A DNA stretch of 64,000 bases from an uncultured Bacteroidales bacterium (GTDB taxonomy: Bacteria > Bacteroidota > Bacteroidia > Bacteroidales > UBA3824), in assembly GCA_947168365.1 (NCBI GenBank), contig CAMVLO010000006.1, positions 4,833 to 68,832 on the forward strand, read 5' to 3'. The notes under the pieces were generated by a model, which was not told where the DNA came from, made no database searches, and was given only the letters and a program-made list of their open reading frames with translations. The translations under genes were made by a program, and so were the position numbers. This document shows, piece by piece, positions 1 to 64,000 of the stretch (position 1 is its first letter; each line of letters starts with the position of its first letter).

Positions 1-615
1 TATAACCCGGATTGGATAATAACAATAACACCAACTTGTTATCCAATAAAACCGATAAAAGAAATTGAAAGTTTTCTAAAGAATTCAGAATATGACGGTT
101 ACATGTCATATAGGAAAGTAACAGCAACTCCCAAATGGGAATTAGACAAATGGATATATCGCGATATGTACCATAAAAAGATAATGTTACCAATAATAAA
201 CAGACCAATTTTCATTAAACGAAAAACTAAATCAGTACCATTTAATGAAGATTTTCCTATTTGGCACAGCTCAAATTATTTTATGCTTAACAACAAAGCT
301 ATAAAACAATTACTAGAACAAGAAGAATGTTACAACAAACTAGTAAAGTTTTATGAAACATTCAACAGCAAAAATCAACATCCATGTCCACAAGAAATTG
401 TTATACAAAGTATTATAATGAATAATTGTAAAAACATTAATATATGTAACAATTATTACAGATACATAAAATGGGTAGAAGGTGTATGGTCACCCATCTA
501 CTTAACAGAAGACAATTATGAAGAAGTAAAAAATTCCGATGCATTATTTGCACGAAAGTTTAGATCACCTGAAAGTGACAAACTTACAAAACTAATAGAC
601 AACAATTTATTATAA
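1..615 (+). CDS. Glycosyltransferase family 14-like (core-2/I-branching type), 5'-truncated by window edge
   Basis: Frame 1 is open from nt 1 (YNPDWIITITPTCYPIK...) into listed ORF 103..615. The C-terminal 'SDALFARKF' block is typical of GT14 enzymes. The gene lies in a glycosyltransferase-rich locus. Confidence 0.5.
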   Translation, partial: YNPDWIITITPTCYPIKPIKEIESFLKNSEYDGYMSYRKVTATPKWELDKWIYRDMYHKKIMLPIINRPIFIKRKTKSVPFNEDFPIWHSSNYFMLNNKAIKQLLEQEECYNKLVKFYETFNSKNQHPCPQEIVIQSIIMNNCKNINICNNYYRYIKWVEGVWSPIYLTEDNYEEVKNSDALFARKFRSPESDKLTKLIDNNLL

Positions 616-791
616 TACTAAACTTAAGAGAGCAATACAAAGGCAAATATAACAATACTATTTTATTTTACTTACAAAATAAATGATTGAATAGATTGTC
701 ATAATGCAGCCTCGCAAAGTAAAGATAAATTTGAAAAGCTGTTTTCAAAGGCAAAAAAAAATAAAGTAAGCAATCAATATACAAAAACATC

Positions 792-844
792 GCGATAGTT
801 GCTCCGTAACGCCTAAAAAAATGCAGTTACGGAGCAACTATCGC
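792..844. repeat. Perfect 19-bp inverted repeat with 15-nt loop (strong hairpin) in a 518-bp ORF-free gap
   Basis: gcgatagttgctccgtaac (792-810) is the exact reverse complement of gttacggagcaactatcgc (826-844). It is followed by ttattt. Confidence 0.9.
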
Positions 845-1110
845 TTATTTATGAAGTATTACTCTCGAAAAATTAACACGAGAATAAAAGGAAATATGCA
901 TAAAAAAAATTAAAGAACTCAAAACAATACATACGCAACGAAAACTTTGTATTTTGAGTTATATTTAAATTACATCAAAAATTTGGTTATAAAACAAATA
1001 ATTCACAGGATATTGCCGATTTTCAAAAGGACAAATGGAACAAGACTATTAAAATATAGCAACAAAAAGGGACAATCGATAAAATAATTGTATAGTTAAC
1101 AGGAATGTTA

Positions 1111-1118
1111 TACCTTTG
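1111..1118 (+). promoter_or_regulatory. Bacteroidota-type -7 promoter box (TAccTTTG)
   Basis: Matches the TAnnTTTG consensus, 16 nt upstream of the ATG at 1134. Confidence 0.45.
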
Positions 1119-1133
1119 CAACAAAAATAGAAA

Positions 1134-2189
1134 ATGAGTCAATTTATAAAAACAATAATTAAATTTATTCTAATCGCAATTCCAATTGCAATAACCTTTT
1201 CTCTACCATGCATTTTCATATTACCTTACCAAACAGGAGGGTTCGGTGATTGGGGAATTCCTTTTGGTCCATACGATACAATATTTAAACCGGTAAATTA
1301 TTGCTACATTGAAAATGTTGACAATTATGATTCTTTAAAAAACAAAGAAATTATCACGATAGGAGATTCTTTTAGCCAAGGAACAACCATGGGATATCAA
1401 AACTACCTTGGTCACAAACTAAATAAAACAATAAGTAATTTTAGAATAAAAGAAGCAAGGCCTGAAAATACTGGATATACCTTACTAAAAAAGAACATGA
1501 TACCTAAATGTAAAGTATTAATTACAGAATCAGTAGAAAGAACCTTTATAAAATCCTTAAGTGATGAATTTACAATATTTGATAATATCCAAAAAAAAGA
1601 AATTATAACGAACAATGAAAAAAATTTATTGAATTTCTTCAAACCTCAAGACATAGAAATAAAAAGCTATGATTTTAATTTTAAAAAGCTATTGAACTAT
1701 TATACAAACAAATTCACAATATCTAAATCATATAAAAAACTTAAATTAATTCAACCGATGTTTACAGCAAGGAAATACTCGGAATATCTGTATATTTACA
1801 ACAACAAAAAGAATTGGGATGGCGACCTACTATTTCAATACTTAACAGAAAACGAAATAAAAAAAGCAAAAAACAATCTAAATTCACTAATAGAAGAAGC
1901 AGAAAAACAAAACATAAAACTAATTTATATGATTCCGGCGGATAAATATGACATGTATTACGACTTTATAGAAAACAATCCATATCCCCCCAACCCCTCA
2001 TTTGATTATTTTAAAGATTTGGATACAAATATTTTTGTCAATACAAAACAAATTCTAACTCCTTATCTAAAAAATGGAGAAAAAGATATATACCGTGTTA
2101 ATGATACACATTGGTCGATAAAAGCGGCTAAAATTGTCGGTGAACATCTCGCCGATATAATAATAAATTACAACATAAATAATAAATAA
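1134..2189 (+). CDS. SGNH/AlgX-AlgJ-like periplasmic O-acetyltransferase partner protein
   Basis: N-terminal TM helix, 'TIGDSFSQG' (SGNH block I-like) and C-terminal 'NDTHWS' (the Asp-x-His-Trp block seen in AlgX/AlgJ-type proteins). It lies immediately upstream of an MBOAT gene. Confidence 0.55.
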   Translation: MSQFIKTIIKFILIAIPIAITFSLPCIFILPYQTGGFGDWGIPFGPYDTIFKPVNYCYIENVDNYDSLKNKEIITIGDSFSQGTTMGYQNYLGHKLNKTISNFRIKEARPENTGYTLLKKNMIPKCKVLITESVERTFIKSLSDEFTIFDNIQKKEIITNNEKNLLNFFKPQDIEIKSYDFNFKKLLNYYTNKFTISKSYKKLKLIQPMFTARKYSEYLYIYNNKKNWDGDLLFQYLTENEIKKAKNNLNSLIEEAEKQNIKLIYMIPADKYDMYYDFIENNPYPPNPSFDYFKDLDTNIFVNTKQILTPYLKNGEKDIYRVNDTHWSIKAAKIVGEHLADIIINYNINNK

Positions 2190-2209
2190 TTTGAATAATT
2201 TATTAAACC

Positions 2210-3667
2210 ATGCTTTTTAATTCAATTGAATTTGCCATATTTTTACCAATAGTATTTGCAATATATTGGATAATTGGCTCTGACAGAAGAAAAATACAAA
2301 ATTTATTTCTATTAATTGCAAGCTATGTATTTTACGGTTGGTGGAATCCTCAGTTTCTCATCCTCATTTTCTTATCTACTCTTGTTGACTATTTCGTTGC
2401 AAGAGGAATAGAAAATTATACTAATAACAAACAAAATCAAAAAAAACTATTAGCTGTATCGCTAATTTTTAATCTCGGAATGCTTGGATTTTTCAAATAC
2501 TTCAACTTTTTTGTAGAAAATTTTGTTCAAGCATTTACACTATTCGGAATGAAACTTAATCTTCCGACATTACAAATAATTTTACCGGTAGGAATTAGTT
2601 TCTATACTTTCCAAACTCTTAGCTATTCGATTGATGTATACAAAGGCAAACTCTCTGCATGCAAAGACTTTATATCATTTGCGGCATACGTTAGTTTCTT
2701 TCCGCAACTTGTAGCCGGTCCTATTGAAAGAGCGACAAACTTAGTACCCCAGTTTTTAAACAAAAGAACTTTTGACTACTACCTCGCAGTAGACGGAATG
2801 AAACAAATATTATGGGGTTTATTCAAAAAAATTGTCATAGCTGACAGTTGTGCAAAACTTGTAAATCCATTTTTTGAAAACTATTCCACATATCCGGGTG
2901 CTGACTTAATAATATGTTCTGTTCTATTTGCATTCCAAATTTACTGTGACTTTTCCGGTTACTCTGACATTGCAATCGGAACTGCCAGATTATTCGGATT
3001 TAACTTAATGCGAAACTTTAGTTTCCCATATTTTAGTCGCGATGTAGCAGAATTTTGGAGACGTTGGCATATTTCACTTACAACATGGTTCAGAGATTAT
3101 ATTTACATCCCACTCGGTGGAAGCAGACGCGGATTAGCAATAGTAATCAGAAATACATTCATAATATATTTAGTATCCGGATTTTGGCATGGTGCAAGAT
3201 GGACATTTATATTTTGGGGGTTACTCAACGCGTTGTATTTCTTACCATTATTAATACGAAAGAAAAACCGCAAACATCTTGACATCGTTGCATCAGACAG
3301 AAAATTTCCAAACTTCAAAGAGTTATTAAGTATGTTAACAACATTTGCATTAATAACATTTGCTTGGATATTTTTCAGAGCAACAAGTATGGAAGAAGCC
3401 GTAAAAGTGATATATCATTGCTTAAAAGATTTAATTCAACATCCGGCATCTATATTATTGTTATTCAGAGAGCTATATTTACCGCAAATAATATTATTGA
3501 CAATATTTATAACTATAGAATGGTTTGGACGCAGAAATCAATATGCCATCCAAAGTTTCTTGGTTAACAATAATGTAGCATTAAGATGGAGCATGTATTA
3601 CGCAATAATAATTGCAATTATACTAAGCTTCGGTGAAAAACAAGATTTTATTTATTTTCAATTCTAA
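2210..3667 (+). CDS. MBOAT family membrane O-acyltransferase (AlgI/DltB-like)
   Basis: Polytopic membrane protein with the hallmark 'FWRRWHISLTTWFRDYIYIPLGGSR' block and 'GFWHG'. Confidence 0.9.
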   Translation: MLFNSIEFAIFLPIVFAIYWIIGSDRRKIQNLFLLIASYVFYGWWNPQFLILIFLSTLVDYFVARGIENYTNNKQNQKKLLAVSLIFNLGMLGFFKYFNFFVENFVQAFTLFGMKLNLPTLQIILPVGISFYTFQTLSYSIDVYKGKLSACKDFISFAAYVSFFPQLVAGPIERATNLVPQFLNKRTFDYYLAVDGMKQILWGLFKKIVIADSCAKLVNPFFENYSTYPGADLIICSVLFAFQIYCDFSGYSDIAIGTARLFGFNLMRNFSFPYFSRDVAEFWRRWHISLTTWFRDYIYIPLGGSRRGLAIVIRNTFIIYLVSGFWHGARWTFIFWGLLNALYFLPLLIRKKNRKHLDIVASDRKFPNFKELLSMLTTFALITFAWIFFRATSMEEAVKVIYHCLKDLIQHPASILLLFRELYLPQIILLTIFITIEWFGRRNQYAIQSFLVNNNVALRWSMYYAIIIAIILSFGEKQDFIYFQF

Positions 3668-4597
3668 ATGATGAAAAAATTTTGTAAGAAAATATTATTA
3701 CTAACATTATTAACATATGCCATTAGTCTAATTCTCGATATAGGAATTTCAAAATTTGCACAACCGCGTGGTGAATTTTCAAGTTGGAAAGATCTGTATT
3801 CCAATAATATTAATGCAGACTTACTGATATTCGGTAGTTCTCGGGCAATGAACCACTTCAACTCACATATTATAGAGGATTCTCTTAAAATATCAGCTTA
3901 CAATCTGGGCCTCAGTAGCGCTAGGATAGAAATTTCGTTATTACGATTATTAGAACATCTTCGATTATGCAGTAAAAAGCCACAATACATAACATTAGAA
4001 ATAGATTGGCTTACCATAGACAACGAAAAATTTCTTTGGTCACCGTGGCAATTGTTTCCGTATATGCTTTACAATAGAAATATGTACACATACACACATC
4101 ATTTTAAAGGATACAATACTCATTATTATCTTATTCCTTTAGCAAGATATGGAAAATACTATATAGACATTTTCAGAAACTGGAACAATACAGATGTGAA
4201 CAACAGCGATATTGAAAGAAAGGGATTTGTTGCCTTCAAAAGTAACTGGAATCCTCCAAAAGATATAAACAACATAGAAGTGTCAATTCATCAAGAAGAA
4301 ATAGAATACCTGTATGAGTTCATAAAAGTCTGCAAATCAAACAATATCAAGCTTAATTTTGTTTACGCACCTGAACATATAGAAGCTACAAAAATGGTAA
4401 AAGGACGAGAAAAAGTCATTGAATACATAAAAAAAATATCTGATGAAAACGGTATTCCATTTGCAGATTTTTCCCAAGATAGCTATTGCGCTGATACCAC
4501 ATACTTTTTTAATAAAAGACATCTCAATTCCAAAGGTGCAGACAAATTCACGTCCGAATATTACATCCCTTGGATAAAAGAATTGTACGGATTATAA
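3668..4597 (+). CDS. Hypothetical membrane-anchored protein, possibly a second SGNH/DltD-like acetylation accessory protein
   Basis: The start abuts the MBOAT stop. Has an N-terminal TM helix, 'LLIFGSSRAMNHF' (GDS-like block) and C-terminal 'KRHLNSKGADKF' (DxxH-like block). The assignment is weak. Confidence 0.4.
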   Translation: MMKKFCKKILLLTLLTYAISLILDIGISKFAQPRGEFSSWKDLYSNNINADLLIFGSSRAMNHFNSHIIEDSLKISAYNLGLSSARIEISLLRLLEHLRLCSKKPQYITLEIDWLTIDNEKFLWSPWQLFPYMLYNRNMYTYTHHFKGYNTHYYLIPLARYGKYYIDIFRNWNNTDVNNSDIERKGFVAFKSNWNPPKDINNIEVSIHQEEIEYLYEFIKVCKSNNIKLNFVYAPEHIEATKMVKGREKVIEYIKKISDENGIPFADFSQDSYCADTTYFFNKRHLNSKGADKFTSEYYIPWIKELYGL

Positions 4598-4642
4598 AAA
4601 TATAGGAAAAGAATTTTCATTAAAATTCCTTTCCTATATCAT

Positions 4643-5425
4643 TTACTTTCTAAACATTTTATGATAAATTCTTAACAAATTATCATATAAATTTTGCGTA
4701 AAAGTTTTTTTCTTATATGTTGGTCGCCATGAACCATTACACATGTGTACTGCAATACTCTCATCGGTTTCGTGTCCAACTGTACAAAAAACTTTCGAAG
4801 GTTCTATTAGCAAAGTTTTATCTTCTGATAATTTTAAAATTTGTTGTTCATCTTTATATTTAAAACCATATTTTTCAGCTAAATATGCATATAAGCCGGG
4901 AGCAATAAGTTTTCCATAAGTCTTATCTTCAACAATTTCTGAATGAGAATCATACCAATCCAAACAATCTTTTGCAAACTGACATCCTTTTTCTGCTCCC
5001 ATAATCGCAGCTTGAATTCCTATCCCTGGAACACCATCAACAGTATTTATCGGATTTCCATTCTCATCAATAAATTTTGACATAACCTCATTTTGCACAA
5101 CTTCAGGATGGTACTCCACAGCCGAAAAAAAGTTAAAATTAAGATAATCGTCAAAACTTTTATTTACCAATACATCACTATCCAAATATATTCCGCCATC
5201 AGTATATAAAGCATACATCCTAATATAATCAGATGCAAAAGCCCACTTCTTTATTTTTACAGAATCAAAAACAAATTTATTGATATTTATATCAAAATTT
5301 TCTGTATTCCAACATTTTACTGTATAACCGGGGTTACGCAGCAACCATGAATCCATATAATCTTTAATGATAGCATCTTTAGGCTCATTACTCAGCCAAA
5401 CATAATGAATAATTTTTGGTATCAT
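4643..5425 (-). CDS. Glycosyltransferase family 32-like (DXD sugar transferase)
   Basis: 'IPKIIHYVWLS' N-terminus and the 'YLDSDVL' DXD motif are typical of GT32 / capsular polysaccharide synthesis proteins. Confidence 0.75.
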   Translation of the reverse strand: MIPKIIHYVWLSNEPKDAIIKDYMDSWLLRNPGYTVKCWNTENFDININKFVFDSVKIKKWAFASDYIRMYALYTDGGIYLDSDVLVNKSFDDYLNFNFFSAVEYHPEVVQNEVMSKFIDENGNPINTVDGVPGIGIQAAIMGAEKGCQFAKDCLDWYDSHSEIVEDKTYGKLIAPGLYAYLAEKYGFKYKDEQQILKLSEDKTLLIEPSKVFCTVGHETDESIAVHMCNGSWRPTYKKKTFTQNLYDNLLRIYHKMFRK

Positions 5426-5456
5426 TTTATTTTAAATTATTAAGTAAAAAAATCAT

Positions 5457-6749
5457 TTATAATTTTCTCTTTCTCAAATATCTCCTGTACATCCACAAGA
5501 AAAGAAATACTGGCCAATAGCTCATACCGATAAAAGCAACAATTCCGGGCAAGTCGCCTCCGCGCAATATCGGTATGGTTGAGGCAAATATTATTCCGTG
5601 AAGTACATAGCGCATGTCTGAATGATAACGCTTGGTACGATTGAACATCACTTTGAAAAATACTGCGTAAATCACACAAAAGATTACTATGCCTAATGTG
5701 CCGCCTTCTCCATAAAATGTTCCGTAAATTGACTGCGATATTCCAACTGTACCCCTACCCTCTTCCATTAATTTATCATTCAAATGCAATTTATTAGCAT
5801 ATCCGCCTACCGGTTTTTCTGGCCAAATGGCTCGCGGTATCGGTCGCAATAATATTTCAAAATGTTCTGAACCGTAACCATAATCAAGGTATTGTGGATA
5901 AACTTGTAAAACCATCATAAAACCGTCAAGCATATTTTGGTCGGAAGCTTCTTGCATACGTTTCTGAGCATTTTCAACTTGAGTTTCAAAATTGCCGTTT
6001 CTGGTTTCCCACTTTCGTGCATTACCGGCAATCATAAACAACAATATTGCAGCAACACCTCCAACCACATAACAAATTCCTTTCGTTACTTTGTTGAAAC
6101 GTCCTACAATTATAAATATCAATGCTACCATCCACGACAACATCTGAAACCTTGATGTCGGATTATAACTTGCAACTGCCGCTCCTACCAACAAAACTAA
6201 ATATATTATTCGTTGAAAGGTTTGTTTCTTAGGAAGATTTTTCAGCAACAAGAAAAACAAAATAATCATTCCGCCAATTGCAAATCCGAACAAAAAGATA
6301 TAACCGCCGCCCAAAGCTAAATCGCCGCCGGATGATGACAATCTGTTTGTTACCGAACTTATCAACAAAAATACAACATAAAGTATTACAATTAGTTTTT
6401 GCTTACTTTTTAGAAATTGACTGAAAATCTCATCATTATCCAAATACCGGTAACGTTTCTGTTTTTCACTAAAAATGATGTAACATATTGAAAAAACAAA
6501 TGTCCCCATAAAGAAAAGATTTAATGCTTGTATAGCCAACTCGTTGTCCATGTGAAATATATTAATTGCATAATTCACCTGAACCCATTCTGATTGTCCG
6601 GACATCACGGCTTGATATCGCATTATTCCTGTCATATAGAAAAACGCAACAAGCAGCAATACGAACTCGTCTGTCTTGCGGAAATATTGCACAACGCCAA
6701 TTCCCGCCAAGATATAAGTTAAAAATTCTATAGTTTCAAAATCAAGCAT
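5457..6749 (-). CDS. O-antigen polymerase (Wzy)-like polytopic membrane protein
   Basis: About 10 or more hydrophobic helices and no soluble catalytic domain. It is embedded among glycosyltransferases. Confidence 0.5.
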   Translation of the reverse strand: MLDFETIEFLTYILAGIGVVQYFRKTDEFVLLLVAFFYMTGIMRYQAVMSGQSEWVQVNYAINIFHMDNELAIQALNLFFMGTFVFSICYIIFSEKQKRYRYLDNDEIFSQFLKSKQKLIVILYVVFLLISSVTNRLSSSGGDLALGGGYIFLFGFAIGGMIILFFLLLKNLPKKQTFQRIIYLVLLVGAAVASYNPTSRFQMLSWMVALIFIIVGRFNKVTKGICYVVGGVAAILLFMIAGNARKWETRNGNFETQVENAQKRMQEASDQNMLDGFMMVLQVYPQYLDYGYGSEHFEILLRPIPRAIWPEKPVGGYANKLHLNDKLMEEGRGTVGISQSIYGTFYGEGGTLGIVIFCVIYAVFFKVMFNRTKRYHSDMRYVLHGIIFASTIPILRGGDLPGIVAFIGMSYWPVFLFLWMYRRYLRKRKL

Positions 6750-6762
6750 TAAATATTTTTTT

Positions 6763-7992
6763 CTAACGTTGAAGATTATCGATTACAATTTTTATTCGAT
6801 TTCTAAAATTATCTCTGTCATAATTCTTTGCAGTTGCGATTGCACGATGTCTTATCAAATTAAACTCCTCATCGCTGAGTTGTGCATAAAACATAATTTC
6901 ATTTGCTAAAGATTCTACATCACGGATAGGAACGATACTACCGTTTTTACGATGTTCTATAATTTCAGCACCGAAAGAATGTGAAGTTGTAATTACTGGT
7001 AATCCGGCAGCCATAGCCTCAGGTATTACAAGTCCGAATCCTTCAAATATCGTTGGCAAAACCAAGATGTCATAATCTTGATACTTTTGAAACAATTCTG
7101 ATTGCGGTATTCCAGAACTGTAATTATAAAAATCTGAATACTTTTTAAAAGCCTCGCCATTACCTTGGATGTTACCAATTATATGCAATTCTGCTGAATC
7201 TTTTATGATATTAGCAAAAGCGTCCAACAAATATTTAATACCTTTACGTTGCGTAACCGTACCGCAATACAATACTTTTAACTTTCTATTTTTTAGCGAC
7301 TTAAATTCAGGACCGGATTTTATTTGATCTGCGCAGAAACATAATGGAAGAATTTTTATCTTATCTTCGCTAATTCCGTCATCAATCAAACTTTGTTTTG
7401 TAAACTCAGAAGCAGCCAAAACATAATCGGCAACATGAGGTTCTTCTCGCAAACGCTTTTCGTATTCAATAGGGAAAACTAAATTATCAATAGAATCAGC
7501 CCATTCGGGAAACAGTCGCTGTTCTTCTCCCAAAATATTTTTTGCAGCAGTAACATGAGCCGTTGCAAGTTCTACAATTGAAGTTTTTCCGGATTTTTTT
7601 GCATACTTCAAAGTTTCAAAACAGCTGCCTTGAAATCCCCAAAACATCTGAGATTTACGTTTTAAAATTTGTTTTGACATATAAATATCAAACAATTCAT
7701 CGCGATGATAAACAGCATTCTGAGATTTTTCGGTTTTGCCATAAAGTTTTCTGTACAGAACTTCTTTTACTTCAAAACGCCAATTAGAACAAACTTTGTT
7801 ACCGTTAAGCCCGGTGATAAAACGTTTTGAGAAATACGAATTACCGGTTTTTATTATGAGATTCTGCAAGAATTTACTTCCGACATAACTACTTGTATAA
7901 TAACGATCCAACAAATTTAATTCAAGCAATGATAAAGCTGTCAGATAAGAATGTTGCTTTCCCGAATGTGCTAAAGTTATCATTTTATTCAA
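6763..7992 (-). CDS. Glycosyltransferase family 4
   Basis: C-terminal 'LPTIFEGFGLVIPEAMAAGLPVITT' (E-x7-E motif). Confidence 0.85.
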   Translation of the reverse strand: MNKMITLAHSGKQHSYLTALSLLELNLLDRYYTSSYVGSKFLQNLIIKTGNSYFSKRFITGLNGNKVCSNWRFEVKEVLYRKLYGKTEKSQNAVYHRDELFDIYMSKQILKRKSQMFWGFQGSCFETLKYAKKSGKTSIVELATAHVTAAKNILGEEQRLFPEWADSIDNLVFPIEYEKRLREEPHVADYVLAASEFTKQSLIDDGISEDKIKILPLCFCADQIKSGPEFKSLKNRKLKVLYCGTVTQRKGIKYLLDAFANIIKDSAELHIIGNIQGNGEAFKKYSDFYNYSSGIPQSELFQKYQDYDILVLPTIFEGFGLVIPEAMAAGLPVITTSHSFGAEIIEHRKNGSIVPIRDVESLANEIMFYAQLSDEEFNLIRHRAIATAKNYDRDNFRNRIKIVIDNLQR

Positions 7993-7995
7993 TAA

Positions 7996-9141
7996 TTATA
8001 TGTTATTTACTAACGTATTGTATGCTGACAGTTGAATTCTTACATTATTATTCCAAGACGAATATTCACTAAACGCAGTCCAATTGTCAACATACGGATT
8101 ATTTGTCGGATAATTTTTGATAGCATCAACAAGAGCATCAAGATTATCCGGCTCTACCATAACAGCAAGTTTATATTTTGAAGCCGAATACGCCATCCCC
8201 GATTCTGTTTTTGACACAATCAACTTTGGTCTGAAAGGGCTAAGTGAATTTAGTATACCGCTTTGAGATTTAAATGTTTGCGAATAATACAGCAAAACAA
8301 TATCACTATTTTTAAAAATAGAGCTAATTTCATTACCGTTAAGATATTTCACCAAGAAAAAAACACGGTCTTCAACACCGCAACTCTCAGCAAATTTCTT
8401 GTAGTCATCAACATCTTCTGCCGATGTTACAGTAGTTCCGGCAATCAACAAAGCAATATCAGGTATTTTTGCAACTGCTTGAATTGCAAGTTTATAATTT
8501 TTTTCAGCTCTAATATTACCTGTTATCGAAACAACTTTCAGTCCCTTTTCCTTTATTTTACTAATATAATCTTCTGTTGCAGAATCAACAGGAGCTGCCG
8601 GATATATGCCGTGAGGGATTTTTGAAAATATGATTCTGTTATCAGAATTTTTATAGTAACACAAATCCGGCAAAGTTTCATGATAAAACGCCAAATCTAC
8701 AATATCCATAATTTTTTGCATTGACTTTTCCGACCACGAAAGTTTTGAAAAATATGCACTTCTATCGGGATCATGTAGAATTATAGCTGTCTTGAAATTA
8801 CGTTTTTTGTATCTTGATGTCCAAAAAAAAGAGGTAACTTGATCAAAATCATTAAATATCAACAAATCGACCTTATTTTTTTTAACAAATTTGTATGCTC
8901 TCAAAGGATTAACCAAAGATCTGTACAAAAAATAAAACTTTCCGAAAATCTTTTTTATTCCTTTAAAAGACAAATCTTTCATCAAAATATCCTTAGCTTG
9001 CGGACATTCTTTTCCTCCGTCCTTTGGGAAAAGAGCGTAACAACGTTCTACTTCAGATTGTTTTGAATATGTTTCTGCAATTTGTTTTGCATATTCATAA
9101 CATCCGCCAAAAGAACTATTTGAATAAATTGCTACTTTCAT
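7996..9141 (-). CDS. Glycosyltransferase, GT1/GT4-like (divergent)
   Basis: Rossmann-like N-terminus 'MKVAIYSN'. Size and position fall between two GT genes. No clean E-x7-E motif is seen. Confidence 0.5.
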   Translation of the reverse strand: MKVAIYSNSSFGGCYEYAKQIAETYSKQSEVERCYALFPKDGGKECPQAKDILMKDLSFKGIKKIFGKFYFLYRSLVNPLRAYKFVKKNKVDLLIFNDFDQVTSFFWTSRYKKRNFKTAIILHDPDRSAYFSKLSWSEKSMQKIMDIVDLAFYHETLPDLCYYKNSDNRIIFSKIPHGIYPAAPVDSATEDYISKIKEKGLKVVSITGNIRAEKNYKLAIQAVAKIPDIALLIAGTTVTSAEDVDDYKKFAESCGVEDRVFFLVKYLNGNEISSIFKNSDIVLLYYSQTFKSQSGILNSLSPFRPKLIVSKTESGMAYSASKYKLAVMVEPDNLDALVDAIKNYPTNNPYVDNWTAFSEYSSWNNNVRIQLSAYNTLVNNI

Positions 9142-10160
9142 TATTTAACCAACAATTTAGATTGACCATCTTTTTGTTTACCGGATTTGAAAAGCCAACC
9201 TTTTATATAATTTTTGATATAAGCCCAACGCTGAGTTTCTATCATCCAAAATGCCAATGGTAAATTCTTAAAACCATATTTCGGATTATTAATACGTTTC
9301 ATATTCTTAACAGCATTCAGATACGAACGCAACCCGAACAATTGTAAAACAAATATCGGAACAAAATACAGTTTCAAATTTGATGGTATTAAGAAAATAA
9401 AAACCGGCAAAAACGGAATTATCGACCATCTCAAAGAAGTTTCAACCACATTAGAAACAAAATTTCTAAAATTGATTTTACCTTCGCCGTCGCCCAAACC
9501 ATAACGACCGGCTTCTTTAGCAAATTGTTTTACAGTTTTATGTCTGTTCCAAAAAACCAAAGGCTGAGGATCAATAGCATACTTAAAACCTTCACGCTTA
9601 ATTTCACGCCAAAAAATAGTATCATCGGCAGCCAAAGTAAGCCATTCGTGATAACCTCCGATTTTTTCCCAAACACTTTTATAATATGCAATACTTCGCG
9701 ACGAAACCGAAAATGTATCATCCAACTTCAATTTATATCCGTTCTGAAGTATATAATCAGCTCTACCCGCCGGAGTATCAATATCAGATTCATTAATAGC
9801 GAAACCGCCGCCTACAACTTGCAATTCTGAATCTTTTTCAAAATACGACACAAGAGTTTCCAGCCATCGCTTATCATAACGGCAACCGAAATCTGTACTA
9901 ACAATCAAATCGTTAGAAGAATTTTTAATAGCAAGATTTCTACCTTGAGCCACATTACATCCTTTACTTACAATTACTTTTATAACCGATTTAGACTTTT
10001 TTGCAGCCTCGTTCAACATCTCGATAGTACCATCAGTACTTCCGGCATCTACAATAATTATTTCATCAGGCGTTACAGTCTGATTTTCAATTTCATCAAG
10101 AGATTGTTTCAACCTACTTGCTTCATTAAATATGGTAGAAACTAAAGAAAACTTTTTCAA
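9141..10160 (-). CDS. Glycosyltransferase family 2 with C-terminal membrane segment
   Basis: 'FSLVSTIFNEASRL...IIIVDAGSTDGT' GT2 N-terminal signature. Confidence 0.8.
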   Translation of the reverse strand: MKKFSLVSTIFNEASRLKQSLDEIENQTVTPDEIIIVDAGSTDGTIEMLNEAAKKSKSVIKVIVSKGCNVAQGRNLAIKNSSNDLIVSTDFGCRYDKRWLETLVSYFEKDSELQVVGGGFAINESDIDTPAGRADYILQNGYKLKLDDTFSVSSRSIAYYKSVWEKIGGYHEWLTLAADDTIFWREIKREGFKYAIDPQPLVFWNRHKTVKQFAKEAGRYGLGDGEGKINFRNFVSNVVETSLRWSIIPFLPVFIFLIPSNLKLYFVPIFVLQLFGLRSYLNAVKNMKRINNPKYGFKNLPLAFWMIETQRWAYIKNYIKGWLFKSGKQKDGQSKLLVK

Positions 10161-10234
10161 TTGAATATTTTTTTAAAATCCGATGCAAAATTAAATTATA
10201 TTTTTTACTTTTACAGCTTATAAAGAAAATAAAA

Positions 10235-11185
10235 ATGACAGATTATAAATTATCAGTAATTATCCCGACATACAACAGAGTAAACTTTATAGCAGAAACA
10301 TTAGAATGTATTCTCAATCAGACACTAAAGCCATACGAAATAATTGTTGTTGATCAAAACAGTCAAGATAATACTGTAGAATTTTTAAAACAAAATTACG
10401 CGGGGAAAATAATCCTCATCGAAAACAAAGGAAATCGTGCACCGGGAGCCGGCAGAAATCTTGGTATCAAAGCCGCAACAGGAGATTTCATACAATTTTT
10501 TGATTCCGATGACGTGATGACAAAAAACAAATTTCTTTCTCAAGTTACAAAACTTGCCGATTCACACTCAGCAGGAATATACTCTCCATACGTGATGTCA
10601 ATAAAAGACGAGCAAAAAGGATGGTTGCAAAACTCAGTAATTCTACAATCCGAAGATTCCAAACTCGGCAAACATACTCTAAAACAGATGTTGAAAGGAT
10701 TTTTCGTACCGTTGCCCGCGTACATCTTCAAAAAAGAATTGATTGACGACATCGGCTTTTGGCGGGAAGACATCTTTGCGTACGAAGATTACGACTATCT
10801 GTTCAGAATGTTTATCAACGGGCTGAAACCGGAATTTACAAACGAGTGTTGCACATTCTACAGAGTACACCAAAACCAAATTACCGGTGGAAATTTTACC
10901 AACAATCAACGGGATCAAGACAAAATTAAATGTTTAAAAAAGTTAATTTCTGATTTTTCTGATATTTTATCATCACGAGAAATTGCAATTGCCAAAACTC
11001 AGATTCACAGAGTAGAATCAGGAGTTAATTCAACCAATATTTCATCGTTGATGTATAATATAACAAACATCTCATTGAGAATAGAAAACAAAATTAACCG
11101 TTTAATAACAAAAACCGACTGGCAAATGATACATAAGCCGAATTGCGACAAACAACTATTTGAAAAATACAAACAAATGTTGTAA
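10235..11185 (+). CDS. Glycosyltransferase family 2
   Basis: 'LSVIIPTYNRVNFIAETLECILNQT...IIVVDQNSQDNT' and 'FFDSDD'. Confidence 0.85.
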   Translation: MTDYKLSVIIPTYNRVNFIAETLECILNQTLKPYEIIVVDQNSQDNTVEFLKQNYAGKIILIENKGNRAPGAGRNLGIKAATGDFIQFFDSDDVMTKNKFLSQVTKLADSHSAGIYSPYVMSIKDEQKGWLQNSVILQSEDSKLGKHTLKQMLKGFFVPLPAYIFKKELIDDIGFWREDIFAYEDYDYLFRMFINGLKPEFTNECCTFYRVHQNQITGGNFTNNQRDQDKIKCLKKLISDFSDILSSREIAIAKTQIHRVESGVNSTNISSLMYNITNISLRIENKINRLITKTDWQMIHKPNCDKQLFEKYKQML

Positions 11186-11236
11186 TTTAGCCGAAACTTT
11201 TTATTCATAACTTACAAATTTTAACGCATAAAGATT

Positions 11237-12604
11237 ATGGACGAACACAACCATCACAAAGGAAACAACGAAAACTCCAAAGGCGATAAACCTAAGGATA
11301 CAAAAGCTGCTGATATCTCTAACGAGAAAACGGCAGATAAACAAAATAATAATACTGAGAACATAAATAAAGAAGATGCAATACCGGAATCTTTTGCGGG
11401 ACTCAACATCAACGACGATGACACCGACAAAAACTCCGACTTTACGGCTGCTCTCTTTCATGAATTACAAAACGAAAAAGAATTTGACGTTTCTGACAGC
11501 ATCGTTACCAATATCAACAATGCTGACTTGATGTTATCTTATATCATCAATCAAGGTATTGATATCCCCGAAAAGTTGGTAAAATCTGTAGTTAACTGTA
11601 AATATGCTTACAAGAAAAACAGATGGACCCCGGATATTGAAGTGGAATTCAATATGGCATTCAAGGAACTCACCAACCTGATAAAACCGGTAACAGTCGA
11701 TTCATTAGCATCATCCATGCCGTCAGAACTAAAAGACGGCATATCAGACCGTATCGTAAAATTCTTCGGACGAAACAAAAGAAATGCATTATCAAAACGC
11801 TCGGCTCGAGGTTATACATTAGGTACAGTAATATGTATGATCGTACTATTATTTGTCCAAATATATTTCTACTTAGGATCTACACGTCTTACAAATATAG
11901 AAGAATGCGGAACCAAGATAGATGAAAAACAAAACCGTCTTACCGAATTGATGATTGTACAATCAAGCGAAAACGAAAACATCGCGGTAAATACTGAGTT
12001 CGAAAGAGTACAATCCGATATCATGGAACTCGATGCAAAACGAAAAGCAAATATCGAAATGCTTGAACCGTGGGTACATTTCGTAAGATTCCTTACTTTC
12101 AACACCACAATCAGAACAGATACCATAGCGATGTCATCCATCGAAGCTCACGATGCCAACACTGCTATCGTACAAGAAGCAAAAAGTTACGATTTGATTC
12201 TTGGTATATACGTATTGCCGTTACTCTACGGAATAATCGGAGGCTTTACATTTGTATTACGCGAATTAACCCAAGAAATCAAAAACCTTACATTCTCAAC
12301 AGGCAGCGATGTAAAATACCTGCTCAGAATACTTCTCGGAGCAATCGCAGGTCTTAGTGTCGGACTGTTTTGGGGAGATATCGAAAACACAGATTACGGA
12401 ATAGCATCATTATCACCGATGTTGCTGGCATTCTTAGGAGGATACTTGGTAGAATACTTATTGCTATTCTTAGAAAAACTCGCCACATCATTCTTCAGGA
12501 AATACGATCCCGAAACAGAACACAAAGAAGAAAAGAAAGCAGAGCCAAAACCCGCACCGGTAAAAGCTTCCGACAATTCCAACAACGAAGTTGACAACAA
12601 ATAA
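11237..12604 (+). CDS. Hypothetical membrane protein (disordered Asn/Lys/Asp-rich N-terminus, coiled-coil segment, about 4 TM helices, charged tail)
   Basis: Long ORF with no recognisable catalytic motif. Hydrophobic segments include 'GTVICMIVLLFVQIYFYL', 'LILGIYVLPLLYGIIGGFTFVL', 'LLRILLGAIAGLSVGLFW' and 'MLLAFLGGYLVEYLLLFL'. Confidence 0.7.
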   Translation: MDEHNHHKGNNENSKGDKPKDTKAADISNEKTADKQNNNTENINKEDAIPESFAGLNINDDDTDKNSDFTAALFHELQNEKEFDVSDSIVTNINNADLMLSYIINQGIDIPEKLVKSVVNCKYAYKKNRWTPDIEVEFNMAFKELTNLIKPVTVDSLASSMPSELKDGISDRIVKFFGRNKRNALSKRSARGYTLGTVICMIVLLFVQIYFYLGSTRLTNIEECGTKIDEKQNRLTELMIVQSSENENIAVNTEFERVQSDIMELDAKRKANIEMLEPWVHFVRFLTFNTTIRTDTIAMSSIEAHDANTAIVQEAKSYDLILGIYVLPLLYGIIGGFTFVLRELTQEIKNLTFSTGSDVKYLLRILLGAIAGLSVGLFWGDIENTDYGIASLSPMLLAFLGGYLVEYLLLFLEKLATSFFRKYDPETEHKEEKKAEPKPAPVKASDNSNNEVDNK

Positions 12605-12609
12605 TAATT

Positions 12610-13818
12610 ATGATGCCCAAAGAGATAATAAGGACAATGATGTATTTTATAGCCGTATGCATAAGCGTATGGGCTTGTATATACGGATACTCATTGTCCA
12701 AAGATCTCGAAGAAGATGAGCTGAAACAACTAAAACTCTGGGCAGACGCCGTAGACGAAATCAAAAACGCCGACCTCGACCAGCAAGTATCTCTCATCGC
12801 ATACAAAAGGCTTCAAGAAAACACAAGAATACCAATCATCCTATTCTACGCCGAAGGAGAATACGAATACAGAAACATCGAAATCGATACTTCCGAAATG
12901 CCATTGGAAGATTTCCTGCGCGAAGAATGCAAAAAGATGAACAACAACTCAAGTTCGCCGATAAAAATACAGAGGGACCGCGGAAATTGGGACCTTCTGT
13001 ACTACGGTGAATCTATCAACCTCGAAAAAATCAAAAAATATCCCGTCTGGCAATTTATCGTAACAATTTTTATCATCATATTCACCTTCATCGGACTTAG
13101 AGCATCCAACAAAGCTGACCAAAACAAAGTAATGGTGGGAATGTCCAAAGAAACCGCGCATCAGCTCGGAACACCAATCTCATCATTGCTCGCATGGATA
13201 GAGATGCTAAAACTCGAAAACTACAATCCCGAAGTAACCGACGAAGTAGAAAAAGATGTAAAACGTCTGGAAAAAATAGCGGAACGTTTCTCACGCATCG
13301 GCAACAAACCCGAACTTACCGAAACCGATATTTGTCCCGTGCTCAACAGCGTACTTACATACCTGCATTCCAGAACGTCACAATTTATAGAATACGATAT
13401 CCACATCCCGGAAAAATCCATAATCATCCCGCTCAACACTTCATTGTTTGAATGGGTAATAGAAAACATCTGCAAAAACGCTATCGACGCAATGCAGGGA
13501 AAAGGAAAACTGTCAATAAGGCTTTCCGAAGACAAAGAATATGTAAAAATAGATATCAAAGACACAGGAAAAGGGTTCACCAAAAAGTATTACAAAAGAA
13601 TATTTAAGCCCGGATTCACCACCAAAAAACACGGATGGGGATTAGGACTTTCGTTAGCACAACGTATTATAAATGACTATCATAAAGGTTCGGTATTTGT
13701 AAAAGACAGCGAACCCGGAAAAGGTACTACATTTAGAATACTTTTGCCTAAAAAGAAAAAAATTTCAAAAAAATCTAAAATATTTGAAACCTTTTCAAAA
13801 ATTTTCCGTATAACTTAG
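12610..13818 (+). CDS. Sensor histidine kinase (two TM helices, HisKA + HATPase_c); no response regulator nearby
   Basis: H-box 'ETAHQLGTPISSLLAWIEML', G1 'IDIKDTGKGF' and G2 'HGWGLGLSLAQ'. The start is 5 nt after the preceding stop. Confidence 0.9.
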   Translation: MMPKEIIRTMMYFIAVCISVWACIYGYSLSKDLEEDELKQLKLWADAVDEIKNADLDQQVSLIAYKRLQENTRIPIILFYAEGEYEYRNIEIDTSEMPLEDFLREECKKMNNNSSSPIKIQRDRGNWDLLYYGESINLEKIKKYPVWQFIVTIFIIIFTFIGLRASNKADQNKVMVGMSKETAHQLGTPISSLLAWIEMLKLENYNPEVTDEVEKDVKRLEKIAERFSRIGNKPELTETDICPVLNSVLTYLHSRTSQFIEYDIHIPEKSIIIPLNTSLFEWVIENICKNAIDAMQGKGKLSIRLSEDKEYVKIDIKDTGKGFTKKYYKRIFKPGFTTKKHGWGLGLSLAQRIINDYHKGSVFVKDSEPGKGTTFRILLPKKKKISKKSKIFETFSKIFRIT

Positions 13819-13927
13819 TGTAATTAAAAAACATTGAATGACAGCCCTCATCTGAGACAGACCAGGAAGATATAATGTCAGAACTCTTTTCATAATAAGA
13901 TTTAGGTTAAATTAGTAAGCAGCAAAA

Positions 13928-13961
13928 GGGGTAAGCGTCGCAAGACACTTACCCCTTTTTT
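13928..13961 (+). terminator. Rho-independent terminator of the membrane-protein/kinase operon
   Basis: ggggtaag (13928-13935) pairs with cttacccc (13948-13955) and is followed by tttttt. Confidence 0.75.
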
Positions 13962-14178
13962 ATTTACAATTTACTACAATCAACAATCATTCTCAATCCC
14001 GATATAGAAAAACTTCTGCAATATCTTCTTACTTTAACATCTTTTCGATGACCAAGTGTTGCCTTCAGCCGAAAAATTTAATAATTATCTGATAATCAAA
14101 AATTCCTTTCAAACAAATATCAATAGCAAAACAGATGTTCATCGGTGAAAAATAAAATAGAATAAGGATATAATCCAA

Positions 14179-14923
14179 ATGTCAACATCGAAATTTTAAA
14201 CAGGTAACAAAGTTATTGAAATTAACATCATTGACATCGGATACAGAAAATAATATTCAACAATATAACAACAATGAAAAATCGATGTCAATATAAATAA
14301 TAACATGATGTCATCATCGAAATTACCGTGGGAATTATGACCATGACACCATGTAAACATGGATAATGACATGTCAATATTAATAATAACATGATGTCAC
14401 CATCGAAATTCCCGTGGGAATTATGACCATGACACCATGTAAACATGGATAATGACATGTCAATATTAATAATAACATGATGTCACGGTCGAAATTACCG
14501 TGGGAATTACGACCGCGACCCCAGGTGAAAACGGAAAAAGACATGTCAATATCGATAATTATAGGATGTCACGGTCGTAATTCCCTCGGCGATTACGACC
14601 GCGACACCAGGTGAAAATGAAAAATGACGTGTCTATATCGATAATTATGGGATGTCACGGTCGTAATTCCCTCGGCGATCACGACCGCGACCCCAGGTGA
14701 AAATGGAAAATTCCATGTCTATATCGAAAATTATGGGATGTCACGGTCGTAATTCCCTCGGCGATCACGACCGCGACACCAGGTGAAAATGAAAAATGCG
14801 ATGTCAATATCGATAATAACATGATGTCATCATCGTAATCACCGTGGTAATCTTGACCATGATAACAGGTAAATATGAAGAATCCGATGTCAAGATAGAT
14901 AATAACATGATGTCATCATCGAA
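14179..14923. repeat. Non-coding tandem array: seven exact 86-bp units (14285-14886), a truncated 8th unit and a decayed upstream copy
   Basis: Unit starts were counted at 14285, 14371, 14457, 14543, 14629, 14715 and 14801, with a partial unit at 14887. Each unit has two (G)ATGTCA boxes and a central inverted repeat. There is no ORF of 60 aa or more, and the 86-bp period is not divisible by 3. Confidence 0.95.
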
Positions 14924-14962
14924 TTTTTTTATTTAAAGAAATATTTTCTACAAAAAAATGTT

Positions 14963-14970
14963 TATATTTG
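14963..14970 (+). promoter_or_regulatory. Bacteroidota-type -7 promoter box (TAtaTTTG) for the toxin-antitoxin operon
   Basis: Matches TAnnTTTG, 24 nt upstream of the ATG at 14994. It overlaps the palindrome atttgtgtcaaat (14966-14978). Confidence 0.5.
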
Positions 14971-14993
14971 TGTCAAATAAAAAAAATAACATC

Positions 14994-15197
14994 ATGGCAG
15001 TAATTACAATTGATTATGACGAGCATAACAAAACAGCTCGCGCTATAATTAAATTAATAGAAGAGTCAGGACTTTTTACCATCTTAAAGGACGATGAACC
15101 TAATGAAACTACTAAGCAAGCTATTAGAGATGCTCAAAGTGGTAAAACTTATAAGGCAAAGAGTTTTGATGATTTAGTTAATTATTTAGAGAATTGA
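14994..15197 (+). CDS. Type II antitoxin (small, 67 aa) paired with a YafQ-family toxin
   Basis: Small acidic protein 'MAVITIDYDEHNKTARAIIKLIEESG...'. Its stop TGA overlaps the toxin ATG (TGATG). I prefer the ATG at 14994 over 14958 because 14958 lies upstream of the -7 box. Confidence 0.7.
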   Translation: MAVITIDYDEHNKTARAIIKLIEESGLFTILKDDEPNETTKQAIRDAQSGKTYKAKSFDDLVNYLEN

Positions 15198-15469
15198 TGT
15201 ACAATATAGAATCAACAAGACAATTTCGCACTGACTACAAATCTTTGAACAAATCAGATGCGCAAAAAGTTTTGCAAACTATCAAAATACTTCAAGAAGA
15301 AGGCACATTACCCAAAGAGCCTTATCACCCTCATAGACTAAAAGGTAATTATGTAGGGAATTGGGAAGCTCATGTACGTCCGGATTTACTTCTAATCTGG
15401 TACATTATTGAAAAAGACACTATAAAATTATTGAGAGTTGGCAGTCACGCAAAATTGTTCAACATGTAA
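15197..15469 (+). CDS. yafQ: Type II toxin, YafQ/RelE-family mRNA interferase
   Basis: 'YHPHRLKGNYVGNWEAHVRPDLLLIWYIIEKDTIKLLRVGSHAKLF' matches the characteristic YafQ C-terminal pattern (H.L.G....E.H+.PD.LLIY....L.L.R.GSH..LF). Confidence 0.85.
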   Translation: MYNIESTRQFRTDYKSLNKSDAQKVLQTIKILQEEGTLPKEPYHPHRLKGNYVGNWEAHVRPDLLLIWYIIEKDTIKLLRVGSHAKLFNM

Positions 15470-15494
15470 ATAATTAATAACAACATCCATTTCA

Positions 15495-15612
15495 TTGTGT
15501 AGAGACGTTGTGTACAACGTCTCTACACAATAATATTCGTATTTTTAGACGTTGTACACAACGTCTCTACACAATTATTCGTATTTTCAGACGTTGTACA
15601 CAACGTCTCTAC
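15495..15612. repeat. Cluster of three REP-like palindromes (agacgttgt-NN-acaacgtct cores) in 42-44-bp direct repeats
   Basis: 15495-15530 is a 17+17-bp perfect palindrome (ttgtgtagagacgttgt gt acaacgtctctacacaa). Cores recur at 15547-15566 and 15589-15608 with the shared spacer tattcgtatttt. Confidence 0.9.
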
Positions 15613-15742
15613 GGGGCAGATTGAAATTCCTTTCTCAGAAAAATATTTTCAGGTGTTTTTTTAACATAAGTGTAATACAACTCGTATTTTGCAGTGTCAA
15701 AACTATTTACTACTTTTGAAAACTTTTTTAGATTATCAGTAC

Positions 15743-17596
15743 ATGCAAAACTTATTAAACGACTTACAGGAATTGTTGATGCAGGACGAGCGGTTTGTAG
15801 CTGACGGTAAACTCCTGAAAAACAAAATTATAGAATGTGCCCTCAATTTGGATTCCGAACTGTTGAAGGAACTATTGGGCAACAAGCAACTAAAGGAACA
15901 TTTCTTTGTGCAAGCCGGCGATGTAATCGTTTTCGACAAAATTAAATTCCAAAAGTTTGTTTCTAATAAACAATTTTTGGCTGATTCATATACCTCTTAC
16001 AAGAATAGAATAGGTCTGGCAAAAGACGGAGATTATCTCTCTGACTGCAAGGATGTTGTATTGCAATGGGCTTACAAGGACTGCATATTGGAAGGCGGTC
16101 AGTCAAGAGACGAACAAAAGAAATATGAAGTGTTTTATAATGAGGTACTTGCACCAAATAATATCAACCGTCTGCTGGATGCTAAGGTTTTTACAAATTT
16201 TAAAAGGTACGAACAGGACAAGGTAACTGAAAATCCTCAGATTAATCAAGATGACAATTTGATTATTAAGGGTAACAACTTGTTGGTGCTTCATTCTTTG
16301 AAAAAAATTAAGAGTATATGCGGCAAGGTAAAATGTATTTTTATCGACCCGCCTTACAATACTGATAATGATTCTTTTAAATATAACGACAGTTTCAATC
16401 ACAGTACTTGGTTGACGTTTATGAAAAACAGGGTGGCTGTATCTCACGACTTGTTGAGTGAGGACGGTTTGTTCTGGGTTTCGCTATCGGACCACGAGGC
16501 TCATTATTTTAAGGTGATGACCGATGAGATTTTTGGTCGTGACAATTTTGTGGCTGACGTGATTTGGAATTCTACCAAGTCTGTTACAAATACAGCTATT
16601 ATTTCGGGCGCTACTACGCATGTGTTGTTATACGCCAAGAATGCTAAGTTGTTGAAACAGAACAGGACTTCGTTTAGACTTACTGCCGATGAGCAAAAGT
16701 TTTCCAATCCGGACAACGACCCGCGCGGCAAGTGGGTGGCTGACCCGTTTCAGGTGGGTGGCGAACGTCCTAATCAATTGTATGAAATCACAAACCCCAA
16801 AACAGGTGTTGTGTACAAGCCGTTGCCGGGCAACAGTTGGAAAAACGAGAAAAAAGTTTTTGACGTGTTGATGTCGGAAGGCAGAATAATCTTTGGTACT
16901 AAGGGAGATGCAGGTCCTCAGCGCAAACGTTTCTGGAGCGAGGCAAAAGAGCGCGGCGAGGTTACTACTACACTTTGGAAAGATTTGCCGACTACTACTA
17001 ACGGCACTGCGCATCTCAAGGAGCTTTTTGGTGACAGGATTTTCAATAATCCGAAACCTGAAGGCTTGATAGAGAGAGTTTTACAGTTATCTACCAACGA
17101 AGGCGACTTGGTATTGGATTTTTGTCTTGGCAGCGGTACTACATGTACGGCGGCTCACAAGATGAAACGCAGATATATCGGCGTGGAACAGATGGATTAT
17201 ATCGAGGAAGTATCTATCGCAAGACTCAAAAAAGTTTTGGAAGGCGAACAAGGCGGTATTTCAAGGACTAACGGCTGGGAAGGCGGCGGAAGTTTTGTTT
17301 ATTGCGAGCTGATGAAAGATACTCAAAACGATATTGAAAGAATACTTGGCGCCAAGGACGAAGAGTTGTTACAGATTTTTGACGAACTGCCACAAAGTAA
17401 GTCCAGAAAATATTTTATCAAAAATCTCGACAAGGAAGGATTTCTTGCGCTCAACTCCAAAGATAAGAAGAAGATACTGTTGGATTGTGTTAACAAAAAT
17501 AATCTTTATGTTAACTTGTCGGAAATAGACGACGAGGATTATGCCGTTAGCGACAACGACAAGATGTTAACAAAGAGATTGTACAGTTTTGAGTAA
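15743..17596 (+). CDS. mod: Type III restriction-modification system methyltransferase (Mod), beta-class N6A/N4C MTase
   Basis: 'CIFIDPPYNT' (motif IV) precedes 'LDFCLGSGTTCTAAHKMKRRYIGVE' (motif I). It is followed directly by a res gene. The listed ORF begins at TTG 15689, and ATG 15743 is the more likely start. Confidence 0.9.
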   Translation: MQNLLNDLQELLMQDERFVADGKLLKNKIIECALNLDSELLKELLGNKQLKEHFFVQAGDVIVFDKIKFQKFVSNKQFLADSYTSYKNRIGLAKDGDYLSDCKDVVLQWAYKDCILEGGQSRDEQKKYEVFYNEVLAPNNINRLLDAKVFTNFKRYEQDKVTENPQINQDDNLIIKGNNLLVLHSLKKIKSICGKVKCIFIDPPYNTDNDSFKYNDSFNHSTWLTFMKNRVAVSHDLLSEDGLFWVSLSDHEAHYFKVMTDEIFGRDNFVADVIWNSTKSVTNTAIISGATTHVLLYAKNAKLLKQNRTSFRLTADEQKFSNPDNDPRGKWVADPFQVGGERPNQLYEITNPKTGVVYKPLPGNSWKNEKKVFDVLMSEGRIIFGTKGDAGPQRKRFWSEAKERGEVTTTLWKDLPTTTNGTAHLKELFGDRIFNNPKPEGLIERVLQLSTNEGDLVLDFCLGSGTTCTAAHKMKRRYIGVEQMDYIEEVSIARLKKVLEGEQGGISRTNGWEGGGSFVYCELMKDTQNDIERILGAKDEELLQIFDELPQSKSRKYFIKNLDKEGFLALNSKDKKKILLDCVNKNNLYVNLSEIDDEDYAVSDNDKMLTKRLYSFE

Positions 17597-17651
17597 CACC
17601 GGATAAAAAAAAGTAAAAAGAAAAGAAACAAACAAGGTAAAGATACACAGG

Positions 17652-20252
17652 ATGAAACTCAACGAGGAATTAAACGAATTATTGAAATCCAACGAAGAAG
17701 TATTTCAACAATTGGTTCCCGGCTATATAAGAGAGAATCTAAAACCGAGTTTTGAGCTGCGCCCTTATCAGCTTGAGGCTTTCGGACGTTTTGTCTATTA
17801 CAACGAGAATTATCGCAAGAGCCCCAACCCTACCCAACTGCTGTTTCACATGGCTACGGGCAGCGGCAAAACTCTTATCATGGCGGGACTTATGATATAT
17901 TTGTATCAACAAGGATACAGAAATTTTCTGTTTTTTGTTAACAGTACAAATATTATTGATAAGACCAAAGACAATTTCTTGAATGCGAACTCCATCAAGT
18001 ATCTGTTTTCAGAAAGGCTTTCGATAGCTGATAAAAAGTTTGAAATTGCAGAAGTATCCAATTTTCAAGATACTAATCAAGATAATATTAATATCTGCTT
18101 TAGCACTGTACAAGGGCTTCATGCGCTACTAAACACTCCCAAGGAAAACGAAATAACTTTCGACGACTTTGAAAACAGCAAGGTTGTGCTTATTGCCGAC
18201 GAAGCTCATCATATCAACGCCGATACCAAGAATGCTAAAAAACGTACTCCCGAAGAACAGGAAAATATCGACAGTTGGGAAGGCACGGTAACAAGGATTT
18301 TTAATGCCAACAAGGAAAATATCATGTTGGAATTTACGGCAACGGCAGATCTGAAGAATCCTCTGATAGCTTTTAAGTATGACAACAAGCTGTTGTTTGA
18401 TTATCCTTTGAGCAAGTTTAGGGCCGAGGGTTATTCCAAAGATGTACAGACATTGCAGGCTACACTTCCTGTATTTGAAAGGGCGGTACAGGCAATAATA
18501 TTAAGTCAATACCGTCAAAAACTTTTTGAGAAATATGGCATAAGAATAAAACCTGTAGTACTCTTTAAGTCCAAGACGATAAAAGAGAGCAAGGATTTTC
18601 AGACTGCATTTACCGAAAATCTAAAGCATCTCAACGCGGGCACATTGCAAAATATAAAGAATCTCAACCGCGATACGGTGTTAAGGAAAGTGTTTGACTA
18701 TTTGGAGAAAAACAGTATTCCGCTTGAGAACTTTTGTGAGGAACTCAAAGACGATTTTGCCGCTGATAAACAAATCTCGGTAAACTCCAGAGAAGAGAGC
18801 GAAGAGAAACAAATAGCAATCAACACTTTGGAGAACGAGAAAAATATCTACCGCGCAATTTTCGCTGTTGACAAGCTGAACGAAGGTTGGGATGTTTTGA
18901 ACTTGTTTGATATCGTAAGGCTTTATGATACAAGAGATTCCAAAAACGGAGTACCGGGCAAAACTACAATGCAGGAAGCGCAATTGATAGGACGCGGTGC
19001 AAGATATTGTCCGTTTAGAGTAGATGGTATTGACAATGCATATATCCGCAAGTTTGACGAAGATACGGAAAACGAGCTAAAAATTTGCGAAGAACTTTAT
19101 TATCATGCTTCGTATAATCCGGGATATATTGTGGAGCTAAACCGTGCACTTGTCAACATGGGCATAAAACCCGTAAAATTAGTACAAAGGCAGCTCAACT
19201 TAAAGGAAGAGTTTAAGAATACGGATTTTTATCGTAACGGATTTATTCTAAAAAATCACAAGGAGAAAAATACACGCGCAAATGTATTCTCATTGAAATC
19301 CTCAATACTGGAACAAGTATTTGAAGCGAAGATAAATTCCGAAACGGTTGAAGAAAAAGAAGCGTTTACAGCCGGCAAGCGCAACGATACCAAGAATATT
19401 ACCGAGCAGGAATATTTTCTACCGGAATTGGGAGAGATAATAATCCGCGAAGCGATGTCGAGATTGGAATTTTACAGGTTTGACAATCTGAAGAAATATT
19501 TGCCGAATCTGAAATCAGTAAGCGAGTTTATAACTTCAAATAATTATCTCGGAAAAATCCGTGTAAAAATAAAAGCTGAAGACACAGACCTTAACAATAT
19601 ATCAGCAGAAGAAAAACTCCGCGTAGCAATCAACCTTTTGAACACGATAGCTCCGATAATAGGTTCCGACAAAATAGAAAGTATCGGTTCCAAGGATTTC
19701 ACGGCGTTTGCAATAAAAGATGTATTCAAAAGTAAGTTGATGAACTTTACGCTTGATAACAAATCCGACAGAGAATTTGGCAAATCGATGCTTGACGAAA
19801 AAGAGACCAAAATGCCGCTCAATATCAACGAAAAGCAATGGTATGCTCAAGAGGATTGTTTCGGAACTTCGGAAGAGAAATCGTTTGTACTATATATCAA
19901 TAGTATCTACGAGGAGTTGAAAGCAAAATACGAAGAAATATACTTACTAAGAAACGAGCGAGATTTTCAATTACATGCTTTTTACGACGGAAGAGCATTT
20001 GAGCCGGATTTTGTATTGTTTCTGAGTAAAAATAATAATGGTAAAAAAGAATATACTCAAGTTTTTGTAGAGCCCAAAGGTCCGCAACTAATAGAGCGTG
20101 ACGGTTGGAAAGAGCGTTTCTTAAATGAAATAAGTTCGCAATCTACAAATACGGCAAATATAAGACTTCTCGCAATGCCATTTTATTGTTTTGAGGATGA
20201 CAAGAAACTCAACGAGTTTAAGTCAACATTTGAGAAAGCAATATTAGGCTAA
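17652..20252 (+). CDS. res: Type III restriction enzyme Res subunit (SF2 helicase + PD-(D/E)XK nuclease)
   Basis: 'FHMATGSGKTLIMAG' (Walker A), 'VLIADEAHH' (DEAH box), 'NEGWDVLNL' and C-terminal 'FEPDFVLF...VFVEPKG' (PD...ExK). Confidence 0.9.
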   Translation: MKLNEELNELLKSNEEVFQQLVPGYIRENLKPSFELRPYQLEAFGRFVYYNENYRKSPNPTQLLFHMATGSGKTLIMAGLMIYLYQQGYRNFLFFVNSTNIIDKTKDNFLNANSIKYLFSERLSIADKKFEIAEVSNFQDTNQDNINICFSTVQGLHALLNTPKENEITFDDFENSKVVLIADEAHHINADTKNAKKRTPEEQENIDSWEGTVTRIFNANKENIMLEFTATADLKNPLIAFKYDNKLLFDYPLSKFRAEGYSKDVQTLQATLPVFERAVQAIILSQYRQKLFEKYGIRIKPVVLFKSKTIKESKDFQTAFTENLKHLNAGTLQNIKNLNRDTVLRKVFDYLEKNSIPLENFCEELKDDFAADKQISVNSREESEEKQIAINTLENEKNIYRAIFAVDKLNEGWDVLNLFDIVRLYDTRDSKNGVPGKTTMQEAQLIGRGARYCPFRVDGIDNAYIRKFDEDTENELKICEELYYHASYNPGYIVELNRALVNMGIKPVKLVQRQLNLKEEFKNTDFYRNGFILKNHKEKNTRANVFSLKSSILEQVFEAKINSETVEEKEAFTAGKRNDTKNITEQEYFLPELGEIIIREAMSRLEFYRFDNLKKYLPNLKSVSEFITSNNYLGKIRVKIKAEDTDLNNISAEEKLRVAINLLNTIAPIIGSDKIESIGSKDFTAFAIKDVFKSKLMNFTLDNKSDREFGKSMLDEKETKMPLNINEKQWYAQEDCFGTSEEKSFVLYINSIYEELKAKYEEIYLLRNERDFQLHAFYDGRAFEPDFVLFLSKNNNGKKEYTQVFVEPKGPQLIERDGWKERFLNEISSQSTNTANIRLLAMPFYCFEDDKKLNEFKSTFEKAILG

Positions 20253-20256
20253 AAAT

Positions 20257-20307
20257 AAAACAGGCTGTCAGAAAGAAGATGATTACTTTTTTCAGACAGC
20301 CTGTTTT
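20257..20307. terminator. Bidirectional rho-independent terminator between res and ribE
   Basis: aaaacaggctgtc (20257-20269) pairs with gacagcctgtttt (20295-20307). It is flanked by an A-run and a T-run. Confidence 0.8.
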
Positions 20308-20327
20308 GTTATGTTAATTCTGCAAAA

Positions 20328-20924
20328 TTATTTCTTGATATATACGCTTGCAATCTTTTGGATGTATTTTCCGATGATATCAAATTCCAAGTTAACCTTG
20401 TCGCCGACTTTCAGATTATGGAAATTGGTAATCTCGTAAGTGTAAGGAATGATAGAAACTCTGAATTTGCCGTCTTCAGAATTACAAACAGTAAGCGAAA
20501 CACCGTTGACAGCTACCGAACCTTTCTCTACGGTAATATTTCCTTGGGAAGGATCGTACTCGATAGTATAATAAATACTGCCGTCCATATCTTCGATTTT
20601 GGTACAAACACCGGTTTGATCCACATGACCTTGTACGATGTGACCGTCTAAAAGAGAATCCGGTTTCATACTGCGTTCGAGATTTACCTCATCACCGATT
20701 TTCAGCAATCCGAGGTTAGAACGGTTGAGAGTTTCCTGCATTGCTGTTACAACATATTTGTTACCGTCGTTTTTTACAACAGTAAGACAAACACCGTTGT
20801 GAGCAACACTTTGGTCGATAGCAAGCTCGTTTCCAAAAGGACATTCGAGCGTAAAATCTATATTAGTTCTGTCGTGACGGATATCAACCACCTTGCCGAC
20901 AGCTTCAACTATACCTGAAAACAT
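20328..20924 (-). CDS. ribE: Riboflavin synthase alpha chain
   Basis: 'MFSGIVEAVGKV' N-terminus and an internally duplicated lumazine-binding fold ('GHVDQTG', 'SLTV'). Confidence 0.9.
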   Translation of the reverse strand: MFSGIVEAVGKVVDIRHDRTNIDFTLECPFGNELAIDQSVAHNGVCLTVVKNDGNKYVVTAMQETLNRSNLGLLKIGDEVNLERSMKPDSLLDGHIVQGHVDQTGVCTKIEDMDGSIYYTIEYDPSQGNITVEKGSVAVNGVSLTVCNSEDGKFRVSIIPYTYEITNFHNLKVGDKVNLEFDIIGKYIQKIASVYIKK

Positions 20925-20927
20925 AAT

Positions 20928-21707
20928 TTATTTAGAAATTACTTTGTAAGCAGAGAGAATGCCTTCGATAACAGAAGAAGAGAAGCCGTTCTTTTCCATT
21001 TCGTTGAGACCTCGAATAGTAGTTCCAGACGGAGTACAAACGCGATCGATAAGTTGTTCAGGATGAGCACCTTCTTTCATCAGCAATTCTACAGTACCTT
21101 TTACAGTCTGAGAAACAATTTCGTTGGCAATATCGCTCTTGAAACCGATTTCAATACCGCCTTCCACCATCGCACGCATAAATCTGAGTACGAAAGCAAT
21201 ACCAGAGCCGGTAAGAATAGTAGCCGCATTGATTCTTGATTCGTCGATAACAATTACCTTACCTAAAATACCAAGAATCTTGAGAGTAGATTCAACAACC
21301 TCGTCTTCAGCATCGTAAGCCACACAAGTAGTAGATTCGTTGATAGAAGCCGCAATATTAGGCATGATTCTGAAAACAGAAAGTTTCTTAGAGCAGTAAC
21401 CTTTAATTTGGTCGATACTAAGACCTGCCACCGGAGATATAAGAATCTGGTCGTTGTTGAGAGCCGGAGCAATTTCTTCTATAACATCTTTGGCTATCCA
21501 AGGTTTAACACAAAGGAAAATAATCTCGCTGTCTTTCACAGCTTGAATATTATCTCTTGAAGCATTGATACCTGCAGCCCGAATAGAATCGAGATCAGCC
21601 TCAGGATCAGTAGCAGTGATATTCAGATCAAATTCTTTCTGCTTATTGGCAAGACCTTTCGCAATAGAAAAGCCAAGATTGCCGCAGCCGATAATAGTGA
21701 TATTCAT
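20928..21707 (-). CDS. proC: Pyrroline-5-carboxylate reductase
   Basis: 'MNITIIGCGNLGFSIAKGL' NADP-binding fold and C-terminal 'VCTPSGTTIRGL' P5CR motif. Confidence 0.9.
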   Translation of the reverse strand: MNITIIGCGNLGFSIAKGLANKQKEFDLNITATDPEADLDSIRAAGINASRDNIQAVKDSEIIFLCVKPWIAKDVIEEIAPALNNDQILISPVAGLSIDQIKGYCSKKLSVFRIMPNIAASINESTTCVAYDAEDEVVESTLKILGILGKVIVIDESRINAATILTGSGIAFVLRFMRAMVEGGIEIGFKSDIANEIVSQTVKGTVELLMKEGAHPEQLIDRVCTPSGTTIRGLNEMEKNGFSSSVIEGILSAYKVISK

Positions 21708-21837
21708 ATTGTATTATTGATATATTAATGTCGGCGTCAAAATTACTGAATTTTCACATAATAACAAACTATTAGAGAATACATTTTTTTCATTAATGAT
21801 TAACTATCATTTAAAACATCATTGGACAAAAAAGAAC

Positions 21838-21845
21838 TAAATTTG
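21838..21845 (+). promoter_or_regulatory. Bacteroidota-type -7 promoter box (TAaaTTTG)
   Basis: Matches TAnnTTTG, 57 nt upstream of the ATG at 21902. Confidence 0.35.
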
Positions 21846-21901
21846 CAAAACAATAATAAGGAAAACGACATTAGAAATAACACTGCTGCTATCTTAGAAT
21901 C

Positions 21902-23170
21902 ATGAAAATCTTATTAGTATCAACCTCTGACCGCATAGGAGGAGCTGCAATTGCGTGCAACCGTATTTTCAACGCATTGAAAAGAAACGGCACGGAAGTA
22001 AAAATGCTTGTGCGCGACAAGGTTTCAAACGATCCCGACATCTATACTCTTAACACTAATATCTTTTGGAAATTTTTAAACTACATGAGCTTCTGCTTGG
22101 AGAGACTTTGTATTTTGTTTAAACTGAAATTCAAAAAACAAAATCTCTTTCAAGTAAGTTTCGATAATATCGGCGCAGCCAACTTATTGAATCATCCTCT
22201 GGTGAGAGAAGCGGAAGTAATAAATTTCCATTGGACAAGTCAAGGTATGCTCTCGCTGAAACAATTGCAGAAACTGATGGACGCCGGCAAACATATCGTT
22301 TTTACAATGCACGATATGCACTATTTTACCGGAATCTGTCATTATGCCCGTACATGTAAAAATTACGAAAAAGGTTGCGGCAGTTGCTTTTTCCTCAACA
22401 ACAGTCATAATCCCGAAGACTTCTCAAAACGTTGGTACACCAAGAAACTAAATATGGAGCACCGACAAAATCTGATTTTTGTAGCATGCAGCAATTGGTT
22501 GAAAGATATTGCAAAAACCTCTGCCATGTTTACAAAAACTCAAGTAATATCAATACCGAATCCTATTGACACAAATATCTTTAAACAGACAAGCAAAGAC
22601 GCAGCCCGCGCTAAATTCGGATTAACCAAAAAGAAAGTAATACTTTTCGGTGCAGCCAACATCAGCGACAAACGCAAGGGTTTTGAATATTTGTTGTCAG
22701 CACTGAAATATATCCATACAAAATATCCTGAATACGACAACGATATCGAATTGTTGATATTCGGACAGGGCGACAAAAAAATATTATCAACATTGCCTTA
22801 CTCTTACAAAATGGCAGGTTACATCAAAAGCGAAAAAGATATAGTTAACCTATATTCGGCAGCAGATGTATTCGTAACACCAAGTCTTGAAGACAATTTG
22901 CCTAACACAGTGATGGAAGCACTCTCCTGCTCTACCCCTTGCGTAGCATTCAATACCGGCGGTCTTCCTCAACTTATTGACAACGATATCAACGGCTATC
23001 TTGCTAAATACAAAGATTTTACAGATTTTGCGAAAGGTATATTAAAAATAGTAAATTCCAACGATTACGACAATCTTTGTCACAACGCAAGAGCCAAAGT
23101 AGAAGAAAATTTCAGTGAACCGGTTATCGCCATGAAATACAACGAAATTTACAGAATGGCATCAATATAA
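21902..23170 (+). CDS. Glycosyltransferase family 4
   Basis: 'MKILLVSTSDRIGGAAIA' and 'VTPSLEDNLPNTVMEALSCSTPCVAFNTGGLPQLI' (E-x7-E). Confidence 0.8.
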   Translation: MKILLVSTSDRIGGAAIACNRIFNALKRNGTEVKMLVRDKVSNDPDIYTLNTNIFWKFLNYMSFCLERLCILFKLKFKKQNLFQVSFDNIGAANLLNHPLVREAEVINFHWTSQGMLSLKQLQKLMDAGKHIVFTMHDMHYFTGICHYARTCKNYEKGCGSCFFLNNSHNPEDFSKRWYTKKLNMEHRQNLIFVACSNWLKDIAKTSAMFTKTQVISIPNPIDTNIFKQTSKDAARAKFGLTKKKVILFGAANISDKRKGFEYLLSALKYIHTKYPEYDNDIELLIFGQGDKKILSTLPYSYKMAGYIKSEKDIVNLYSAADVFVTPSLEDNLPNTVMEALSCSTPCVAFNTGGLPQLIDNDINGYLAKYKDFTDFAKGILKIVNSNDYDNLCHNARAKVEENFSEPVIAMKYNEIYRMASI

Positions 23171-23236
23171 AATATCTGTAACATATTTGCAATTTGCGTA
23201 GAATTTTATAATTTTACAAAAAACAAATTGTAAAAT

Positions 23237-26080
23237 ATGAAACATAATCTACTATTATTTTTACTATTATTATTGCCGGTATTAGGATTTTCACAATCCG
23301 ATAAACAACTGCCTATAGACAAAGAATATAGGATCGGCAAATTAGAAAACGGATTAACATACTATATCAGGCACAACGAACTGCCCAAAAACCAAGTATG
23401 TTTTTACATCGCCCAAAATGTAGGCTCCATGCAAGAAGAAGAATCGCAGCGCGGCCTTGCGCATTTGCTGGAGCACATGGCATTCAACGGTACAGAACAT
23501 TTTCCGAACAACAGAATGATTTCGTTTTTGGAAGGAAACGGAATAAAATTCGGCGCCGAACTCAATGCCTACACCTCATTGGACAAAACAGTTTATAACA
23601 TCGACAACTTTCCAACCGACAAAGGCGACAATCTGATAGATTCTTGTCTACAGATTTTGGCAGACTGGTCGGGCGGAGTTTCGCTTTTGGACGACGAAAT
23701 CGACAAAGAACGCGGCGTTGTTAAGAGCGAATATCTAATGAGGAATTCTCCGAGTCAAAGGCAATTGGAAACATTATTTCCTGTAATACTTAAAGACTGC
23801 AAATACGGCGAAAGAATGCCTATCGGATTGATGTCGGTAGTAGAAGGATGCAGCTACGAAGAGCTCCGTTCTTATTACAAGAAATGGTATCATCCGTCGT
23901 TGCAAGGCATTATTGTAGTAGGCGATATCGATGTTGATGTAATAGAATCAAAAATCAAAAAGATATTCTCAGTATACAAAAATCCTGAAAACGAAGCTCC
24001 AAGAGTAGAACACTATTGTCCATTCAACGACAAACCGATTTTTGCAAGTGCCAAAGATAAAGAACAAACCAACACTATAATTTATCTTTACTACAAGTTT
24101 GCTCAAAAGTTTCCACGAGACAAAAGACTGACTAAAGAATCGCTTGAATACGATCTCAGCAAAGAGTTAATTTCAAATATGATAAGCAACCGTATTTCTG
24201 ACTTGAAAGAAGACAGTCCTTTGTTGCAGGCAGACGGTTATATGACACAATTAGTTTATGTAAGAACTATGGATGCTCTTTCGGTAATTGGTATCGCCAA
24301 AGACCATCAAGAGCTTGAATCTTACAAAAAATTGTTGAGAGAATCGTTAAGAATAAAAAAATACGGTTTTACACAAAACGAACTCGAAAGAGCCAAAGCC
24401 GATTTGCTTACAGAATACGAAAACGAAGTTACAAATCAAGATAAACAACAAAACCGTGATTTGGTGGAAAGATGCGTTGACCATTTTACAGAACACGAAG
24501 ATTTGATGTCAATAAAAGACAAATACGATTTTGTAAAAGCATATTTTGAGAAAGTATCGTTGTCAGAGCTCAATAATTTGGTAGAAGAAGTAATTACCAA
24601 AGACGGAAAAAATCTCGTAGTATTCAACTTTGCACCGGAGAAAGAAGGACAATTCTATTTCACACCGGAAATTTATCAGAAAGCCTCAGAAGAAGTATGG
24701 GCAGAAAAAATAAAACCTTACAAGGAAGAATTGGTAACAAAACCGCTGTTGAAAAAAACTCCTAAACAAGGCTCTATTGTAAAAGAAGATTTCGACAAAG
24801 AAATGAACGCCAAGATTTTGCAACTTTCTAACGGAGCAAAAGTTATAATCAAACAAACCGATTACAAGAAAGACGAAATACAATTCTACGCATATTCCGA
24901 AGGCGGAACTTCGCTATACGATGACAATGAATATTACAATTTTGTTTACGCTGACGATATTGTACAAAACTGCGGCTTAGGTAATTTCTCGAAAACCCAA
25001 CTTGAGAAACTTACTCAAGGAAAATCAATCGGAGTAAATCTTTCGATTTCTAACCTTCAAGAAAGTTTGAAAGCACAATGCGCCCCCAAGGATTTTGACT
25101 TCATGATGCAGATGGTTTATTGCTACTTTACAAATCCGGGTCACAACAAAGAAGATTTCAAATATTACAAAAACCTCTTGAAACAAGGCATTCAAAACCG
25201 TAAACAAAAACACAAAGCAGCACTCAGCGACACTATCAAAAATAACATTTACAATCACAACATCAGAGTAAAATCGTTTGAAACAGAAGATGTTGATAAG
25301 CTCAATTTGAAACGAATTGTTGAGATTTACAAAGAAAGATACGCGGATGCAAGCAACTTTATCTATATCGTAATAGGAAATTACGACGAGGAAGAATTAA
25401 AAAGCGGATTGTGCAAATATATTGCATCGTTGCCGTCAAAGAATTCTAAAGAAACATTCAAGAAAGGAATGATGGAATACAACATGAAAGATATAGATGT
25501 AGAATTCAAACGCAAGATGGAAACGCCTGAAAGCACAGTTTCGATATATTTCCTCAATAAAAATTTCAAATACAATCTGGAAAATTCGTTGAAGCTAAAT
25601 ATATTGTCACAAATAATGACAACATTACAACTCAACAAAGTGCGCGAAGAAAGCTCGATAGCTTATACAACAAGATGCAACAGCTCGTTGAAACATTCAG
25701 AAACCAAGGGAGATGCAATGCTTGAAGTAATACTTACAAATCCTGTAAAACCGGAATATGCAAAACTTGCAGAAAAGATGTTGAACGATATTGTAAAAGA
25801 CGTATGCGAAAACGGTTTTGAAGACGAAAACCTTCAAAAGGTAAAAGCATTTATGATAAAACACAATATCGAACAGCAGAAAAATAATAATTACTGGCTC
25901 GGTCAGCTTATCGAAAAATATATTTACAATAACGATATGCACAGCAATTACGAAAATATCGTAAACGGAATTACAGTAAAAGATTTACAAGATTTATTAA
26001 AAACAATAGTGACCAACTCCAAAAAGCAAACATATATAATGATGCCAGAAGGAGTTGATCAGAAAGAAAATCTTGATTAA
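23237..26080 (+). CDS. M16 family (insulinase/pitrilysin-like) zinc peptidase, secreted, double-length
   Basis: Signal peptide and the inverted zinc motif 'HLLEHMAFNGT' (HxxEH). At 947 aa it is consistent with fused active and inactive M16 halves. Confidence 0.9.
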   Translation: MKHNLLLFLLLLLPVLGFSQSDKQLPIDKEYRIGKLENGLTYYIRHNELPKNQVCFYIAQNVGSMQEEESQRGLAHLLEHMAFNGTEHFPNNRMISFLEGNGIKFGAELNAYTSLDKTVYNIDNFPTDKGDNLIDSCLQILADWSGGVSLLDDEIDKERGVVKSEYLMRNSPSQRQLETLFPVILKDCKYGERMPIGLMSVVEGCSYEELRSYYKKWYHPSLQGIIVVGDIDVDVIESKIKKIFSVYKNPENEAPRVEHYCPFNDKPIFASAKDKEQTNTIIYLYYKFAQKFPRDKRLTKESLEYDLSKELISNMISNRISDLKEDSPLLQADGYMTQLVYVRTMDALSVIGIAKDHQELESYKKLLRESLRIKKYGFTQNELERAKADLLTEYENEVTNQDKQQNRDLVERCVDHFTEHEDLMSIKDKYDFVKAYFEKVSLSELNNLVEEVITKDGKNLVVFNFAPEKEGQFYFTPEIYQKASEEVWAEKIKPYKEELVTKPLLKKTPKQGSIVKEDFDKEMNAKILQLSNGAKVIIKQTDYKKDEIQFYAYSEGGTSLYDDNEYYNFVYADDIVQNCGLGNFSKTQLEKLTQGKSIGVNLSISNLQESLKAQCAPKDFDFMMQMVYCYFTNPGHNKEDFKYYKNLLKQGIQNRKQKHKAALSDTIKNNIYNHNIRVKSFETEDVDKLNLKRIVEIYKERYADASNFIYIVIGNYDEEELKSGLCKYIASLPSKNSKETFKKGMMEYNMKDIDVEFKRKMETPESTVSIYFLNKNFKYNLENSLKLNILSQIMTTLQLNKVREESSIAYTTRCNSSLKHSETKGDAMLEVILTNPVKPEYAKLAEKMLNDIVKDVCENGFEDENLQKVKAFMIKHNIEQQKNNNYWLGQLIEKYIYNNDMHSNYENIVNGITVKDLQDLLKTIVTNSKKQTYIMMPEGVDQKENLD

Positions 26081-26751
26081 TCAATAAAAGTTTCACCTTG
26101 ATAATTGGTACCGCCGGTAGAAACAGCAGTTGTTTGTCCGGCGGCACCTTTATATTTTTCAATCCATTCAGACTGTTCCATAAGTTTCAAAAGAGTGAAA
26201 GCCTGATCGCCGTAACACATACTGCTTACTTTTTCAATTCCAAAATTCTTGAGGATAGCGAATTGTTGTTCTGAAGGCATCAAATCACAATCCGGATTAT
26301 TAGCCCAGCCCAAACGTGTAGAATCTATTCCGGTTGGAGATGAGTAAGGATATTCCTTGTAGCGAAGTTTCCATAGTTGACTAACAATACCGGGATTTTT
26401 AATTCCGAAATTTACGAAAAAATTACACTTGTCCGGATTTGCCAAACTACGCTCACGACCGGTAGCTTTGTTTACAAAACTATCCATTGTAAGTTGGGTA
26501 TACTTGTAAGTACCATCACGATTGATATGAATTTCATAAAAACGTACCAAATCGTTGCTACCCGGCAAAAGCATAAACCCAAGAAAATCTTTCTGAGGTT
26601 CTACTTCTACTTCTTCACCGAAAGTTGTAACTTCACCCTCATCGTCGTTATAAGTTTGTCTGTAATTATTTTGTTCGCCAATTTCATAAGATTGTGCATA
26701 ATTGGCTAACGGAACGAGAGATACTAATAAAATTGATAATATTTTTTTCAT
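26077..26751 (-). CDS. Hypothetical secreted protein
   Basis: Signal peptide 'MKKILSILLVSLVPLANYAQ' when started at the internal ATG 26751. No recognisable motif. The 3' end overlaps the convergent M16 gene by 4 nt. Confidence 0.65.
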   Translation of the reverse strand: MKKILSILLVSLVPLANYAQSYEIGEQNNYRQTYNDDEGEVTTFGEEVEVEPQKDFLGFMLLPGSNDLVRFYEIHINRDGTYKYTQLTMDSFVNKATGRERSLANPDKCNFFVNFGIKNPGIVSQLWKLRYKEYPYSSPTGIDSTRLGWANNPDCDLMPSEQQFAILKNFGIEKVSSMCYGDQAFTLLKLMEQSEWIEKYKGAAGQTTAVSTGGTNYQGETFID

Positions 26752-26828
26752 GATGCTTCCTATTTTTTTGTGTAAGTATTTAAACGTCCGCAAAAACAAA
26801 ATGTTTATTAAAATTCATTAAAAAACAT

Positions 26829-26836
26829 TATCTTTG
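26829..26836 (+). promoter_or_regulatory. Bacteroidota-type -7 promoter box (TAtcTTTG)
   Basis: Matches TAnnTTTG, 19 nt upstream of the ATG at 26855. Confidence 0.45.
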
Positions 26837-26854
26837 CAGAAATTTATAAAAACG

Positions 26855-27697
26855 ATGTCACAAAAACCTTTATATTCAATATTAGTAGCGAACTACAACA
26901 ATTCAAAGTTTTTCCAAGATTTGTTAGATAGTATCAATAATCAAACATACAAAAATCTTGAAATACTGTTTTGCGATGATTGTAGTAATGACAACTCTCT
27001 TAACATACTCAAAGAATTTGCCAAACAGGATTCGAGAATAAAAGTTTTAACTAATTCTGAAAACCAAGGCGTTGCATTTACAAAAGACAGATTGATAAGA
27101 GAATGTAAAGGTGAATACTTCGGTTTTGTAGACCCGGACGACTATTTGGAAGCAAATGCAGTGGAAACCATGGTGAAACTTCATTTACAAAATCCGGAAT
27201 TGGGATTGATTTATTCTAATTTCTACATGACCGACGAAGACAAAACAAAAATTGTAAAATACGAAAATCCTAAAGACGTAGAACAATCAAAATTTTTACT
27301 TTACGGATTTTCACCAAACCATTTTTCAAGTTTCAAAAAAGAATTTTACAACAAAACCGAAGGCATAAATCTTTCAATAAAAAGAGCCATCGACAGAGAT
27401 TTGGTTTTGAAATACGAAGAAGTTGCCCCGACAAAACATATCGAAGATTATTTATATTATTACAGAATAAATACAAACAGCATATCTAACAACAGCAACT
27501 CGTTCAAAGCAGAATATTGGGCTTGGATTTGCAGGTTAGCAGCTTTGAAACGTAGATGTATCAGCGAAGAGGATTTTTTTTCTGAATATAAATATTACTT
27601 CGCATCAAAAACATGTGATTTTTCTCAAACCAAAGATTATAAAATAGGAAATCTGCTCTTGAAACCATTCAGATTTGTTTTACACTTATTTAAATAA
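26855..27697 (+). CDS. Glycosyltransferase family 2
   Basis: 'YSILVANYNNSKFFQDLLDSINNQTY...ILFCDDCSNDNS' and 'FVDPDD'. The listed ORF begins at TTG 26834, which falls inside the -7 box, so ATG 26855 is preferred. Confidence 0.85.
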   Translation: MSQKPLYSILVANYNNSKFFQDLLDSINNQTYKNLEILFCDDCSNDNSLNILKEFAKQDSRIKVLTNSENQGVAFTKDRLIRECKGEYFGFVDPDDYLEANAVETMVKLHLQNPELGLIYSNFYMTDEDKTKIVKYENPKDVEQSKFLLYGFSPNHFSSFKKEFYNKTEGINLSIKRAIDRDLVLKYEEVAPTKHIEDYLYYYRINTNSISNNSNSFKAEYWAWICRLAALKRRCISEEDFFSEYKYYFASKTCDFSQTKDYKIGNLLLKPFRFVLHLFK

Positions 27698-27707
27698 AAA
27701 TACAATA

Positions 27708-28679
27708 ATGCCACTAATTTCAATTATAGTACCGGCATATAATTATGCGCAATATTTACCGGAAACAATCAACTCAATAATAAATCAATCATTTCAAGAT
27801 TGGGAATGTCTGATTGTAAATGACGGCAGCACCGATAATACAGAATCCGTAGCAAAGATATTTACAGAGAAAGACAACAGAATAAAATATTTTTACAAAA
27901 CCAACGGCGGACTCAGTTCTGCACGAAATCACGGTTTAAAATATGCAGAAGGCAAATATGTTTGTTTTTTAGATGCCGACGACATTTTAGAAAGCGATTA
28001 TTTCAAAAACTCATCAACATTTTTGGAAAGTTTAAACGAAGAGTCAGTCGTTTTTGAAAAATTCATCAAATTCTTTGATGACGGTGAAAAAGATTATGAA
28101 TGGTACAAAGATTATAATTACAAAGAAGGGCTTCAAGAAAAATATTACGAAAGATTAGTTGATAAAAACTCGATACCTCCATGCGCACCGATGTTAAATT
28201 TAAGCATAATCAAAAACAATAATTTTATTTTTGATGAAAAACTAACATCATACGAAGATTGGGATTTTTGGCTACAAGTCTCAGAGAAATATAAATTTTA
28301 TTTTATCGACAAAGAAAATTCAGCGGCAAAAATAAGATTTCATTCTAACTCAATGAGTACCAATCAATTCAGAATGGATTACAATCAATTGATAGTAAGA
28401 CTAAAACTCCAAAACAAACTTAAACAAAAAGAATTAACAAAGATAAACAACAAATGGATAGAGAGTTGCATCAAAACACTTCTATATACAATTGCAGACA
28501 ATCTGGATAACCACCTGAAAAACGATGCGTTAACGAAACTAAATAAAATTATCGAAATATATCCGCATCTTAAAATAAGATGTCTTAAAAATACATTTTT
28601 ACTAAAAAATCCAAAACTTTTCAGAAAGACGGCTTGGATTCTTTTGGAAAGATTTTTAAATATAGTTAACAAAAAATAA
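27708..28679 (+). CDS. Glycosyltransferase family 2
   Basis: 'MPLISIIVPAYNYAQYLPETINSIINQSFQDWECLIVNDGSTDNT' and 'FLDADD'. The listed ORF begins at TTG 27675. Confidence 0.85.
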   Translation: MPLISIIVPAYNYAQYLPETINSIINQSFQDWECLIVNDGSTDNTESVAKIFTEKDNRIKYFYKTNGGLSSARNHGLKYAEGKYVCFLDADDILESDYFKNSSTFLESLNEESVVFEKFIKFFDDGEKDYEWYKDYNYKEGLQEKYYERLVDKNSIPPCAPMLNLSIIKNNNFIFDEKLTSYEDWDFWLQVSEKYKFYFIDKENSAAKIRFHSNSMSTNQFRMDYNQLIVRLKLQNKLKQKELTKINNKWIESCIKTLLYTIADNLDNHLKNDALTKLNKIIEIYPHLKIRCLKNTFLLKNPKLFRKTAWILLERFLNIVNKK

Positions 28680-28764
28680 AAAAAGAATCCGTCCAACAGA
28701 AATTTTCATTTCATCGGGCGGATTCGTGTATAGCAGGCAATAAATAATACGATTGAATTAAAGA

Positions 28765-30180
28765 CTAATATCTGTAATGTTCAGCTTTATAAGGACCTTC
28801 AACTTTTACACCGATATAGTCAGCTTGAGCTTGGGTTAAAGTAGTAAGTTTTGCTCCCAATTTTCCGAGATGAAGTCTTGCAACCTCTTCGTCCAAATAT
28901 TTTGGAAGTCTATAAACACCAATCTCATATTTTTTCTGCCACAAGTCTAATTGTGCAAGTGTCTGATTTGTAAATGAATTACTCATTACAAAAGACGGAT
29001 GTCCTGTAGCACAACCCAAATTTACCAAACGGCCTTCTGCCAAAAGAACGATAGAATGTCCGTCAGGGAAGATGTATTGATCTACTTGCGGTTTTACATT
29101 TTCTTTCTTGATACCCGGAATTTTTTCTAGATCAGCTACCATAATTTCATTATCAAAATGACCAATATTGCAAACGATAGCTTTATCTTTCATTTTGCTC
29201 ATGTGGTCAGCTGTAATGATGTCACGGTTACCGGTACATGTTACATAAATATCGCCATAAGGAAGTGCGTCATCTACAGTTGTAACTTCAAAACCTTCCA
29301 TACAAGCCTGAAGAGCACAGATAGGATCGATTTCTGTTACAAGCACACGTGCGCCGAAACCTCTCATACTGCGAGCGCAACCCTTACCGACATCGCCGTA
29401 ACCGCAAACTACAACCACTTTGCCGGCAATCATAATATCTGTAGCACGTTTTATACCGTCAGCCAAAGATTCACGACAACCGTAAAGATTATCAAATTTC
29501 GATTTTGTAACAGAATCGTTTACATTAATAGCCGGGAAAAGAAGTTTGCCTTCTTGATGCATTTGATAAAGTCTGTGAACTCCGGTTGTGGTTTCTTCTG
29601 AAACACCGCGAACATTCTTTACCAAATTGTGCCATTTATCTTTGCTAAATTCCAAACCGAATTTTATACGTTTGTATAATTCTCTTGCGTCTTCGCCGGA
29701 TGGTTCAACATCAAGGATTGATGGATTGTTTTCCGCATCAATACCAAGATGCAACATCAATGTAGCGTCACCACCGTCGTCCACTATCAAATCCGGACCG
29801 ACACCTTCACCAAATGTCAAAGCCTGCTCTGTACACCACCAATATTCTTCAAGGCTCTCTGCTTTCCATGCAAAAACCGGAACACCACGCTCAGCAACAG
29901 CAGCTGCAGCCTCATCTTGTGTTGAAAATATATTACAAGAAGCCCAACGAACTGATGCACCCAAAGCTGTAAGGGTTTCAATCAAAACTGCGGTCTGAAC
30001 GGTCATGTGTAATGAACCCATTATTTTGGCACCTTTCAAAGGCTTTGATTCAGAATATCTTGCTCTCAAAGACATCAAACCCGGCATTTGAGATTCTGCA
30101 AGATCTAGCATTTTGCGTCCTCTCTTTGCCAATCCTAAGTCTCTTACCTTATTAGGCAATGTTAAATCTATTTTTTCCAT
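28765..30180 (-). CDS. ahcY: Adenosylhomocysteinase
   Basis: Full-length match in pattern to SAH hydrolases: 'AESQMPGLM', '[16 protein letters not shown]', '[14 protein letters not shown]', 'NIGHFDNEI'. Confidence 0.95.
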
Positions 30181-30258
30181 TCGATATTATAATTTATTAT
30201 AATTTTGCAAAAATAATACTTATTTTTATGTAATCAAAAATATTTATTGTTCAAGGAA

Positions 30259-31020
30259 TTACTTTCTATTCTGAAGGTTTCTGATTTGTTTCATTCTACT
30301 TGACGCAAATACAAAATTATCAAGCTCTTCCACACCAGAATCAAAAATTCCTTCACTATTACCTTGCCAACGCTTACGACCCTTGTAAATAAAAATGATA
30401 TTGTCACCGATTTCCATTACTGAATTCATATCATGTGTATTTACGATAGTTGTAATATTGTATTCGATAGTAATATCATGAATCAAATTATCGATTACAA
30501 TACTTGTAACAGGGTCTAATCCGGAATTAGGTTCGTCGCAATACAAATATTTGGGATTCAATGCGATAGCTCTGGCGATTGCTACACGTTTTTGCATACC
30601 GCCGGAGATTTCTGACGGGAATTTTTTATTAGCATTTACGATATTTACACGTTTCAAACAATAATTGGCTCTTTCGCGACGCTCTTCAAAACTCATATTT
30701 GTAAACATCTCCAAAGGAAACATCACGTTTTCTTCTACAGTGTTAGAATCGAACAATGCACCGCCCTGAAAAACCATTCCCATTTCTTTACGTATTTCTT
30801 TACGTTGCTTTTCGTTCATTACAGAAAAACTGCGACCGTTGTAAAAAATATCGCCTTTTGATACAGAGTGCAAACCTGCAATACATTTCAGCAACACAGT
30901 TTTACCGCTACCCGACTGTCCTATTGTCAGATTGGTTTTGCCGGGTTCAAATTCGGCACAAATATCATTCAGTACATAATGTCCTGAAAATTCTTTATAA
31001 ACATTTCTTACTTCAATCAT
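30259..31020 (-). CDS. ABC transporter ATP-binding protein (MlaF-like)
   Basis: Walker A 'GQSGSGKT', signature 'ISGGMQKRVAIARA' and Walker B 'LYCDEP'. It lies downstream of an MlaE-type permease. Confidence 0.85.
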   Translation of the reverse strand: MIEVRNVYKEFSGHYVLNDICAEFEPGKTNLTIGQSGSGKTVLLKCIAGLHSVSKGDIFYNGRSFSVMNEKQRKEIRKEMGMVFQGGALFDSNTVEENVMFPLEMFTNMSFEERRERANYCLKRVNIVNANKKFPSEISGGMQKRVAIARAIALNPKYLYCDEPNSGLDPVTSIVIDNLIHDITIEYNITTIVNTHDMNSVMEIGDNIIFIYKGRKRWQGNSEGIFDSGVEELDNFVFASSRMKQIRNLQNRK

Positions 31021-31022
31021 TT

Positions 31023-31763
31023 TTACAACAGCAGTTTAGTTAGAATCAAATTGAAAAGCAATACAACGATACTACTATAAACCACAGCATGTGTACTAGA
31101 TTTTCCAACATCTAATGCACCGCCGTTGGTATAATAGCCGTGATAAGAAGATACCGAAGCTATTATAAATGCAAAAACAAACGATTTTATAATAGAATAT
31201 GTTACATAAAACGGTCTGAACATACTCGTAATACCTACAACATAATCATGCGGAGTAACACCGTTGGTAACGTATGATGCTATATAGCCGCCAAACAATC
31301 CGATTGCCATACTAAAAAGTGTAAGCACCGGAATAAAAAATACGAAAGCCGCTATCTTAGGTAAAATCAAGTAACAAGCCGAGTTAACACCCATCATTTC
31401 AAGTGCGTCTATCTGTTCCGTTACTTGCATTGTACCAAGTTCTGACGCGATATTACTACCGACTTTTCCGGCAAGAATCAATGCTACAATTGTACTAGAA
31501 AATTCCAAAAGCATGGTTTCGCGCGTACCATAACCGATAAGATAACGCGGAATAAGCGGATTTTCAAGGTTGTACGCCATTTGTATACAACAAACCGCTC
31601 CCATAAATATCGAAATAATGAGTACAATTACGATACTGCTCACTCCAATACTTTCTATTTCCCTTACCATCTGTCTGAAGAAAACTCTCCAACGCTCGGG
31701 GCGCGAGAAAACTCGCTTCATCAAGAGAAAATATCGTCCGGTATGAAAGAATAGCTTTAACAT
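31023..31763 (-). CDS. MlaE-family ABC transporter permease
   Basis: About 246 aa with 5-6 TM helices. Has 'TEQIDALEMMGVN', characteristic of MlaE/TtgB-type permeases. Confidence 0.8.
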   Translation of the reverse strand: MLKLFFHTGRYFLLMKRVFSRPERWRVFFRQMVREIESIGVSSIVIVLIISIFMGAVCCIQMAYNLENPLIPRYLIGYGTRETMLLEFSSTIVALILAGKVGSNIASELGTMQVTEQIDALEMMGVNSACYLILPKIAAFVFFIPVLTLFSMAIGLFGGYIASYVTNGVTPHDYVVGITSMFRPFYVTYSIIKSFVFAFIIASVSSYHGYYTNGGALDVGKSSTHAVVYSSIVVLLFNLILTKLLL

Positions 31764-31853
31764 CTGTTATATTACAAATAAATTTTTGTCAAAGATAACA
31801 ATTATTTTTGTTTGACACTGCTAATTTATGTTACGATGTTGACATCGGATTTT

Positions 31854-33077
31854 CTACTGTTCGTCCTCTTCTTCGGGGTCAACATCAGTATACAAAAGAT
31901 CATCGTAAGGATAACGCTCGGTATGAATACGACGCGCCTCGGTATAAACTTTGTCTTTCAGTTCATCAAGATTGATTTTCTTTTTGGCGGAAATAAAAAT
32001 CACAGGAGCTACCGACGAATATTTCAAACGGATGTAATTTTCCATTTCCTCAAGCGAATAGTTGCAAAGTTGACGTTCCGAAAGATCGTCGTCATCAAGT
32101 TTTTCGTAACTGTAATTATCAATCTTGTTGAAAACCAAGAAAGTAGTTTTGTTTTCTTGGGTGATTTCTTTTATAGTTTGGTCTACAGTCTGAAGTTGCT
32201 CTTCAAAATTCGGATGCGAAATATCAGAAACAATCACAAGTATATCAGCCTCACTTACTTCGTCCAAAGTAGATTTGAAAGACTCAAACAAGTTTTTAGG
32301 AAGTTTGCGGATAAAACCTACTGTATCGGAAAGCAAAAACGGCAAATTCTTTACTACGACTTTTCTAACTGTGGTATCCAACGTAGCAAAAAGTTTGTTT
32401 TCTGCAAACACATCCGCCTTAGCCCAAAGATTCATAAGTGTAGATTTTCCGACGTTGGTATATCCCACGAGAGCAACACGAACAAGTTTACCGCGATTTT
32501 TTCGTTGAACATTTTTTTGATTGTTAATACGTTGCAATTCCTCTTTTAAACGGGAAATTCTATCGCGAACAATACGACGGTCGGTCTCAATTTCTTTTTC
32601 ACCCGGACCACGCATACCGATACCGCCTTTCTGACGTTCCAAGTGTGTCCACATACCGGCAAGTCGTGGCAAAAGATACTGATACTGAGCCAATTCTACT
32701 TGAGTTTTGGAATGTGCGGTTTGTGCTCGTTTGGCAAAAATATCAAGTATAAGATTGCTGCGGTCTATGATTTTACATTTTAGAACCTGAGAGATGTTTC
32801 TGTATTGCGACGGCGACAATTCGTCGTCAAATATACAAGCATCTATTTCATTATCTTCCACAAACTGAGCAATTTCCTTCAATTTACCTTCTCCGGTATA
32901 AATTCTCGGATTCGGATACTCAGCACGTTGTGAAAATCTTTTTACACAATCCACATCGGCAGTTTTTGCAAGAAATTCCAACTCGTCGAAATATTCGTTG
33001 AGTTTCTCTTCTGTAATATCTTGCGTGATAAGTCCCACAACTATTGCGACTTCTCTATCTTGTTTTGTTTCGTACAT
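31854..33077 (-). CDS. hflX: GTPase HflX
   Basis: HflX N-domain plus G-domain: 'ALVGYTNVGKSTLMN' (G1), 'DTVGFI' (G3), 'FNKID' (G4). Confidence 0.9.
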   Translation of the reverse strand: MYETKQDREVAIVVGLITQDITEEKLNEYFDELEFLAKTADVDCVKRFSQRAEYPNPRIYTGEGKLKEIAQFVEDNEIDACIFDDELSPSQYRNISQVLKCKIIDRSNLILDIFAKRAQTAHSKTQVELAQYQYLLPRLAGMWTHLERQKGGIGMRGPGEKEIETDRRIVRDRISRLKEELQRINNQKNVQRKNRGKLVRVALVGYTNVGKSTLMNLWAKADVFAENKLFATLDTTVRKVVVKNLPFLLSDTVGFIRKLPKNLFESFKSTLDEVSEADILVIVSDISHPNFEEQLQTVDQTIKEITQENKTTFLVFNKIDNYSYEKLDDDDLSERQLCNYSLEEMENYIRLKYSSVAPVIFISAKKKINLDELKDKVYTEARRIHTERYPYDDLLYTDVDPEEEDEQ

Positions 33078-33090
33078 CGTTCAGTTTTTT

Positions 33091-34734
33091 TTAATTATTT
33101 TCATTTGCACCGAGCAACAAATTAAAAGTGTTGATATCACCAAAAAGCCGCTCGGCTGCTACTACATCAGCATTATAGAAGTTATAATATTTGTAATAAT
33201 TGTCCTCATCGCCTACCACATGATAGCAATACGCCATGATTTGCGATAAAATTAATTTCTTAGAATCCTGAAGTTCTTTTTTATCTTTGCGAGGATTGAT
33301 TTTTACATTGTAACTTGCTGCGAATGATATAAAATCATCAAGCAATTTGGTCTCGTCGCTAAACAATTCTGTAACGTATTTATCACTATTTCTGATAGTT
33401 GTATCTTTCTCGGCCATCAAATTGTATTTACGTGATGCAAATTTGTAAAACAATTGCGCAGAATCTAATTTGTAAAGCAATCCGTTACTAAATTGATATG
33501 AATATGGTACAAAATAATCCGGCATTACACCGCCGCCGGCATATACCTTGCGACCGTGTTTTGTAAAATAAACCGTAGAATCTTTGTAACTGAAAGCATT
33601 TGCGCTATCAAGCTCACCATTTTTCAAACGTTTTTTCAAATCGTTGTCATATTCGGAATACGCTTTCTGAAAACTTCGTCCCGACGGCGTATAATATCTC
33701 GATGTTGTAAGTCTTACAACAGAATTGTCCTGAAAAGAAATCGGAGTTTGAACCAAACCTTTTCCGAAAGTTCTGCGACCGAGAATTATTCCACGATCAT
33801 GGTCTTGAATGGCTCCAACCATAATTTCCGACGCCGAAGCAGAATTGCTGTTAACAATACAAATCACGTTGAGATCTTTACAAATCGGATTTGATACGGT
33901 ATCAATCAAAACCAAAGAACGGTCTTTGTGACGCTCTTCGGTGTAAACTATTGTATCATTGGTGTGTAATATTTCGCTAACAATATCACGAACGGTATAA
34001 AGCAAACCGCCGCCATTGTCACGCAAATCTACAATTAAATTTTGAATTCCGGAATCGAGCAACGGTTTCAGTTTTCCAACAAATTCTTTGTAAGTTCTGT
34101 CACCAAAGGATGTAATTTTGATATAACCTGTTACAGAATCCAATTTGTAACCCGCAGGTACTGAATATGTTGGAATATCTCCGCGAACTACATCAAATAC
34201 CAAGGCAGAATCTATGCCCTGACGATGTACCGTTACTTGTACAACGCTTCCCTCCTCGCCTTTCATAAGATTAGAAACCAAGTTTTTGGCATTGCTGCCA
34301 ACAACATCCACAGTATCGATTTTCAAAATATTATCTCCGGCAAGAATTCCCGCCAAATCGCACGGACCGTCTTTCACGATACTCAGAGCGATACATGTAT
34401 CATTCGAAACATTAAATTCGATGCCGACTCCGCAAAAATGTCCGATGATGTTGCGCTCCACATCGGTACGCTTTTCGGCTGAATAATACTTGGTATGCGG
34501 ATCAAGTTTTGAAAAAATATCCGGTATTATCAGTTCCGTAAGGCTGTCAACATCAATATCATCTACATATCTGTCGTCAATAAGATTGATAACAGTCTGC
34601 AACTTAGACGGTTTGCCATTAAAAAGCGAAAACTCTACCTTATCCTTGTTGGTACTGAAACAAAATTTTCCGACCAACAATCCTAAAATAAAAATAAAGA
34701 TTACTTGAAGCGGTTGATATTTTTTTGAATTCAT
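33091..34734 (-). CDS. S41 family C-terminal processing (tail-specific) peptidase with PDZ domain
   Basis: 'LIVDLRDNGGG', 'VNSNSASASEIMVGAIQD' and 'RRTFGKGLVQ' are the catalytic Ser/Lys blocks of S41. Confidence 0.9.
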   Translation of the reverse strand: MNSKKYQPLQVIFIFILGLLVGKFCFSTNKDKVEFSLFNGKPSKLQTVINLIDDRYVDDIDVDSLTELIIPDIFSKLDPHTKYYSAEKRTDVERNIIGHFCGVGIEFNVSNDTCIALSIVKDGPCDLAGILAGDNILKIDTVDVVGSNAKNLVSNLMKGEEGSVVQVTVHRQGIDSALVFDVVRGDIPTYSVPAGYKLDSVTGYIKITSFGDRTYKEFVGKLKPLLDSGIQNLIVDLRDNGGGLLYTVRDIVSEILHTNDTIVYTEERHKDRSLVLIDTVSNPICKDLNVICIVNSNSASASEIMVGAIQDHDRGIILGRRTFGKGLVQTPISFQDNSVVRLTTSRYYTPSGRSFQKAYSEYDNDLKKRLKNGELDSANAFSYKDSTVYFTKHGRKVYAGGGVMPDYFVPYSYQFSNGLLYKLDSAQLFYKFASRKYNLMAEKDTTIRNSDKYVTELFSDETKLLDDFISFAASYNVKINPRKDKKELQDSKKLILSQIMAYCYHVVGDEDNYYKYYNFYNADVVAAERLFGDINTFNLLLGANENN

Positions 34735-34737
34735 AAT

Positions 34738-35178
34738 TTAATTTTGTTGTATATCAACATCTTGAATATTGATAAAAACTGTAGGAATACCGGCACGTCT
34801 GAGAAGTTCCAATCCGTCTTCAAGCCTGTATTTCTCGCTGTAAACTACACGTTTTATTCCACTTTGTATAATAAGTTTGGCACATTCCAAGCAAGGCGAT
34901 GCTGTAACATAAAGTGTAGCACCTGTAGAATTATTGTTACTTTTTGCAACCTTTGTAATGGCATTTGCCTCGGCATGAAGTACATACGGTTTTGTAGTAC
35001 CGTCGTCGAGTTCGCAAACATTTTCAAATCCCGATGGCGTACCGTTGTAACCGTCGGAGATTATCATCTTGTCTTTCACAATCAATGCTCCGACTTTGCG
35101 ACGGGTACAATAAGAATTTTCCGCCCAGATTCGCGCCATTCTCAAATAACGTCGATCCAATGCCTCTTGCTTGTCCAT
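34738..35178 (-). CDS. dCMP deaminase (CMP/dCMP zinc-deaminase family)
   Basis: 'HAEANAI' and 'PCLECAKLI' zinc-binding motifs. Confidence 0.9.
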   Translation of the reverse strand: MDKQEALDRRYLRMARIWAENSYCTRRKVGALIVKDKMIISDGYNGTPSGFENVCELDDGTTKPYVLHAEANAITKVAKSNNNSTGATLYVTASPCLECAKLIIQSGIKRVVYSEKYRLEDGLELLRRAGIPTVFINIQDVDIQQN

Positions 35179-35195
35179 AATTGTATCAAAAATTA

Positions 35196-35495
35196 TTATT
35201 TAATTTCTTCGTAATCTGTATAATCACCAAAGTTTTTAAGCAAATCTTTTTTTGATTGCTTTTTAGGTTGTTCAGAATTTTTGTAAATTCTTACATTATT
35301 AGCATTTCCACCGGAAGTTTCTTTGTTATTCTGATAGAAATTATTGTAACCGAAGTTTGTGTTTGTACCTTTATTATCAAAGTATTGTTTTTGGTTTGAT
35401 TCTATTCTTTGAGCAATACCTGCAAAAACAAGTCTTACAAGTAACAACACCAATAATATAACCAAAACAAAAAACATAAAAATTGTCAACAACAT
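35196..35495 (-). CDS. Small membrane protein, DUF4834-like
   Basis: N-terminal TM helix, low-complexity middle and acidic 'DYTDYEEIK' tail, as in the small Bacteroidales proteins usually found next to dCMP deaminase. Confidence 0.55.
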   Translation of the reverse strand: MLLTIFMFFVLVILLVLLLVRLVFAGIAQRIESNQKQYFDNKGTNTNFGYNNFYQNNKETSGGNANNVRIYKNSEQPKKQSKKDLLKNFGDYTDYEEIK

Positions 35496-35532
35496 AATTT
35501 TATTCCTTTTTTCTTAAAGATAAAATTCCGAT

Positions 35533-36390
35533 TTAGTTCATAATAATAATCAAATCGGTACGGCGGTTTTTCTTCTTGTTAGCATCGGAATTATTGGCTA
35601 CAAGAGGACTATACATCCCGCGACCTGAAGCGGTATATGCTGTACCGGGAAGTGTGCAATTGCTTGCTATAGTTGTAACAACTGCGGCTGCACGTTTTGC
35701 ACTGAGTTCCAACAATGTTTTTGACTGTCCGTTGTTGTCGGTATTGCTTATTACATGTACACGACATTGGTCAAACAATGTAAAAACGGCTGAAACTTTT
35801 TTTAGAGTTGCCGCACCTTTTACAGAAATTTCGTTGGAAGTAGCGGCTTTAAACAAATAATCATTACCAAATGTTACAACTACGTTAGAACCAACTATTT
35901 GTGCATAAGCCTCACTTTGATTTACACCGTTAAGTTGTTTCTGTATAGTAAGCAACATCGAGTTTAGCTCGTTGACTTGAGACTGATTGAGATTTCTTAC
36001 AGAATCTTCTTGCGAAGCTTTCAAACTAAGAATATTCATCAAGCTGTCGGCAGTACGAGTTTTTTGAGAGAGTTTTGCCTGCTCGGCTTTGTAATCATTT
36101 ATTGTATTTATAAGGCTCTGATTAAGAGTTGCTTTATCGCCTGCAAGTTTCTGATTTTCTTTATTAAGACTATCAACAGTAAGATCTTTTGAAGTATTAT
36201 TGATTTTCAATGAATTGGTAGAATTGTTGAAACCGGCAACAGTTTTATCAAAAACTTTGTTCAACGAATCCAAAGATTTTTTTCCATTTGCAACCGCTTC
36301 ATCATACTTCTTTTTTGTAACAATACACGAATTCATCATAAATGACGAACCTATTACAACAAATATTAATACTTTAGCAATGCGTTTCAT
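35533..36390 (-). CDS. OmpA-family lipoprotein with N-terminal coiled coil
   Basis: Lipobox-like 'FMMNSC', a long coiled-coil segment and a C-terminal OmpA_C-like domain ('SNTDNNG...LSAKRAAAV...NRRTDLII'). Confidence 0.7.
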   Translation of the reverse strand: MKRIAKVLIFVVIGSSFMMNSCIVTKKKYDEAVANGKKSLDSLNKVFDKTVAGFNNSTNSLKINNTSKDLTVDSLNKENQKLAGDKATLNQSLINTINDYKAEQAKLSQKTRTADSLMNILSLKASQEDSVRNLNQSQVNELNSMLLTIQKQLNGVNQSEAYAQIVGSNVVVTFGNDYLFKAATSNEISVKGAATLKKVSAVFTLFDQCRVHVISNTDNNGQSKTLLELSAKRAAAVVTTIASNCTLPGTAYTASGRGMYSPLVANNSDANKKKNRRTDLIIIMN

Positions 36391-36477
36391 TATATATTAC
36401 AATTTTAAAATTTATCAAATGTAGAGATTTTTTTCGAGGAGATAAAATTTTTTAGCAAACATTAATAAAAAATGTTG

Positions 36478-36485
36478 TATTTTTG
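36478..36485 (+). promoter_or_regulatory. Bacteroidota-type -7 promoter box (TAttTTTG)
   Basis: Matches TAnnTTTG, 25 nt upstream of the ATG at 36510. Confidence 0.4.
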
Positions 36486-36509
36486 GGGGAATTATAAAAA
36501 CTGAGAATT

Positions 36510-37598
36510 ATGCTAAAAAAATTAATATTAACACTTGCAATGTCAACCGTATCGGCATTGGGATTTTCACAAACTGTTTTGGAAGGCGTTGTTACAGATT
36601 CCAAGACCGGCGAAGCTATGCCTTTTGTAAATATCGCAATTTCAGGCGAAACTATCGGAACTATTTCAGATATTAACGGAGAATTTAAATTGAGCGTTCC
36701 TGAAAATTTGACTAACAGAAACTTAGCGTTCTCTTCGGTAGGATATTCTCCAAAGTCAATAAAAATTTCTGAAATTACAGATTCGCATTTTGAAATAAAA
36801 CTTCAGCCCGTAGACCTCAAGATAGAAGAAGTTGTAATTACCGACAAAAGCGAGGCAGGAAGAAAAGTTTTGAAAAACGTATTGGAAAAATTCGAAAACA
36901 ATTATGTTAACAAAGATTTTGCATATTCCGGCACTTACAAATCAATTTACAAAAAAGGAACTGTTACAAGAAATTCTACTTACAATTTCAATGCTTACGA
37001 CAGCGAAGGATACAATCGAAGCGAAAAATCGAATGCATACGCAGCTCTCAATTACAAATTTTCTAATATCACAAGAGACTACAAAGTAAATGATTTTGAG
37101 ACCGGTATCAATACTTTTGACTTTACTTCAACATTTGATATCATGCGATACGAACTAAATGTAATGAACAGTTACAATTTTAGCGACTTTGATTTCAAAA
37201 TCAAATCAGAAACCTCGGAACAATATGTAATAGAATTTACATGCAACAAACCGAAACTCGCAAATTCCGGCGCGTTAAACACAGAAAAATATTCCGGAAC
37301 AATTACTGTAAAAAAATCCGACAACGCCGTAACTGCTGCGGATTATACGATGACTGTAAAAAACTTTTCACCGGTAGCACTGTCGCTGAAAAACTCTCCG
37401 CAAAATATCGCAACTATCAATTGTAAACTTAGTTACGCAAAAAACAACAACAAATACGCTATACAATCAATAGAAACCGAAATCGATGTAAAAAACAATT
37501 CGGAAGGAGATTACAAAATAAGTGATAGTATAATATTAAACTCTGTAAACTATAAAATACCTGGAAAAATTTTCGGAAAAGTTTTTTATTCCAGATAA
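36510..37598 (+). CDS. Carboxypeptidase-like regulatory (CarbopepD_reg) domain protein, secreted
   Basis: Signal peptide followed by 'LEGVVTDSKTGEAMPFVNIAISGETIGTISDINGEFKL'. Confidence 0.7.
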   Translation: MLKKLILTLAMSTVSALGFSQTVLEGVVTDSKTGEAMPFVNIAISGETIGTISDINGEFKLSVPENLTNRNLAFSSVGYSPKSIKISEITDSHFEIKLQPVDLKIEEVVITDKSEAGRKVLKNVLEKFENNYVNKDFAYSGTYKSIYKKGTVTRNSTYNFNAYDSEGYNRSEKSNAYAALNYKFSNITRDYKVNDFETGINTFDFTSTFDIMRYELNVMNSYNFSDFDFKIKSETSEQYVIEFTCNKPKLANSGALNTEKYSGTITVKKSDNAVTAADYTMTVKNFSPVALSLKNSPQNIATINCKLSYAKNNNKYAIQSIETEIDVKNNSEGDYKISDSIILNSVNYKIPGKIFGKVFYSR

Positions 37599-37652
37599 TT
37601 TTTTTTATAACTTAGCTTTTGATTTGTGTAGAAAAAAACTAAAAAACATAAT

Positions 37653-39584
37653 ATGAAACGAACAGTTTTGGAGATGCTTACAACAGCATCTGAGAAATTC
37701 AAAGACAAAATATACATCGCAGACAAAACTGACAACGGTTGGAAAGGTCTTACTTTCAACGAAGTAGAAAAATATTCATCGGATCTTGCAATAGGACTGA
37801 TACAAGAAGGAATAAAGCCCCAAGACAAAATAGCGATAATATCAGAAGGCCGCTGCAGGTGGATAATATCAGAATACGCGATATTAAAAACCAAAGCTAT
37901 ATGCGTACCGTTAAGCACAAAACTACAATCCGAAGAAATCGCATACAGAATAGAACATTCGGAATGTAAATATGTCATAATTTCACAAAACTGTATATCC
38001 AAAATTCTTGAAATGAGTGAAAAACTCAGCAAAATGAACGTAAAAATAATCTATATTGACGAAAAGGATTTTGACTATCAAGCATATATCAAAGCATTAC
38101 CCGAAACAATACTATTCAGTGATTTATTAACTTCAGGAGAACAAAACAAAGCAAAATACGAAGACGAACTCCGAAAAAGAATCAACAGCGTAGTAGAAGA
38201 CGACGTTGTAACAATCAGTTACACATCGGGAACCACCGGAAATCCAAAAGGCATAATGCTTACACACCTCAACTATTGGGCAAATGCAATAGATGCAGCA
38301 CAATATTTCAGAATGGAAAACGATTTGAAATCGCTTGTGATACTGCCGTTAGACCATTCATTTGCGCATACAATATGTTTTTACCTTGCAGTATTTTGCA
38401 GCATGTCGATATATTTCGTAGATTCAAGAGGCGGCATGAGAAACCAACTGAAAAACATCTTCCCGAATATCAAAGAAGTAGAACCGGATATGATGTTAAC
38501 AGTACCGACTGTTACCGGCAACTTCATGCGAAAGATTTACGAAACTGTAGAAAAACAAGGTAAACTGACATATTGGATATTCAAAAAAGGATTAAAAAAC
38601 GGAATGATATATTTCGGCGACGGCTACAAAAAACCGAATCTGCTGAAAAAAATATTCCGTTACCCGATTTATAAATTAGCCGACAGAATGATATTCAGCA
38701 AAATACGCAAGATGTTAGGCAAAAATTTCAAATTCTTTATCGGCGGCGGTGCAATGCTCGAAATCAAACAGCAAAAATTTTTCAACTGCATCGGACTGCC
38801 AATCATGCAAGGTTACGGACTATCAGAAGCATCGCCGATAGTAAGCGTAAACCAAAGACACAATCACAAATTCGGCTCATCAGGCGGAATACTTTCAGGT
38901 ATAGATTGCAAAATACTTGATGCCAACAACAACGAAGTACCGCGAGGCGAAACCGGATATATCGTTGTAGAAGGTCACAACGTAATGAAAGGATATTACA
39001 AAAACCAAGAAGCCACCAAAGAAGTAATCGATGAACAAGGCCGTCTGCATACCGGCGACATGGGATACATCGACAAAGACGGATTTTTGTTCGTAACCGG
39101 CAGAGAAAGAGCACTGTTGATAAGCAAAGACGGCGAAAAATATTCACCCGAAGAAATAGAAGACGCAATATGTACATGCTCCGAATTTATACATCAATGC
39201 GTACTCTATTGCGACCACAGCAAATACACATCAGCACTAATAACACTCGACCAAGTACGAATAAAAAATTACATACAAAAAAACAAAGTCACAACCAAAG
39301 AAATACTCGACGTAATAGGCAAATCGTTTTACAAATTCACAAACGACATCGCATACAAAAAAGCATTTCCGCCACAATGGATACCGTCAGTATTCAGGAT
39401 TTTGCCCGAAACATTTACAGAGCAAAACCAGATGTTGAACTCATCCATGAAAATAAAAAGATTCAAAGTAATCCAAACATACAAAGATGTCATAGACAAA
39501 ATGTACGAATCCAAAGAGAAAATCTCAAGCAAGGACAATTTGGATGCACTTGAAAAAATCATGGAAAACATCGCAAAGAACTAA
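37653..39584 (+). CDS. Long-chain fatty acid-CoA ligase (AMP-dependent synthetase)
   Basis: AMP-binding motif 'ISYTSGTTGNPKGIMLTH', 'QGYGLSE' and 'LHTGDMGYIDKDGFLFVTGR'. Confidence 0.9.
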   Translation: MKRTVLEMLTTASEKFKDKIYIADKTDNGWKGLTFNEVEKYSSDLAIGLIQEGIKPQDKIAIISEGRCRWIISEYAILKTKAICVPLSTKLQSEEIAYRIEHSECKYVIISQNCISKILEMSEKLSKMNVKIIYIDEKDFDYQAYIKALPETILFSDLLTSGEQNKAKYEDELRKRINSVVEDDVVTISYTSGTTGNPKGIMLTHLNYWANAIDAAQYFRMENDLKSLVILPLDHSFAHTICFYLAVFCSMSIYFVDSRGGMRNQLKNIFPNIKEVEPDMMLTVPTVTGNFMRKIYETVEKQGKLTYWIFKKGLKNGMIYFGDGYKKPNLLKKIFRYPIYKLADRMIFSKIRKMLGKNFKFFIGGGAMLEIKQQKFFNCIGLPIMQGYGLSEASPIVSVNQRHNHKFGSSGGILSGIDCKILDANNNEVPRGETGYIVVEGHNVMKGYYKNQEATKEVIDEQGRLHTGDMGYIDKDGFLFVTGRERALLISKDGEKYSPEEIEDAICTCSEFIHQCVLYCDHSKYTSALITLDQVRIKNYIQKNKVTTKEILDVIGKSFYKFTNDIAYKKAFPPQWIPSVFRILPETFTEQNQMLNSSMKIKRFKVIQTYKDVIDKMYESKEKISSKDNLDALEKIMENIAKN

Positions 39585-39643
39585 AAAAAATCAAAAATTC
39601 AGATTTTTTAAGAAAATAAATTTGAAAAAATCGCAAATATAGA

Positions 39644-39651
39644 TATATTTG
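39644..39651 (+). promoter_or_regulatory. Bacteroidota-type -7 promoter box (TAtaTTTG)
   Basis: Matches TAnnTTTG, 41 nt upstream of the ATG at 39692. Confidence 0.45.
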
Positions 39652-39691
39652 CAAATTGAAAGATAATAATAACAGATACAAATCAACCATC

Positions 39692-40081
39692 ATGGATCAC
39701 ATAACAAGCGCAGGAAACATGAAGACACCTTGGGTCAATCTTGATCCTCAAAAAGGTTTGATAGAGCTCGGCGGTCGCTCAATACCGGAAAACACCGAAA
39801 GTGTATACAGACCTTTAATTGAATGGATTGAAGAATATATTCAGAATCCAAGTGCACACACCGAAGTAGTTGTAAACTTTGAATATTTCAATTCAAGTTC
39901 CGCAAAATATTTAATCAGATTCCTCGAATATTTCAGCACACTGAAAAAAACAGGATACGACGTCACCATCAAATGGTATTACGACGACGACGAACTTTTG
40001 GAATACGGTCAAGATTTTCAAGACGTATTGGAAATGCAATTTGAATTTCACCATTCCAAAGAATACAAAAAAAGTATATAA
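39692..40081 (+). CDS. DUF1987 / SiaC-family partner-switch protein
   Basis: 'IELGGRSIPENTESVYRPLIEWIEEY...VNFEYFNSSSAKYLIRFLEYF...IKWYYDDDELLEYGQDF' matches the DUF1987 pattern. The listed ORF begins at TTG 39656, just after the -7 box. Confidence 0.8.
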   Translation: MDHITSAGNMKTPWVNLDPQKGLIELGGRSIPENTESVYRPLIEWIEEYIQNPSAHTEVVVNFEYFNSSSAKYLIRFLEYFSTLKKTGYDVTIKWYYDDDELLEYGQDFQDVLEMQFEFHHSKEYKKSI

Positions 40082-40130
40082 TCACATAATTCTATACTCT
40101 AGTAATTTTATTGCACATAATTTATTTTTT

Positions 40131-40163
40131 AGCCTGCGATACTCCATGTATCACAGGCTTTTT
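40131..40163 (+). terminator. Probable rho-independent terminator after the SiaC-like gene
   Basis: agcctg(cga) pairs with (tca)caggct and is followed by ttttt. Confidence 0.5.
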
Positions 40164-40487
40164 AATTATGATATTTTACAAACATCATCTTACAATAACT
40201 AAAAATTTAACAGAATCCAAAACTACATCGCTATACAAACAAATAAAATTTCAACAATACTATACAGAAATACTAACAAATATCGAGATATAACATCACT
40301 TCAAAATTAGGATTCTAAATATAAAGCGAGTGTTCACAATCAATCAGAGGATTTGTACTCACAATCATCCGTGGGTTTGCACCCACGGCACCACAGCACT
40401 CAACACTCAAAAAAAATAAGAACATCATTTTTACAATTAATACAAAAAATTTATTACCTTTCGGCACAAAAAAATTAAATAACTACT

Positions 40488-43085
40488 ATGAAAAACCTGA
40501 ATGTAGCTCACATATCAATTAAACAAAGTATTCTAAGCAGTTTGATAAACGGCGAAACAAACGAAGACCCAAAATATTGCAATATCAAAGCTAGTCTTAT
40601 TAACAATGCGATGGTATTTCCCGTGCCCGAAGTTTTCGACTTGAAACAATTTGCTGAAGATTTCAAAAAGTTTCTCGCAGATGATCTCAAAATTAAAACC
40701 GAATCGGAAACTTTCGGCGATGACATCTTTTCGTTGCCATTTTCTCCAATCGGACTCGGCCTTATGAAAAAAACTATAATTTTCACGATGTTCGATTTCC
40801 ATCTTTACATGAATATAATTCCCGTAAAAGAAATTGAAAACGCAAATTACAGCGAAAACAAAATTTCGGAATTTTTATCGTCCGGGAAAAACGAACAGAT
40901 TTATACTTTTACTGAAAATTATATACTAAATCTCTATCCCGAAGATATCAGAAAAACTGTAAAAGGATTCAACAGATATTACTACACTCAAAATCCCGGA
41001 ATAGCTGCTATTTTGGCAAAACATCTTGAAGACGGCGAAGAAATAATGGCGAAATTGGACATCTACAAGATAGAACAGTCAAAATCTAACGCTCAAACAA
41101 GCGAAGCAGACCAAAGTTTTTATTTATTGACTACCTTCGGGGCATATTTATTTGTAACAGATAAAAACCAACAAGAAAAGTATATAGAAACGTTAAGTGC
41201 TGAAAAACTCAAAGTTACAAGTCGTATAGGTCGCGACGATGTACAATGCGGAGTTACAAAATGGGTTACAAATCGCGATAATGACTTTTTGTTTGATGAA
41301 ATTCAAGATTTAAACAATCTCGAACAAAACGAAAAGATAAAAAAATTTGCAATTGCCAATTTCAATCACGCTGAAAAAAACGAGGACAAAGTAAATGCAG
41401 CCAAATGGTTGGAAACATTTGCAAAGGTTACCAATTGTCCGTTCAACAATTTTGCAGCAAAAGTTTTGAAATTCAGCAGTCAAATATCTGAAGATAATAT
41501 TGATGAAACTACAGCAAAAGAATTGATGGACAGCGCAAACTCGCTGTTTTCGGTAACTGATTTCGAGAAACGAATCAAGGAATTTTTATCTGACTTTAAT
41601 TTCAGTGCCAAAGAAATCATCACACTTATATATGTAATATCAAGAGCCAAAAACCGACTTTCGGATATCAATTCGTTCAAAGAAACGATGTTGATGTTGA
41701 AAGAAAAATATTTTAAACTTGACGACGACAACAACAACCGCGCATTTATAGAAATTTCGATTGCAAAAAAATTGAATATTCTTGGCGACAAAACATCAAG
41801 CATGAAACTTGCAAAAGATGCTCTTGATATAATTTCTGACCAAACAACTGTAAAACTCCGCCCGATGTACGACACTACTCCGGAAATGCCTTACAACGGA
41901 GCAGCGTTATATGTTGCAGCGATAGAAGAACTTAGCAAGGCATCGGAATCAGAAAAAGACAAACAGAAATATGCGCAACTTCTCGCGATAGAAAAACCGT
42001 TGATTAAGAAAAATATTACAAATCTTCAAAAAGTAACAACCGACGAAGATTTAAAGAAACGCATTTCGAATCTCGAAGGATTGTACAGCGCACAAAATTT
42101 CAACAATTTTACTTACGAAAGCGAATACACATTCAAAACCAAATATTCAAAACTATCTACCAAACTTTTTACAGAAAGTACGCAACGCGGAAAAGCATAC
42201 AGAGATTTGAATGATTGGATTGCGAAAATACAGCCGGACAAAACATTGAGCACCATAAAAGAACACGCTCAAAAAGTAACGGAAGAAAACTATTCGCAAC
42301 TAAATTCGCTCGTAGAAACCTGCCGCGATTTTTTTGAAATGCCCGAAGTAGAAGTCTACGTAATATTCAATCGAAATCAAGGCGTAATATCCAACGACGA
42401 CGGCGAAACAAAATATATAATTCTCGATGGCGAACTCCTTGATACAGACAGTGCTAACTATATGAACTTATCAGAAATGATATTCGTATTGGGAAAAGAA
42501 TTTGCAAGTTTGAAAACCGGAATATCCAAACTCTCGAGTCACGGACAATGGAGAAATTTTGCCAACGTAGGAATTATAAGCACCGATATAATAAAACAAT
42601 TTGTACAAAATCCCGAATTCTTGAAAAACGATGCACGGAATTACAACAAATTGATGAAATTCAGCGAATTGCTTACCGAAAACGCCGGATATTACAATTT
42701 TGACATCGAGGATACCAATTCGGCTGCCAAGATGTTAAAACAAACAATGAAAGCGATAGAATACAAAGGAACACCCAAAATAGAAAACCTCAGCGAAAAA
42801 GAATATTGGGCATTATCGTTGTTAACAACAATAATTACCGACCGAATAGGCCTCGTGATGAATCAAAACATCGTTTATGCCGTAAAAGGAATCATCGACA
42901 ACGACAAATATATCAACGGCGGCATAGAATTTTGCAAGGATAATTCGGTAATAGAACTCGCAAATAGCAAAACTGCGGACCAAAAACCGTCAAATTACGA
43001 TTTTTCGATGCGATTAAATGCTCTTATAGGATTTTATTTATCAGACAATTACAAAGAACTTTGTAAAGAGATGCAAAAAAATTGA
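40488..43085 (+). CDS. Large hypothetical protein (865 aa), no confident domain; possible degenerate M48-like segment near the C-terminus
   Basis: Uninterrupted 2.6-kb ORF. 'YIILDGELLD...LSEMIFVLGKEFASLKTG' aligns by eye to the M48 block '..GLL..L...EL.AVLAHELGHIKNG', but both His are replaced. Confidence 0.75.
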   Translation: MKNLNVAHISIKQSILSSLINGETNEDPKYCNIKASLINNAMVFPVPEVFDLKQFAEDFKKFLADDLKIKTESETFGDDIFSLPFSPIGLGLMKKTIIFTMFDFHLYMNIIPVKEIENANYSENKISEFLSSGKNEQIYTFTENYILNLYPEDIRKTVKGFNRYYYTQNPGIAAILAKHLEDGEEIMAKLDIYKIEQSKSNAQTSEADQSFYLLTTFGAYLFVTDKNQQEKYIETLSAEKLKVTSRIGRDDVQCGVTKWVTNRDNDFLFDEIQDLNNLEQNEKIKKFAIANFNHAEKNEDKVNAAKWLETFAKVTNCPFNNFAAKVLKFSSQISEDNIDETTAKELMDSANSLFSVTDFEKRIKEFLSDFNFSAKEIITLIYVISRAKNRLSDINSFKETMLMLKEKYFKLDDDNNNRAFIEISIAKKLNILGDKTSSMKLAKDALDIISDQTTVKLRPMYDTTPEMPYNGAALYVAAIEELSKASESEKDKQKYAQLLAIEKPLIKKNITNLQKVTTDEDLKKRISNLEGLYSAQNFNNFTYESEYTFKTKYSKLSTKLFTESTQRGKAYRDLNDWIAKIQPDKTLSTIKEHAQKVTEENYSQLNSLVETCRDFFEMPEVEVYVIFNRNQGVISNDDGETKYIILDGELLDTDSANYMNLSEMIFVLGKEFASLKTGISKLSSHGQWRNFANVGIISTDIIKQFVQNPEFLKNDARNYNKLMKFSELLTENAGYYNFDIEDTNSAAKMLKQTMKAIEYKGTPKIENLSEKEYWALSLLTTIITDRIGLVMNQNIVYAVKGIIDNDKYINGGIEFCKDNSVIELANSKTADQKPSNYDFSMRLNALIGFYLSDNYKELCKEMQKN

Positions 43086-43116
43086 GAAAAAATTTGGAGG
43101 ATTCAAAAATTCGCCA

Positions 43117-43124
43117 TACCTTTG
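43117..43124 (+). promoter_or_regulatory. Bacteroidota-type -7 promoter box (TAccTTTG) for tRNA-Glu
   Basis: Matches TAnnTTTG, 41 nt upstream of the tRNA 5' end. Confidence 0.45.
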
Positions 43125-43164
43125 CATCGTCAAAATAAGAAAAACAATTGACAACACGAAAGAT

Positions 43165-43236
43165 GGTCCTTTCGTCTAGAGGCTAGGACGCAAGATTTTC
43201 ATTCTTGTAACACGGGTTCGATTCCCGTAGGGACTA
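43165..43236 (+). tRNA. tRNA-Glu (anticodon UUC)
   Basis: Cloverleaf read by hand: acceptor ggtcctt/agggact, D-arm gtc-tagaggctag-gac, anticodon stem caaga/tcttg with loop ttTTCat, T-arm acggg-ttcgatt-cccgt. It closely parallels E. coli tRNA-Glu. Confidence 0.9.
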
Positions 43237-43240
43237 CAAA

Positions 43241-43273
43241 GGTTGAAGTTACAAAAGACTTCAACCTTTTTTT
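43241..43273 (+). terminator. Rho-independent terminator after tRNA-Glu
   Basis: ggttgaagt pairs with acttcaacc and is followed by ttttttt. Confidence 0.8.
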
Positions 43274-43309
43274 ATTTCAGTAGTTCTACAAATACAAAAA
43301 AGCTTTTCT

Positions 43310-43960
43310 ATGGAAAACTTATTAATGGAAGACATCGAGCTGTATGTAGAAAATCACACCACAGCCGAAGACGATGTTTTGAGACAATTGAGACGCAAAA
43401 CCAATCTCACCACTACAATGCCGCGTCAATTGTCAGGACCTGTACAAGGCAAACTCCTTGAGATGTTCAGCAGAATGATAAATCCGGAATATATCTTGGA
43501 AATCGGAACATTTACCGGCTATTCGGCATACTGTCTCGCCAAAGGTCTGAAACAAGGCGGCAAACTTCACACCATAGAAGTAAAAGACGAATTGGAAGAG
43601 CCGTTGTTGACATTTTTTAGTAAAGCCGGAATCTCCGACAAAGTACAACTCCATATCGGCGACGGTGCTGAAATTGTAAAAAATCTCGATATCAAATTCG
43701 ACATGGCTTTTATCGACGGCGACAAAAGACAATATCCGGAATATTATGAAAATGTTTTTCCGAAAATAAAAGTTGGAGGTTATATCCTAATCGACAATGT
43801 TTTGTGGTACGATAAAGTAATAAGTCAACCCAAAGAAAATGATGCCTATACAAAAGGTATAATCGAGCTAAACGACATCGTACAAAACGACGACCGTGTG
43901 GACAATGTACTTGTACCAATACGCGACGGACTTACCGTAGCCCGGAAATTAAGAGATTAA
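43310..43960 (+). CDS. Class I SAM-dependent O-methyltransferase (caffeoyl-CoA OMT-like, Methyltransf_3)
   Basis: 'ILEIGTFTGYSAYCLAKGL' (motif I) and 'DMAFIDGDKRQYPEYYE'. Confidence 0.85.
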   Translation: MENLLMEDIELYVENHTTAEDDVLRQLRRKTNLTTTMPRQLSGPVQGKLLEMFSRMINPEYILEIGTFTGYSAYCLAKGLKQGGKLHTIEVKDELEEPLLTFFSKAGISDKVQLHIGDGAEIVKNLDIKFDMAFIDGDKRQYPEYYENVFPKIKVGGYILIDNVLWYDKVISQPKENDAYTKGIIELNDIVQNDDRVDNVLVPIRDGLTVARKLRD

Positions 43961-44037
43961 TAATATTTGTTAACTCCTATTTCCGTTAATTTTATTATCT
44001 TTACAAATCCAAAAACTAAGAAAATCAAAAAAACAAA

Positions 44038-45234
44038 ATGCAAGAATACAATTTACCAAAAGTAATCCTGAAATCCGGCAAAGAACGTTCGGTATTAAGA
44101 CTTCATCCGTGGATATTTTCAGGAGCAATCAAAAATATAATCGGAAACGCCATCGACGGCGAAGATGTAGTGGTTTATGACAATTCCAACAAGTTTCTCG
44201 GCTTGGGACATTATCAAAAAATCGGCTCCATCTCGGTACGACTTTACGCTTTTGAGCAAATTACGCCCGACAGAGCATTCTGGAAATCAAAAATACAAAA
44301 TGCAATCGACGTAAGAAAAGTATTGGGCTATTTCGACAATCCCGAAACCAACGTATGCAGAATCATTCACGGCGAAGGCGACGGATTTCCGGGATTTATC
44401 TGTGATTATTACAACGGAATTGTTGTATTTCAGGCTCACAGCCGCGGGATGTGGAACTTGGAACCGATGTTTGCAGATATTTTCAGAGAAATTCTCGGCG
44501 ACAAGGTTACAACAATTTACGACAAATCAGACAAAACATTGCCTAAATCAGAAGGTCTGAAAGTAGAAAACAAATTTCTTTTCGGCAACGAGGAAGAAAA
44601 AGTTGTAACAGAACACGGTCTGAAATTCTATGTTAATGTAGTAGAAGGACAAAAAACCGGATATTTTATCGACCAAAGAGAAAACCGCGATTTGTTGAAA
44701 CAATATTCCAAAGGCAAAACAGTTTTGAACATGTTTTGTTATACCGGCGGCTTTTCAATCGCGAGTCTCAAAGGCGGAGCAAAGAGTGTAACTTCGGTTG
44801 ACGCATCTCAAATTGCAATCGACCTCACCAAGAAAAACGGCGAACTAAACGGTTACAAAGATAATCACGAAGCATTGGCAGTAGACGCTTTTGATTTTCT
44901 TGACAAAATGGAGAAAAACAAATACGACCTTATCGTACTCGACCCGCCTGCTTTTGCAAAACATGCCAACGTAGTAAATCAAGCTGTAAAAGGTTATACA
45001 AGAATCAACCGCAGTGCAATGGAAAAAATCGCGCCTAATTCGCTTTTGTTTACATTTTCATGCTCTCAAGCCATCGACAAACAGACATTCAGAATGGCAG
45101 TAATGGAAGCGTCGATACAGGCAAACAGAAAAATCAGAATTCTTCATCAGCTGACACAGCCGAACGACCATCCGATTTCGATTTATCACCCGGAAGGCGA
45201 ATACTTGAAAGGATTGGTACTTTTTGTAGAATAA
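44038..45234 (+). CDS. Class I SAM-dependent rRNA methyltransferase, RlmI-like (PUA + MTase)
   Basis: 'VLNMFCYTGGFSIAS' (motif I), 'LIVLDPPAFAK' (motif IV) and an N-terminal PUA-like region. Confidence 0.8.
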   Translation: MQEYNLPKVILKSGKERSVLRLHPWIFSGAIKNIIGNAIDGEDVVVYDNSNKFLGLGHYQKIGSISVRLYAFEQITPDRAFWKSKIQNAIDVRKVLGYFDNPETNVCRIIHGEGDGFPGFICDYYNGIVVFQAHSRGMWNLEPMFADIFREILGDKVTTIYDKSDKTLPKSEGLKVENKFLFGNEEEKVVTEHGLKFYVNVVEGQKTGYFIDQRENRDLLKQYSKGKTVLNMFCYTGGFSIASLKGGAKSVTSVDASQIAIDLTKKNGELNGYKDNHEALAVDAFDFLDKMEKNKYDLIVLDPPAFAKHANVVNQAVKGYTRINRSAMEKIAPNSLLFTFSCSQAIDKQTFRMAVMEASIQANRKIRILHQLTQPNDHPISIYHPEGEYLKGLVLFVE

Positions 45235-45238
45235 GGAA

Positions 45239-47068
45239 ATGGAATACACAAAGTCACTTACGAACTACAACCGCAACAAAACCTTGGTTGTAAATGTCGG
45301 CAACACAGCACTCGGAGGCAACAATCCGATAAAAATCCAAACGATGTGCAACACCGCTACCAACGATGTTGACAAAACTGTAAATCAGATAATCAACGTT
45401 GCGAAGACTACGGATTGCGACATCATCAGGGTAACTGTGCCTACAATGAACGATGTAAAAGCCTTAAAAGAGATTCACGACAAGATTCAGGCAGCAGGCG
45501 TAACAATTCCGCTGGTAGCTGATGTTCATTTCAACGCCGCAATCGCATTTGAATGTGCAAAAATTGTAGAAAAAGTACGTGTAAATCCGGGAAATTTCGG
45601 TCATCACGAATTACCTTGCCTCACAGAAGAAGAATTTCAAGAAGAAGGCAAACTCTTGGAAGATACTTTTAGAGACTTTTTGAAAGTATGCAAAGAGCAC
45701 AACACGGCGGTAAGAATCGGAACAAATCATGGTTCGTTAGCCAAAAGAATATTAAACCGTTACGGAGATACAATTGAAGGAATGGTAGAATCGGTAATGG
45801 AATTTTTGAGAGTAGCAGTTCAAGAAAAATTTGAGAATATCGCCATTTCGTTAAAATCTTCCAACCCGACAGTAGCAATCCGCGCAGCCCGCCTTATGGT
45901 AAAAACCATGAACGACGAAAACATGCATTACGCATTGCACCTCGGCGTAACGGAAGCCGGTGAAGGCAACGACGGCAGAATTAAATCTGCATCAGGCATT
46001 TGTCCGTTACTAAACGACGGAATCGGTGATACAATTCGTGTATCATTAACAGAAGATCCTGAAGCAGAGATACTTCCGGCTCAAGAAATTGTAGCTTACA
46101 GAGATTATTTGAAAGAGGCGGCAAAACTTCCGGAAATTCCGTTTTTCTACGATCCGTTTCATTACACCAAACGCAAATCAGAGCAAATCAGCTTTTTAGC
46201 TAACAATGTAAATCCCGTAGCAATAATTGTTGACAACGAAACCGAGCTTCAGGAACTTGTAAGCAATTGGGAAACTTTGAAATCAGAAAACAAAACTCCT
46301 GATTTGATAATTGCCGGCAACAGCGATATCGAAGAAAAAGTAATTTCTGTAATCAGAGAATCCAAAGTAGCAACAAAAAGCAGTTTGCACGGTTCAATTA
46401 AAGTATTTGTTGATAGAGATTTTGTTGACTACAAACAAGATGCAATAATTATCATCGATGAGAATACAGATTTTGAAACTCTGAAAACAAAAAATCTCGA
46501 CAAAGTAACTTTAATAGCCTCGTCCAAAAACCGCAACAAAACCGGAGCATTGAGATATATCTTTTACAAATTACAAGAAAACAATATCAACAATGCGGTT
46601 TTGCTACGCACCGACGACGGCGAACAAGATGCAAGGTTCAAAGAATTTGCACCGGCGGCAGAATGTGCAGGCGTATTCGCAGACGGCTTTGGAGACGGCG
46701 TATGCTTAAAAAGTAACGGTAACGCTGCAAAAAATATACGATTAGGCTACCAAATCTTACAAATAGCACGTCTTCGCATATCAGGAAACGAATATGTAAG
46801 TTGTCCTGGCTGCGGACGCACGATGTACAACTTACAAGAAACAGTAAAGAAAATAAAAGCGGCAACCGCCAAATACAAAAATTTGAAAATAGCCGTCATG
46901 GGTTGTATCGTAAACGGACCGGGCGAAATGGCAGATGCAGATTTCGGTTACGTAGGCGCAGGAAAACAAAAAATCTCGCTCTACAAAGACGGGAAAGTTG
47001 TAAAAAAAGCAATCGACGAAAGCCTTGCCGTAGACGAACTTCTCAAAATCATTGATAATTCTATCTAA
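45239..47068 (+). CDS. ispG: 4-hydroxy-3-methylbut-2-en-1-yl diphosphate synthase (long form with insert domain)
   Basis: 'IKIQTMCNT', 'RVNPGNFG', 'IGTNHGSL' and the Fe-S cysteines 'YVSCPGCGRT' and 'VMGCIVNGPGE'. Confidence 0.9.
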   Translation: MEYTKSLTNYNRNKTLVVNVGNTALGGNNPIKIQTMCNTATNDVDKTVNQIINVAKTTDCDIIRVTVPTMNDVKALKEIHDKIQAAGVTIPLVADVHFNAAIAFECAKIVEKVRVNPGNFGHHELPCLTEEEFQEEGKLLEDTFRDFLKVCKEHNTAVRIGTNHGSLAKRILNRYGDTIEGMVESVMEFLRVAVQEKFENIAISLKSSNPTVAIRAARLMVKTMNDENMHYALHLGVTEAGEGNDGRIKSASGICPLLNDGIGDTIRVSLTEDPEAEILPAQEIVAYRDYLKEAAKLPEIPFFYDPFHYTKRKSEQISFLANNVNPVAIIVDNETELQELVSNWETLKSENKTPDLIIAGNSDIEEKVISVIRESKVATKSSLHGSIKVFVDRDFVDYKQDAIIIIDENTDFETLKTKNLDKVTLIASSKNRNKTGALRYIFYKLQENNINNAVLLRTDDGEQDARFKEFAPAAECAGVFADGFGDGVCLKSNGNAAKNIRLGYQILQIARLRISGNEYVSCPGCGRTMYNLQETVKKIKAATAKYKNLKIAVMGCIVNGPGEMADADFGYVGAGKQKISLYKDGKVVKKAIDESLAVDELLKIIDNSI

Positions 47069-47192
47069 TAATTAAGAATTTGGCACAATTTTATATTAAG
47101 AAGAAGTATTAAAGAAAAAACGTAAATATTATTAATTTTTTTCAGAAAAGTTTTATAATTTTACAAGCGAGAAAAAAACTTCACAATCTGAT

Positions 47193-48005
47193 ATGAAATT
47201 GACAATTAGAAAGATAGGTATTTTATTAATAGTTTTATTGATTTCTAATACAAGAATACAAGCACAGAAATCAATAAAGCTTGACGGTATCTACCAAGGA
47301 GAAAACCTGTTTATAATGAATCCGTTTGCCTCAAGCGGAGTAGGCTTTTGTATCTATGAAGTAACAGTAAACGGGCAGATATCAACCGACAATATCAACA
47401 GTTCGGCATTTGAACTAAATCTTGGAGTGTATCACCTTCAGAAAGGCGACCGCGTTGCTATTGAAATAAAGCACAAGGAGGGTTGTACACCTAAGGTATT
47501 GAATGCTGACGTCTTGAAACCAAAAAGTACTTACACCGTAAGTTCTTTAAAATTAGACAAAACCGGAACATTGTCATTCACAACTCAAGGCGAAATAGGC
47601 AGTTTGCCGTTCGTAATTGAGCAATTCAAATGGAAAAAATGGATTACAGTGGCTCAGGTACAAGGCAAAGGTACGTCGGGAACAAATATCTACAATGTAA
47701 AAGTACCACTTCACAGCGGTATCAACAAGGTGAGAATCAAGCAGGTAGATTGCACAAAGAAACCGCGCTACTCAAACGAAATTACGTTCAACAACCTTGC
47801 GCCCGAAGTTACTTTCAAACCGGGTAACAATGGTCAGACTACGGGACAAATTACGTTCTCAAGAGCTACGGAATACGAAATTTACGATTTCTACGGCAAA
47901 CGTCTGGCTAAGGGAAATGCAGTTTCGGTAAATGTAAGTTCGTATCCTAAAGGCACTTACTTTATCAACTACGATTGCAAAAGCGAATCGTTTGAAAAGA
48001 GATAA
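47193..48005 (+). CDS. Hypothetical secreted protein, possible T9SS-type C-terminal sorting domain
   Basis: Signal peptide 'ILLIVLLISNTRIQAQ'. The C-terminus 'EYEIYDFYGKRLAKGNAVSVNVSSYPKGTYFINY' resembles type A T9SS CTDs. Confidence 0.6.
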   Translation: MKLTIRKIGILLIVLLISNTRIQAQKSIKLDGIYQGENLFIMNPFASSGVGFCIYEVTVNGQISTDNINSSAFELNLGVYHLQKGDRVAIEIKHKEGCTPKVLNADVLKPKSTYTVSSLKLDKTGTLSFTTQGEIGSLPFVIEQFKWKKWITVAQVQGKGTSGTNIYNVKVPLHSGINKVRIKQVDCTKKPRYSNEITFNNLAPEVTFKPGNNGQTTGQITFSRATEYEIYDFYGKRLAKGNAVSVNVSSYPKGTYFINYDCKSESFEKR

Positions 48006-48153
48006 AAAATTCATCAGATTAAATTTTTCTATAAAAAAGCTGTCCAACCTGAAAAGAGTTTGAACAGCTTTTTTTTTAATCATGCGAAACTTCAATAATG
48101 ATAAATTCGTATAAAACAAAAATACTTAATCAATTACATTAAAAACAAAACAC

Positions 48154-49527
48154 ATGAAAAAAATCAATTATTTAATGATTGCTCTTGCATTGAGCACATT
48201 GCCGCTTTCGTCGTGTTCCAAAGACGACGAGGATCCGGATAATACCGTAAACAACAATCAAAACCCGAACAACGGCAATCAGAACGGAGATCAGAACATC
48301 AATCAAAACCCGAACAACAACACAACAGACGAGGGAAAAACATACGTTTGTAGTGTAGAAAATGCACCGGCAAAGATGTCTGAAAAGTTGGGACTTGGTT
48401 GGAATCTCGGAAATCAACTGGACGCTCACGCCAACGAAGTAGCTAACGAAACTTGTTGGGGAAACGAAGCAACTACTCAAGAAGCTTTCAACAAGATAGC
48501 GGCTGCCGGAATTAAAACTGTAAGAATTCCTGTAACATGGATGGGACATATTGGCGGAGCTCCAGAATACAAAATTGAAGAAGCTTGGCTCAATCGCGTT
48601 TATGAAATCGTAGGATACGCAGAAAATGCCGGACTGAACGCAATTATCAACATCCATCATGACGGAGCAGAGTCAAAATATTGGCTTAATATCATAAAAG
48701 CAGCAAAAATTACAGAAGCAAATACTTCTATCAAAGCAAAATTTGAAGCGATATGGAAACAAATTGCAGAAAAGTTTAAAGACAAAGGCGATTTCTTGAT
48801 TTTTGAAGCTGTAAACGAAATTCAAGACGGCAAATGGGGCTGGGGAGCAAACAGAACCGACGGAGGCAAACAATATCAAGTTCTCAACGAATGGCTTAAT
48901 TTGTTTGTTAAAACAGTTCGTGCTACAGGCGGCAACAATGCTACAAGATGGCTTGGTATTCCGGCTTATAATACCGACATCGATTTGGCTGTAGAATCGC
49001 TAAAAATACCTTACGACGAAGCCGGCAAACTTATGGTAGCTGTACATTTCTATGCACCGTCAGAATATACTTTGTCAGTAAAATATTCGGAATGGGGGCA
49101 CACAGGCACAGACAAAGCTGCCAACAGCGACGAAGAAATGGTAAAAACACAATTCAAAAAGCTTTATGACAATTACACCCAAAAGAATATTCCGGTATAT
49201 TTGGGCGAATTCGGAAATGTATGTCGCAATACTGATCCTAATTCAAAACTTGAACAATTCAGACGTTATTATTTAGAATACGTTTGCAAAGCAGCAAAAA
49301 ACAACAGCGTAGCTCCAATTCTTTGGGACAATGGAGTAATTCTTAGGGACAATGGAGTAATTGGCTCAGGAGAAAAAAATGAAAAACACGGATATTTCAA
49401 TCACGCTACAGGTGAATTTATCAACGACGGCGAAGTAATGATTAACGCGATGTTGAAAGCTGTAAACGATAAAAGCGAGGATTATACTCTTGACTGGATT
49501 TATGAAAATGTAGCTCCTAAAAAATAA
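48154..49527 (+). CDS. Glycoside hydrolase family 5 (endoglucanase/mannanase-type) lipoprotein
   Basis: Lipobox 'LPLSSC', Asn/Gln-rich linker, 'IHHD', acid/base 'FEAVNEIQ' and nucleophile 'VYLGEFG'. Confidence 0.85.
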   Translation: MKKINYLMIALALSTLPLSSCSKDDEDPDNTVNNNQNPNNGNQNGDQNINQNPNNNTTDEGKTYVCSVENAPAKMSEKLGLGWNLGNQLDAHANEVANETCWGNEATTQEAFNKIAAAGIKTVRIPVTWMGHIGGAPEYKIEEAWLNRVYEIVGYAENAGLNAIINIHHDGAESKYWLNIIKAAKITEANTSIKAKFEAIWKQIAEKFKDKGDFLIFEAVNEIQDGKWGWGANRTDGGKQYQVLNEWLNLFVKTVRATGGNNATRWLGIPAYNTDIDLAVESLKIPYDEAGKLMVAVHFYAPSEYTLSVKYSEWGHTGTDKAANSDEEMVKTQFKKLYDNYTQKNIPVYLGEFGNVCRNTDPNSKLEQFRRYYLEYVCKAAKNNSVAPILWDNGVILRDNGVIGSGEKNEKHGYFNHATGEFINDGEVMINAMLKAVNDKSEDYTLDWIYENVAPKK

Positions 49528-49561
49528 GGTAATCAGAAGGAACAATAAAAAAAATAAATTA

Positions 49562-49603
49562 GAAAAAAGGCTGTACGTTTTGTAGCGTACAGCCTTTTAT
49601 TTT
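49562..49603. terminator. Bidirectional terminator between the GH5 gene and gpmI
   Basis: aggctgtacg (49568-49577) pairs with cgtacagcct (49586-49595). It is flanked by an A-run and a T-run. Confidence 0.8.
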
Positions 49604-49617
49604 GATGTATAACAAGA

Positions 49618-51153
49618 TTAGTCAGCAATAAGATCGTTACCTGTCATCTCTTTAGGCTGCTCAAGACCCATGATGTGAAGGATAGAAGGAGCAACGTCAG
49701 CCAAAACACCTGATTTAACTTTAGCATTTTTGTTTTCTGTAACATAAATGAAAGGAACAGGATTGAGAGAGTGAGCTGTATTAGGAGTACCGTCAGCATT
49801 CAAAGCGTTGTCGGCATTACCGTGGTCAGCAATAATAACAGTCTCATAATCTTTGGCTTTAGCAGCTTCTACAACTTCTTTAACGCATTGGTCAACAGCT
49901 ACAACAGCTTTTTCGATAGCAGAGTAAACTCCGGTGTGACCAACCATATCGCCGTTAGCAAAGTTAACAACGATAAAATCGTATTTAGAAGTGTTGATAG
50001 CTTCTACCAATTTGTCTTTTACTTCAAAAGCAGACATCTCAGGTTTGAGGTCGTAAGTAGCAACTTTAGGAGATGCAACGAGGATTCTGTCTTCACCGTC
50101 GTAAGGAGTTTCACGACCACCGTTGAAGAAGAATGTAACGTGAGCATATTTCTCAGTTTCAGCAGTGTGAAGCTGTTTCAAACCTTTGGAAGCGAGGTAT
50201 TCGCCCAAAGTATTTGTAACATTTTCTTTCGGATAGAGGATGTGAACGCCTTTGAAAGAAGCATCGTAAGGAGTCATGCAGTAATACTGAATATCATTGA
50301 TTGTGTGCATGCCTTGTTCTTCCATATCCTGCTGAGAAAGAACGATTGTCAATTCTTTAGCACGGTCGTTTCTGTAATTGAAGAAAATTACAACATCGCC
50401 TTCTTTTATTGTACCGTCAACATTAGAATTGATCAACGGTTCCATAAATTCGTCAGTATTTTTATGTTCTTCAGTGTGAGAATCATAGCAAGACTGAACG
50501 CCTTCTACCATATCAGCTACTTTTCTACCTTTGCCGTTAACGATTTGATCGTAAGCAACTTTGATACGATCCCAACGTTTATCACGGTCCATTGCGTAGA
50601 AACGGCCGATAATAGAAGCGATATAACCGCAACCAACTTGGTCGATATGTTTCTGAAGATCAGCGATAAAACCTTTACCACTCTTAGGGTCGGTATCACG
50701 ACCGTCCATGAAACAGTGAACAAAAGTATTTTTTACGCCGTATTCTTTTGCAATATCAATAAGTTTGAATAAGTGGTTCAAAGAAGAGTGAACACCGCCT
50801 GTAGAAGTCAAACCCATCAAATGGATGTTTTTACCATTTTTCTGAGCGTAACCGTAAGCTGACTGGATTTCAGGATTCTGAAGAATAGAATTGTCGTTGC
50901 AAGCACGGTTGATTTTTACCAAGTCTTGATACACGATTCTACCGCCACCAATATTAAGGTGACCAACCTCAGAGTTACCCATCTGACCATCAGGAAGTCC
51001 GACGTTCTCACCGCAGGTCAAAAGCTGTGCGTGAGGATATGTGTTGTTCAAATAATCCATGTAAGGAGTTGATGTATTGTAAATTACATCGCCTTTACCT
51101 TTGTCACCGATTCCCCAACCATCGAGAATCATAAGAAGTGCTTTCTTAGCCAT
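49618..51153 (-). CDS. gpmI: 2,3-bisphosphoglycerate-independent phosphoglycerate mutase
   Basis: 'LMILDGWG', '[14 protein letters not shown]' and 'IADHGNAD'. Confidence 0.95.
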
Positions 51154-51201
51154 AGTGATTTTATATGTTTTTTTAATTTTACCAACCGCAAAAGTAAAAA
51201 T

Positions 51202-53082
51202 TTATTTTACCATCAACAACTTTTTTACGGTTGTATTTTTAGTATTTAACGAACTGATAAAGATAAGGTAAACTCCGGTAGAACATCGATGACCATTTTG
51301 ATTGGTCCCGTCCCAAAAAATTTTTCCGCCTTCGCTTACTGTTTTGTAAACCAAATTTCCCGCAATATCTGTGATTCTGATATCACAATTTTCTTCCAAA
51401 CCCGAAATACAAATTTCGCCGTCAAAATCGGGACGTACCGGATTAGGGAATACTTTTACTGAACTTAAATTTTCTTGTGTTTCTTGTGTATCAGTAAGAT
51501 AAGATGCCAAACCGCAATTGGTTTTGATGTAAACTTCACCGGTTTTCGGAATATATTTCATCATAAAAACCGAATCACCCGGCAGTCCGGAATTACTTTC
51601 GTTGAAATGAAATTCTTCCTCCGAACCGCTTTCGTTGACCACAAAAACACCGGAATTCAACGTAGAAATCCATTTCCGCTGTTTGGAATCGCATTCTATT
51701 GCCGTAATATATTTGCTACTGAGCAAATACTGCGAATAATCGCCGTCATGCTCCGAAGTTTCTGTAATTATGGGTTTTACAAAAAAATAATTATCTGTAA
51801 AAACGGATTCCGGATTAGAAATTGTTGCAACTCCCTTGTTAGTGCCAATCCAGACGCGCCCGTTGTTGTCGAGACTCAATGCCGTTACTTTGTTTCCTAT
51901 GCGTTCACCACCAGAATTTTTCGGATAAAACAACACTGTTTTGTCGTCAGAAAAGTCCGTCGGAGTAGAATTTAAGTCAACAGCAAAAATTCCAGCCGCA
52001 CCTGCCGAAATCCAAAATACATAATCCGAAACTTTTAGTATTTTGTTGACAGAAAGATATTTCAACGGTTCAAAACTTGTAGCAACATGCCAATTACCAT
52101 TATGGTCAAAAACCGAAACTTGTCCATTCATCAAAATAAACAAGTCGCCTTCGGGAGTACAATTCATATCCAAAATCTTATCAGTTAAATAATAGGAATT
52201 TGCATATTGTGATTTCAACTGATGATTTAGATATTCGTAAAGCATTCCGTTTTCAGAACCGAGAAAAATATGATTACTATTGTACGGATTATAAAAAGCA
52301 CAAGTAAAATTCTGATTATCGGAATTTATGATATTGATAATTGTAGAACCCGAAACTTCTGAAAAATATTCGGACGAAAGCGCAATTTTACCGTCAGATT
52401 GTGCGATGTGATAAATGCTATCGCTTTTCAACTGATTGTTTACCAAATTGTTGTAACCATCAACAGGAATATCCGATGGAAAAACCCACGAAAAATCATC
52501 TGAAATTTTCCACCGTTCGGGGTCTTGGATATTTACATCGTTGATATTTACGGAATAAATATGATGCGATGTTTGAGAAAAGATTTTGTTTTGGTATATC
52601 GTTGACTTTTTGATTGTTTCACCGAAAAAACATACAGCGGAGACTTCTTGTTTTTTTACATCAATTAGCGATACGCCCATCTCCAACGATGCCACAATGA
52701 AATCTCCGCTGCAAGTAAGATGATGTATATTTCTGTTATTCAGATTACTACCAAAAGTAATATCTTGAATTGTAAAAAGTTTTCCATTGCTACAAATATC
52801 AAGACTTCCGTTTTTGTAAGCGATTGCGAAATATTTTCCGTCCTCATCGGCACAAGATGCAGAAATATTTGCAGAACTTAGTCCGGAAGTTTTGTTAAGG
52901 TACTGAATTTCGGAATCTTCGTCAATAATGAAAGCACAATAATTGCAAACACAAAGTTTTTTTGCGCCGAAATTGTGGACTTCTTTTACAGTATTGAAAC
53001 TTTGACGTTCCGTCCATTGAGCCAACGCACTGAAACGAAAAGATGTCAACAACAATAAAATCATAAAAAGTGCTTTCATCAC
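51202..53082 (-). CDS. Secreted beta-propeller protein with T9SS C-terminal domain (two-component-regulator-propeller type; possibly PorZ-like)
   Basis: Signal peptide and repeated propeller-like segments ('GRVWIGTNKGV', 'RKWISTLNSGVFVV'). C-terminal 'VFPNPVRPDFDGEICISGL...IFWDGTNQNGHRCSTGVYLIF'. Confidence 0.65.
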   Translation of the reverse strand: MMKALFMILLLLTSFRFSALAQWTERQSFNTVKEVHNFGAKKLCVCNYCAFIIDEDSEIQYLNKTSGLSSANISASCADEDGKYFAIAYKNGSLDICSNGKLFTIQDITFGSNLNNRNIHHLTCSGDFIVASLEMGVSLIDVKKQEVSAVCFFGETIKKSTIYQNKIFSQTSHHIYSVNINDVNIQDPERWKISDDFSWVFPSDIPVDGYNNLVNNQLKSDSIYHIAQSDGKIALSSEYFSEVSGSTIINIINSDNQNFTCAFYNPYNSNHIFLGSENGMLYEYLNHQLKSQYANSYYLTDKILDMNCTPEGDLFILMNGQVSVFDHNGNWHVATSFEPLKYLSVNKILKVSDYVFWISAGAAGIFAVDLNSTPTDFSDDKTVLFYPKNSGGERIGNKVTALSLDNNGRVWIGTNKGVATISNPESVFTDNYFFVKPIITETSEHDGDYSQYLLSSKYITAIECDSKQRKWISTLNSGVFVVNESGSEEEFHFNESNSGLPGDSVFMMKYIPKTGEVYIKTNCGLASYLTDTQETQENLSSVKVFPNPVRPDFDGEICISGLEENCDIRITDIAGNLVYKTVSEGGKIFWDGTNQNGHRCSTGVYLIFISSLNTKNTTVKKLLMVK

Positions 53083-53091
53083 AAAAACGAA

Positions 53092-53637
53092 CTAATTTTT
53101 AACAATTCTGCCCGGATTGTTGGCAATAAATGCTTCCCACGAATTGCCGCCTGATTTTATATTCGGCAAACGTTTTTGATAATGATGACAGACCGCAACA
53201 GCCAAAGCATCAGTAGCATCAAACTTGTCGGGAACTTCATCGAGTTTCAACATCCCGATAAGCATACGCGCGACTTGCTCTTTGGTAGCGTTGCCATAAC
53301 CGGTAACAGCGAGTTTAATTTTTCGCGGTTCATACTCAAAAATAGTTACGCCGTAATTTACTGCCGCAGCAATTGCAACACCCTGAGCGCGACCAAGTTT
53401 CAACATACTTTGAGCATTTTTCTCGTAAAACTGCGCTTCAATAGCCAATTCGTCCGGCTTGTAACTTTTACAAAGTCCGATTACACGGTCGAAAATCATC
53501 TTGAGTTTCAGATATTTGTCTTCCACTTTATGAAGGTCAAGAATTCCGATTGCCAAACATTTAATTTTCGAACCTTCGGATTCTATAATTCCATAACCCA
53601 TAAAGTTAGTACCGGGGTCTATTCCAAGAATTACCAT
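53092..53637 (-). CDS. ruvC: Crossover junction endodeoxyribonuclease RuvC
   Basis: 'ILGIDPGTNFMGYGII', 'DELAIEAQF' and 'DATDALAVAVCH'. Confidence 0.95.
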   Translation of the reverse strand: MVILGIDPGTNFMGYGIIESEGSKIKCLAIGILDLHKVEDKYLKLKMIFDRVIGLCKSYKPDELAIEAQFYEKNAQSMLKLGRAQGVAIAAAVNYGVTIFEYEPRKIKLAVTGYGNATKEQVARMLIGMLKLDEVPDKFDATDALAVAVCHHYQKRLPNIKSGGNSWEAFIANNPGRIVKN

Positions 53638-53640
53638 TTT

Positions 53641-54609
53641 TTAGCTGATACGAACACGAAGTTTTTCAACAAAATTTTTCAAAACATCAAGATTCTTGAG
53701 ATTGAGAGAATCCAATTTGTCGTAAGCCTTTTGGTAATAATCATTTACAAGGTTTTGACAATACTCGTCAACTTTGTATTTGGCAAAATATTCTTTGGCT
53801 TTGTTGTGTTTGTCTTGGAACGATAAATCTTTTGTCTTATAGAAATTTATCCATTCTTGTTTCTTGTTTTCCTCAATAAAATCCAAAGTTTTGATGTAGA
53901 AAATAGTTTTCTTACATTCATTTACATCGCCGCCAACCGGTTTTCCTAAGATTTCCGGAGTAGAATAATTGTCAAGATAATCGTCTTGAAGTTGGAAAGC
54001 AAGTCCTACAAGAATACCCGCATCGTAAATAGTTTGAGCCTGTTGCTCGGTAGCTCCGCCGATTAACGCACCGATTTTGAGACAAGCCGCCGGAAGTACT
54101 GCCGTTTTCAGACGTATCATTTCCAAATAATCTTGCTCTTTGGTATCGTCTTGATTCTCAAAATCCATATCATATTGTTGACCTTCACAAACTTCGATAG
54201 CAGTTTTATGATACAAATTCATAATCTCGGTACGAAGTTCAGCCGGAGATTCCATAACAAGCTGTGATGCGATATAACACATCCCGTCGCCCGAAAGTAT
54301 AGCGACATTATCGTTCCATTTGGCATTTACGGTCGGCTTTTTACGACGCAAATTGCTATGGTCCATAATATCATCGTGAAGAAGTGTAAAATTATGAAAA
54401 ACTTCCATTCCGATAGCGGGACGAACTGCTTTTGAAACATCGTCGCTAAAAAGATTGCAAGCCATAAGAGTAAAAACAGGACGCATTCTCTTGCCTCCCA
54501 AAGAGAGTATATATCTTACCGGATCATAAAAATTCTTAGGTTCAAGGGGAAGATTAAGATTTTTAATTGCATCTTCCACCATAAGACGTAATTCTTCAAA
54601 TGTTTTCAT
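53641..54609 (-). CDS. Polyprenyl (geranylgeranyl/farnesyl-type) diphosphate synthase
   Basis: FARM 'LLHDDIMD' and SARM 'FQLQDDYLD'. Confidence 0.9.
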   Translation of the reverse strand: MKTFEELRLMVEDAIKNLNLPLEPKNFYDPVRYILSLGGKRMRPVFTLMACNLFSDDVSKAVRPAIGMEVFHNFTLLHDDIMDHSNLRRKKPTVNAKWNDNVAILSGDGMCYIASQLVMESPAELRTEIMNLYHKTAIEVCEGQQYDMDFENQDDTKEQDYLEMIRLKTAVLPAACLKIGALIGGATEQQAQTIYDAGILVGLAFQLQDDYLDNYSTPEILGKPVGGDVNECKKTIFYIKTLDFIEENKKQEWINFYKTKDLSFQDKHNKAKEYFAKYKVDEYCQNLVNDYYQKAYDKLDSLNLKNLDVLKNFVEKLRVRIS

Positions 54610-54677
54610 ATTCTAAATTTTTTACAGAGCAAAGATAAAATATTTTTTGGTAAAAATAGAGCGAAAAATCAAAACGT

Positions 54678-54713
54678 AAAAAAAGCGGTCTCCAAAAAAA
54701 TCCGGAAACCGCT
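54678..54713 (-). terminator. Orphan rho-independent terminator-like hairpin (better on the minus strand) in a divergent intergenic region
   Basis: The minus strand reads agcggtttcc-ggattttttt-ggagaccgct followed by tttttt. It forms a 10-bp stem with one G-U pair. No ORF of 60 aa or more lies upstream of it on either strand. Confidence 0.5.
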
Positions 54714-55164
54714 TGTTTTCATTTTATTAATTTACAATAGGTTGTTTTTTTTAAAATACGTAGTTTCTTCTCTAATTGTTAAATCTTTAATACTTATTAT
54801 GTTTCTTACAATTATATCTAAATAATAGTAAAAAAAGGTTTAGGTAATTTTTTATATTTACTATTTTTTGAGTTAAAAGATTTCAGGTAAAATATGTTAA
54901 TAAATAATAGTTTAATTGTTTTAAGTTGTTACAAAAAAAAACTGTTAATAAATTTGATCAAGGTTTATTCTAGCATTTTATTAAGTTAATTAGTTTGTAG
55001 TTGTTATCGTTTGACATTACAAATGTATGTAATAATATCAAAACAGCACTCATTCATTTTGTTCATTTTGAAAATCAACCTTAACATCTTGAAATTCTGA
55101 AAATTAAGAGCTAAAAATTTTCAATATTAAAGATTTTTCTGTTGATTTTTTCTCGAAAAAAATA

Positions 55165-55172
55165 TACCTTTG
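55165..55172 (+). promoter_or_regulatory. Bacteroidota-type -7 promoter box (TAccTTTG)
   Basis: Matches TAnnTTTG, 30 nt upstream of the ATG at 55202. Confidence 0.45.
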
Positions 55173-55201
55173 CTGTTGATAATCAAAAAAACGGTACAAT
55201 T

Positions 55202-56059
55202 ATGCCAAAATATCTTGACCCGAAGGCGGATTTAACCTTCAAGAAAATATTCGGACAGCACAAACATCTGGTGATGAGCCTTTTGAATGCGTTGTTGCCA
55301 TTACCCGACGATATGGAAATTAAGTCGGTTGAATATCTTACACCCGAAAACATCCCCGACACTCCGGCAAAAAAATATTCTATTGTTGATGTGTATTGTA
55401 CAGACAATTACAAAAGAAATTTTATTGTTGAAATGCAATCGTATTGGAACACGGAATTTTTTGCCCGTACGTTGTTTAATGCAGCATCAGTTTATACCAA
55501 GCAGTTGAAAAAAGGGATGTCATTCAGCGACTTGAAAGATGTATACGCATTGAGCCTTGTAAACGATAAAAAAGGTTTTAACTACGGCGACAAAGAATAT
55601 ATTCAGGAGTATTATCTTACTAACAAACAACATGAGAAAGATAAACGCACAGATATTTCAATGGTGTTTATTGTACTGCCAAATTTCAAACCACAGAATC
55701 GTGCCGTAAAAAAAATGCACGACCTTTGGCTCAAGTTTTTAACCGAAATAGATGAAAATACTATAGATGCAGCCCCTGAACTTATTGAAAACAAAGAGAC
55801 TAATGAAGCATTAGAAATGTTGCGAGCTTCGGCATTCACCGACGAAGAGATGATGGCATACGAAAAATATTGGCTTGATGTCAGCACAGAAAAATCTGCT
55901 TTGGAACACGAGCGTGAAGAAGGTCGTGCTGAAGGTCGTGCTGAAGGAGAACAATCAAAAGCCATATCCATCGCCCGCATGATGAAAGCCGATGGCGAAC
56001 CTGTTGAAAAAATAATAAAATATTCCGGTCTTACCGCTGAAGAAATTTCTAATTTATAA
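55202..56059 (+). CDS. Rpn-family recombination-promoting nuclease / putative transposase (PD-(D/E)XK)
   Basis: 'YLDPKADLTFKKIFG' N-terminus, 'SIVDVYCTD...FIVEMQ' nuclease core and the C-terminal 'EGRAEGRAEGE...IARMMK' repeat typical of the family. The listed ORF start 55142 lies upstream of the -7 box. Confidence 0.85.
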   Translation: MPKYLDPKADLTFKKIFGQHKHLVMSLLNALLPLPDDMEIKSVEYLTPENIPDTPAKKYSIVDVYCTDNYKRNFIVEMQSYWNTEFFARTLFNAASVYTKQLKKGMSFSDLKDVYALSLVNDKKGFNYGDKEYIQEYYLTNKQHEKDKRTDISMVFIVLPNFKPQNRAVKKMHDLWLKFLTEIDENTIDAAPELIENKETNEALEMLRASAFTDEEMMAYEKYWLDVSTEKSALEHEREEGRAEGRAEGEQSKAISIARMMKADGEPVEKIIKYSGLTAEEISNL

Positions 56060-56084
56060 AAAAAACAATAAAATAAATTCCGAT

Positions 56085-57503
56085 ATGGAAAATAAATCCA
56101 TAATAATTTATATAATTTTAGGACTGATTGGTCTATTATGTATATGGAACTATTTAAGAAGAAAAAATTTTCAAGAGTCTGAAAAAAAATATACAACAGA
56201 AGTAAACATAAAACATGATTCTTTGGTTTCTTGTTGCCGTTCTTCAATTTCAGAAGGAAATCTAATACGAGCAAAAGAATTAGTTTATGAAATTAAAAAA
56301 TTTGAATCTAACTTCTTGTATTCAGCTTATATACAAAACCGTATAGATACTGCGAAAATAATTTCTGAGATTGAAGCAAAACGTATAAACTTGAGAAATG
56401 ATAGAATCAAGAAAAAAAATTTAGTTTCATCAACAAGAAAATTCTGTGTAAATTTTCCTGATTCTGCAATTAATCATTTATCGAAAGATAATTATGAACA
56501 ATGGTATACCAAAGATTATGAATATTCGATATCCGATGCTGTCTTATCAGAAGATTCCGGCTTCGACGAGTATGAATTGAAAAACTTTCAGTTTAGAGAC
56601 TTAGGTTTGAAATTGATTGATGAAAAAGATTACGATTTGGACGGACATCCTGCAAAAATTTATCATACAAAATTTCGTGATAAAAATATACATCTTTTCA
56701 TTTGCGTTGCAAATATCAACACCTATCAACAATATTTACTTTTTTCCAAAGAAATGGGGGAAATTAATAAAATAACAAAAAAGAGTTACGATTTTTTCGA
56801 TTCATTTGTATTGCTTAGCGACGAAAATACTACTGTTAAAAAATCAGTAAAAGACCAACCAATAAACAACGCTTTGATTGAAAGTACAAAAAAAATTATT
56901 GAAAACAATCTCGAAAATGTCGAAAAGAAACAAGAAGTTATAATTACTTCCCAAAATAATGATGTATTGTATATTGGTGTACCCAATCCTCTTGAAATTA
57001 CTGCTCCCGGCATAGAACCGGAAAATATTTATGCGGAGATTTCAAAAGGATCTATTACACGAAAAAAATCTTCACAATGGATTGCCAACTGCAAAAATCA
57101 AGGAGTTGTAACTATATCTTGTTATTCCAAAAACGATAAGAAACTACTTGCTGACAAAAAATTCACTGCTAAATATGTACCTAACCCGATAGCTTATTTA
57201 TCGTACAAAGATTCAGAATACTATGACGGTAAAATATCAAAAGATAAATTGAAGGAAATAACCGAAATAAAAACTAAAATTCCGAATTTCTCATTAGATT
57301 TCAACTATCATATCATAGAGTATACATTGGTAATAAATCAGCAAACTTATGTAAGCCATACCGCTGCAATAACTGCTCAACAAAAAGAATGTATCGATAA
57401 ACTAAAATCCGGAGATGTTATTACGTTCAAAAATATCAAAGTAAAAGCTGTTGACGGAAGAACACCATTCGTCATCGGATCTTTGTGTTTTACAATCGAA
57501 TAA
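56085..57503 (+). CDS. Membrane-anchored protein with GldM/PorM C-terminal-like domains
   Basis: N-terminal TM helix. The C-terminal third ('VLYIGVPNPLEITAPGI...FTAKYVPNPIAYL...GKISKDKL...NFSLDFNYHIIEYTL...LKSGDVITFKNIKVKAVDGR') follows the GldM_C pattern. The N-terminal two-thirds are unrecognisable. Confidence 0.55.
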   Translation: MENKSIIIYIILGLIGLLCIWNYLRRKNFQESEKKYTTEVNIKHDSLVSCCRSSISEGNLIRAKELVYEIKKFESNFLYSAYIQNRIDTAKIISEIEAKRINLRNDRIKKKNLVSSTRKFCVNFPDSAINHLSKDNYEQWYTKDYEYSISDAVLSEDSGFDEYELKNFQFRDLGLKLIDEKDYDLDGHPAKIYHTKFRDKNIHLFICVANINTYQQYLLFSKEMGEINKITKKSYDFFDSFVLLSDENTTVKKSVKDQPINNALIESTKKIIENNLENVEKKQEVIITSQNNDVLYIGVPNPLEITAPGIEPENIYAEISKGSITRKKSSQWIANCKNQGVVTISCYSKNDKKLLADKKFTAKYVPNPIAYLSYKDSEYYDGKISKDKLKEITEIKTKIPNFSLDFNYHIIEYTLVINQQTYVSHTAAITAQQKECIDKLKSGDVITFKNIKVKAVDGRTPFVIGSLCFTIE

Positions 57504-57591
57504 AAATAAAGACTGTCACAAAATGGTATTAAAATCATACCTTACGTGGCAGTCTTTAAATATTTCTTATTGTTTTAACTACGGGATTGTA

Positions 57592-58746
57592 TTAAGCCAA
57601 TCTGCTGCGAAGAATCTTTTCTACATGATCATAAGTTACAATACCGTGTTCTCCAAGTACAGCACCACGCTCACGGAATCTTCTAACAATCTCGTTGATA
57701 ACATCATCTCCAATATTATAATCGGACAATAATGTTTTGATTCCCAACGATTGGAAGAATTTTTCTGTAGCGTCGATAGTCTTGTCAACTATTTCGTCAT
57801 CGGTACCGGCTGTAATATTAAACACATTCTTACCAAGCATTATAATTTTTGCTTTCTTAGGTTCGCGCATTACTTTCATTGTGCCGGGCAAAACAATTGC
57901 AAGTGTTACACCGTGATCCAATCCGCAAAGCGCAGTCAATTCGTGTCCGATCATGTGAGTAGACCAGTCTTGATTGACACCCGGCGAAATAAAGAAATTC
58001 AATGCACAGGTAGCAGCCCACATATAATTTGCACATGAATCATAATCGGGTCTGTCAACCAAAACTTTCGGAGCAGTCTCAACAATAGTTTTCATTACAC
58101 CTTCAGCCCAACGGTCTTGTATCGGTGTATTGATATCGTCTGTAAGATATTGTTCAATTACATGGATAAAACTGTCTGCCAATCCGTTGGCTTTCTGACG
58201 TTTTGGAATAGAATATACTACTTCGGGATCAAGGATTGAAAATACCGGATATACCTTTGGTGAACCGAAATCGAATTTTTCTTTGGTAGCACGGCGCGAA
58301 ATCACAGCATTTGAATTCATCTCGCTACCGGTAGCCGGCATTGTTAAAACGCTTGCAAGCGGCAAACAATCGTTCGGAATTTGTTTTTTGGTGAGGATTT
58401 CCCATTCATCTCCTTGGTATTCTACTGCTGCGGCAATAAATTTGGTTCCGTCAATTACAGAGCCGCCACCTACTGCCAACAAAAATCCGACGCCCTCTTT
58501 ACGGCAAATATCTACGGCTTTCATCAATGTATCGAAATCCGGATTCGGTTCTATACCGCCAAATTCAATTACAGTAAAACCTTCAAGGGCTTTTTTTACT
58601 TGATCGTATACGCCGTTTTTCTTGATAGAGCCACCGCCGTATGTCATCATGATTTTTTCGCCTTTGTAGAGTAATTCACTCAATTGGGCGATTGTTCCTT
58701 TTCCAAAAACTATTTTGGTAGGATTCTGAAATACGAAATTGTTCAT
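57592..58746 (-). CDS. Iron-containing (group III) alcohol dehydrogenase, YqhD/butanol-DH-like
   Basis: 'MNNFVFQNPTKIVFGKG', 'LAVGGGSVIDGTKFIA' and 'HMIGHELTALCGLDHG'. The internal ATG 58746 is preferred over the listed 58812. Confidence 0.9.
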   Translation of the reverse strand: MNNFVFQNPTKIVFGKGTIAQLSELLYKGEKIMMTYGGGSIKKNGVYDQVKKALEGFTVIEFGGIEPNPDFDTLMKAVDICRKEGVGFLLAVGGGSVIDGTKFIAAAVEYQGDEWEILTKKQIPNDCLPLASVLTMPATGSEMNSNAVISRRATKEKFDFGSPKVYPVFSILDPEVVYSIPKRQKANGLADSFIHVIEQYLTDDINTPIQDRWAEGVMKTIVETAPKVLVDRPDYDSCANYMWAATCALNFFISPGVNQDWSTHMIGHELTALCGLDHGVTLAIVLPGTMKVMREPKKAKIIMLGKNVFNITAGTDDEIVDKTIDATEKFFQSLGIKTLLSDYNIGDDVINEIVRRFRERGAVLGEHGIVTYDHVEKILRSRLA

Positions 58747-58913
58747 TTGTTTGGTTTGAATTAAATTATAGTTTCTTCGGTCACAAATGTAATAAAAAAA
58801 GTTATAAACCAAAATTCACGGTATTTTTTTATAAAAATATTTTTTCTAACAAATACAAAAAAACCGGGAACTTGTTCAGAACCCGGCTTTAATATAGAAA
58901 TTGTGTTTATTTC

Positions 58914-61253
58914 CTACTGTTTTTTGTTCTTTTTACCGAAATTGATATTAAAACTCATCAACATCGACGGCAAGAACAAAAGATTGGTAAACATCGCAAC
59001 AAACAATGTGATGTCAATCAACAAACCAAGTGCCTGTGTACCGCCGAACTGTGAAAATACAAATATCAAGAATCCGATTAACAATATTGTTGCAGAGTAA
59101 ATGATACTTACTCCGGTTTCTCTCAACGCACCGATTACTGATTTTGGAGTATCGTAATTTGTAGTTTCAAGCTCGTGTTTAAACTTGGTAAACAAGTGAA
59201 TGGCATTGTCAACAGAAATACCGAATGCAATATTGAAAACCAAAATTGTAGAAGATTTCAATCGTATTCCTGTAAAACCCATAATAGCAGCTGTTACAAT
59301 CAACGGGATAAAGTTCGGTATAATACTGATAAATACCATTCTCCACGATTTGAACAATCCCACCATACAAAGCGAAATCAAGAATATCGCAAGCAACAAG
59401 GATTGTACAAGGTTGTCAATCAATTGCAACGAGCCGAAAGCAAATATCACCGAAGTTCCGGTAATATCACATTCATATTTTTTTTCAGGCGGGAAATAGT
59501 AATTCAAGATATTTTGAATACTGTCGGTAATTGCAACCATTCTGATAGTTCCGACATCAGCAATACGCATTTGAACTCTCGCACGAGAGAATGTAGAATC
59601 TACCATTGTTGTCATCAAATTACCCGCCATTGATGCTTTTTCTCCTCCGGCTTGATTTTTACTGTTTTGCAAAAAATCTTTCAAAAACAAGAAATCGGTT
59701 TTGGTAGGCATGCAATAAAAATCGTCATGATTGTTGTAATAAGCATGATTTACGATTTTCAAAGCGTCTACAAGCGAAGTACCGGTGCTCAAACAATTGA
59801 AATACTTGAGTGTATCTTCCAACGCTTCAATCTTTTTGAGTACATTGTAATCTGAAAGACCTTTTTTACGGTTGGTATTGATAGAAATTTCGAGCGGAAG
59901 AATACCGTTCATTTCTTTTTCAAAATACTTCAAGTCAACGTAAGTAGAATTGTGTTCCGGCAAATCGTCTACTTGGAAACTTTCGTTACGCAAAAGCGAC
60001 ATCCCGAAGATAGAAATCGCAACGATAGCAATAGTAGAGAAATAAATAAGTTTTCTCTTGTATTGTACCAAGTAAATAAATTTCTCTACGATGTTGTTAA
60101 CAAATTTTGTATCAAGATGTTTCAACTCTTTTTCTGTTGGCTCGGCAACATAGCTGAACACCGACGGCACCATCAAAACAGAAAGGAAAAACATCATAAT
60201 AATACCCATTGTAGCAATCAAACCAAACTCCATAAGCATTTCGTTGCCGGTAATAAGAAATGTTGCAAAACCGGCAGCTGTTGTCAAGTTGGTTAAAAAA
60301 GTAGCTTTACCAACCTGAGCAATTGTTTCATGCAGAGCTTGTTGTCTGTCGCGAAGTTTACGATAAACAACGTGATACTTGTTGAGAAGATATATCGTAT
60401 TCGGAACTCCAATTACGATAAGCAACGGAGCCAACATCCCGCTCATCATTGTCATCTCAAAACCGATAAGAGCCATGAGCGACATCGTCCAGATTACTCC
60501 GACAAATACGATAAGTACAGCCCAAAGCGTTGTTTTGATACTTCTGAAGAAAAGGAAGAATATTATGGTAACAATAATCAACGAAATAATTGCAAAAACT
60601 ACAAGTTCGTCTCTTACCATTATCATCAAACGTGAACGGGTATACGGCAAACCGGAGATATGACACGGTACATCAACATCTTGAGAGAAGTTTTGAACTT
60701 GACTTTCGATGTTTGCTACCATTACATCACGGGTTTTACAATAGATAATTTCAGGATCACAAGTTAAAGCCAATACAAAACAACTGTCAGTATAAAGCAT
60801 CTTGTTGTAAAACTTAAAATCTTTTACAACCTGAAACATCGAATCCAATTCGGCTTGGGTTTGAGGTTGAGGATCAAAAATCTTACGAGCCTTAAACATC
60901 ATGTTGACTGTATCTTTCTCGATTGTAATAGCATTAGTGTAAGCCAATACAGATTTTACACCGACAACATTTTTTAGAGAATCCTGAAGTACAAGCAATT
61001 TGCGATACTTCTCAAGTGTAAGAAAATCCTTGTTCTCAAATGCAACTACGATAAGACTTGCATCTTCGCCAAAGGTTTTTCTGAAATCAAGAAATTTCTG
61101 ATATGCAGTATCTTGCTCCCTCATCATAAGAGCAGTAGTATACTTCATACGCAGATTTTTCATATTAAATGCCATAAAAGCCGTAATGATTGCAATTACA
61201 ATCAAAATTACTTTTTTATGCTTTAGAATGACATCTGCAACTTTGTTCCACAT
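58914..61253 (-). CDS. RND-superfamily / MMPL-type transporter (two 6-TM bundles, sterol-sensing-like)
   Basis: 779 aa with two hydrophobic blocks, each preceded by a large soluble loop. Has a 'GISVDNAIHL'-type motif in the C-terminal bundle. Confidence 0.7.
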   Translation of the reverse strand: MWNKVADVILKHKKVILIVIAIITAFMAFNMKNLRMKYTTALMMREQDTAYQKFLDFRKTFGEDASLIVVAFENKDFLTLEKYRKLLVLQDSLKNVVGVKSVLAYTNAITIEKDTVNMMFKARKIFDPQPQTQAELDSMFQVVKDFKFYNKMLYTDSCFVLALTCDPEIIYCKTRDVMVANIESQVQNFSQDVDVPCHISGLPYTRSRLMIMVRDELVVFAIISLIIVTIIFFLFFRSIKTTLWAVLIVFVGVIWTMSLMALIGFEMTMMSGMLAPLLIVIGVPNTIYLLNKYHVVYRKLRDRQQALHETIAQVGKATFLTNLTTAAGFATFLITGNEMLMEFGLIATMGIIMMFFLSVLMVPSVFSYVAEPTEKELKHLDTKFVNNIVEKFIYLVQYKRKLIYFSTIAIVAISIFGMSLLRNESFQVDDLPEHNSTYVDLKYFEKEMNGILPLEISINTNRKKGLSDYNVLKKIEALEDTLKYFNCLSTGTSLVDALKIVNHAYYNNHDDFYCMPTKTDFLFLKDFLQNSKNQAGGEKASMAGNLMTTMVDSTFSRARVQMRIADVGTIRMVAITDSIQNILNYYFPPEKKYECDITGTSVIFAFGSLQLIDNLVQSLLLAIFLISLCMVGLFKSWRMVFISIIPNFIPLIVTAAIMGFTGIRLKSSTILVFNIAFGISVDNAIHLFTKFKHELETTNYDTPKSVIGALRETGVSIIYSATILLIGFLIFVFSQFGGTQALGLLIDITLFVAMFTNLLFLPSMLMSFNINFGKKNKKQ

Positions 61254-61271
61254 ATTTTAATTTTATAAATA

Positions 61272-62183
61272 TTAATCGATTTTGGCACTTACACTACCGA
61301 TATTTCTGCCGTCACAGAAAATATCTGCTTGATAATTACCGCCGTTTAAGACCTCACGCGAAATAATATAAATAACAGCGTTTTGAGTTTTGCCGTCGTA
61401 ATTAATTGTTTTCTTTGAAGAATAAGCGATTTCTTTGCCTTGATAATTGAAAAATCCCGAACTCTCGTTCATCAAAATACTTCCGTCCGGTTTTGAAAGA
61501 CGTACCAAAAGATCTTTAGAACCTTTTCTGGTCATCTCGTTTTCGTTCAAAGTAAAAGTAACTCTAAACTTCTGGGTTTTCAAGATTCTTGTAGTTTCGT
61601 TATCACGATCGTTGAGAGCCACAAGCTTCATACCTTGAGCTTTGAGAGCTTCGGCTTCTTTTACACGGCCTTGAAGTGAATCTTTTTGATTAGTAAGCTG
61701 ACGGTTTTCTGATTTAACATTAGTCAACTGACCTGTTAAACGATTGTTTTCAGCAATAAGGATTTGATTTTTGGTATTCAAACTATCAATCTGAACCACA
61801 AAACTTCGCATAATAGCACGCATAGTTTCTATCTCTGCCTTGTATCTGTTGATAGAATCGATATTAGAAGCCTTGGTTCTTCTGAGATCTCTCATAAGTT
61901 TTTCAACCTTAGCCTTTTGTTCTTCAAGTTGAGCATTGATAGTATCATTAGTGGTTTTCAAATCATTGTAATTAGCCACTATCAATTCCATTTCATGATT
62001 AAGCGAGTCTTTTTGGTGATTGCCAATCTCAATAGTTTCAACAAGTTTTTCGGCTTCTTCTTGTTTAGAATTGAGGTTTAAAAGAAGGGCTATAATAACA
62101 ACAGCCTCTACAATTACCAATGCCAACATCAATTTGTTGACACTTGTTTTTTTAGAATCTGATTCTTGCATAATATTTTTCAA
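61272..62183 (-). CDS. Hypothetical membrane-anchored coiled-coil protein
   Basis: N-terminal TM helix, about 150 aa of heptad-like coiled coil and a C-terminal beta-rich domain. It lies 18 nt upstream of the RND/MMPL gene on the same strand. Confidence 0.7.
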   Translation of the reverse strand: MKNIMQESDSKKTSVNKLMLALVIVEAVVIIALLLNLNSKQEEAEKLVETIEIGNHQKDSLNHEMELIVANYNDLKTTNDTINAQLEEQKAKVEKLMRDLRRTKASNIDSINRYKAEIETMRAIMRSFVVQIDSLNTKNQILIAENNRLTGQLTNVKSENRQLTNQKDSLQGRVKEAEALKAQGMKLVALNDRDNETTRILKTQKFRVTFTLNENEMTRKGSKDLLVRLSKPDGSILMNESSGFFNYQGKEIAYSSKKTINYDGKTQNAVIYIISREVLNGGNYQADIFCDGRNIGSVSAKID

Positions 62184-62331
62184 TCAAAAATAATTTATTT
62201 TTAGAACTAATTGTTTGGCGGCAAAAATATAAATAATTGACCAAATAAAAAAGCACATCAGCAGAGCTATAATGTTAACAAAAATAAAAAATGATTTTTT
62301 ACAATTTTTTATATTTTAGCTTCAACACTTT

Positions 62332-63693
62332 TTATTCTGCAATAATCTTAATCTTTTTCAATTTATCATAGACAACAGCTTCGTTATCTATTACAGGTAA
62401 AAATTCGCAAGTTGCATCTTTTACCTTTTCAATTTTATATTTTCCAACGATATTAGGCAGAATAAATTCTTTTGCCGAAGTTTTAAAACTTTTTTCCTCG
62501 CCATCCAAAGTATAAAAAACTTCATAAGGAGCAGTGCCGGAAAGATTGACTTTTAAACCCTCATCATCGAAACAAACGATTGAATTATTGAAAGTTGCTT
62601 GAGCTCGACATGATTTGTATCTGGGAATAAAAGGGAAACAAAATAAATTACTAAGACAATCCATTTTTACAATATTTTTAGTAATATTACCGGATTCAAT
62701 GCCATCTAGAATCATAATATAATCCCAATTTTGTTTATATACATATAATTGCCCATCCAAACCTAAAGCAATACTAAATTTTCCACCAGAAGAAATATCA
62801 TAAATAAAATCCGGATTTGTAAAACTAAAATCATAATCACTATAATATTTATAACCCTTTAACTTTCCTTCATCAATAATCATAAAATATTTATCTTTTT
62901 CAGAAAAAGCAATTGGATTAAAACTATTTAATTCTATTCTTTTAACTACTGAAACCTCATACGTATCCATATCATATTTTAAAACATAAAAAAAATCAGG
63001 GAATCTTAAAACAATAGTAGTATTATCTAAAGAATTAACAATACTAAAGTAAATTTCATATTTTAACAATACACCTTGCATAAACACCTCAGATACATTA
63101 ACAAGACTACAAGATTTGGAAGATAACTTATAAGTTTCAATTTGATAATGCTTATTATATTGTTTATAAGTTAAAAAAACAACATCATTATCTACAAAAA
63201 GAACATCTAAAAAAGCAGAATAGTAACCTTGATTATAAATAAACTCTTTCTCAAATATTCCAGATTCGTTGAATTTCAAGACATGCAACTCATTCTTAAT
63301 AATACTACCCCAAACAAAAGCAACATAATAACCGCCATCAGGAATTTTACAACCAATAACATTTTTTAAAACTCCCGCCCCATAAAACAAAATAGGTTTA
63401 TCCAAAGATTTACTATCGAAAATACAGAAACTATATTTTCCATCCTCTATAGGAACAAAACATCCATAAATCAATAACTTACCATTTTTATCAGAAAGAG
63501 CAACTGAAGGTGTAGTACAAAAACCCAATAAATTATTCAATCCTGTACAAGATAATTTAGCAGGAGAGAAATTAAAATCCAACAAAATACTTCCACTCAA
63601 CAACCAATTATTATATTCTTGAGCACTAACACATAAGGAATAGAAAAAGACTGTAATAAAAATTACAGTCTTAATTAAAGATAGTATTCTCAT
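62332..63693 (-). CDS. Hypothetical secreted protein (propeller-like N-terminal pattern)
   Basis: Signal peptide 'MRILSLIKTVIFITVFFYSLCVSAQ' when started at ATG 63693. 'EYNNWLLSGSILLDFNFSP' resembles the N-termini of Bacteroidota secreted propeller proteins. The DNA is very AT-rich. Confidence 0.65.
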   Translation of the reverse strand: MRILSLIKTVIFITVFFYSLCVSAQEYNNWLLSGSILLDFNFSPAKLSCTGLNNLLGFCTTPSVALSDKNGKLLIYGCFVPIEDGKYSFCIFDSKSLDKPILFYGAGVLKNVIGCKIPDGGYYVAFVWGSIIKNELHVLKFNESGIFEKEFIYNQGYYSAFLDVLFVDNDVVFLTYKQYNKHYQIETYKLSSKSCSLVNVSEVFMQGVLLKYEIYFSIVNSLDNTTIVLRFPDFFYVLKYDMDTYEVSVVKRIELNSFNPIAFSEKDKYFMIIDEGKLKGYKYYSDYDFSFTNPDFIYDISSGGKFSIALGLDGQLYVYKQNWDYIMILDGIESGNITKNIVKMDCLSNLFCFPFIPRYKSCRAQATFNNSIVCFDDEGLKVNLSGTAPYEVFYTLDGEEKSFKTSAKEFILPNIVGKYKIEKVKDATCEFLPVIDNEAVVYDKLKKIKIIAE

Positions 63694-63694
63694 C

Positions 63695-64000
63695 TTATTT
63701 ATACATAGGTTCAAAGACATAACGAACAGAAAAGCCAAACAAATCAGTCCACTCAATATTAATATAAGCAAAAAAATTACGATCTTTACCTTTATAATTC
63801 TCTACTAAACCACTCGAATTACCAATTTCTCTAGAAATCCATAATTGTTGATGATGATGATGATGAGTAAAACGAGCATTATCACAAAGCCTAATATGAG
63901 CTTCAATATCTTTCTTAATATACCATCCATTCACCCAATAATTCCACCATTTTTCTTCTTTTTGTACGGGATTACGAAAACCACCAAGAGTATGTAACCC
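63695..64000 (-). CDS. Hypothetical protein, 3' part only (continues beyond the window)
   Basis: The minus-strand frame is open from nt 64000 (GLHTLGGFRNPVQKEEKWWNYW...) through listed ORF 63695..63934, whose 'M' is a GTG. It contains a His5 run. Confidence 0.5.
   Translation of the reverse strand, partial: GLHTLGGFRNPVQKEEKWWNYWVNGWYIKKDIEAHIRLCDNARFTHHHHHQQLWISREIGNSSGLVENYKGKDRNFFAYINIEWTDLFGFSVRYVFEPMYK

Follow-up and report, generated by a model that had tools for sequence, protein, structure and literature searches.

The tandem repeat at positions 14285-14923 of the window, the 64,000-nucleotide stretch of DNA analysed here, is probably a locus-specific hypervariable intergenic minisatellite (VNTR) on the chromosome of one uncultured ruminant-gut-associated Bacteroidales species, a reading to which we assign a probability of roughly 0.6. 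Its non-coding units are arranged head to tail at a single fixed locus, the copy number varies among short-read assemblies, and the units are mosaics of one another, with conserved units at the edges of the array. The original prediction placed three candidate functions side by side, namely a protein-binding array, a processed structured-RNA array, and a selfish minisatellite. The last of these fits best, in a locus-bound form. The array is most probably neither a dedicated RNA gene nor a protein-binding machine, and if the neighboring antitoxin/YafQ and Type III restriction-modification genes are affected at all, this would be incidental, e.g., through spacing or insulation.

Architecture of the 86-bp array

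Tandem Repeats Finder reports the array with a period of 86, 7.4 copies, 86% matches, 0% indels, and a score of 613. The seven full units (u01-u07; 14285-14886; all repeat features described here are unstranded) start at 14285, 14371, and onward to 14801, exactly as predicted, and are delimited by the same program together with an identity matrix and a cross-strain unit catalogue. An eighth unit, truncated to columns 1-37 (14887-14923), is identical in 12 of 13 compared sequences and stops at the T-run preceding the toxin-antitoxin promoter. Units 1, 2, and 7 are of an outer type, units 4-6 are of an inner type, and unit 3 is a mosaic of the two. This classification agrees with the original one, as do the differences between units 1 and 2 (3/86) and between units 5 and 6 (6/86). 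Identity between units within the array is 67-97%, and the mean column identity of the 86-bp unit is 87%.

The positions of the (G)ATGTCA boxes should be noted. The two boxes of a unit had been placed at alternating distances of 22 and 64 bp; the actual start-to-start distances are 23 and 63 bp (14285, 14308, 14371). The window contains the 28-bp two-box pattern eight times, whereas shuffles predict 0.00 occurrences. Of the 16 boxes claimed, 14 are exact ATGTCA, while the sequence is GTGTCT in unit 5 and ATGTCT in unit 6. The palindrome TGACATGTCA described at unit junctions does exist, but is confined to some of them.

Each unit contains an imperfect palindromic core at matching columns, for example at 14307-14350 (columns 23-66) and at 14565-14608. 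The arms of about 21 bp (GATGTCAYSRTCGWAATYMCC) are arranged around two central bases in a 21+2+21 layout, and the arm pattern matches both strands in each unit. Over the 22 distinct units found across strains, 70% of the positions form Watson-Crick pairs. The hairpin core originally described is therefore too small (for the inner type, 9 bp, or about 14 bp with a mismatch).

The upstream flank (14113-14284) contains decayed fragments of the unit, as found by local alignment against a unit dimer (score 30; shuffles 18 +/- 3, maximum 34). One fragment, ATGTCAACATCGAAATT, lies at 14179-14195, where 16 of 17 bases match half a unit out of register, and the other, AATGAAAAATCG, accounts for 12-15 bp directly 5' of unit 1. 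In-register identity of the flank to the unit is 33-40/86. The decayed upstream copy proposed for this region amounts to fragments and not to a whole unit.

The array is non-coding, as originally held. Stop codons interrupt every frame, which led us to reject a coding reading; 86 is not divisible by 3, and the longest open frame is at most 58 aa. The gap containing the array had been described as free of ORFs from 13962 to 14993, whereas the true intergenic gap extends over 13819-14993 and includes mechanical ORFs of 45-58 aa in the array on both strands. These ORFs are repeat-phase artefacts without a continuous frame. Adenine-specific mutation of the kind produced by diversity-generating retroelements (DGR) was rejected as well, since the substitutions lack this specificity and a reverse transcriptase gene was not found.

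None of the 22 distinct units departs from 86 bp: 40 columns are variable, with 53 or more substitution events in total, and indels are absent. The 466-bp upstream flank differs among four haplotypes by five substitutions and one indel (about 1%), and the flanks are far less diverged than the units are within the array. The 46 invariant columns include TGTC (2-5), GTCA (26-29), TCG (33-35), and GACC (55-58), and the longest conserved block is 4 bp or less. The absence of indels hints at a constraint on unit length that is not predicted for a purely neutral array.

Variation among strains

Over 10 further metagenome assemblies of this species contain the array, always at one locus, and the gene order in every assembly found is histidine kinase, array, antitoxin/YafQ, 42-bp repeat, mod/res, and ribE. 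The nearest kinase relatives have only 59% identity and a different synteny. The number of full units is seven in the window, nine in contig L021, eight in L037, and six in L031 and L045. Unit u07 and the truncated unit are near-universal across strains; L033 lacks u07, and in L027 u07 and the truncated unit are fused. The 22 distinct units are mosaics that recombine shared variant blocks of the two ancestral types. Haplotypes recur across independent samples and assemblers: L031 equals L045, and L021 equals L037 with one extra unit. All array sequences are short-read metagenome assemblies, in which the copy number of adjacent identical units (e.g., u01-u01 in L021) is possibly mis-assembled. 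The comparison of copy number among strains that had been proposed as a check thus gives a range of 6 to 9 full units, and, with the mosaics and the unit deletions and fusions, it bears out the suggestion of ongoing local duplication or conversion.

We infer the following course for the minisatellite, as well as its lack of a function. An ancestral segment of about 86 bp with a long imperfect palindrome would have been duplicated in place. The array may then have changed by slipped-strand mispairing, favored by hairpin-prone palindromes, and by in-register unequal recombination and gene conversion between units. Both routes would give mosaic units and strain-specific copy numbers, while the edge units (u07 and the truncated unit adjoining the toxin-antitoxin promoter) would remain nearly fixed.

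Flanking genes and alternative readings

The only perfect match near the array to the Bacteroidetes-type -7 box in a TAnnTTTG/TTTG scan of both strands is TATATTTG at 14963-14970 (+ strand), downstream of the array, and it belongs to the antitoxin/YafQ operon. The antitoxin gene (14994-15197, + strand) is called as 67 aa in public assemblies and matches the C-terminus of RelB weakly (Pfam RelB, E = 0.0028, below the curated cut-off). The YafQ/RelE-family toxin gene follows at 15194-15469 (+ strand; Pfam YafQ_toxin, 1.8e-23; NCBIfam RelE_StbE, 3.9e-16). The Type III restriction-modification genes occupy 15689-20252 (+ strand), with mod at 15689/15716-17596 and res at 17652-20252 (Pfam TypeIII_RM_meth, N6_N4_Mtase, and ResIII). 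Between the toxin gene and mod, Tandem Repeats Finder and a pattern search detect a second, unrelated tandem array of 42 bp x 2.6 copies (15499-15612). Its unit contains a perfect palindrome with 13-bp arms (GTAGAGACGTTGT..ACAACGTCTCTAC; DNA fold z = -6.0) and resembles REP elements in its GTAG...CTAC hairpins. The domain scan, which covered the window ORFs that reach 150 aa and do not lie within a longer one, found polysaccharide-synthesis and housekeeping genes elsewhere in the window and gave no sign of a mobile or replicon context.

A rather unlikely alternative is that the TGTCA boxes, the 44-bp palindrome, or both are bound by a DNA-binding protein, and that the phased array builds a higher-order complex tuning the antitoxin/YafQ and Type III restriction-modification promoter, with copy number as a contingency switch. 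The complete lack of indels among the 22 units and the invariance of the TGTC and GTCA cores are consistent with such a scaffold. Furthermore, about 40 bp separate the end of the array from the only good promoter, which lies downstream, an extra TGTCAA lies at 14971-14976 directly 3' of the -7 box, and conservation across strains is highest in the promoter-proximal units. However, the 5-6 homologous antitoxin/YafQ loci checked in other Bacteroidales (57-76% identity, other contexts) have no array and essentially no upstream TGTCA boxes, which argues against an operator array for the toxin-antitoxin pair. The boxes themselves are also not fixed: box 2 is changed in u09 and u10 (CAAGTCA) and in u16 (GACGTCA), box 1 varies as described above, and no conserved block exceeds 4 bp. 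Among the scanned ORFs, no candidate binding-protein, rep, or par gene lies nearby, and rep and par genes are absent from all scanned ORFs of the window. The proposal of an iteron or centromere array lacks support on the same ground. Iteron and centromere (parC, parS) units have lengths of about 10-22 bp, and their neighbors are rep or par genes of plasmids or phages. The array resembles them in its directly repeated short boxes with regular spacing. Unlike them, it is chromosomal, has no rep or par gene, matches nothing in the plasmid and phage collections, and has a unit that far exceeds theirs in length.

It is unlikely that the array is a minus-strand structured RNA, starting near the toxin-antitoxin promoter region, stopping at 13928-13961, and forming 7-10 long hairpins that are perhaps processed into units. 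The hairpin at 13928-13961 is the terminator of the histidine kinase (+ strand), read directly as GGGGTAAG, a 12-nt loop, and CTTACCCC, then TTTTTT; it lies ahead of the array as originally noted. With a loop exceeding 8 nt, it escaped an automatic terminator scan. Read on the reverse strand, the stem runs into TTTT, and minus-strand transcripts leaving the array could, judging from this T-run, also be stopped there. The strict unit length would suit processing. Pairing of the arms is 85.1-85.7% as minus-strand RNA against 73.2-74.7% as plus-strand RNA, with 70 and 15 G·U cells, respectively, but this G·U asymmetry rests on about eight versus three independent columns and is not significant. 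The folds are also better on the minus strand, both for the outer type (-29.7 versus -18.8 kcal/mol; z = -4.3 versus -1.6) and for the inner type (-32.4 versus -28.7 kcal/mol).

Against these points, u07, the most widespread unit, does not fold better than shuffled sequences on either strand (z = -0.95 and +0.55). The hairpin had been thought to be preserved by compensatory changes. The observed pairing is 74.7% and the shuffled value is 74.6%, and right arms can be swapped among the 22 units without loss of pairing. Covariation tests on both strands with the 22 units likewise give pairing equal to the shuffled controls. The two arms are uncoupled; they vary independently, and therefore no compensatory signal is seen. 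In the -7/-33 motif scan, no TAnnTTTG promoter lies upstream of the array on the plus strand, as originally stated, and no TAnnTTTG/TTTG match lies beside or within the array on the minus strand. A sigma-70 promoter scan gave 19 matches against 10.7 expected, with a consensus that is not applicable to Bacteroidota. In a search of the array against Rfam, no family reaches its gathering threshold. At the E-value level, only generic hairpin models resembling plant and animal miRNA precursors appear, far below gathering scores, and a sub-threshold match to Wolbachia WsnRNA46 (28.5 bits versus a gathering score of 65.3) is not meaningful. Homologues of the array were not found in other species.

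A bolder form of these two readings holds that the exact 86-bp length is under selection, the array being either a phased minus-strand multi-hairpin RNA or a helically phased protein scaffold whose copy number tunes or switches the YafQ toxin-antitoxin and Type III restriction-modification genes. We regard this as improbable.

An origin of the array as clustered copies of a dispersed mobile repeat (MITE, REP, or REPIN type), or as what is left of a mobile element that introduced the toxin-antitoxin and restriction-modification genes, is very improbable. The palindromic unit core, the REP-like hairpins 600 bp off, and the position of the array at the edge of a small defence-gene cluster are compatible with such an origin. 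Three contigs from other samples stop at 13902-13908 (about 13905), and these ends could mark a structural variant. However, the arm motif is confined to the array within the 64-kb window, and the collection-wide scans return this locus only, in keeping with a locus-bound and not a selfish or dispersed repeat. The two-box scan of 185,579 GTDB species genomes gave three single matches without arrays, judged to be chance, and that of IMG/VR gave none; in JGI and other metagenomes, it found one array-bearing contig, the same locus in another strain. A blastn search ('distant' mode) with the array against 72,556 plasmids and 50,697 phages gave no match, nor did viral scans with the palindrome-core and REP-like patterns. 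All contigs with the antitoxin, mod, or ribE share one arrangement, and no empty site was found among them. No transposase or integrase gene lies near the array, the only transposase-family gene in the window being about 40 kb away. REPs have a GTAG head and are scattered as tens to hundreds of copies. The array is like REP/BIME clusters in having palindromic extragenic units in a regular tandem cluster, but unlike REPs, it occupies a single locus and has no GTAG.

Gene content effectively refutes two further readings, a ToxI-like RNA repeat of a Type III toxin-antitoxin system and a degenerate CRISPR-like array. A tandem non-coding array directly 5' of a toxin-antitoxin pair in a defence neighborhood does recall ToxI, whose units are about 34-45 nt and are preceded by a promoter and followed by a ToxN-family endoribonuclease gene. 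Here, however, the unit is 86 nt, the promoter comes after the array, and downstream lie genes for a protein antitoxin and a toxin of the RelE/YafQ type instead of ToxN, AbiQ, CptN, or TenpN. As for CRISPR, which the original prediction also rejected, unique spacers are absent because whole units are conserved, and the scanned ORFs of the window contain no cas domain.

Relation to known minisatellites and implications

The minisatellite reading can be compared with tandem repeats described in other bacteria. Mycobacterial MIRU-VNTR and MLVA minisatellites have repeats of 40-100 bp that occupy fixed intergenic loci and differ in copy number from strain to strain; a genome has MIRUs at about 40 loci, where they often overlap short ORFs inside operons. 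The array shares the fixed locus and strain-variable copies with these minisatellites. Unlike MIRUs, the 86-bp unit is found at one locus only.

A direct precedent comes from VNTR-141 and VNTR-105 of Wolbachia, which are intergenic and have periods of 105-141 bp, hairpins with 9-bp stems, and 0.8-7.3 copies (PMC3287509). Like them, the array is chromosomal, single-locus, intergenic, long-period, hairpin-bearing, and variable in copy number among strains (PMC3287509). The Wolbachia VNTRs have been explained by palindrome-promoted slipped-strand mispairing and concerted evolution (PMC3287509). There are also clear differences. The Wolbachia periods are 98-99% identical, often with internal deletions (PMC3287509), whereas the units here form two-type mosaics of far wider identity without a single indel. 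The palindrome of the array is also much longer than the Wolbachia stems, and there is no sequence similarity.

The array thus behaves like a fast-changing bacterial minisatellite of an ordinary type, and there is no support for a new RNA or protein-binding system. Should the constant 86-bp length and the better pairing of the minus strand prove functional, a copy-number-variable element immediately ahead of the toxin-antitoxin and Type III restriction-modification cluster would represent a new way to vary defence-gene expression in Bacteroidota; the present evidence lends this no support. The phased-element reading, if true, would make the array a long-unit contingency locus, a kind not described in Bacteroidota. 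The array is a likely cause of contig breaks, and several assemblies of the locus have contigs starting inside it. As a minisatellite, it would chiefly be of value for distinguishing strains of one uncultured ruminant-gut Bacteroidales species at high resolution.

Structure of the array and its gene neighborhood

The window contains one strong tandem array at 14285–14923 (period 86, 7.4 copies, 86% matches, no indels, score 613 in Tandem Repeats Finder). Cutting at 86 bp from 14285 recovers the seven full units (u01–u07) and truncated eighth unit of the original prediction, as well as its distances between neighboring units (3/86 between units 1 and 2, and 6/86 between units 5 and 6). A 28-bp pattern spanning both ATGTCA boxes has eight occurrences in the window, where 0.00 would be expected. 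The array as a whole is confirmed, with minor corrections. The boxes are spaced by 23 and 63 bp rather than 22 and 64 bp, and the first boxes of units 5 and 6 deviate, reading GTGTCT and ATGTCT, respectively. The inverted repeat, though present as described, is larger, with 21-bp arms and two central bases covering unit columns 23–66. What had been taken for a decayed upstream copy consists of fragments only, one at 14179–14195 (16/17 match to the unit, out of register by half a unit) and the other comprising the 12–15 bp immediately 5′ of unit 1. The intergenic gap extends over 13819–14993, not 13962–14993, and short mechanical ORFs within the array show no continuity.

Glycosyltransferases and a 455-aa protein of no assigned function come first in the gene order, followed by a histidine kinase (12610–13818), the kinase terminator hairpin (13928–13961), the array, a Bacteroidetes −7 box TATATTTG at 14963, a 67-aa antitoxin (14994–15197), a YafQ/RelE toxin (15194–15469), a 42-bp palindromic repeat, Type III mod and res, and then ribE and proC (opposite strand). 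The genes for the kinase and the toxin lie on contig JAFXZT010000134.1 (91.5 kb) of the NCBI MAG GCA_017541145.1, and the nearest kinase homologues are annotated "MAG: Bacteroidales bacterium." No response regulator adjoins the kinase. Neither Pfam nor NCBIfam has a match for the 455-aa protein (11237–12604), which lies directly 5′ of the kinase. On L049, a contig whose kinase is 58% identical, a 384-aa protein occupies a similar position, and no Pfam hit is recorded for it.

Among the scanned window ORFs of at least 150 aa, excluding those nested in longer ones, no rep, par, integrase, cas, or ToxN-type gene was found. The sole mobile-element-type gene found in the window is a PD-(D/E)XK nuclease-family transposase homologue (55142–56059; Pfam PDDEXK_2, 2.7e-40), located ~40 kb from the array and adjoining a GldM-like gene. 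Type IX secretion is represented in the window by GldM and PorZ. An 865-aa ORF without a Pfam match (40488–43085) lies just upstream of tRNA-Glu (43165–43237). A GH5 cellulase gene (48154–49527) contains two 21-bp tandem repeats (48250–48319 and 49317–49362), which probably encode peptide linkers or repeats, since the period is in frame.

The 42-bp repeat forms a second tandem array of 2.6 copies at 15499–15612, between the YafQ gene and mod. Each unit contains a perfect palindrome whose arms are 13 bp long, GTAGAGACGTTGT..ACAACGTCTCTAC, and whose GTAG/CTAC ends resemble REP elements. The repeat has no other site in the window and no match in IMG/VR. The other strains have it too, and one or more foreign contigs (L052) begin within it. 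L052 carries the same Type III genes at 5674–10147 (DNA identity 98.7%). There the gene calls are 887 aa for res and 605 aa for mod, with the two overlapping, in place of 866 and 635 aa, which suggests that the R-M genes differ by frameshifts between strains. The YafQ gene call spans just 67 aa in L034 (434–637) and is missing in L035 (587–1090), two contigs from other samples that retain an intact antitoxin. Decay of the toxin may be under way in part of the population.

Occurrence and variation among strains

The array has no blastn match among 72,556 plasmids or 50,697 phages, and the two-box pattern is absent from IMG/VR. The three matches of this pattern in 185,579 GTDB species genomes are taken as chance, because they are single and form no arrays. 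In the metagenome collection, only contig L021 was found, with eight matches spaced 86 bp; it represents the same locus in another strain, with nearly identical flanks and 9.6 copies. Further contigs were obtained by exact-protein look-ups of the antitoxin, the kinase, mod, and ribE (ENA, Logan, and JGI). Gene order is identical in all of these contigs, which come from more than 10 further samples. Several start within the array, as expected, since repeats break assemblies. The ends of L046, L047, and L048, from different samples and assemblers, should be noted. They fall at window positions 13902–13908, 84–91 bp past the kinase stop codon and just 5′ of the terminator hairpin. A structural variant at the strain level or the boundary of a repeat may underlie these common ends near 13905; neither an empty site nor an alternative junction was found there.

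Where an array spans both flanks, the number of full units is seven in the window, eight in L037, six in both L031 and L045 (two samples with an identical haplotype), and nine in L021, though all arrays are from short-read assemblies and the count of identical adjacent units (u01–u01 in L021) is perhaps unreliable. The 22 distinct units over all contigs, each exactly 86 bp, are recombinations of shared variant blocks from two ancestral types. On the promoter side, u07 and the truncated unit are nearly universal; u07 is absent in contig L033 and fused to the truncated unit in L027. The 466-bp upstream flank differs among four haplotypes by five substitutions and one indel, and units of one array share 67–97% identity. 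This low flank divergence beside such unit identities argues that the array turns over much faster than its surroundings, apparently by recombination between units; this is the signature of a VNTR.

Pairing of the palindrome and alternative functions

The units have accumulated 53 or more substitution events over 40 variable columns without a single indel, whereas the flank has one indel per five substitutions. The missing indels could reflect a constraint on unit length, as might be envisaged for a phased protein-binding scaffold modulating the adjacent promoter. We consider such a scaffold unlikely.

The stem itself is real, since standard pairs account for 74.7% on the plus strand (13 units) compared with 23–52% when partner columns are slid. 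Compensatory signal is absent on both strands, as shuffling the 3′ partners gives 74.6% against 74.7% observed (plus) and 85.6% against 85.7% (minus). Pairing is no lower when whole right arms are exchanged among the 22 units (observed 0.732 and 0.851; swap means 0.736 and 0.857), and many units, such as u08, u12, and u20, are mosaics that combine a left arm of the outer type with a right arm of the inner type. The predicted T-A to C-G double change exists at column 30/59 (CG in 10 units, UA in two, other in one) and is the single one noted. The stem pairs better as minus-strand RNA (70 G·U cells on the minus strand and 15 on the plus strand), an asymmetry based on roughly 8 versus 3 independent columns and not significant. 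The outer unit folds at −29.7 kcal/mol on the minus strand and −18.8 kcal/mol on the plus strand; neither strand of u07, the most widespread unit, folds more stably than shuffled sequence. A multi-hairpin RNA transcribed from the minus strand is somewhat less probable still than the scaffold. Both rivals retain a low probability on account of the indel absence, the G·U bias, and the contig ends at 13902–13908.

Further candidates are not supported. An operator of the toxin-antitoxin pair finds no support in the antitoxin homologues (57–76% identity; contigs L039–L044), whose upstream regions are free of tandem repeats and almost free of TGTCA boxes; their genomic contexts differ from the window, and the YafQ gene is next wherever the contig shows it. 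A ToxI-like RNA is disfavored by the RelE/YafQ rather than ToxN toxin, the 86-nt unit, and the location of the only perfect promoter downstream of the array. For an iteron or centromere, the scanned ORFs offer no rep or par gene, the context is chromosomal, and no plasmid or phage relatives were found. For a dispersed mobile repeat, the arm motif is confined to the array in the window, and collection scans give this locus only. CRISPR is dismissed by the lack of spacers and the lack of cas genes among the scanned ORFs. No known RNA family reaches the Rfam gathering thresholds, and only generic hairpin (miRNA-precursor) models, far under their thresholds, appear at the E-value level. A sub-threshold match at 14293–14453 (+) to Wolbachia sRNA 46 (28.5 bits; gathering score 65.3) is almost certainly a generic hairpin match, noted only because a Wolbachia VNTR is the nearest published parallel to the array.

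A probable hypervariable minisatellite

The original interpretation is partly supported, with the minisatellite the best fit among the functions it proposed. We assign a probability of roughly 0.6 to the array being a locus-specific, hypervariable intergenic minisatellite. The nearest described case is that of Wolbachia VNTR-141 and VNTR-105, which are intergenic, have periods of 105–141 bp with 9-bp-stem hairpins, and vary from 0.8 to 7.3 copies among close strains, as explained by slippage and concerted evolution (PMC3287509). By this precedent and the observed pattern, the 86-bp minisatellite would change through slipped-strand mispairing, favored by its hairpin-prone palindromes, and also as its units undergo gene conversion and recombine unequally but in register.
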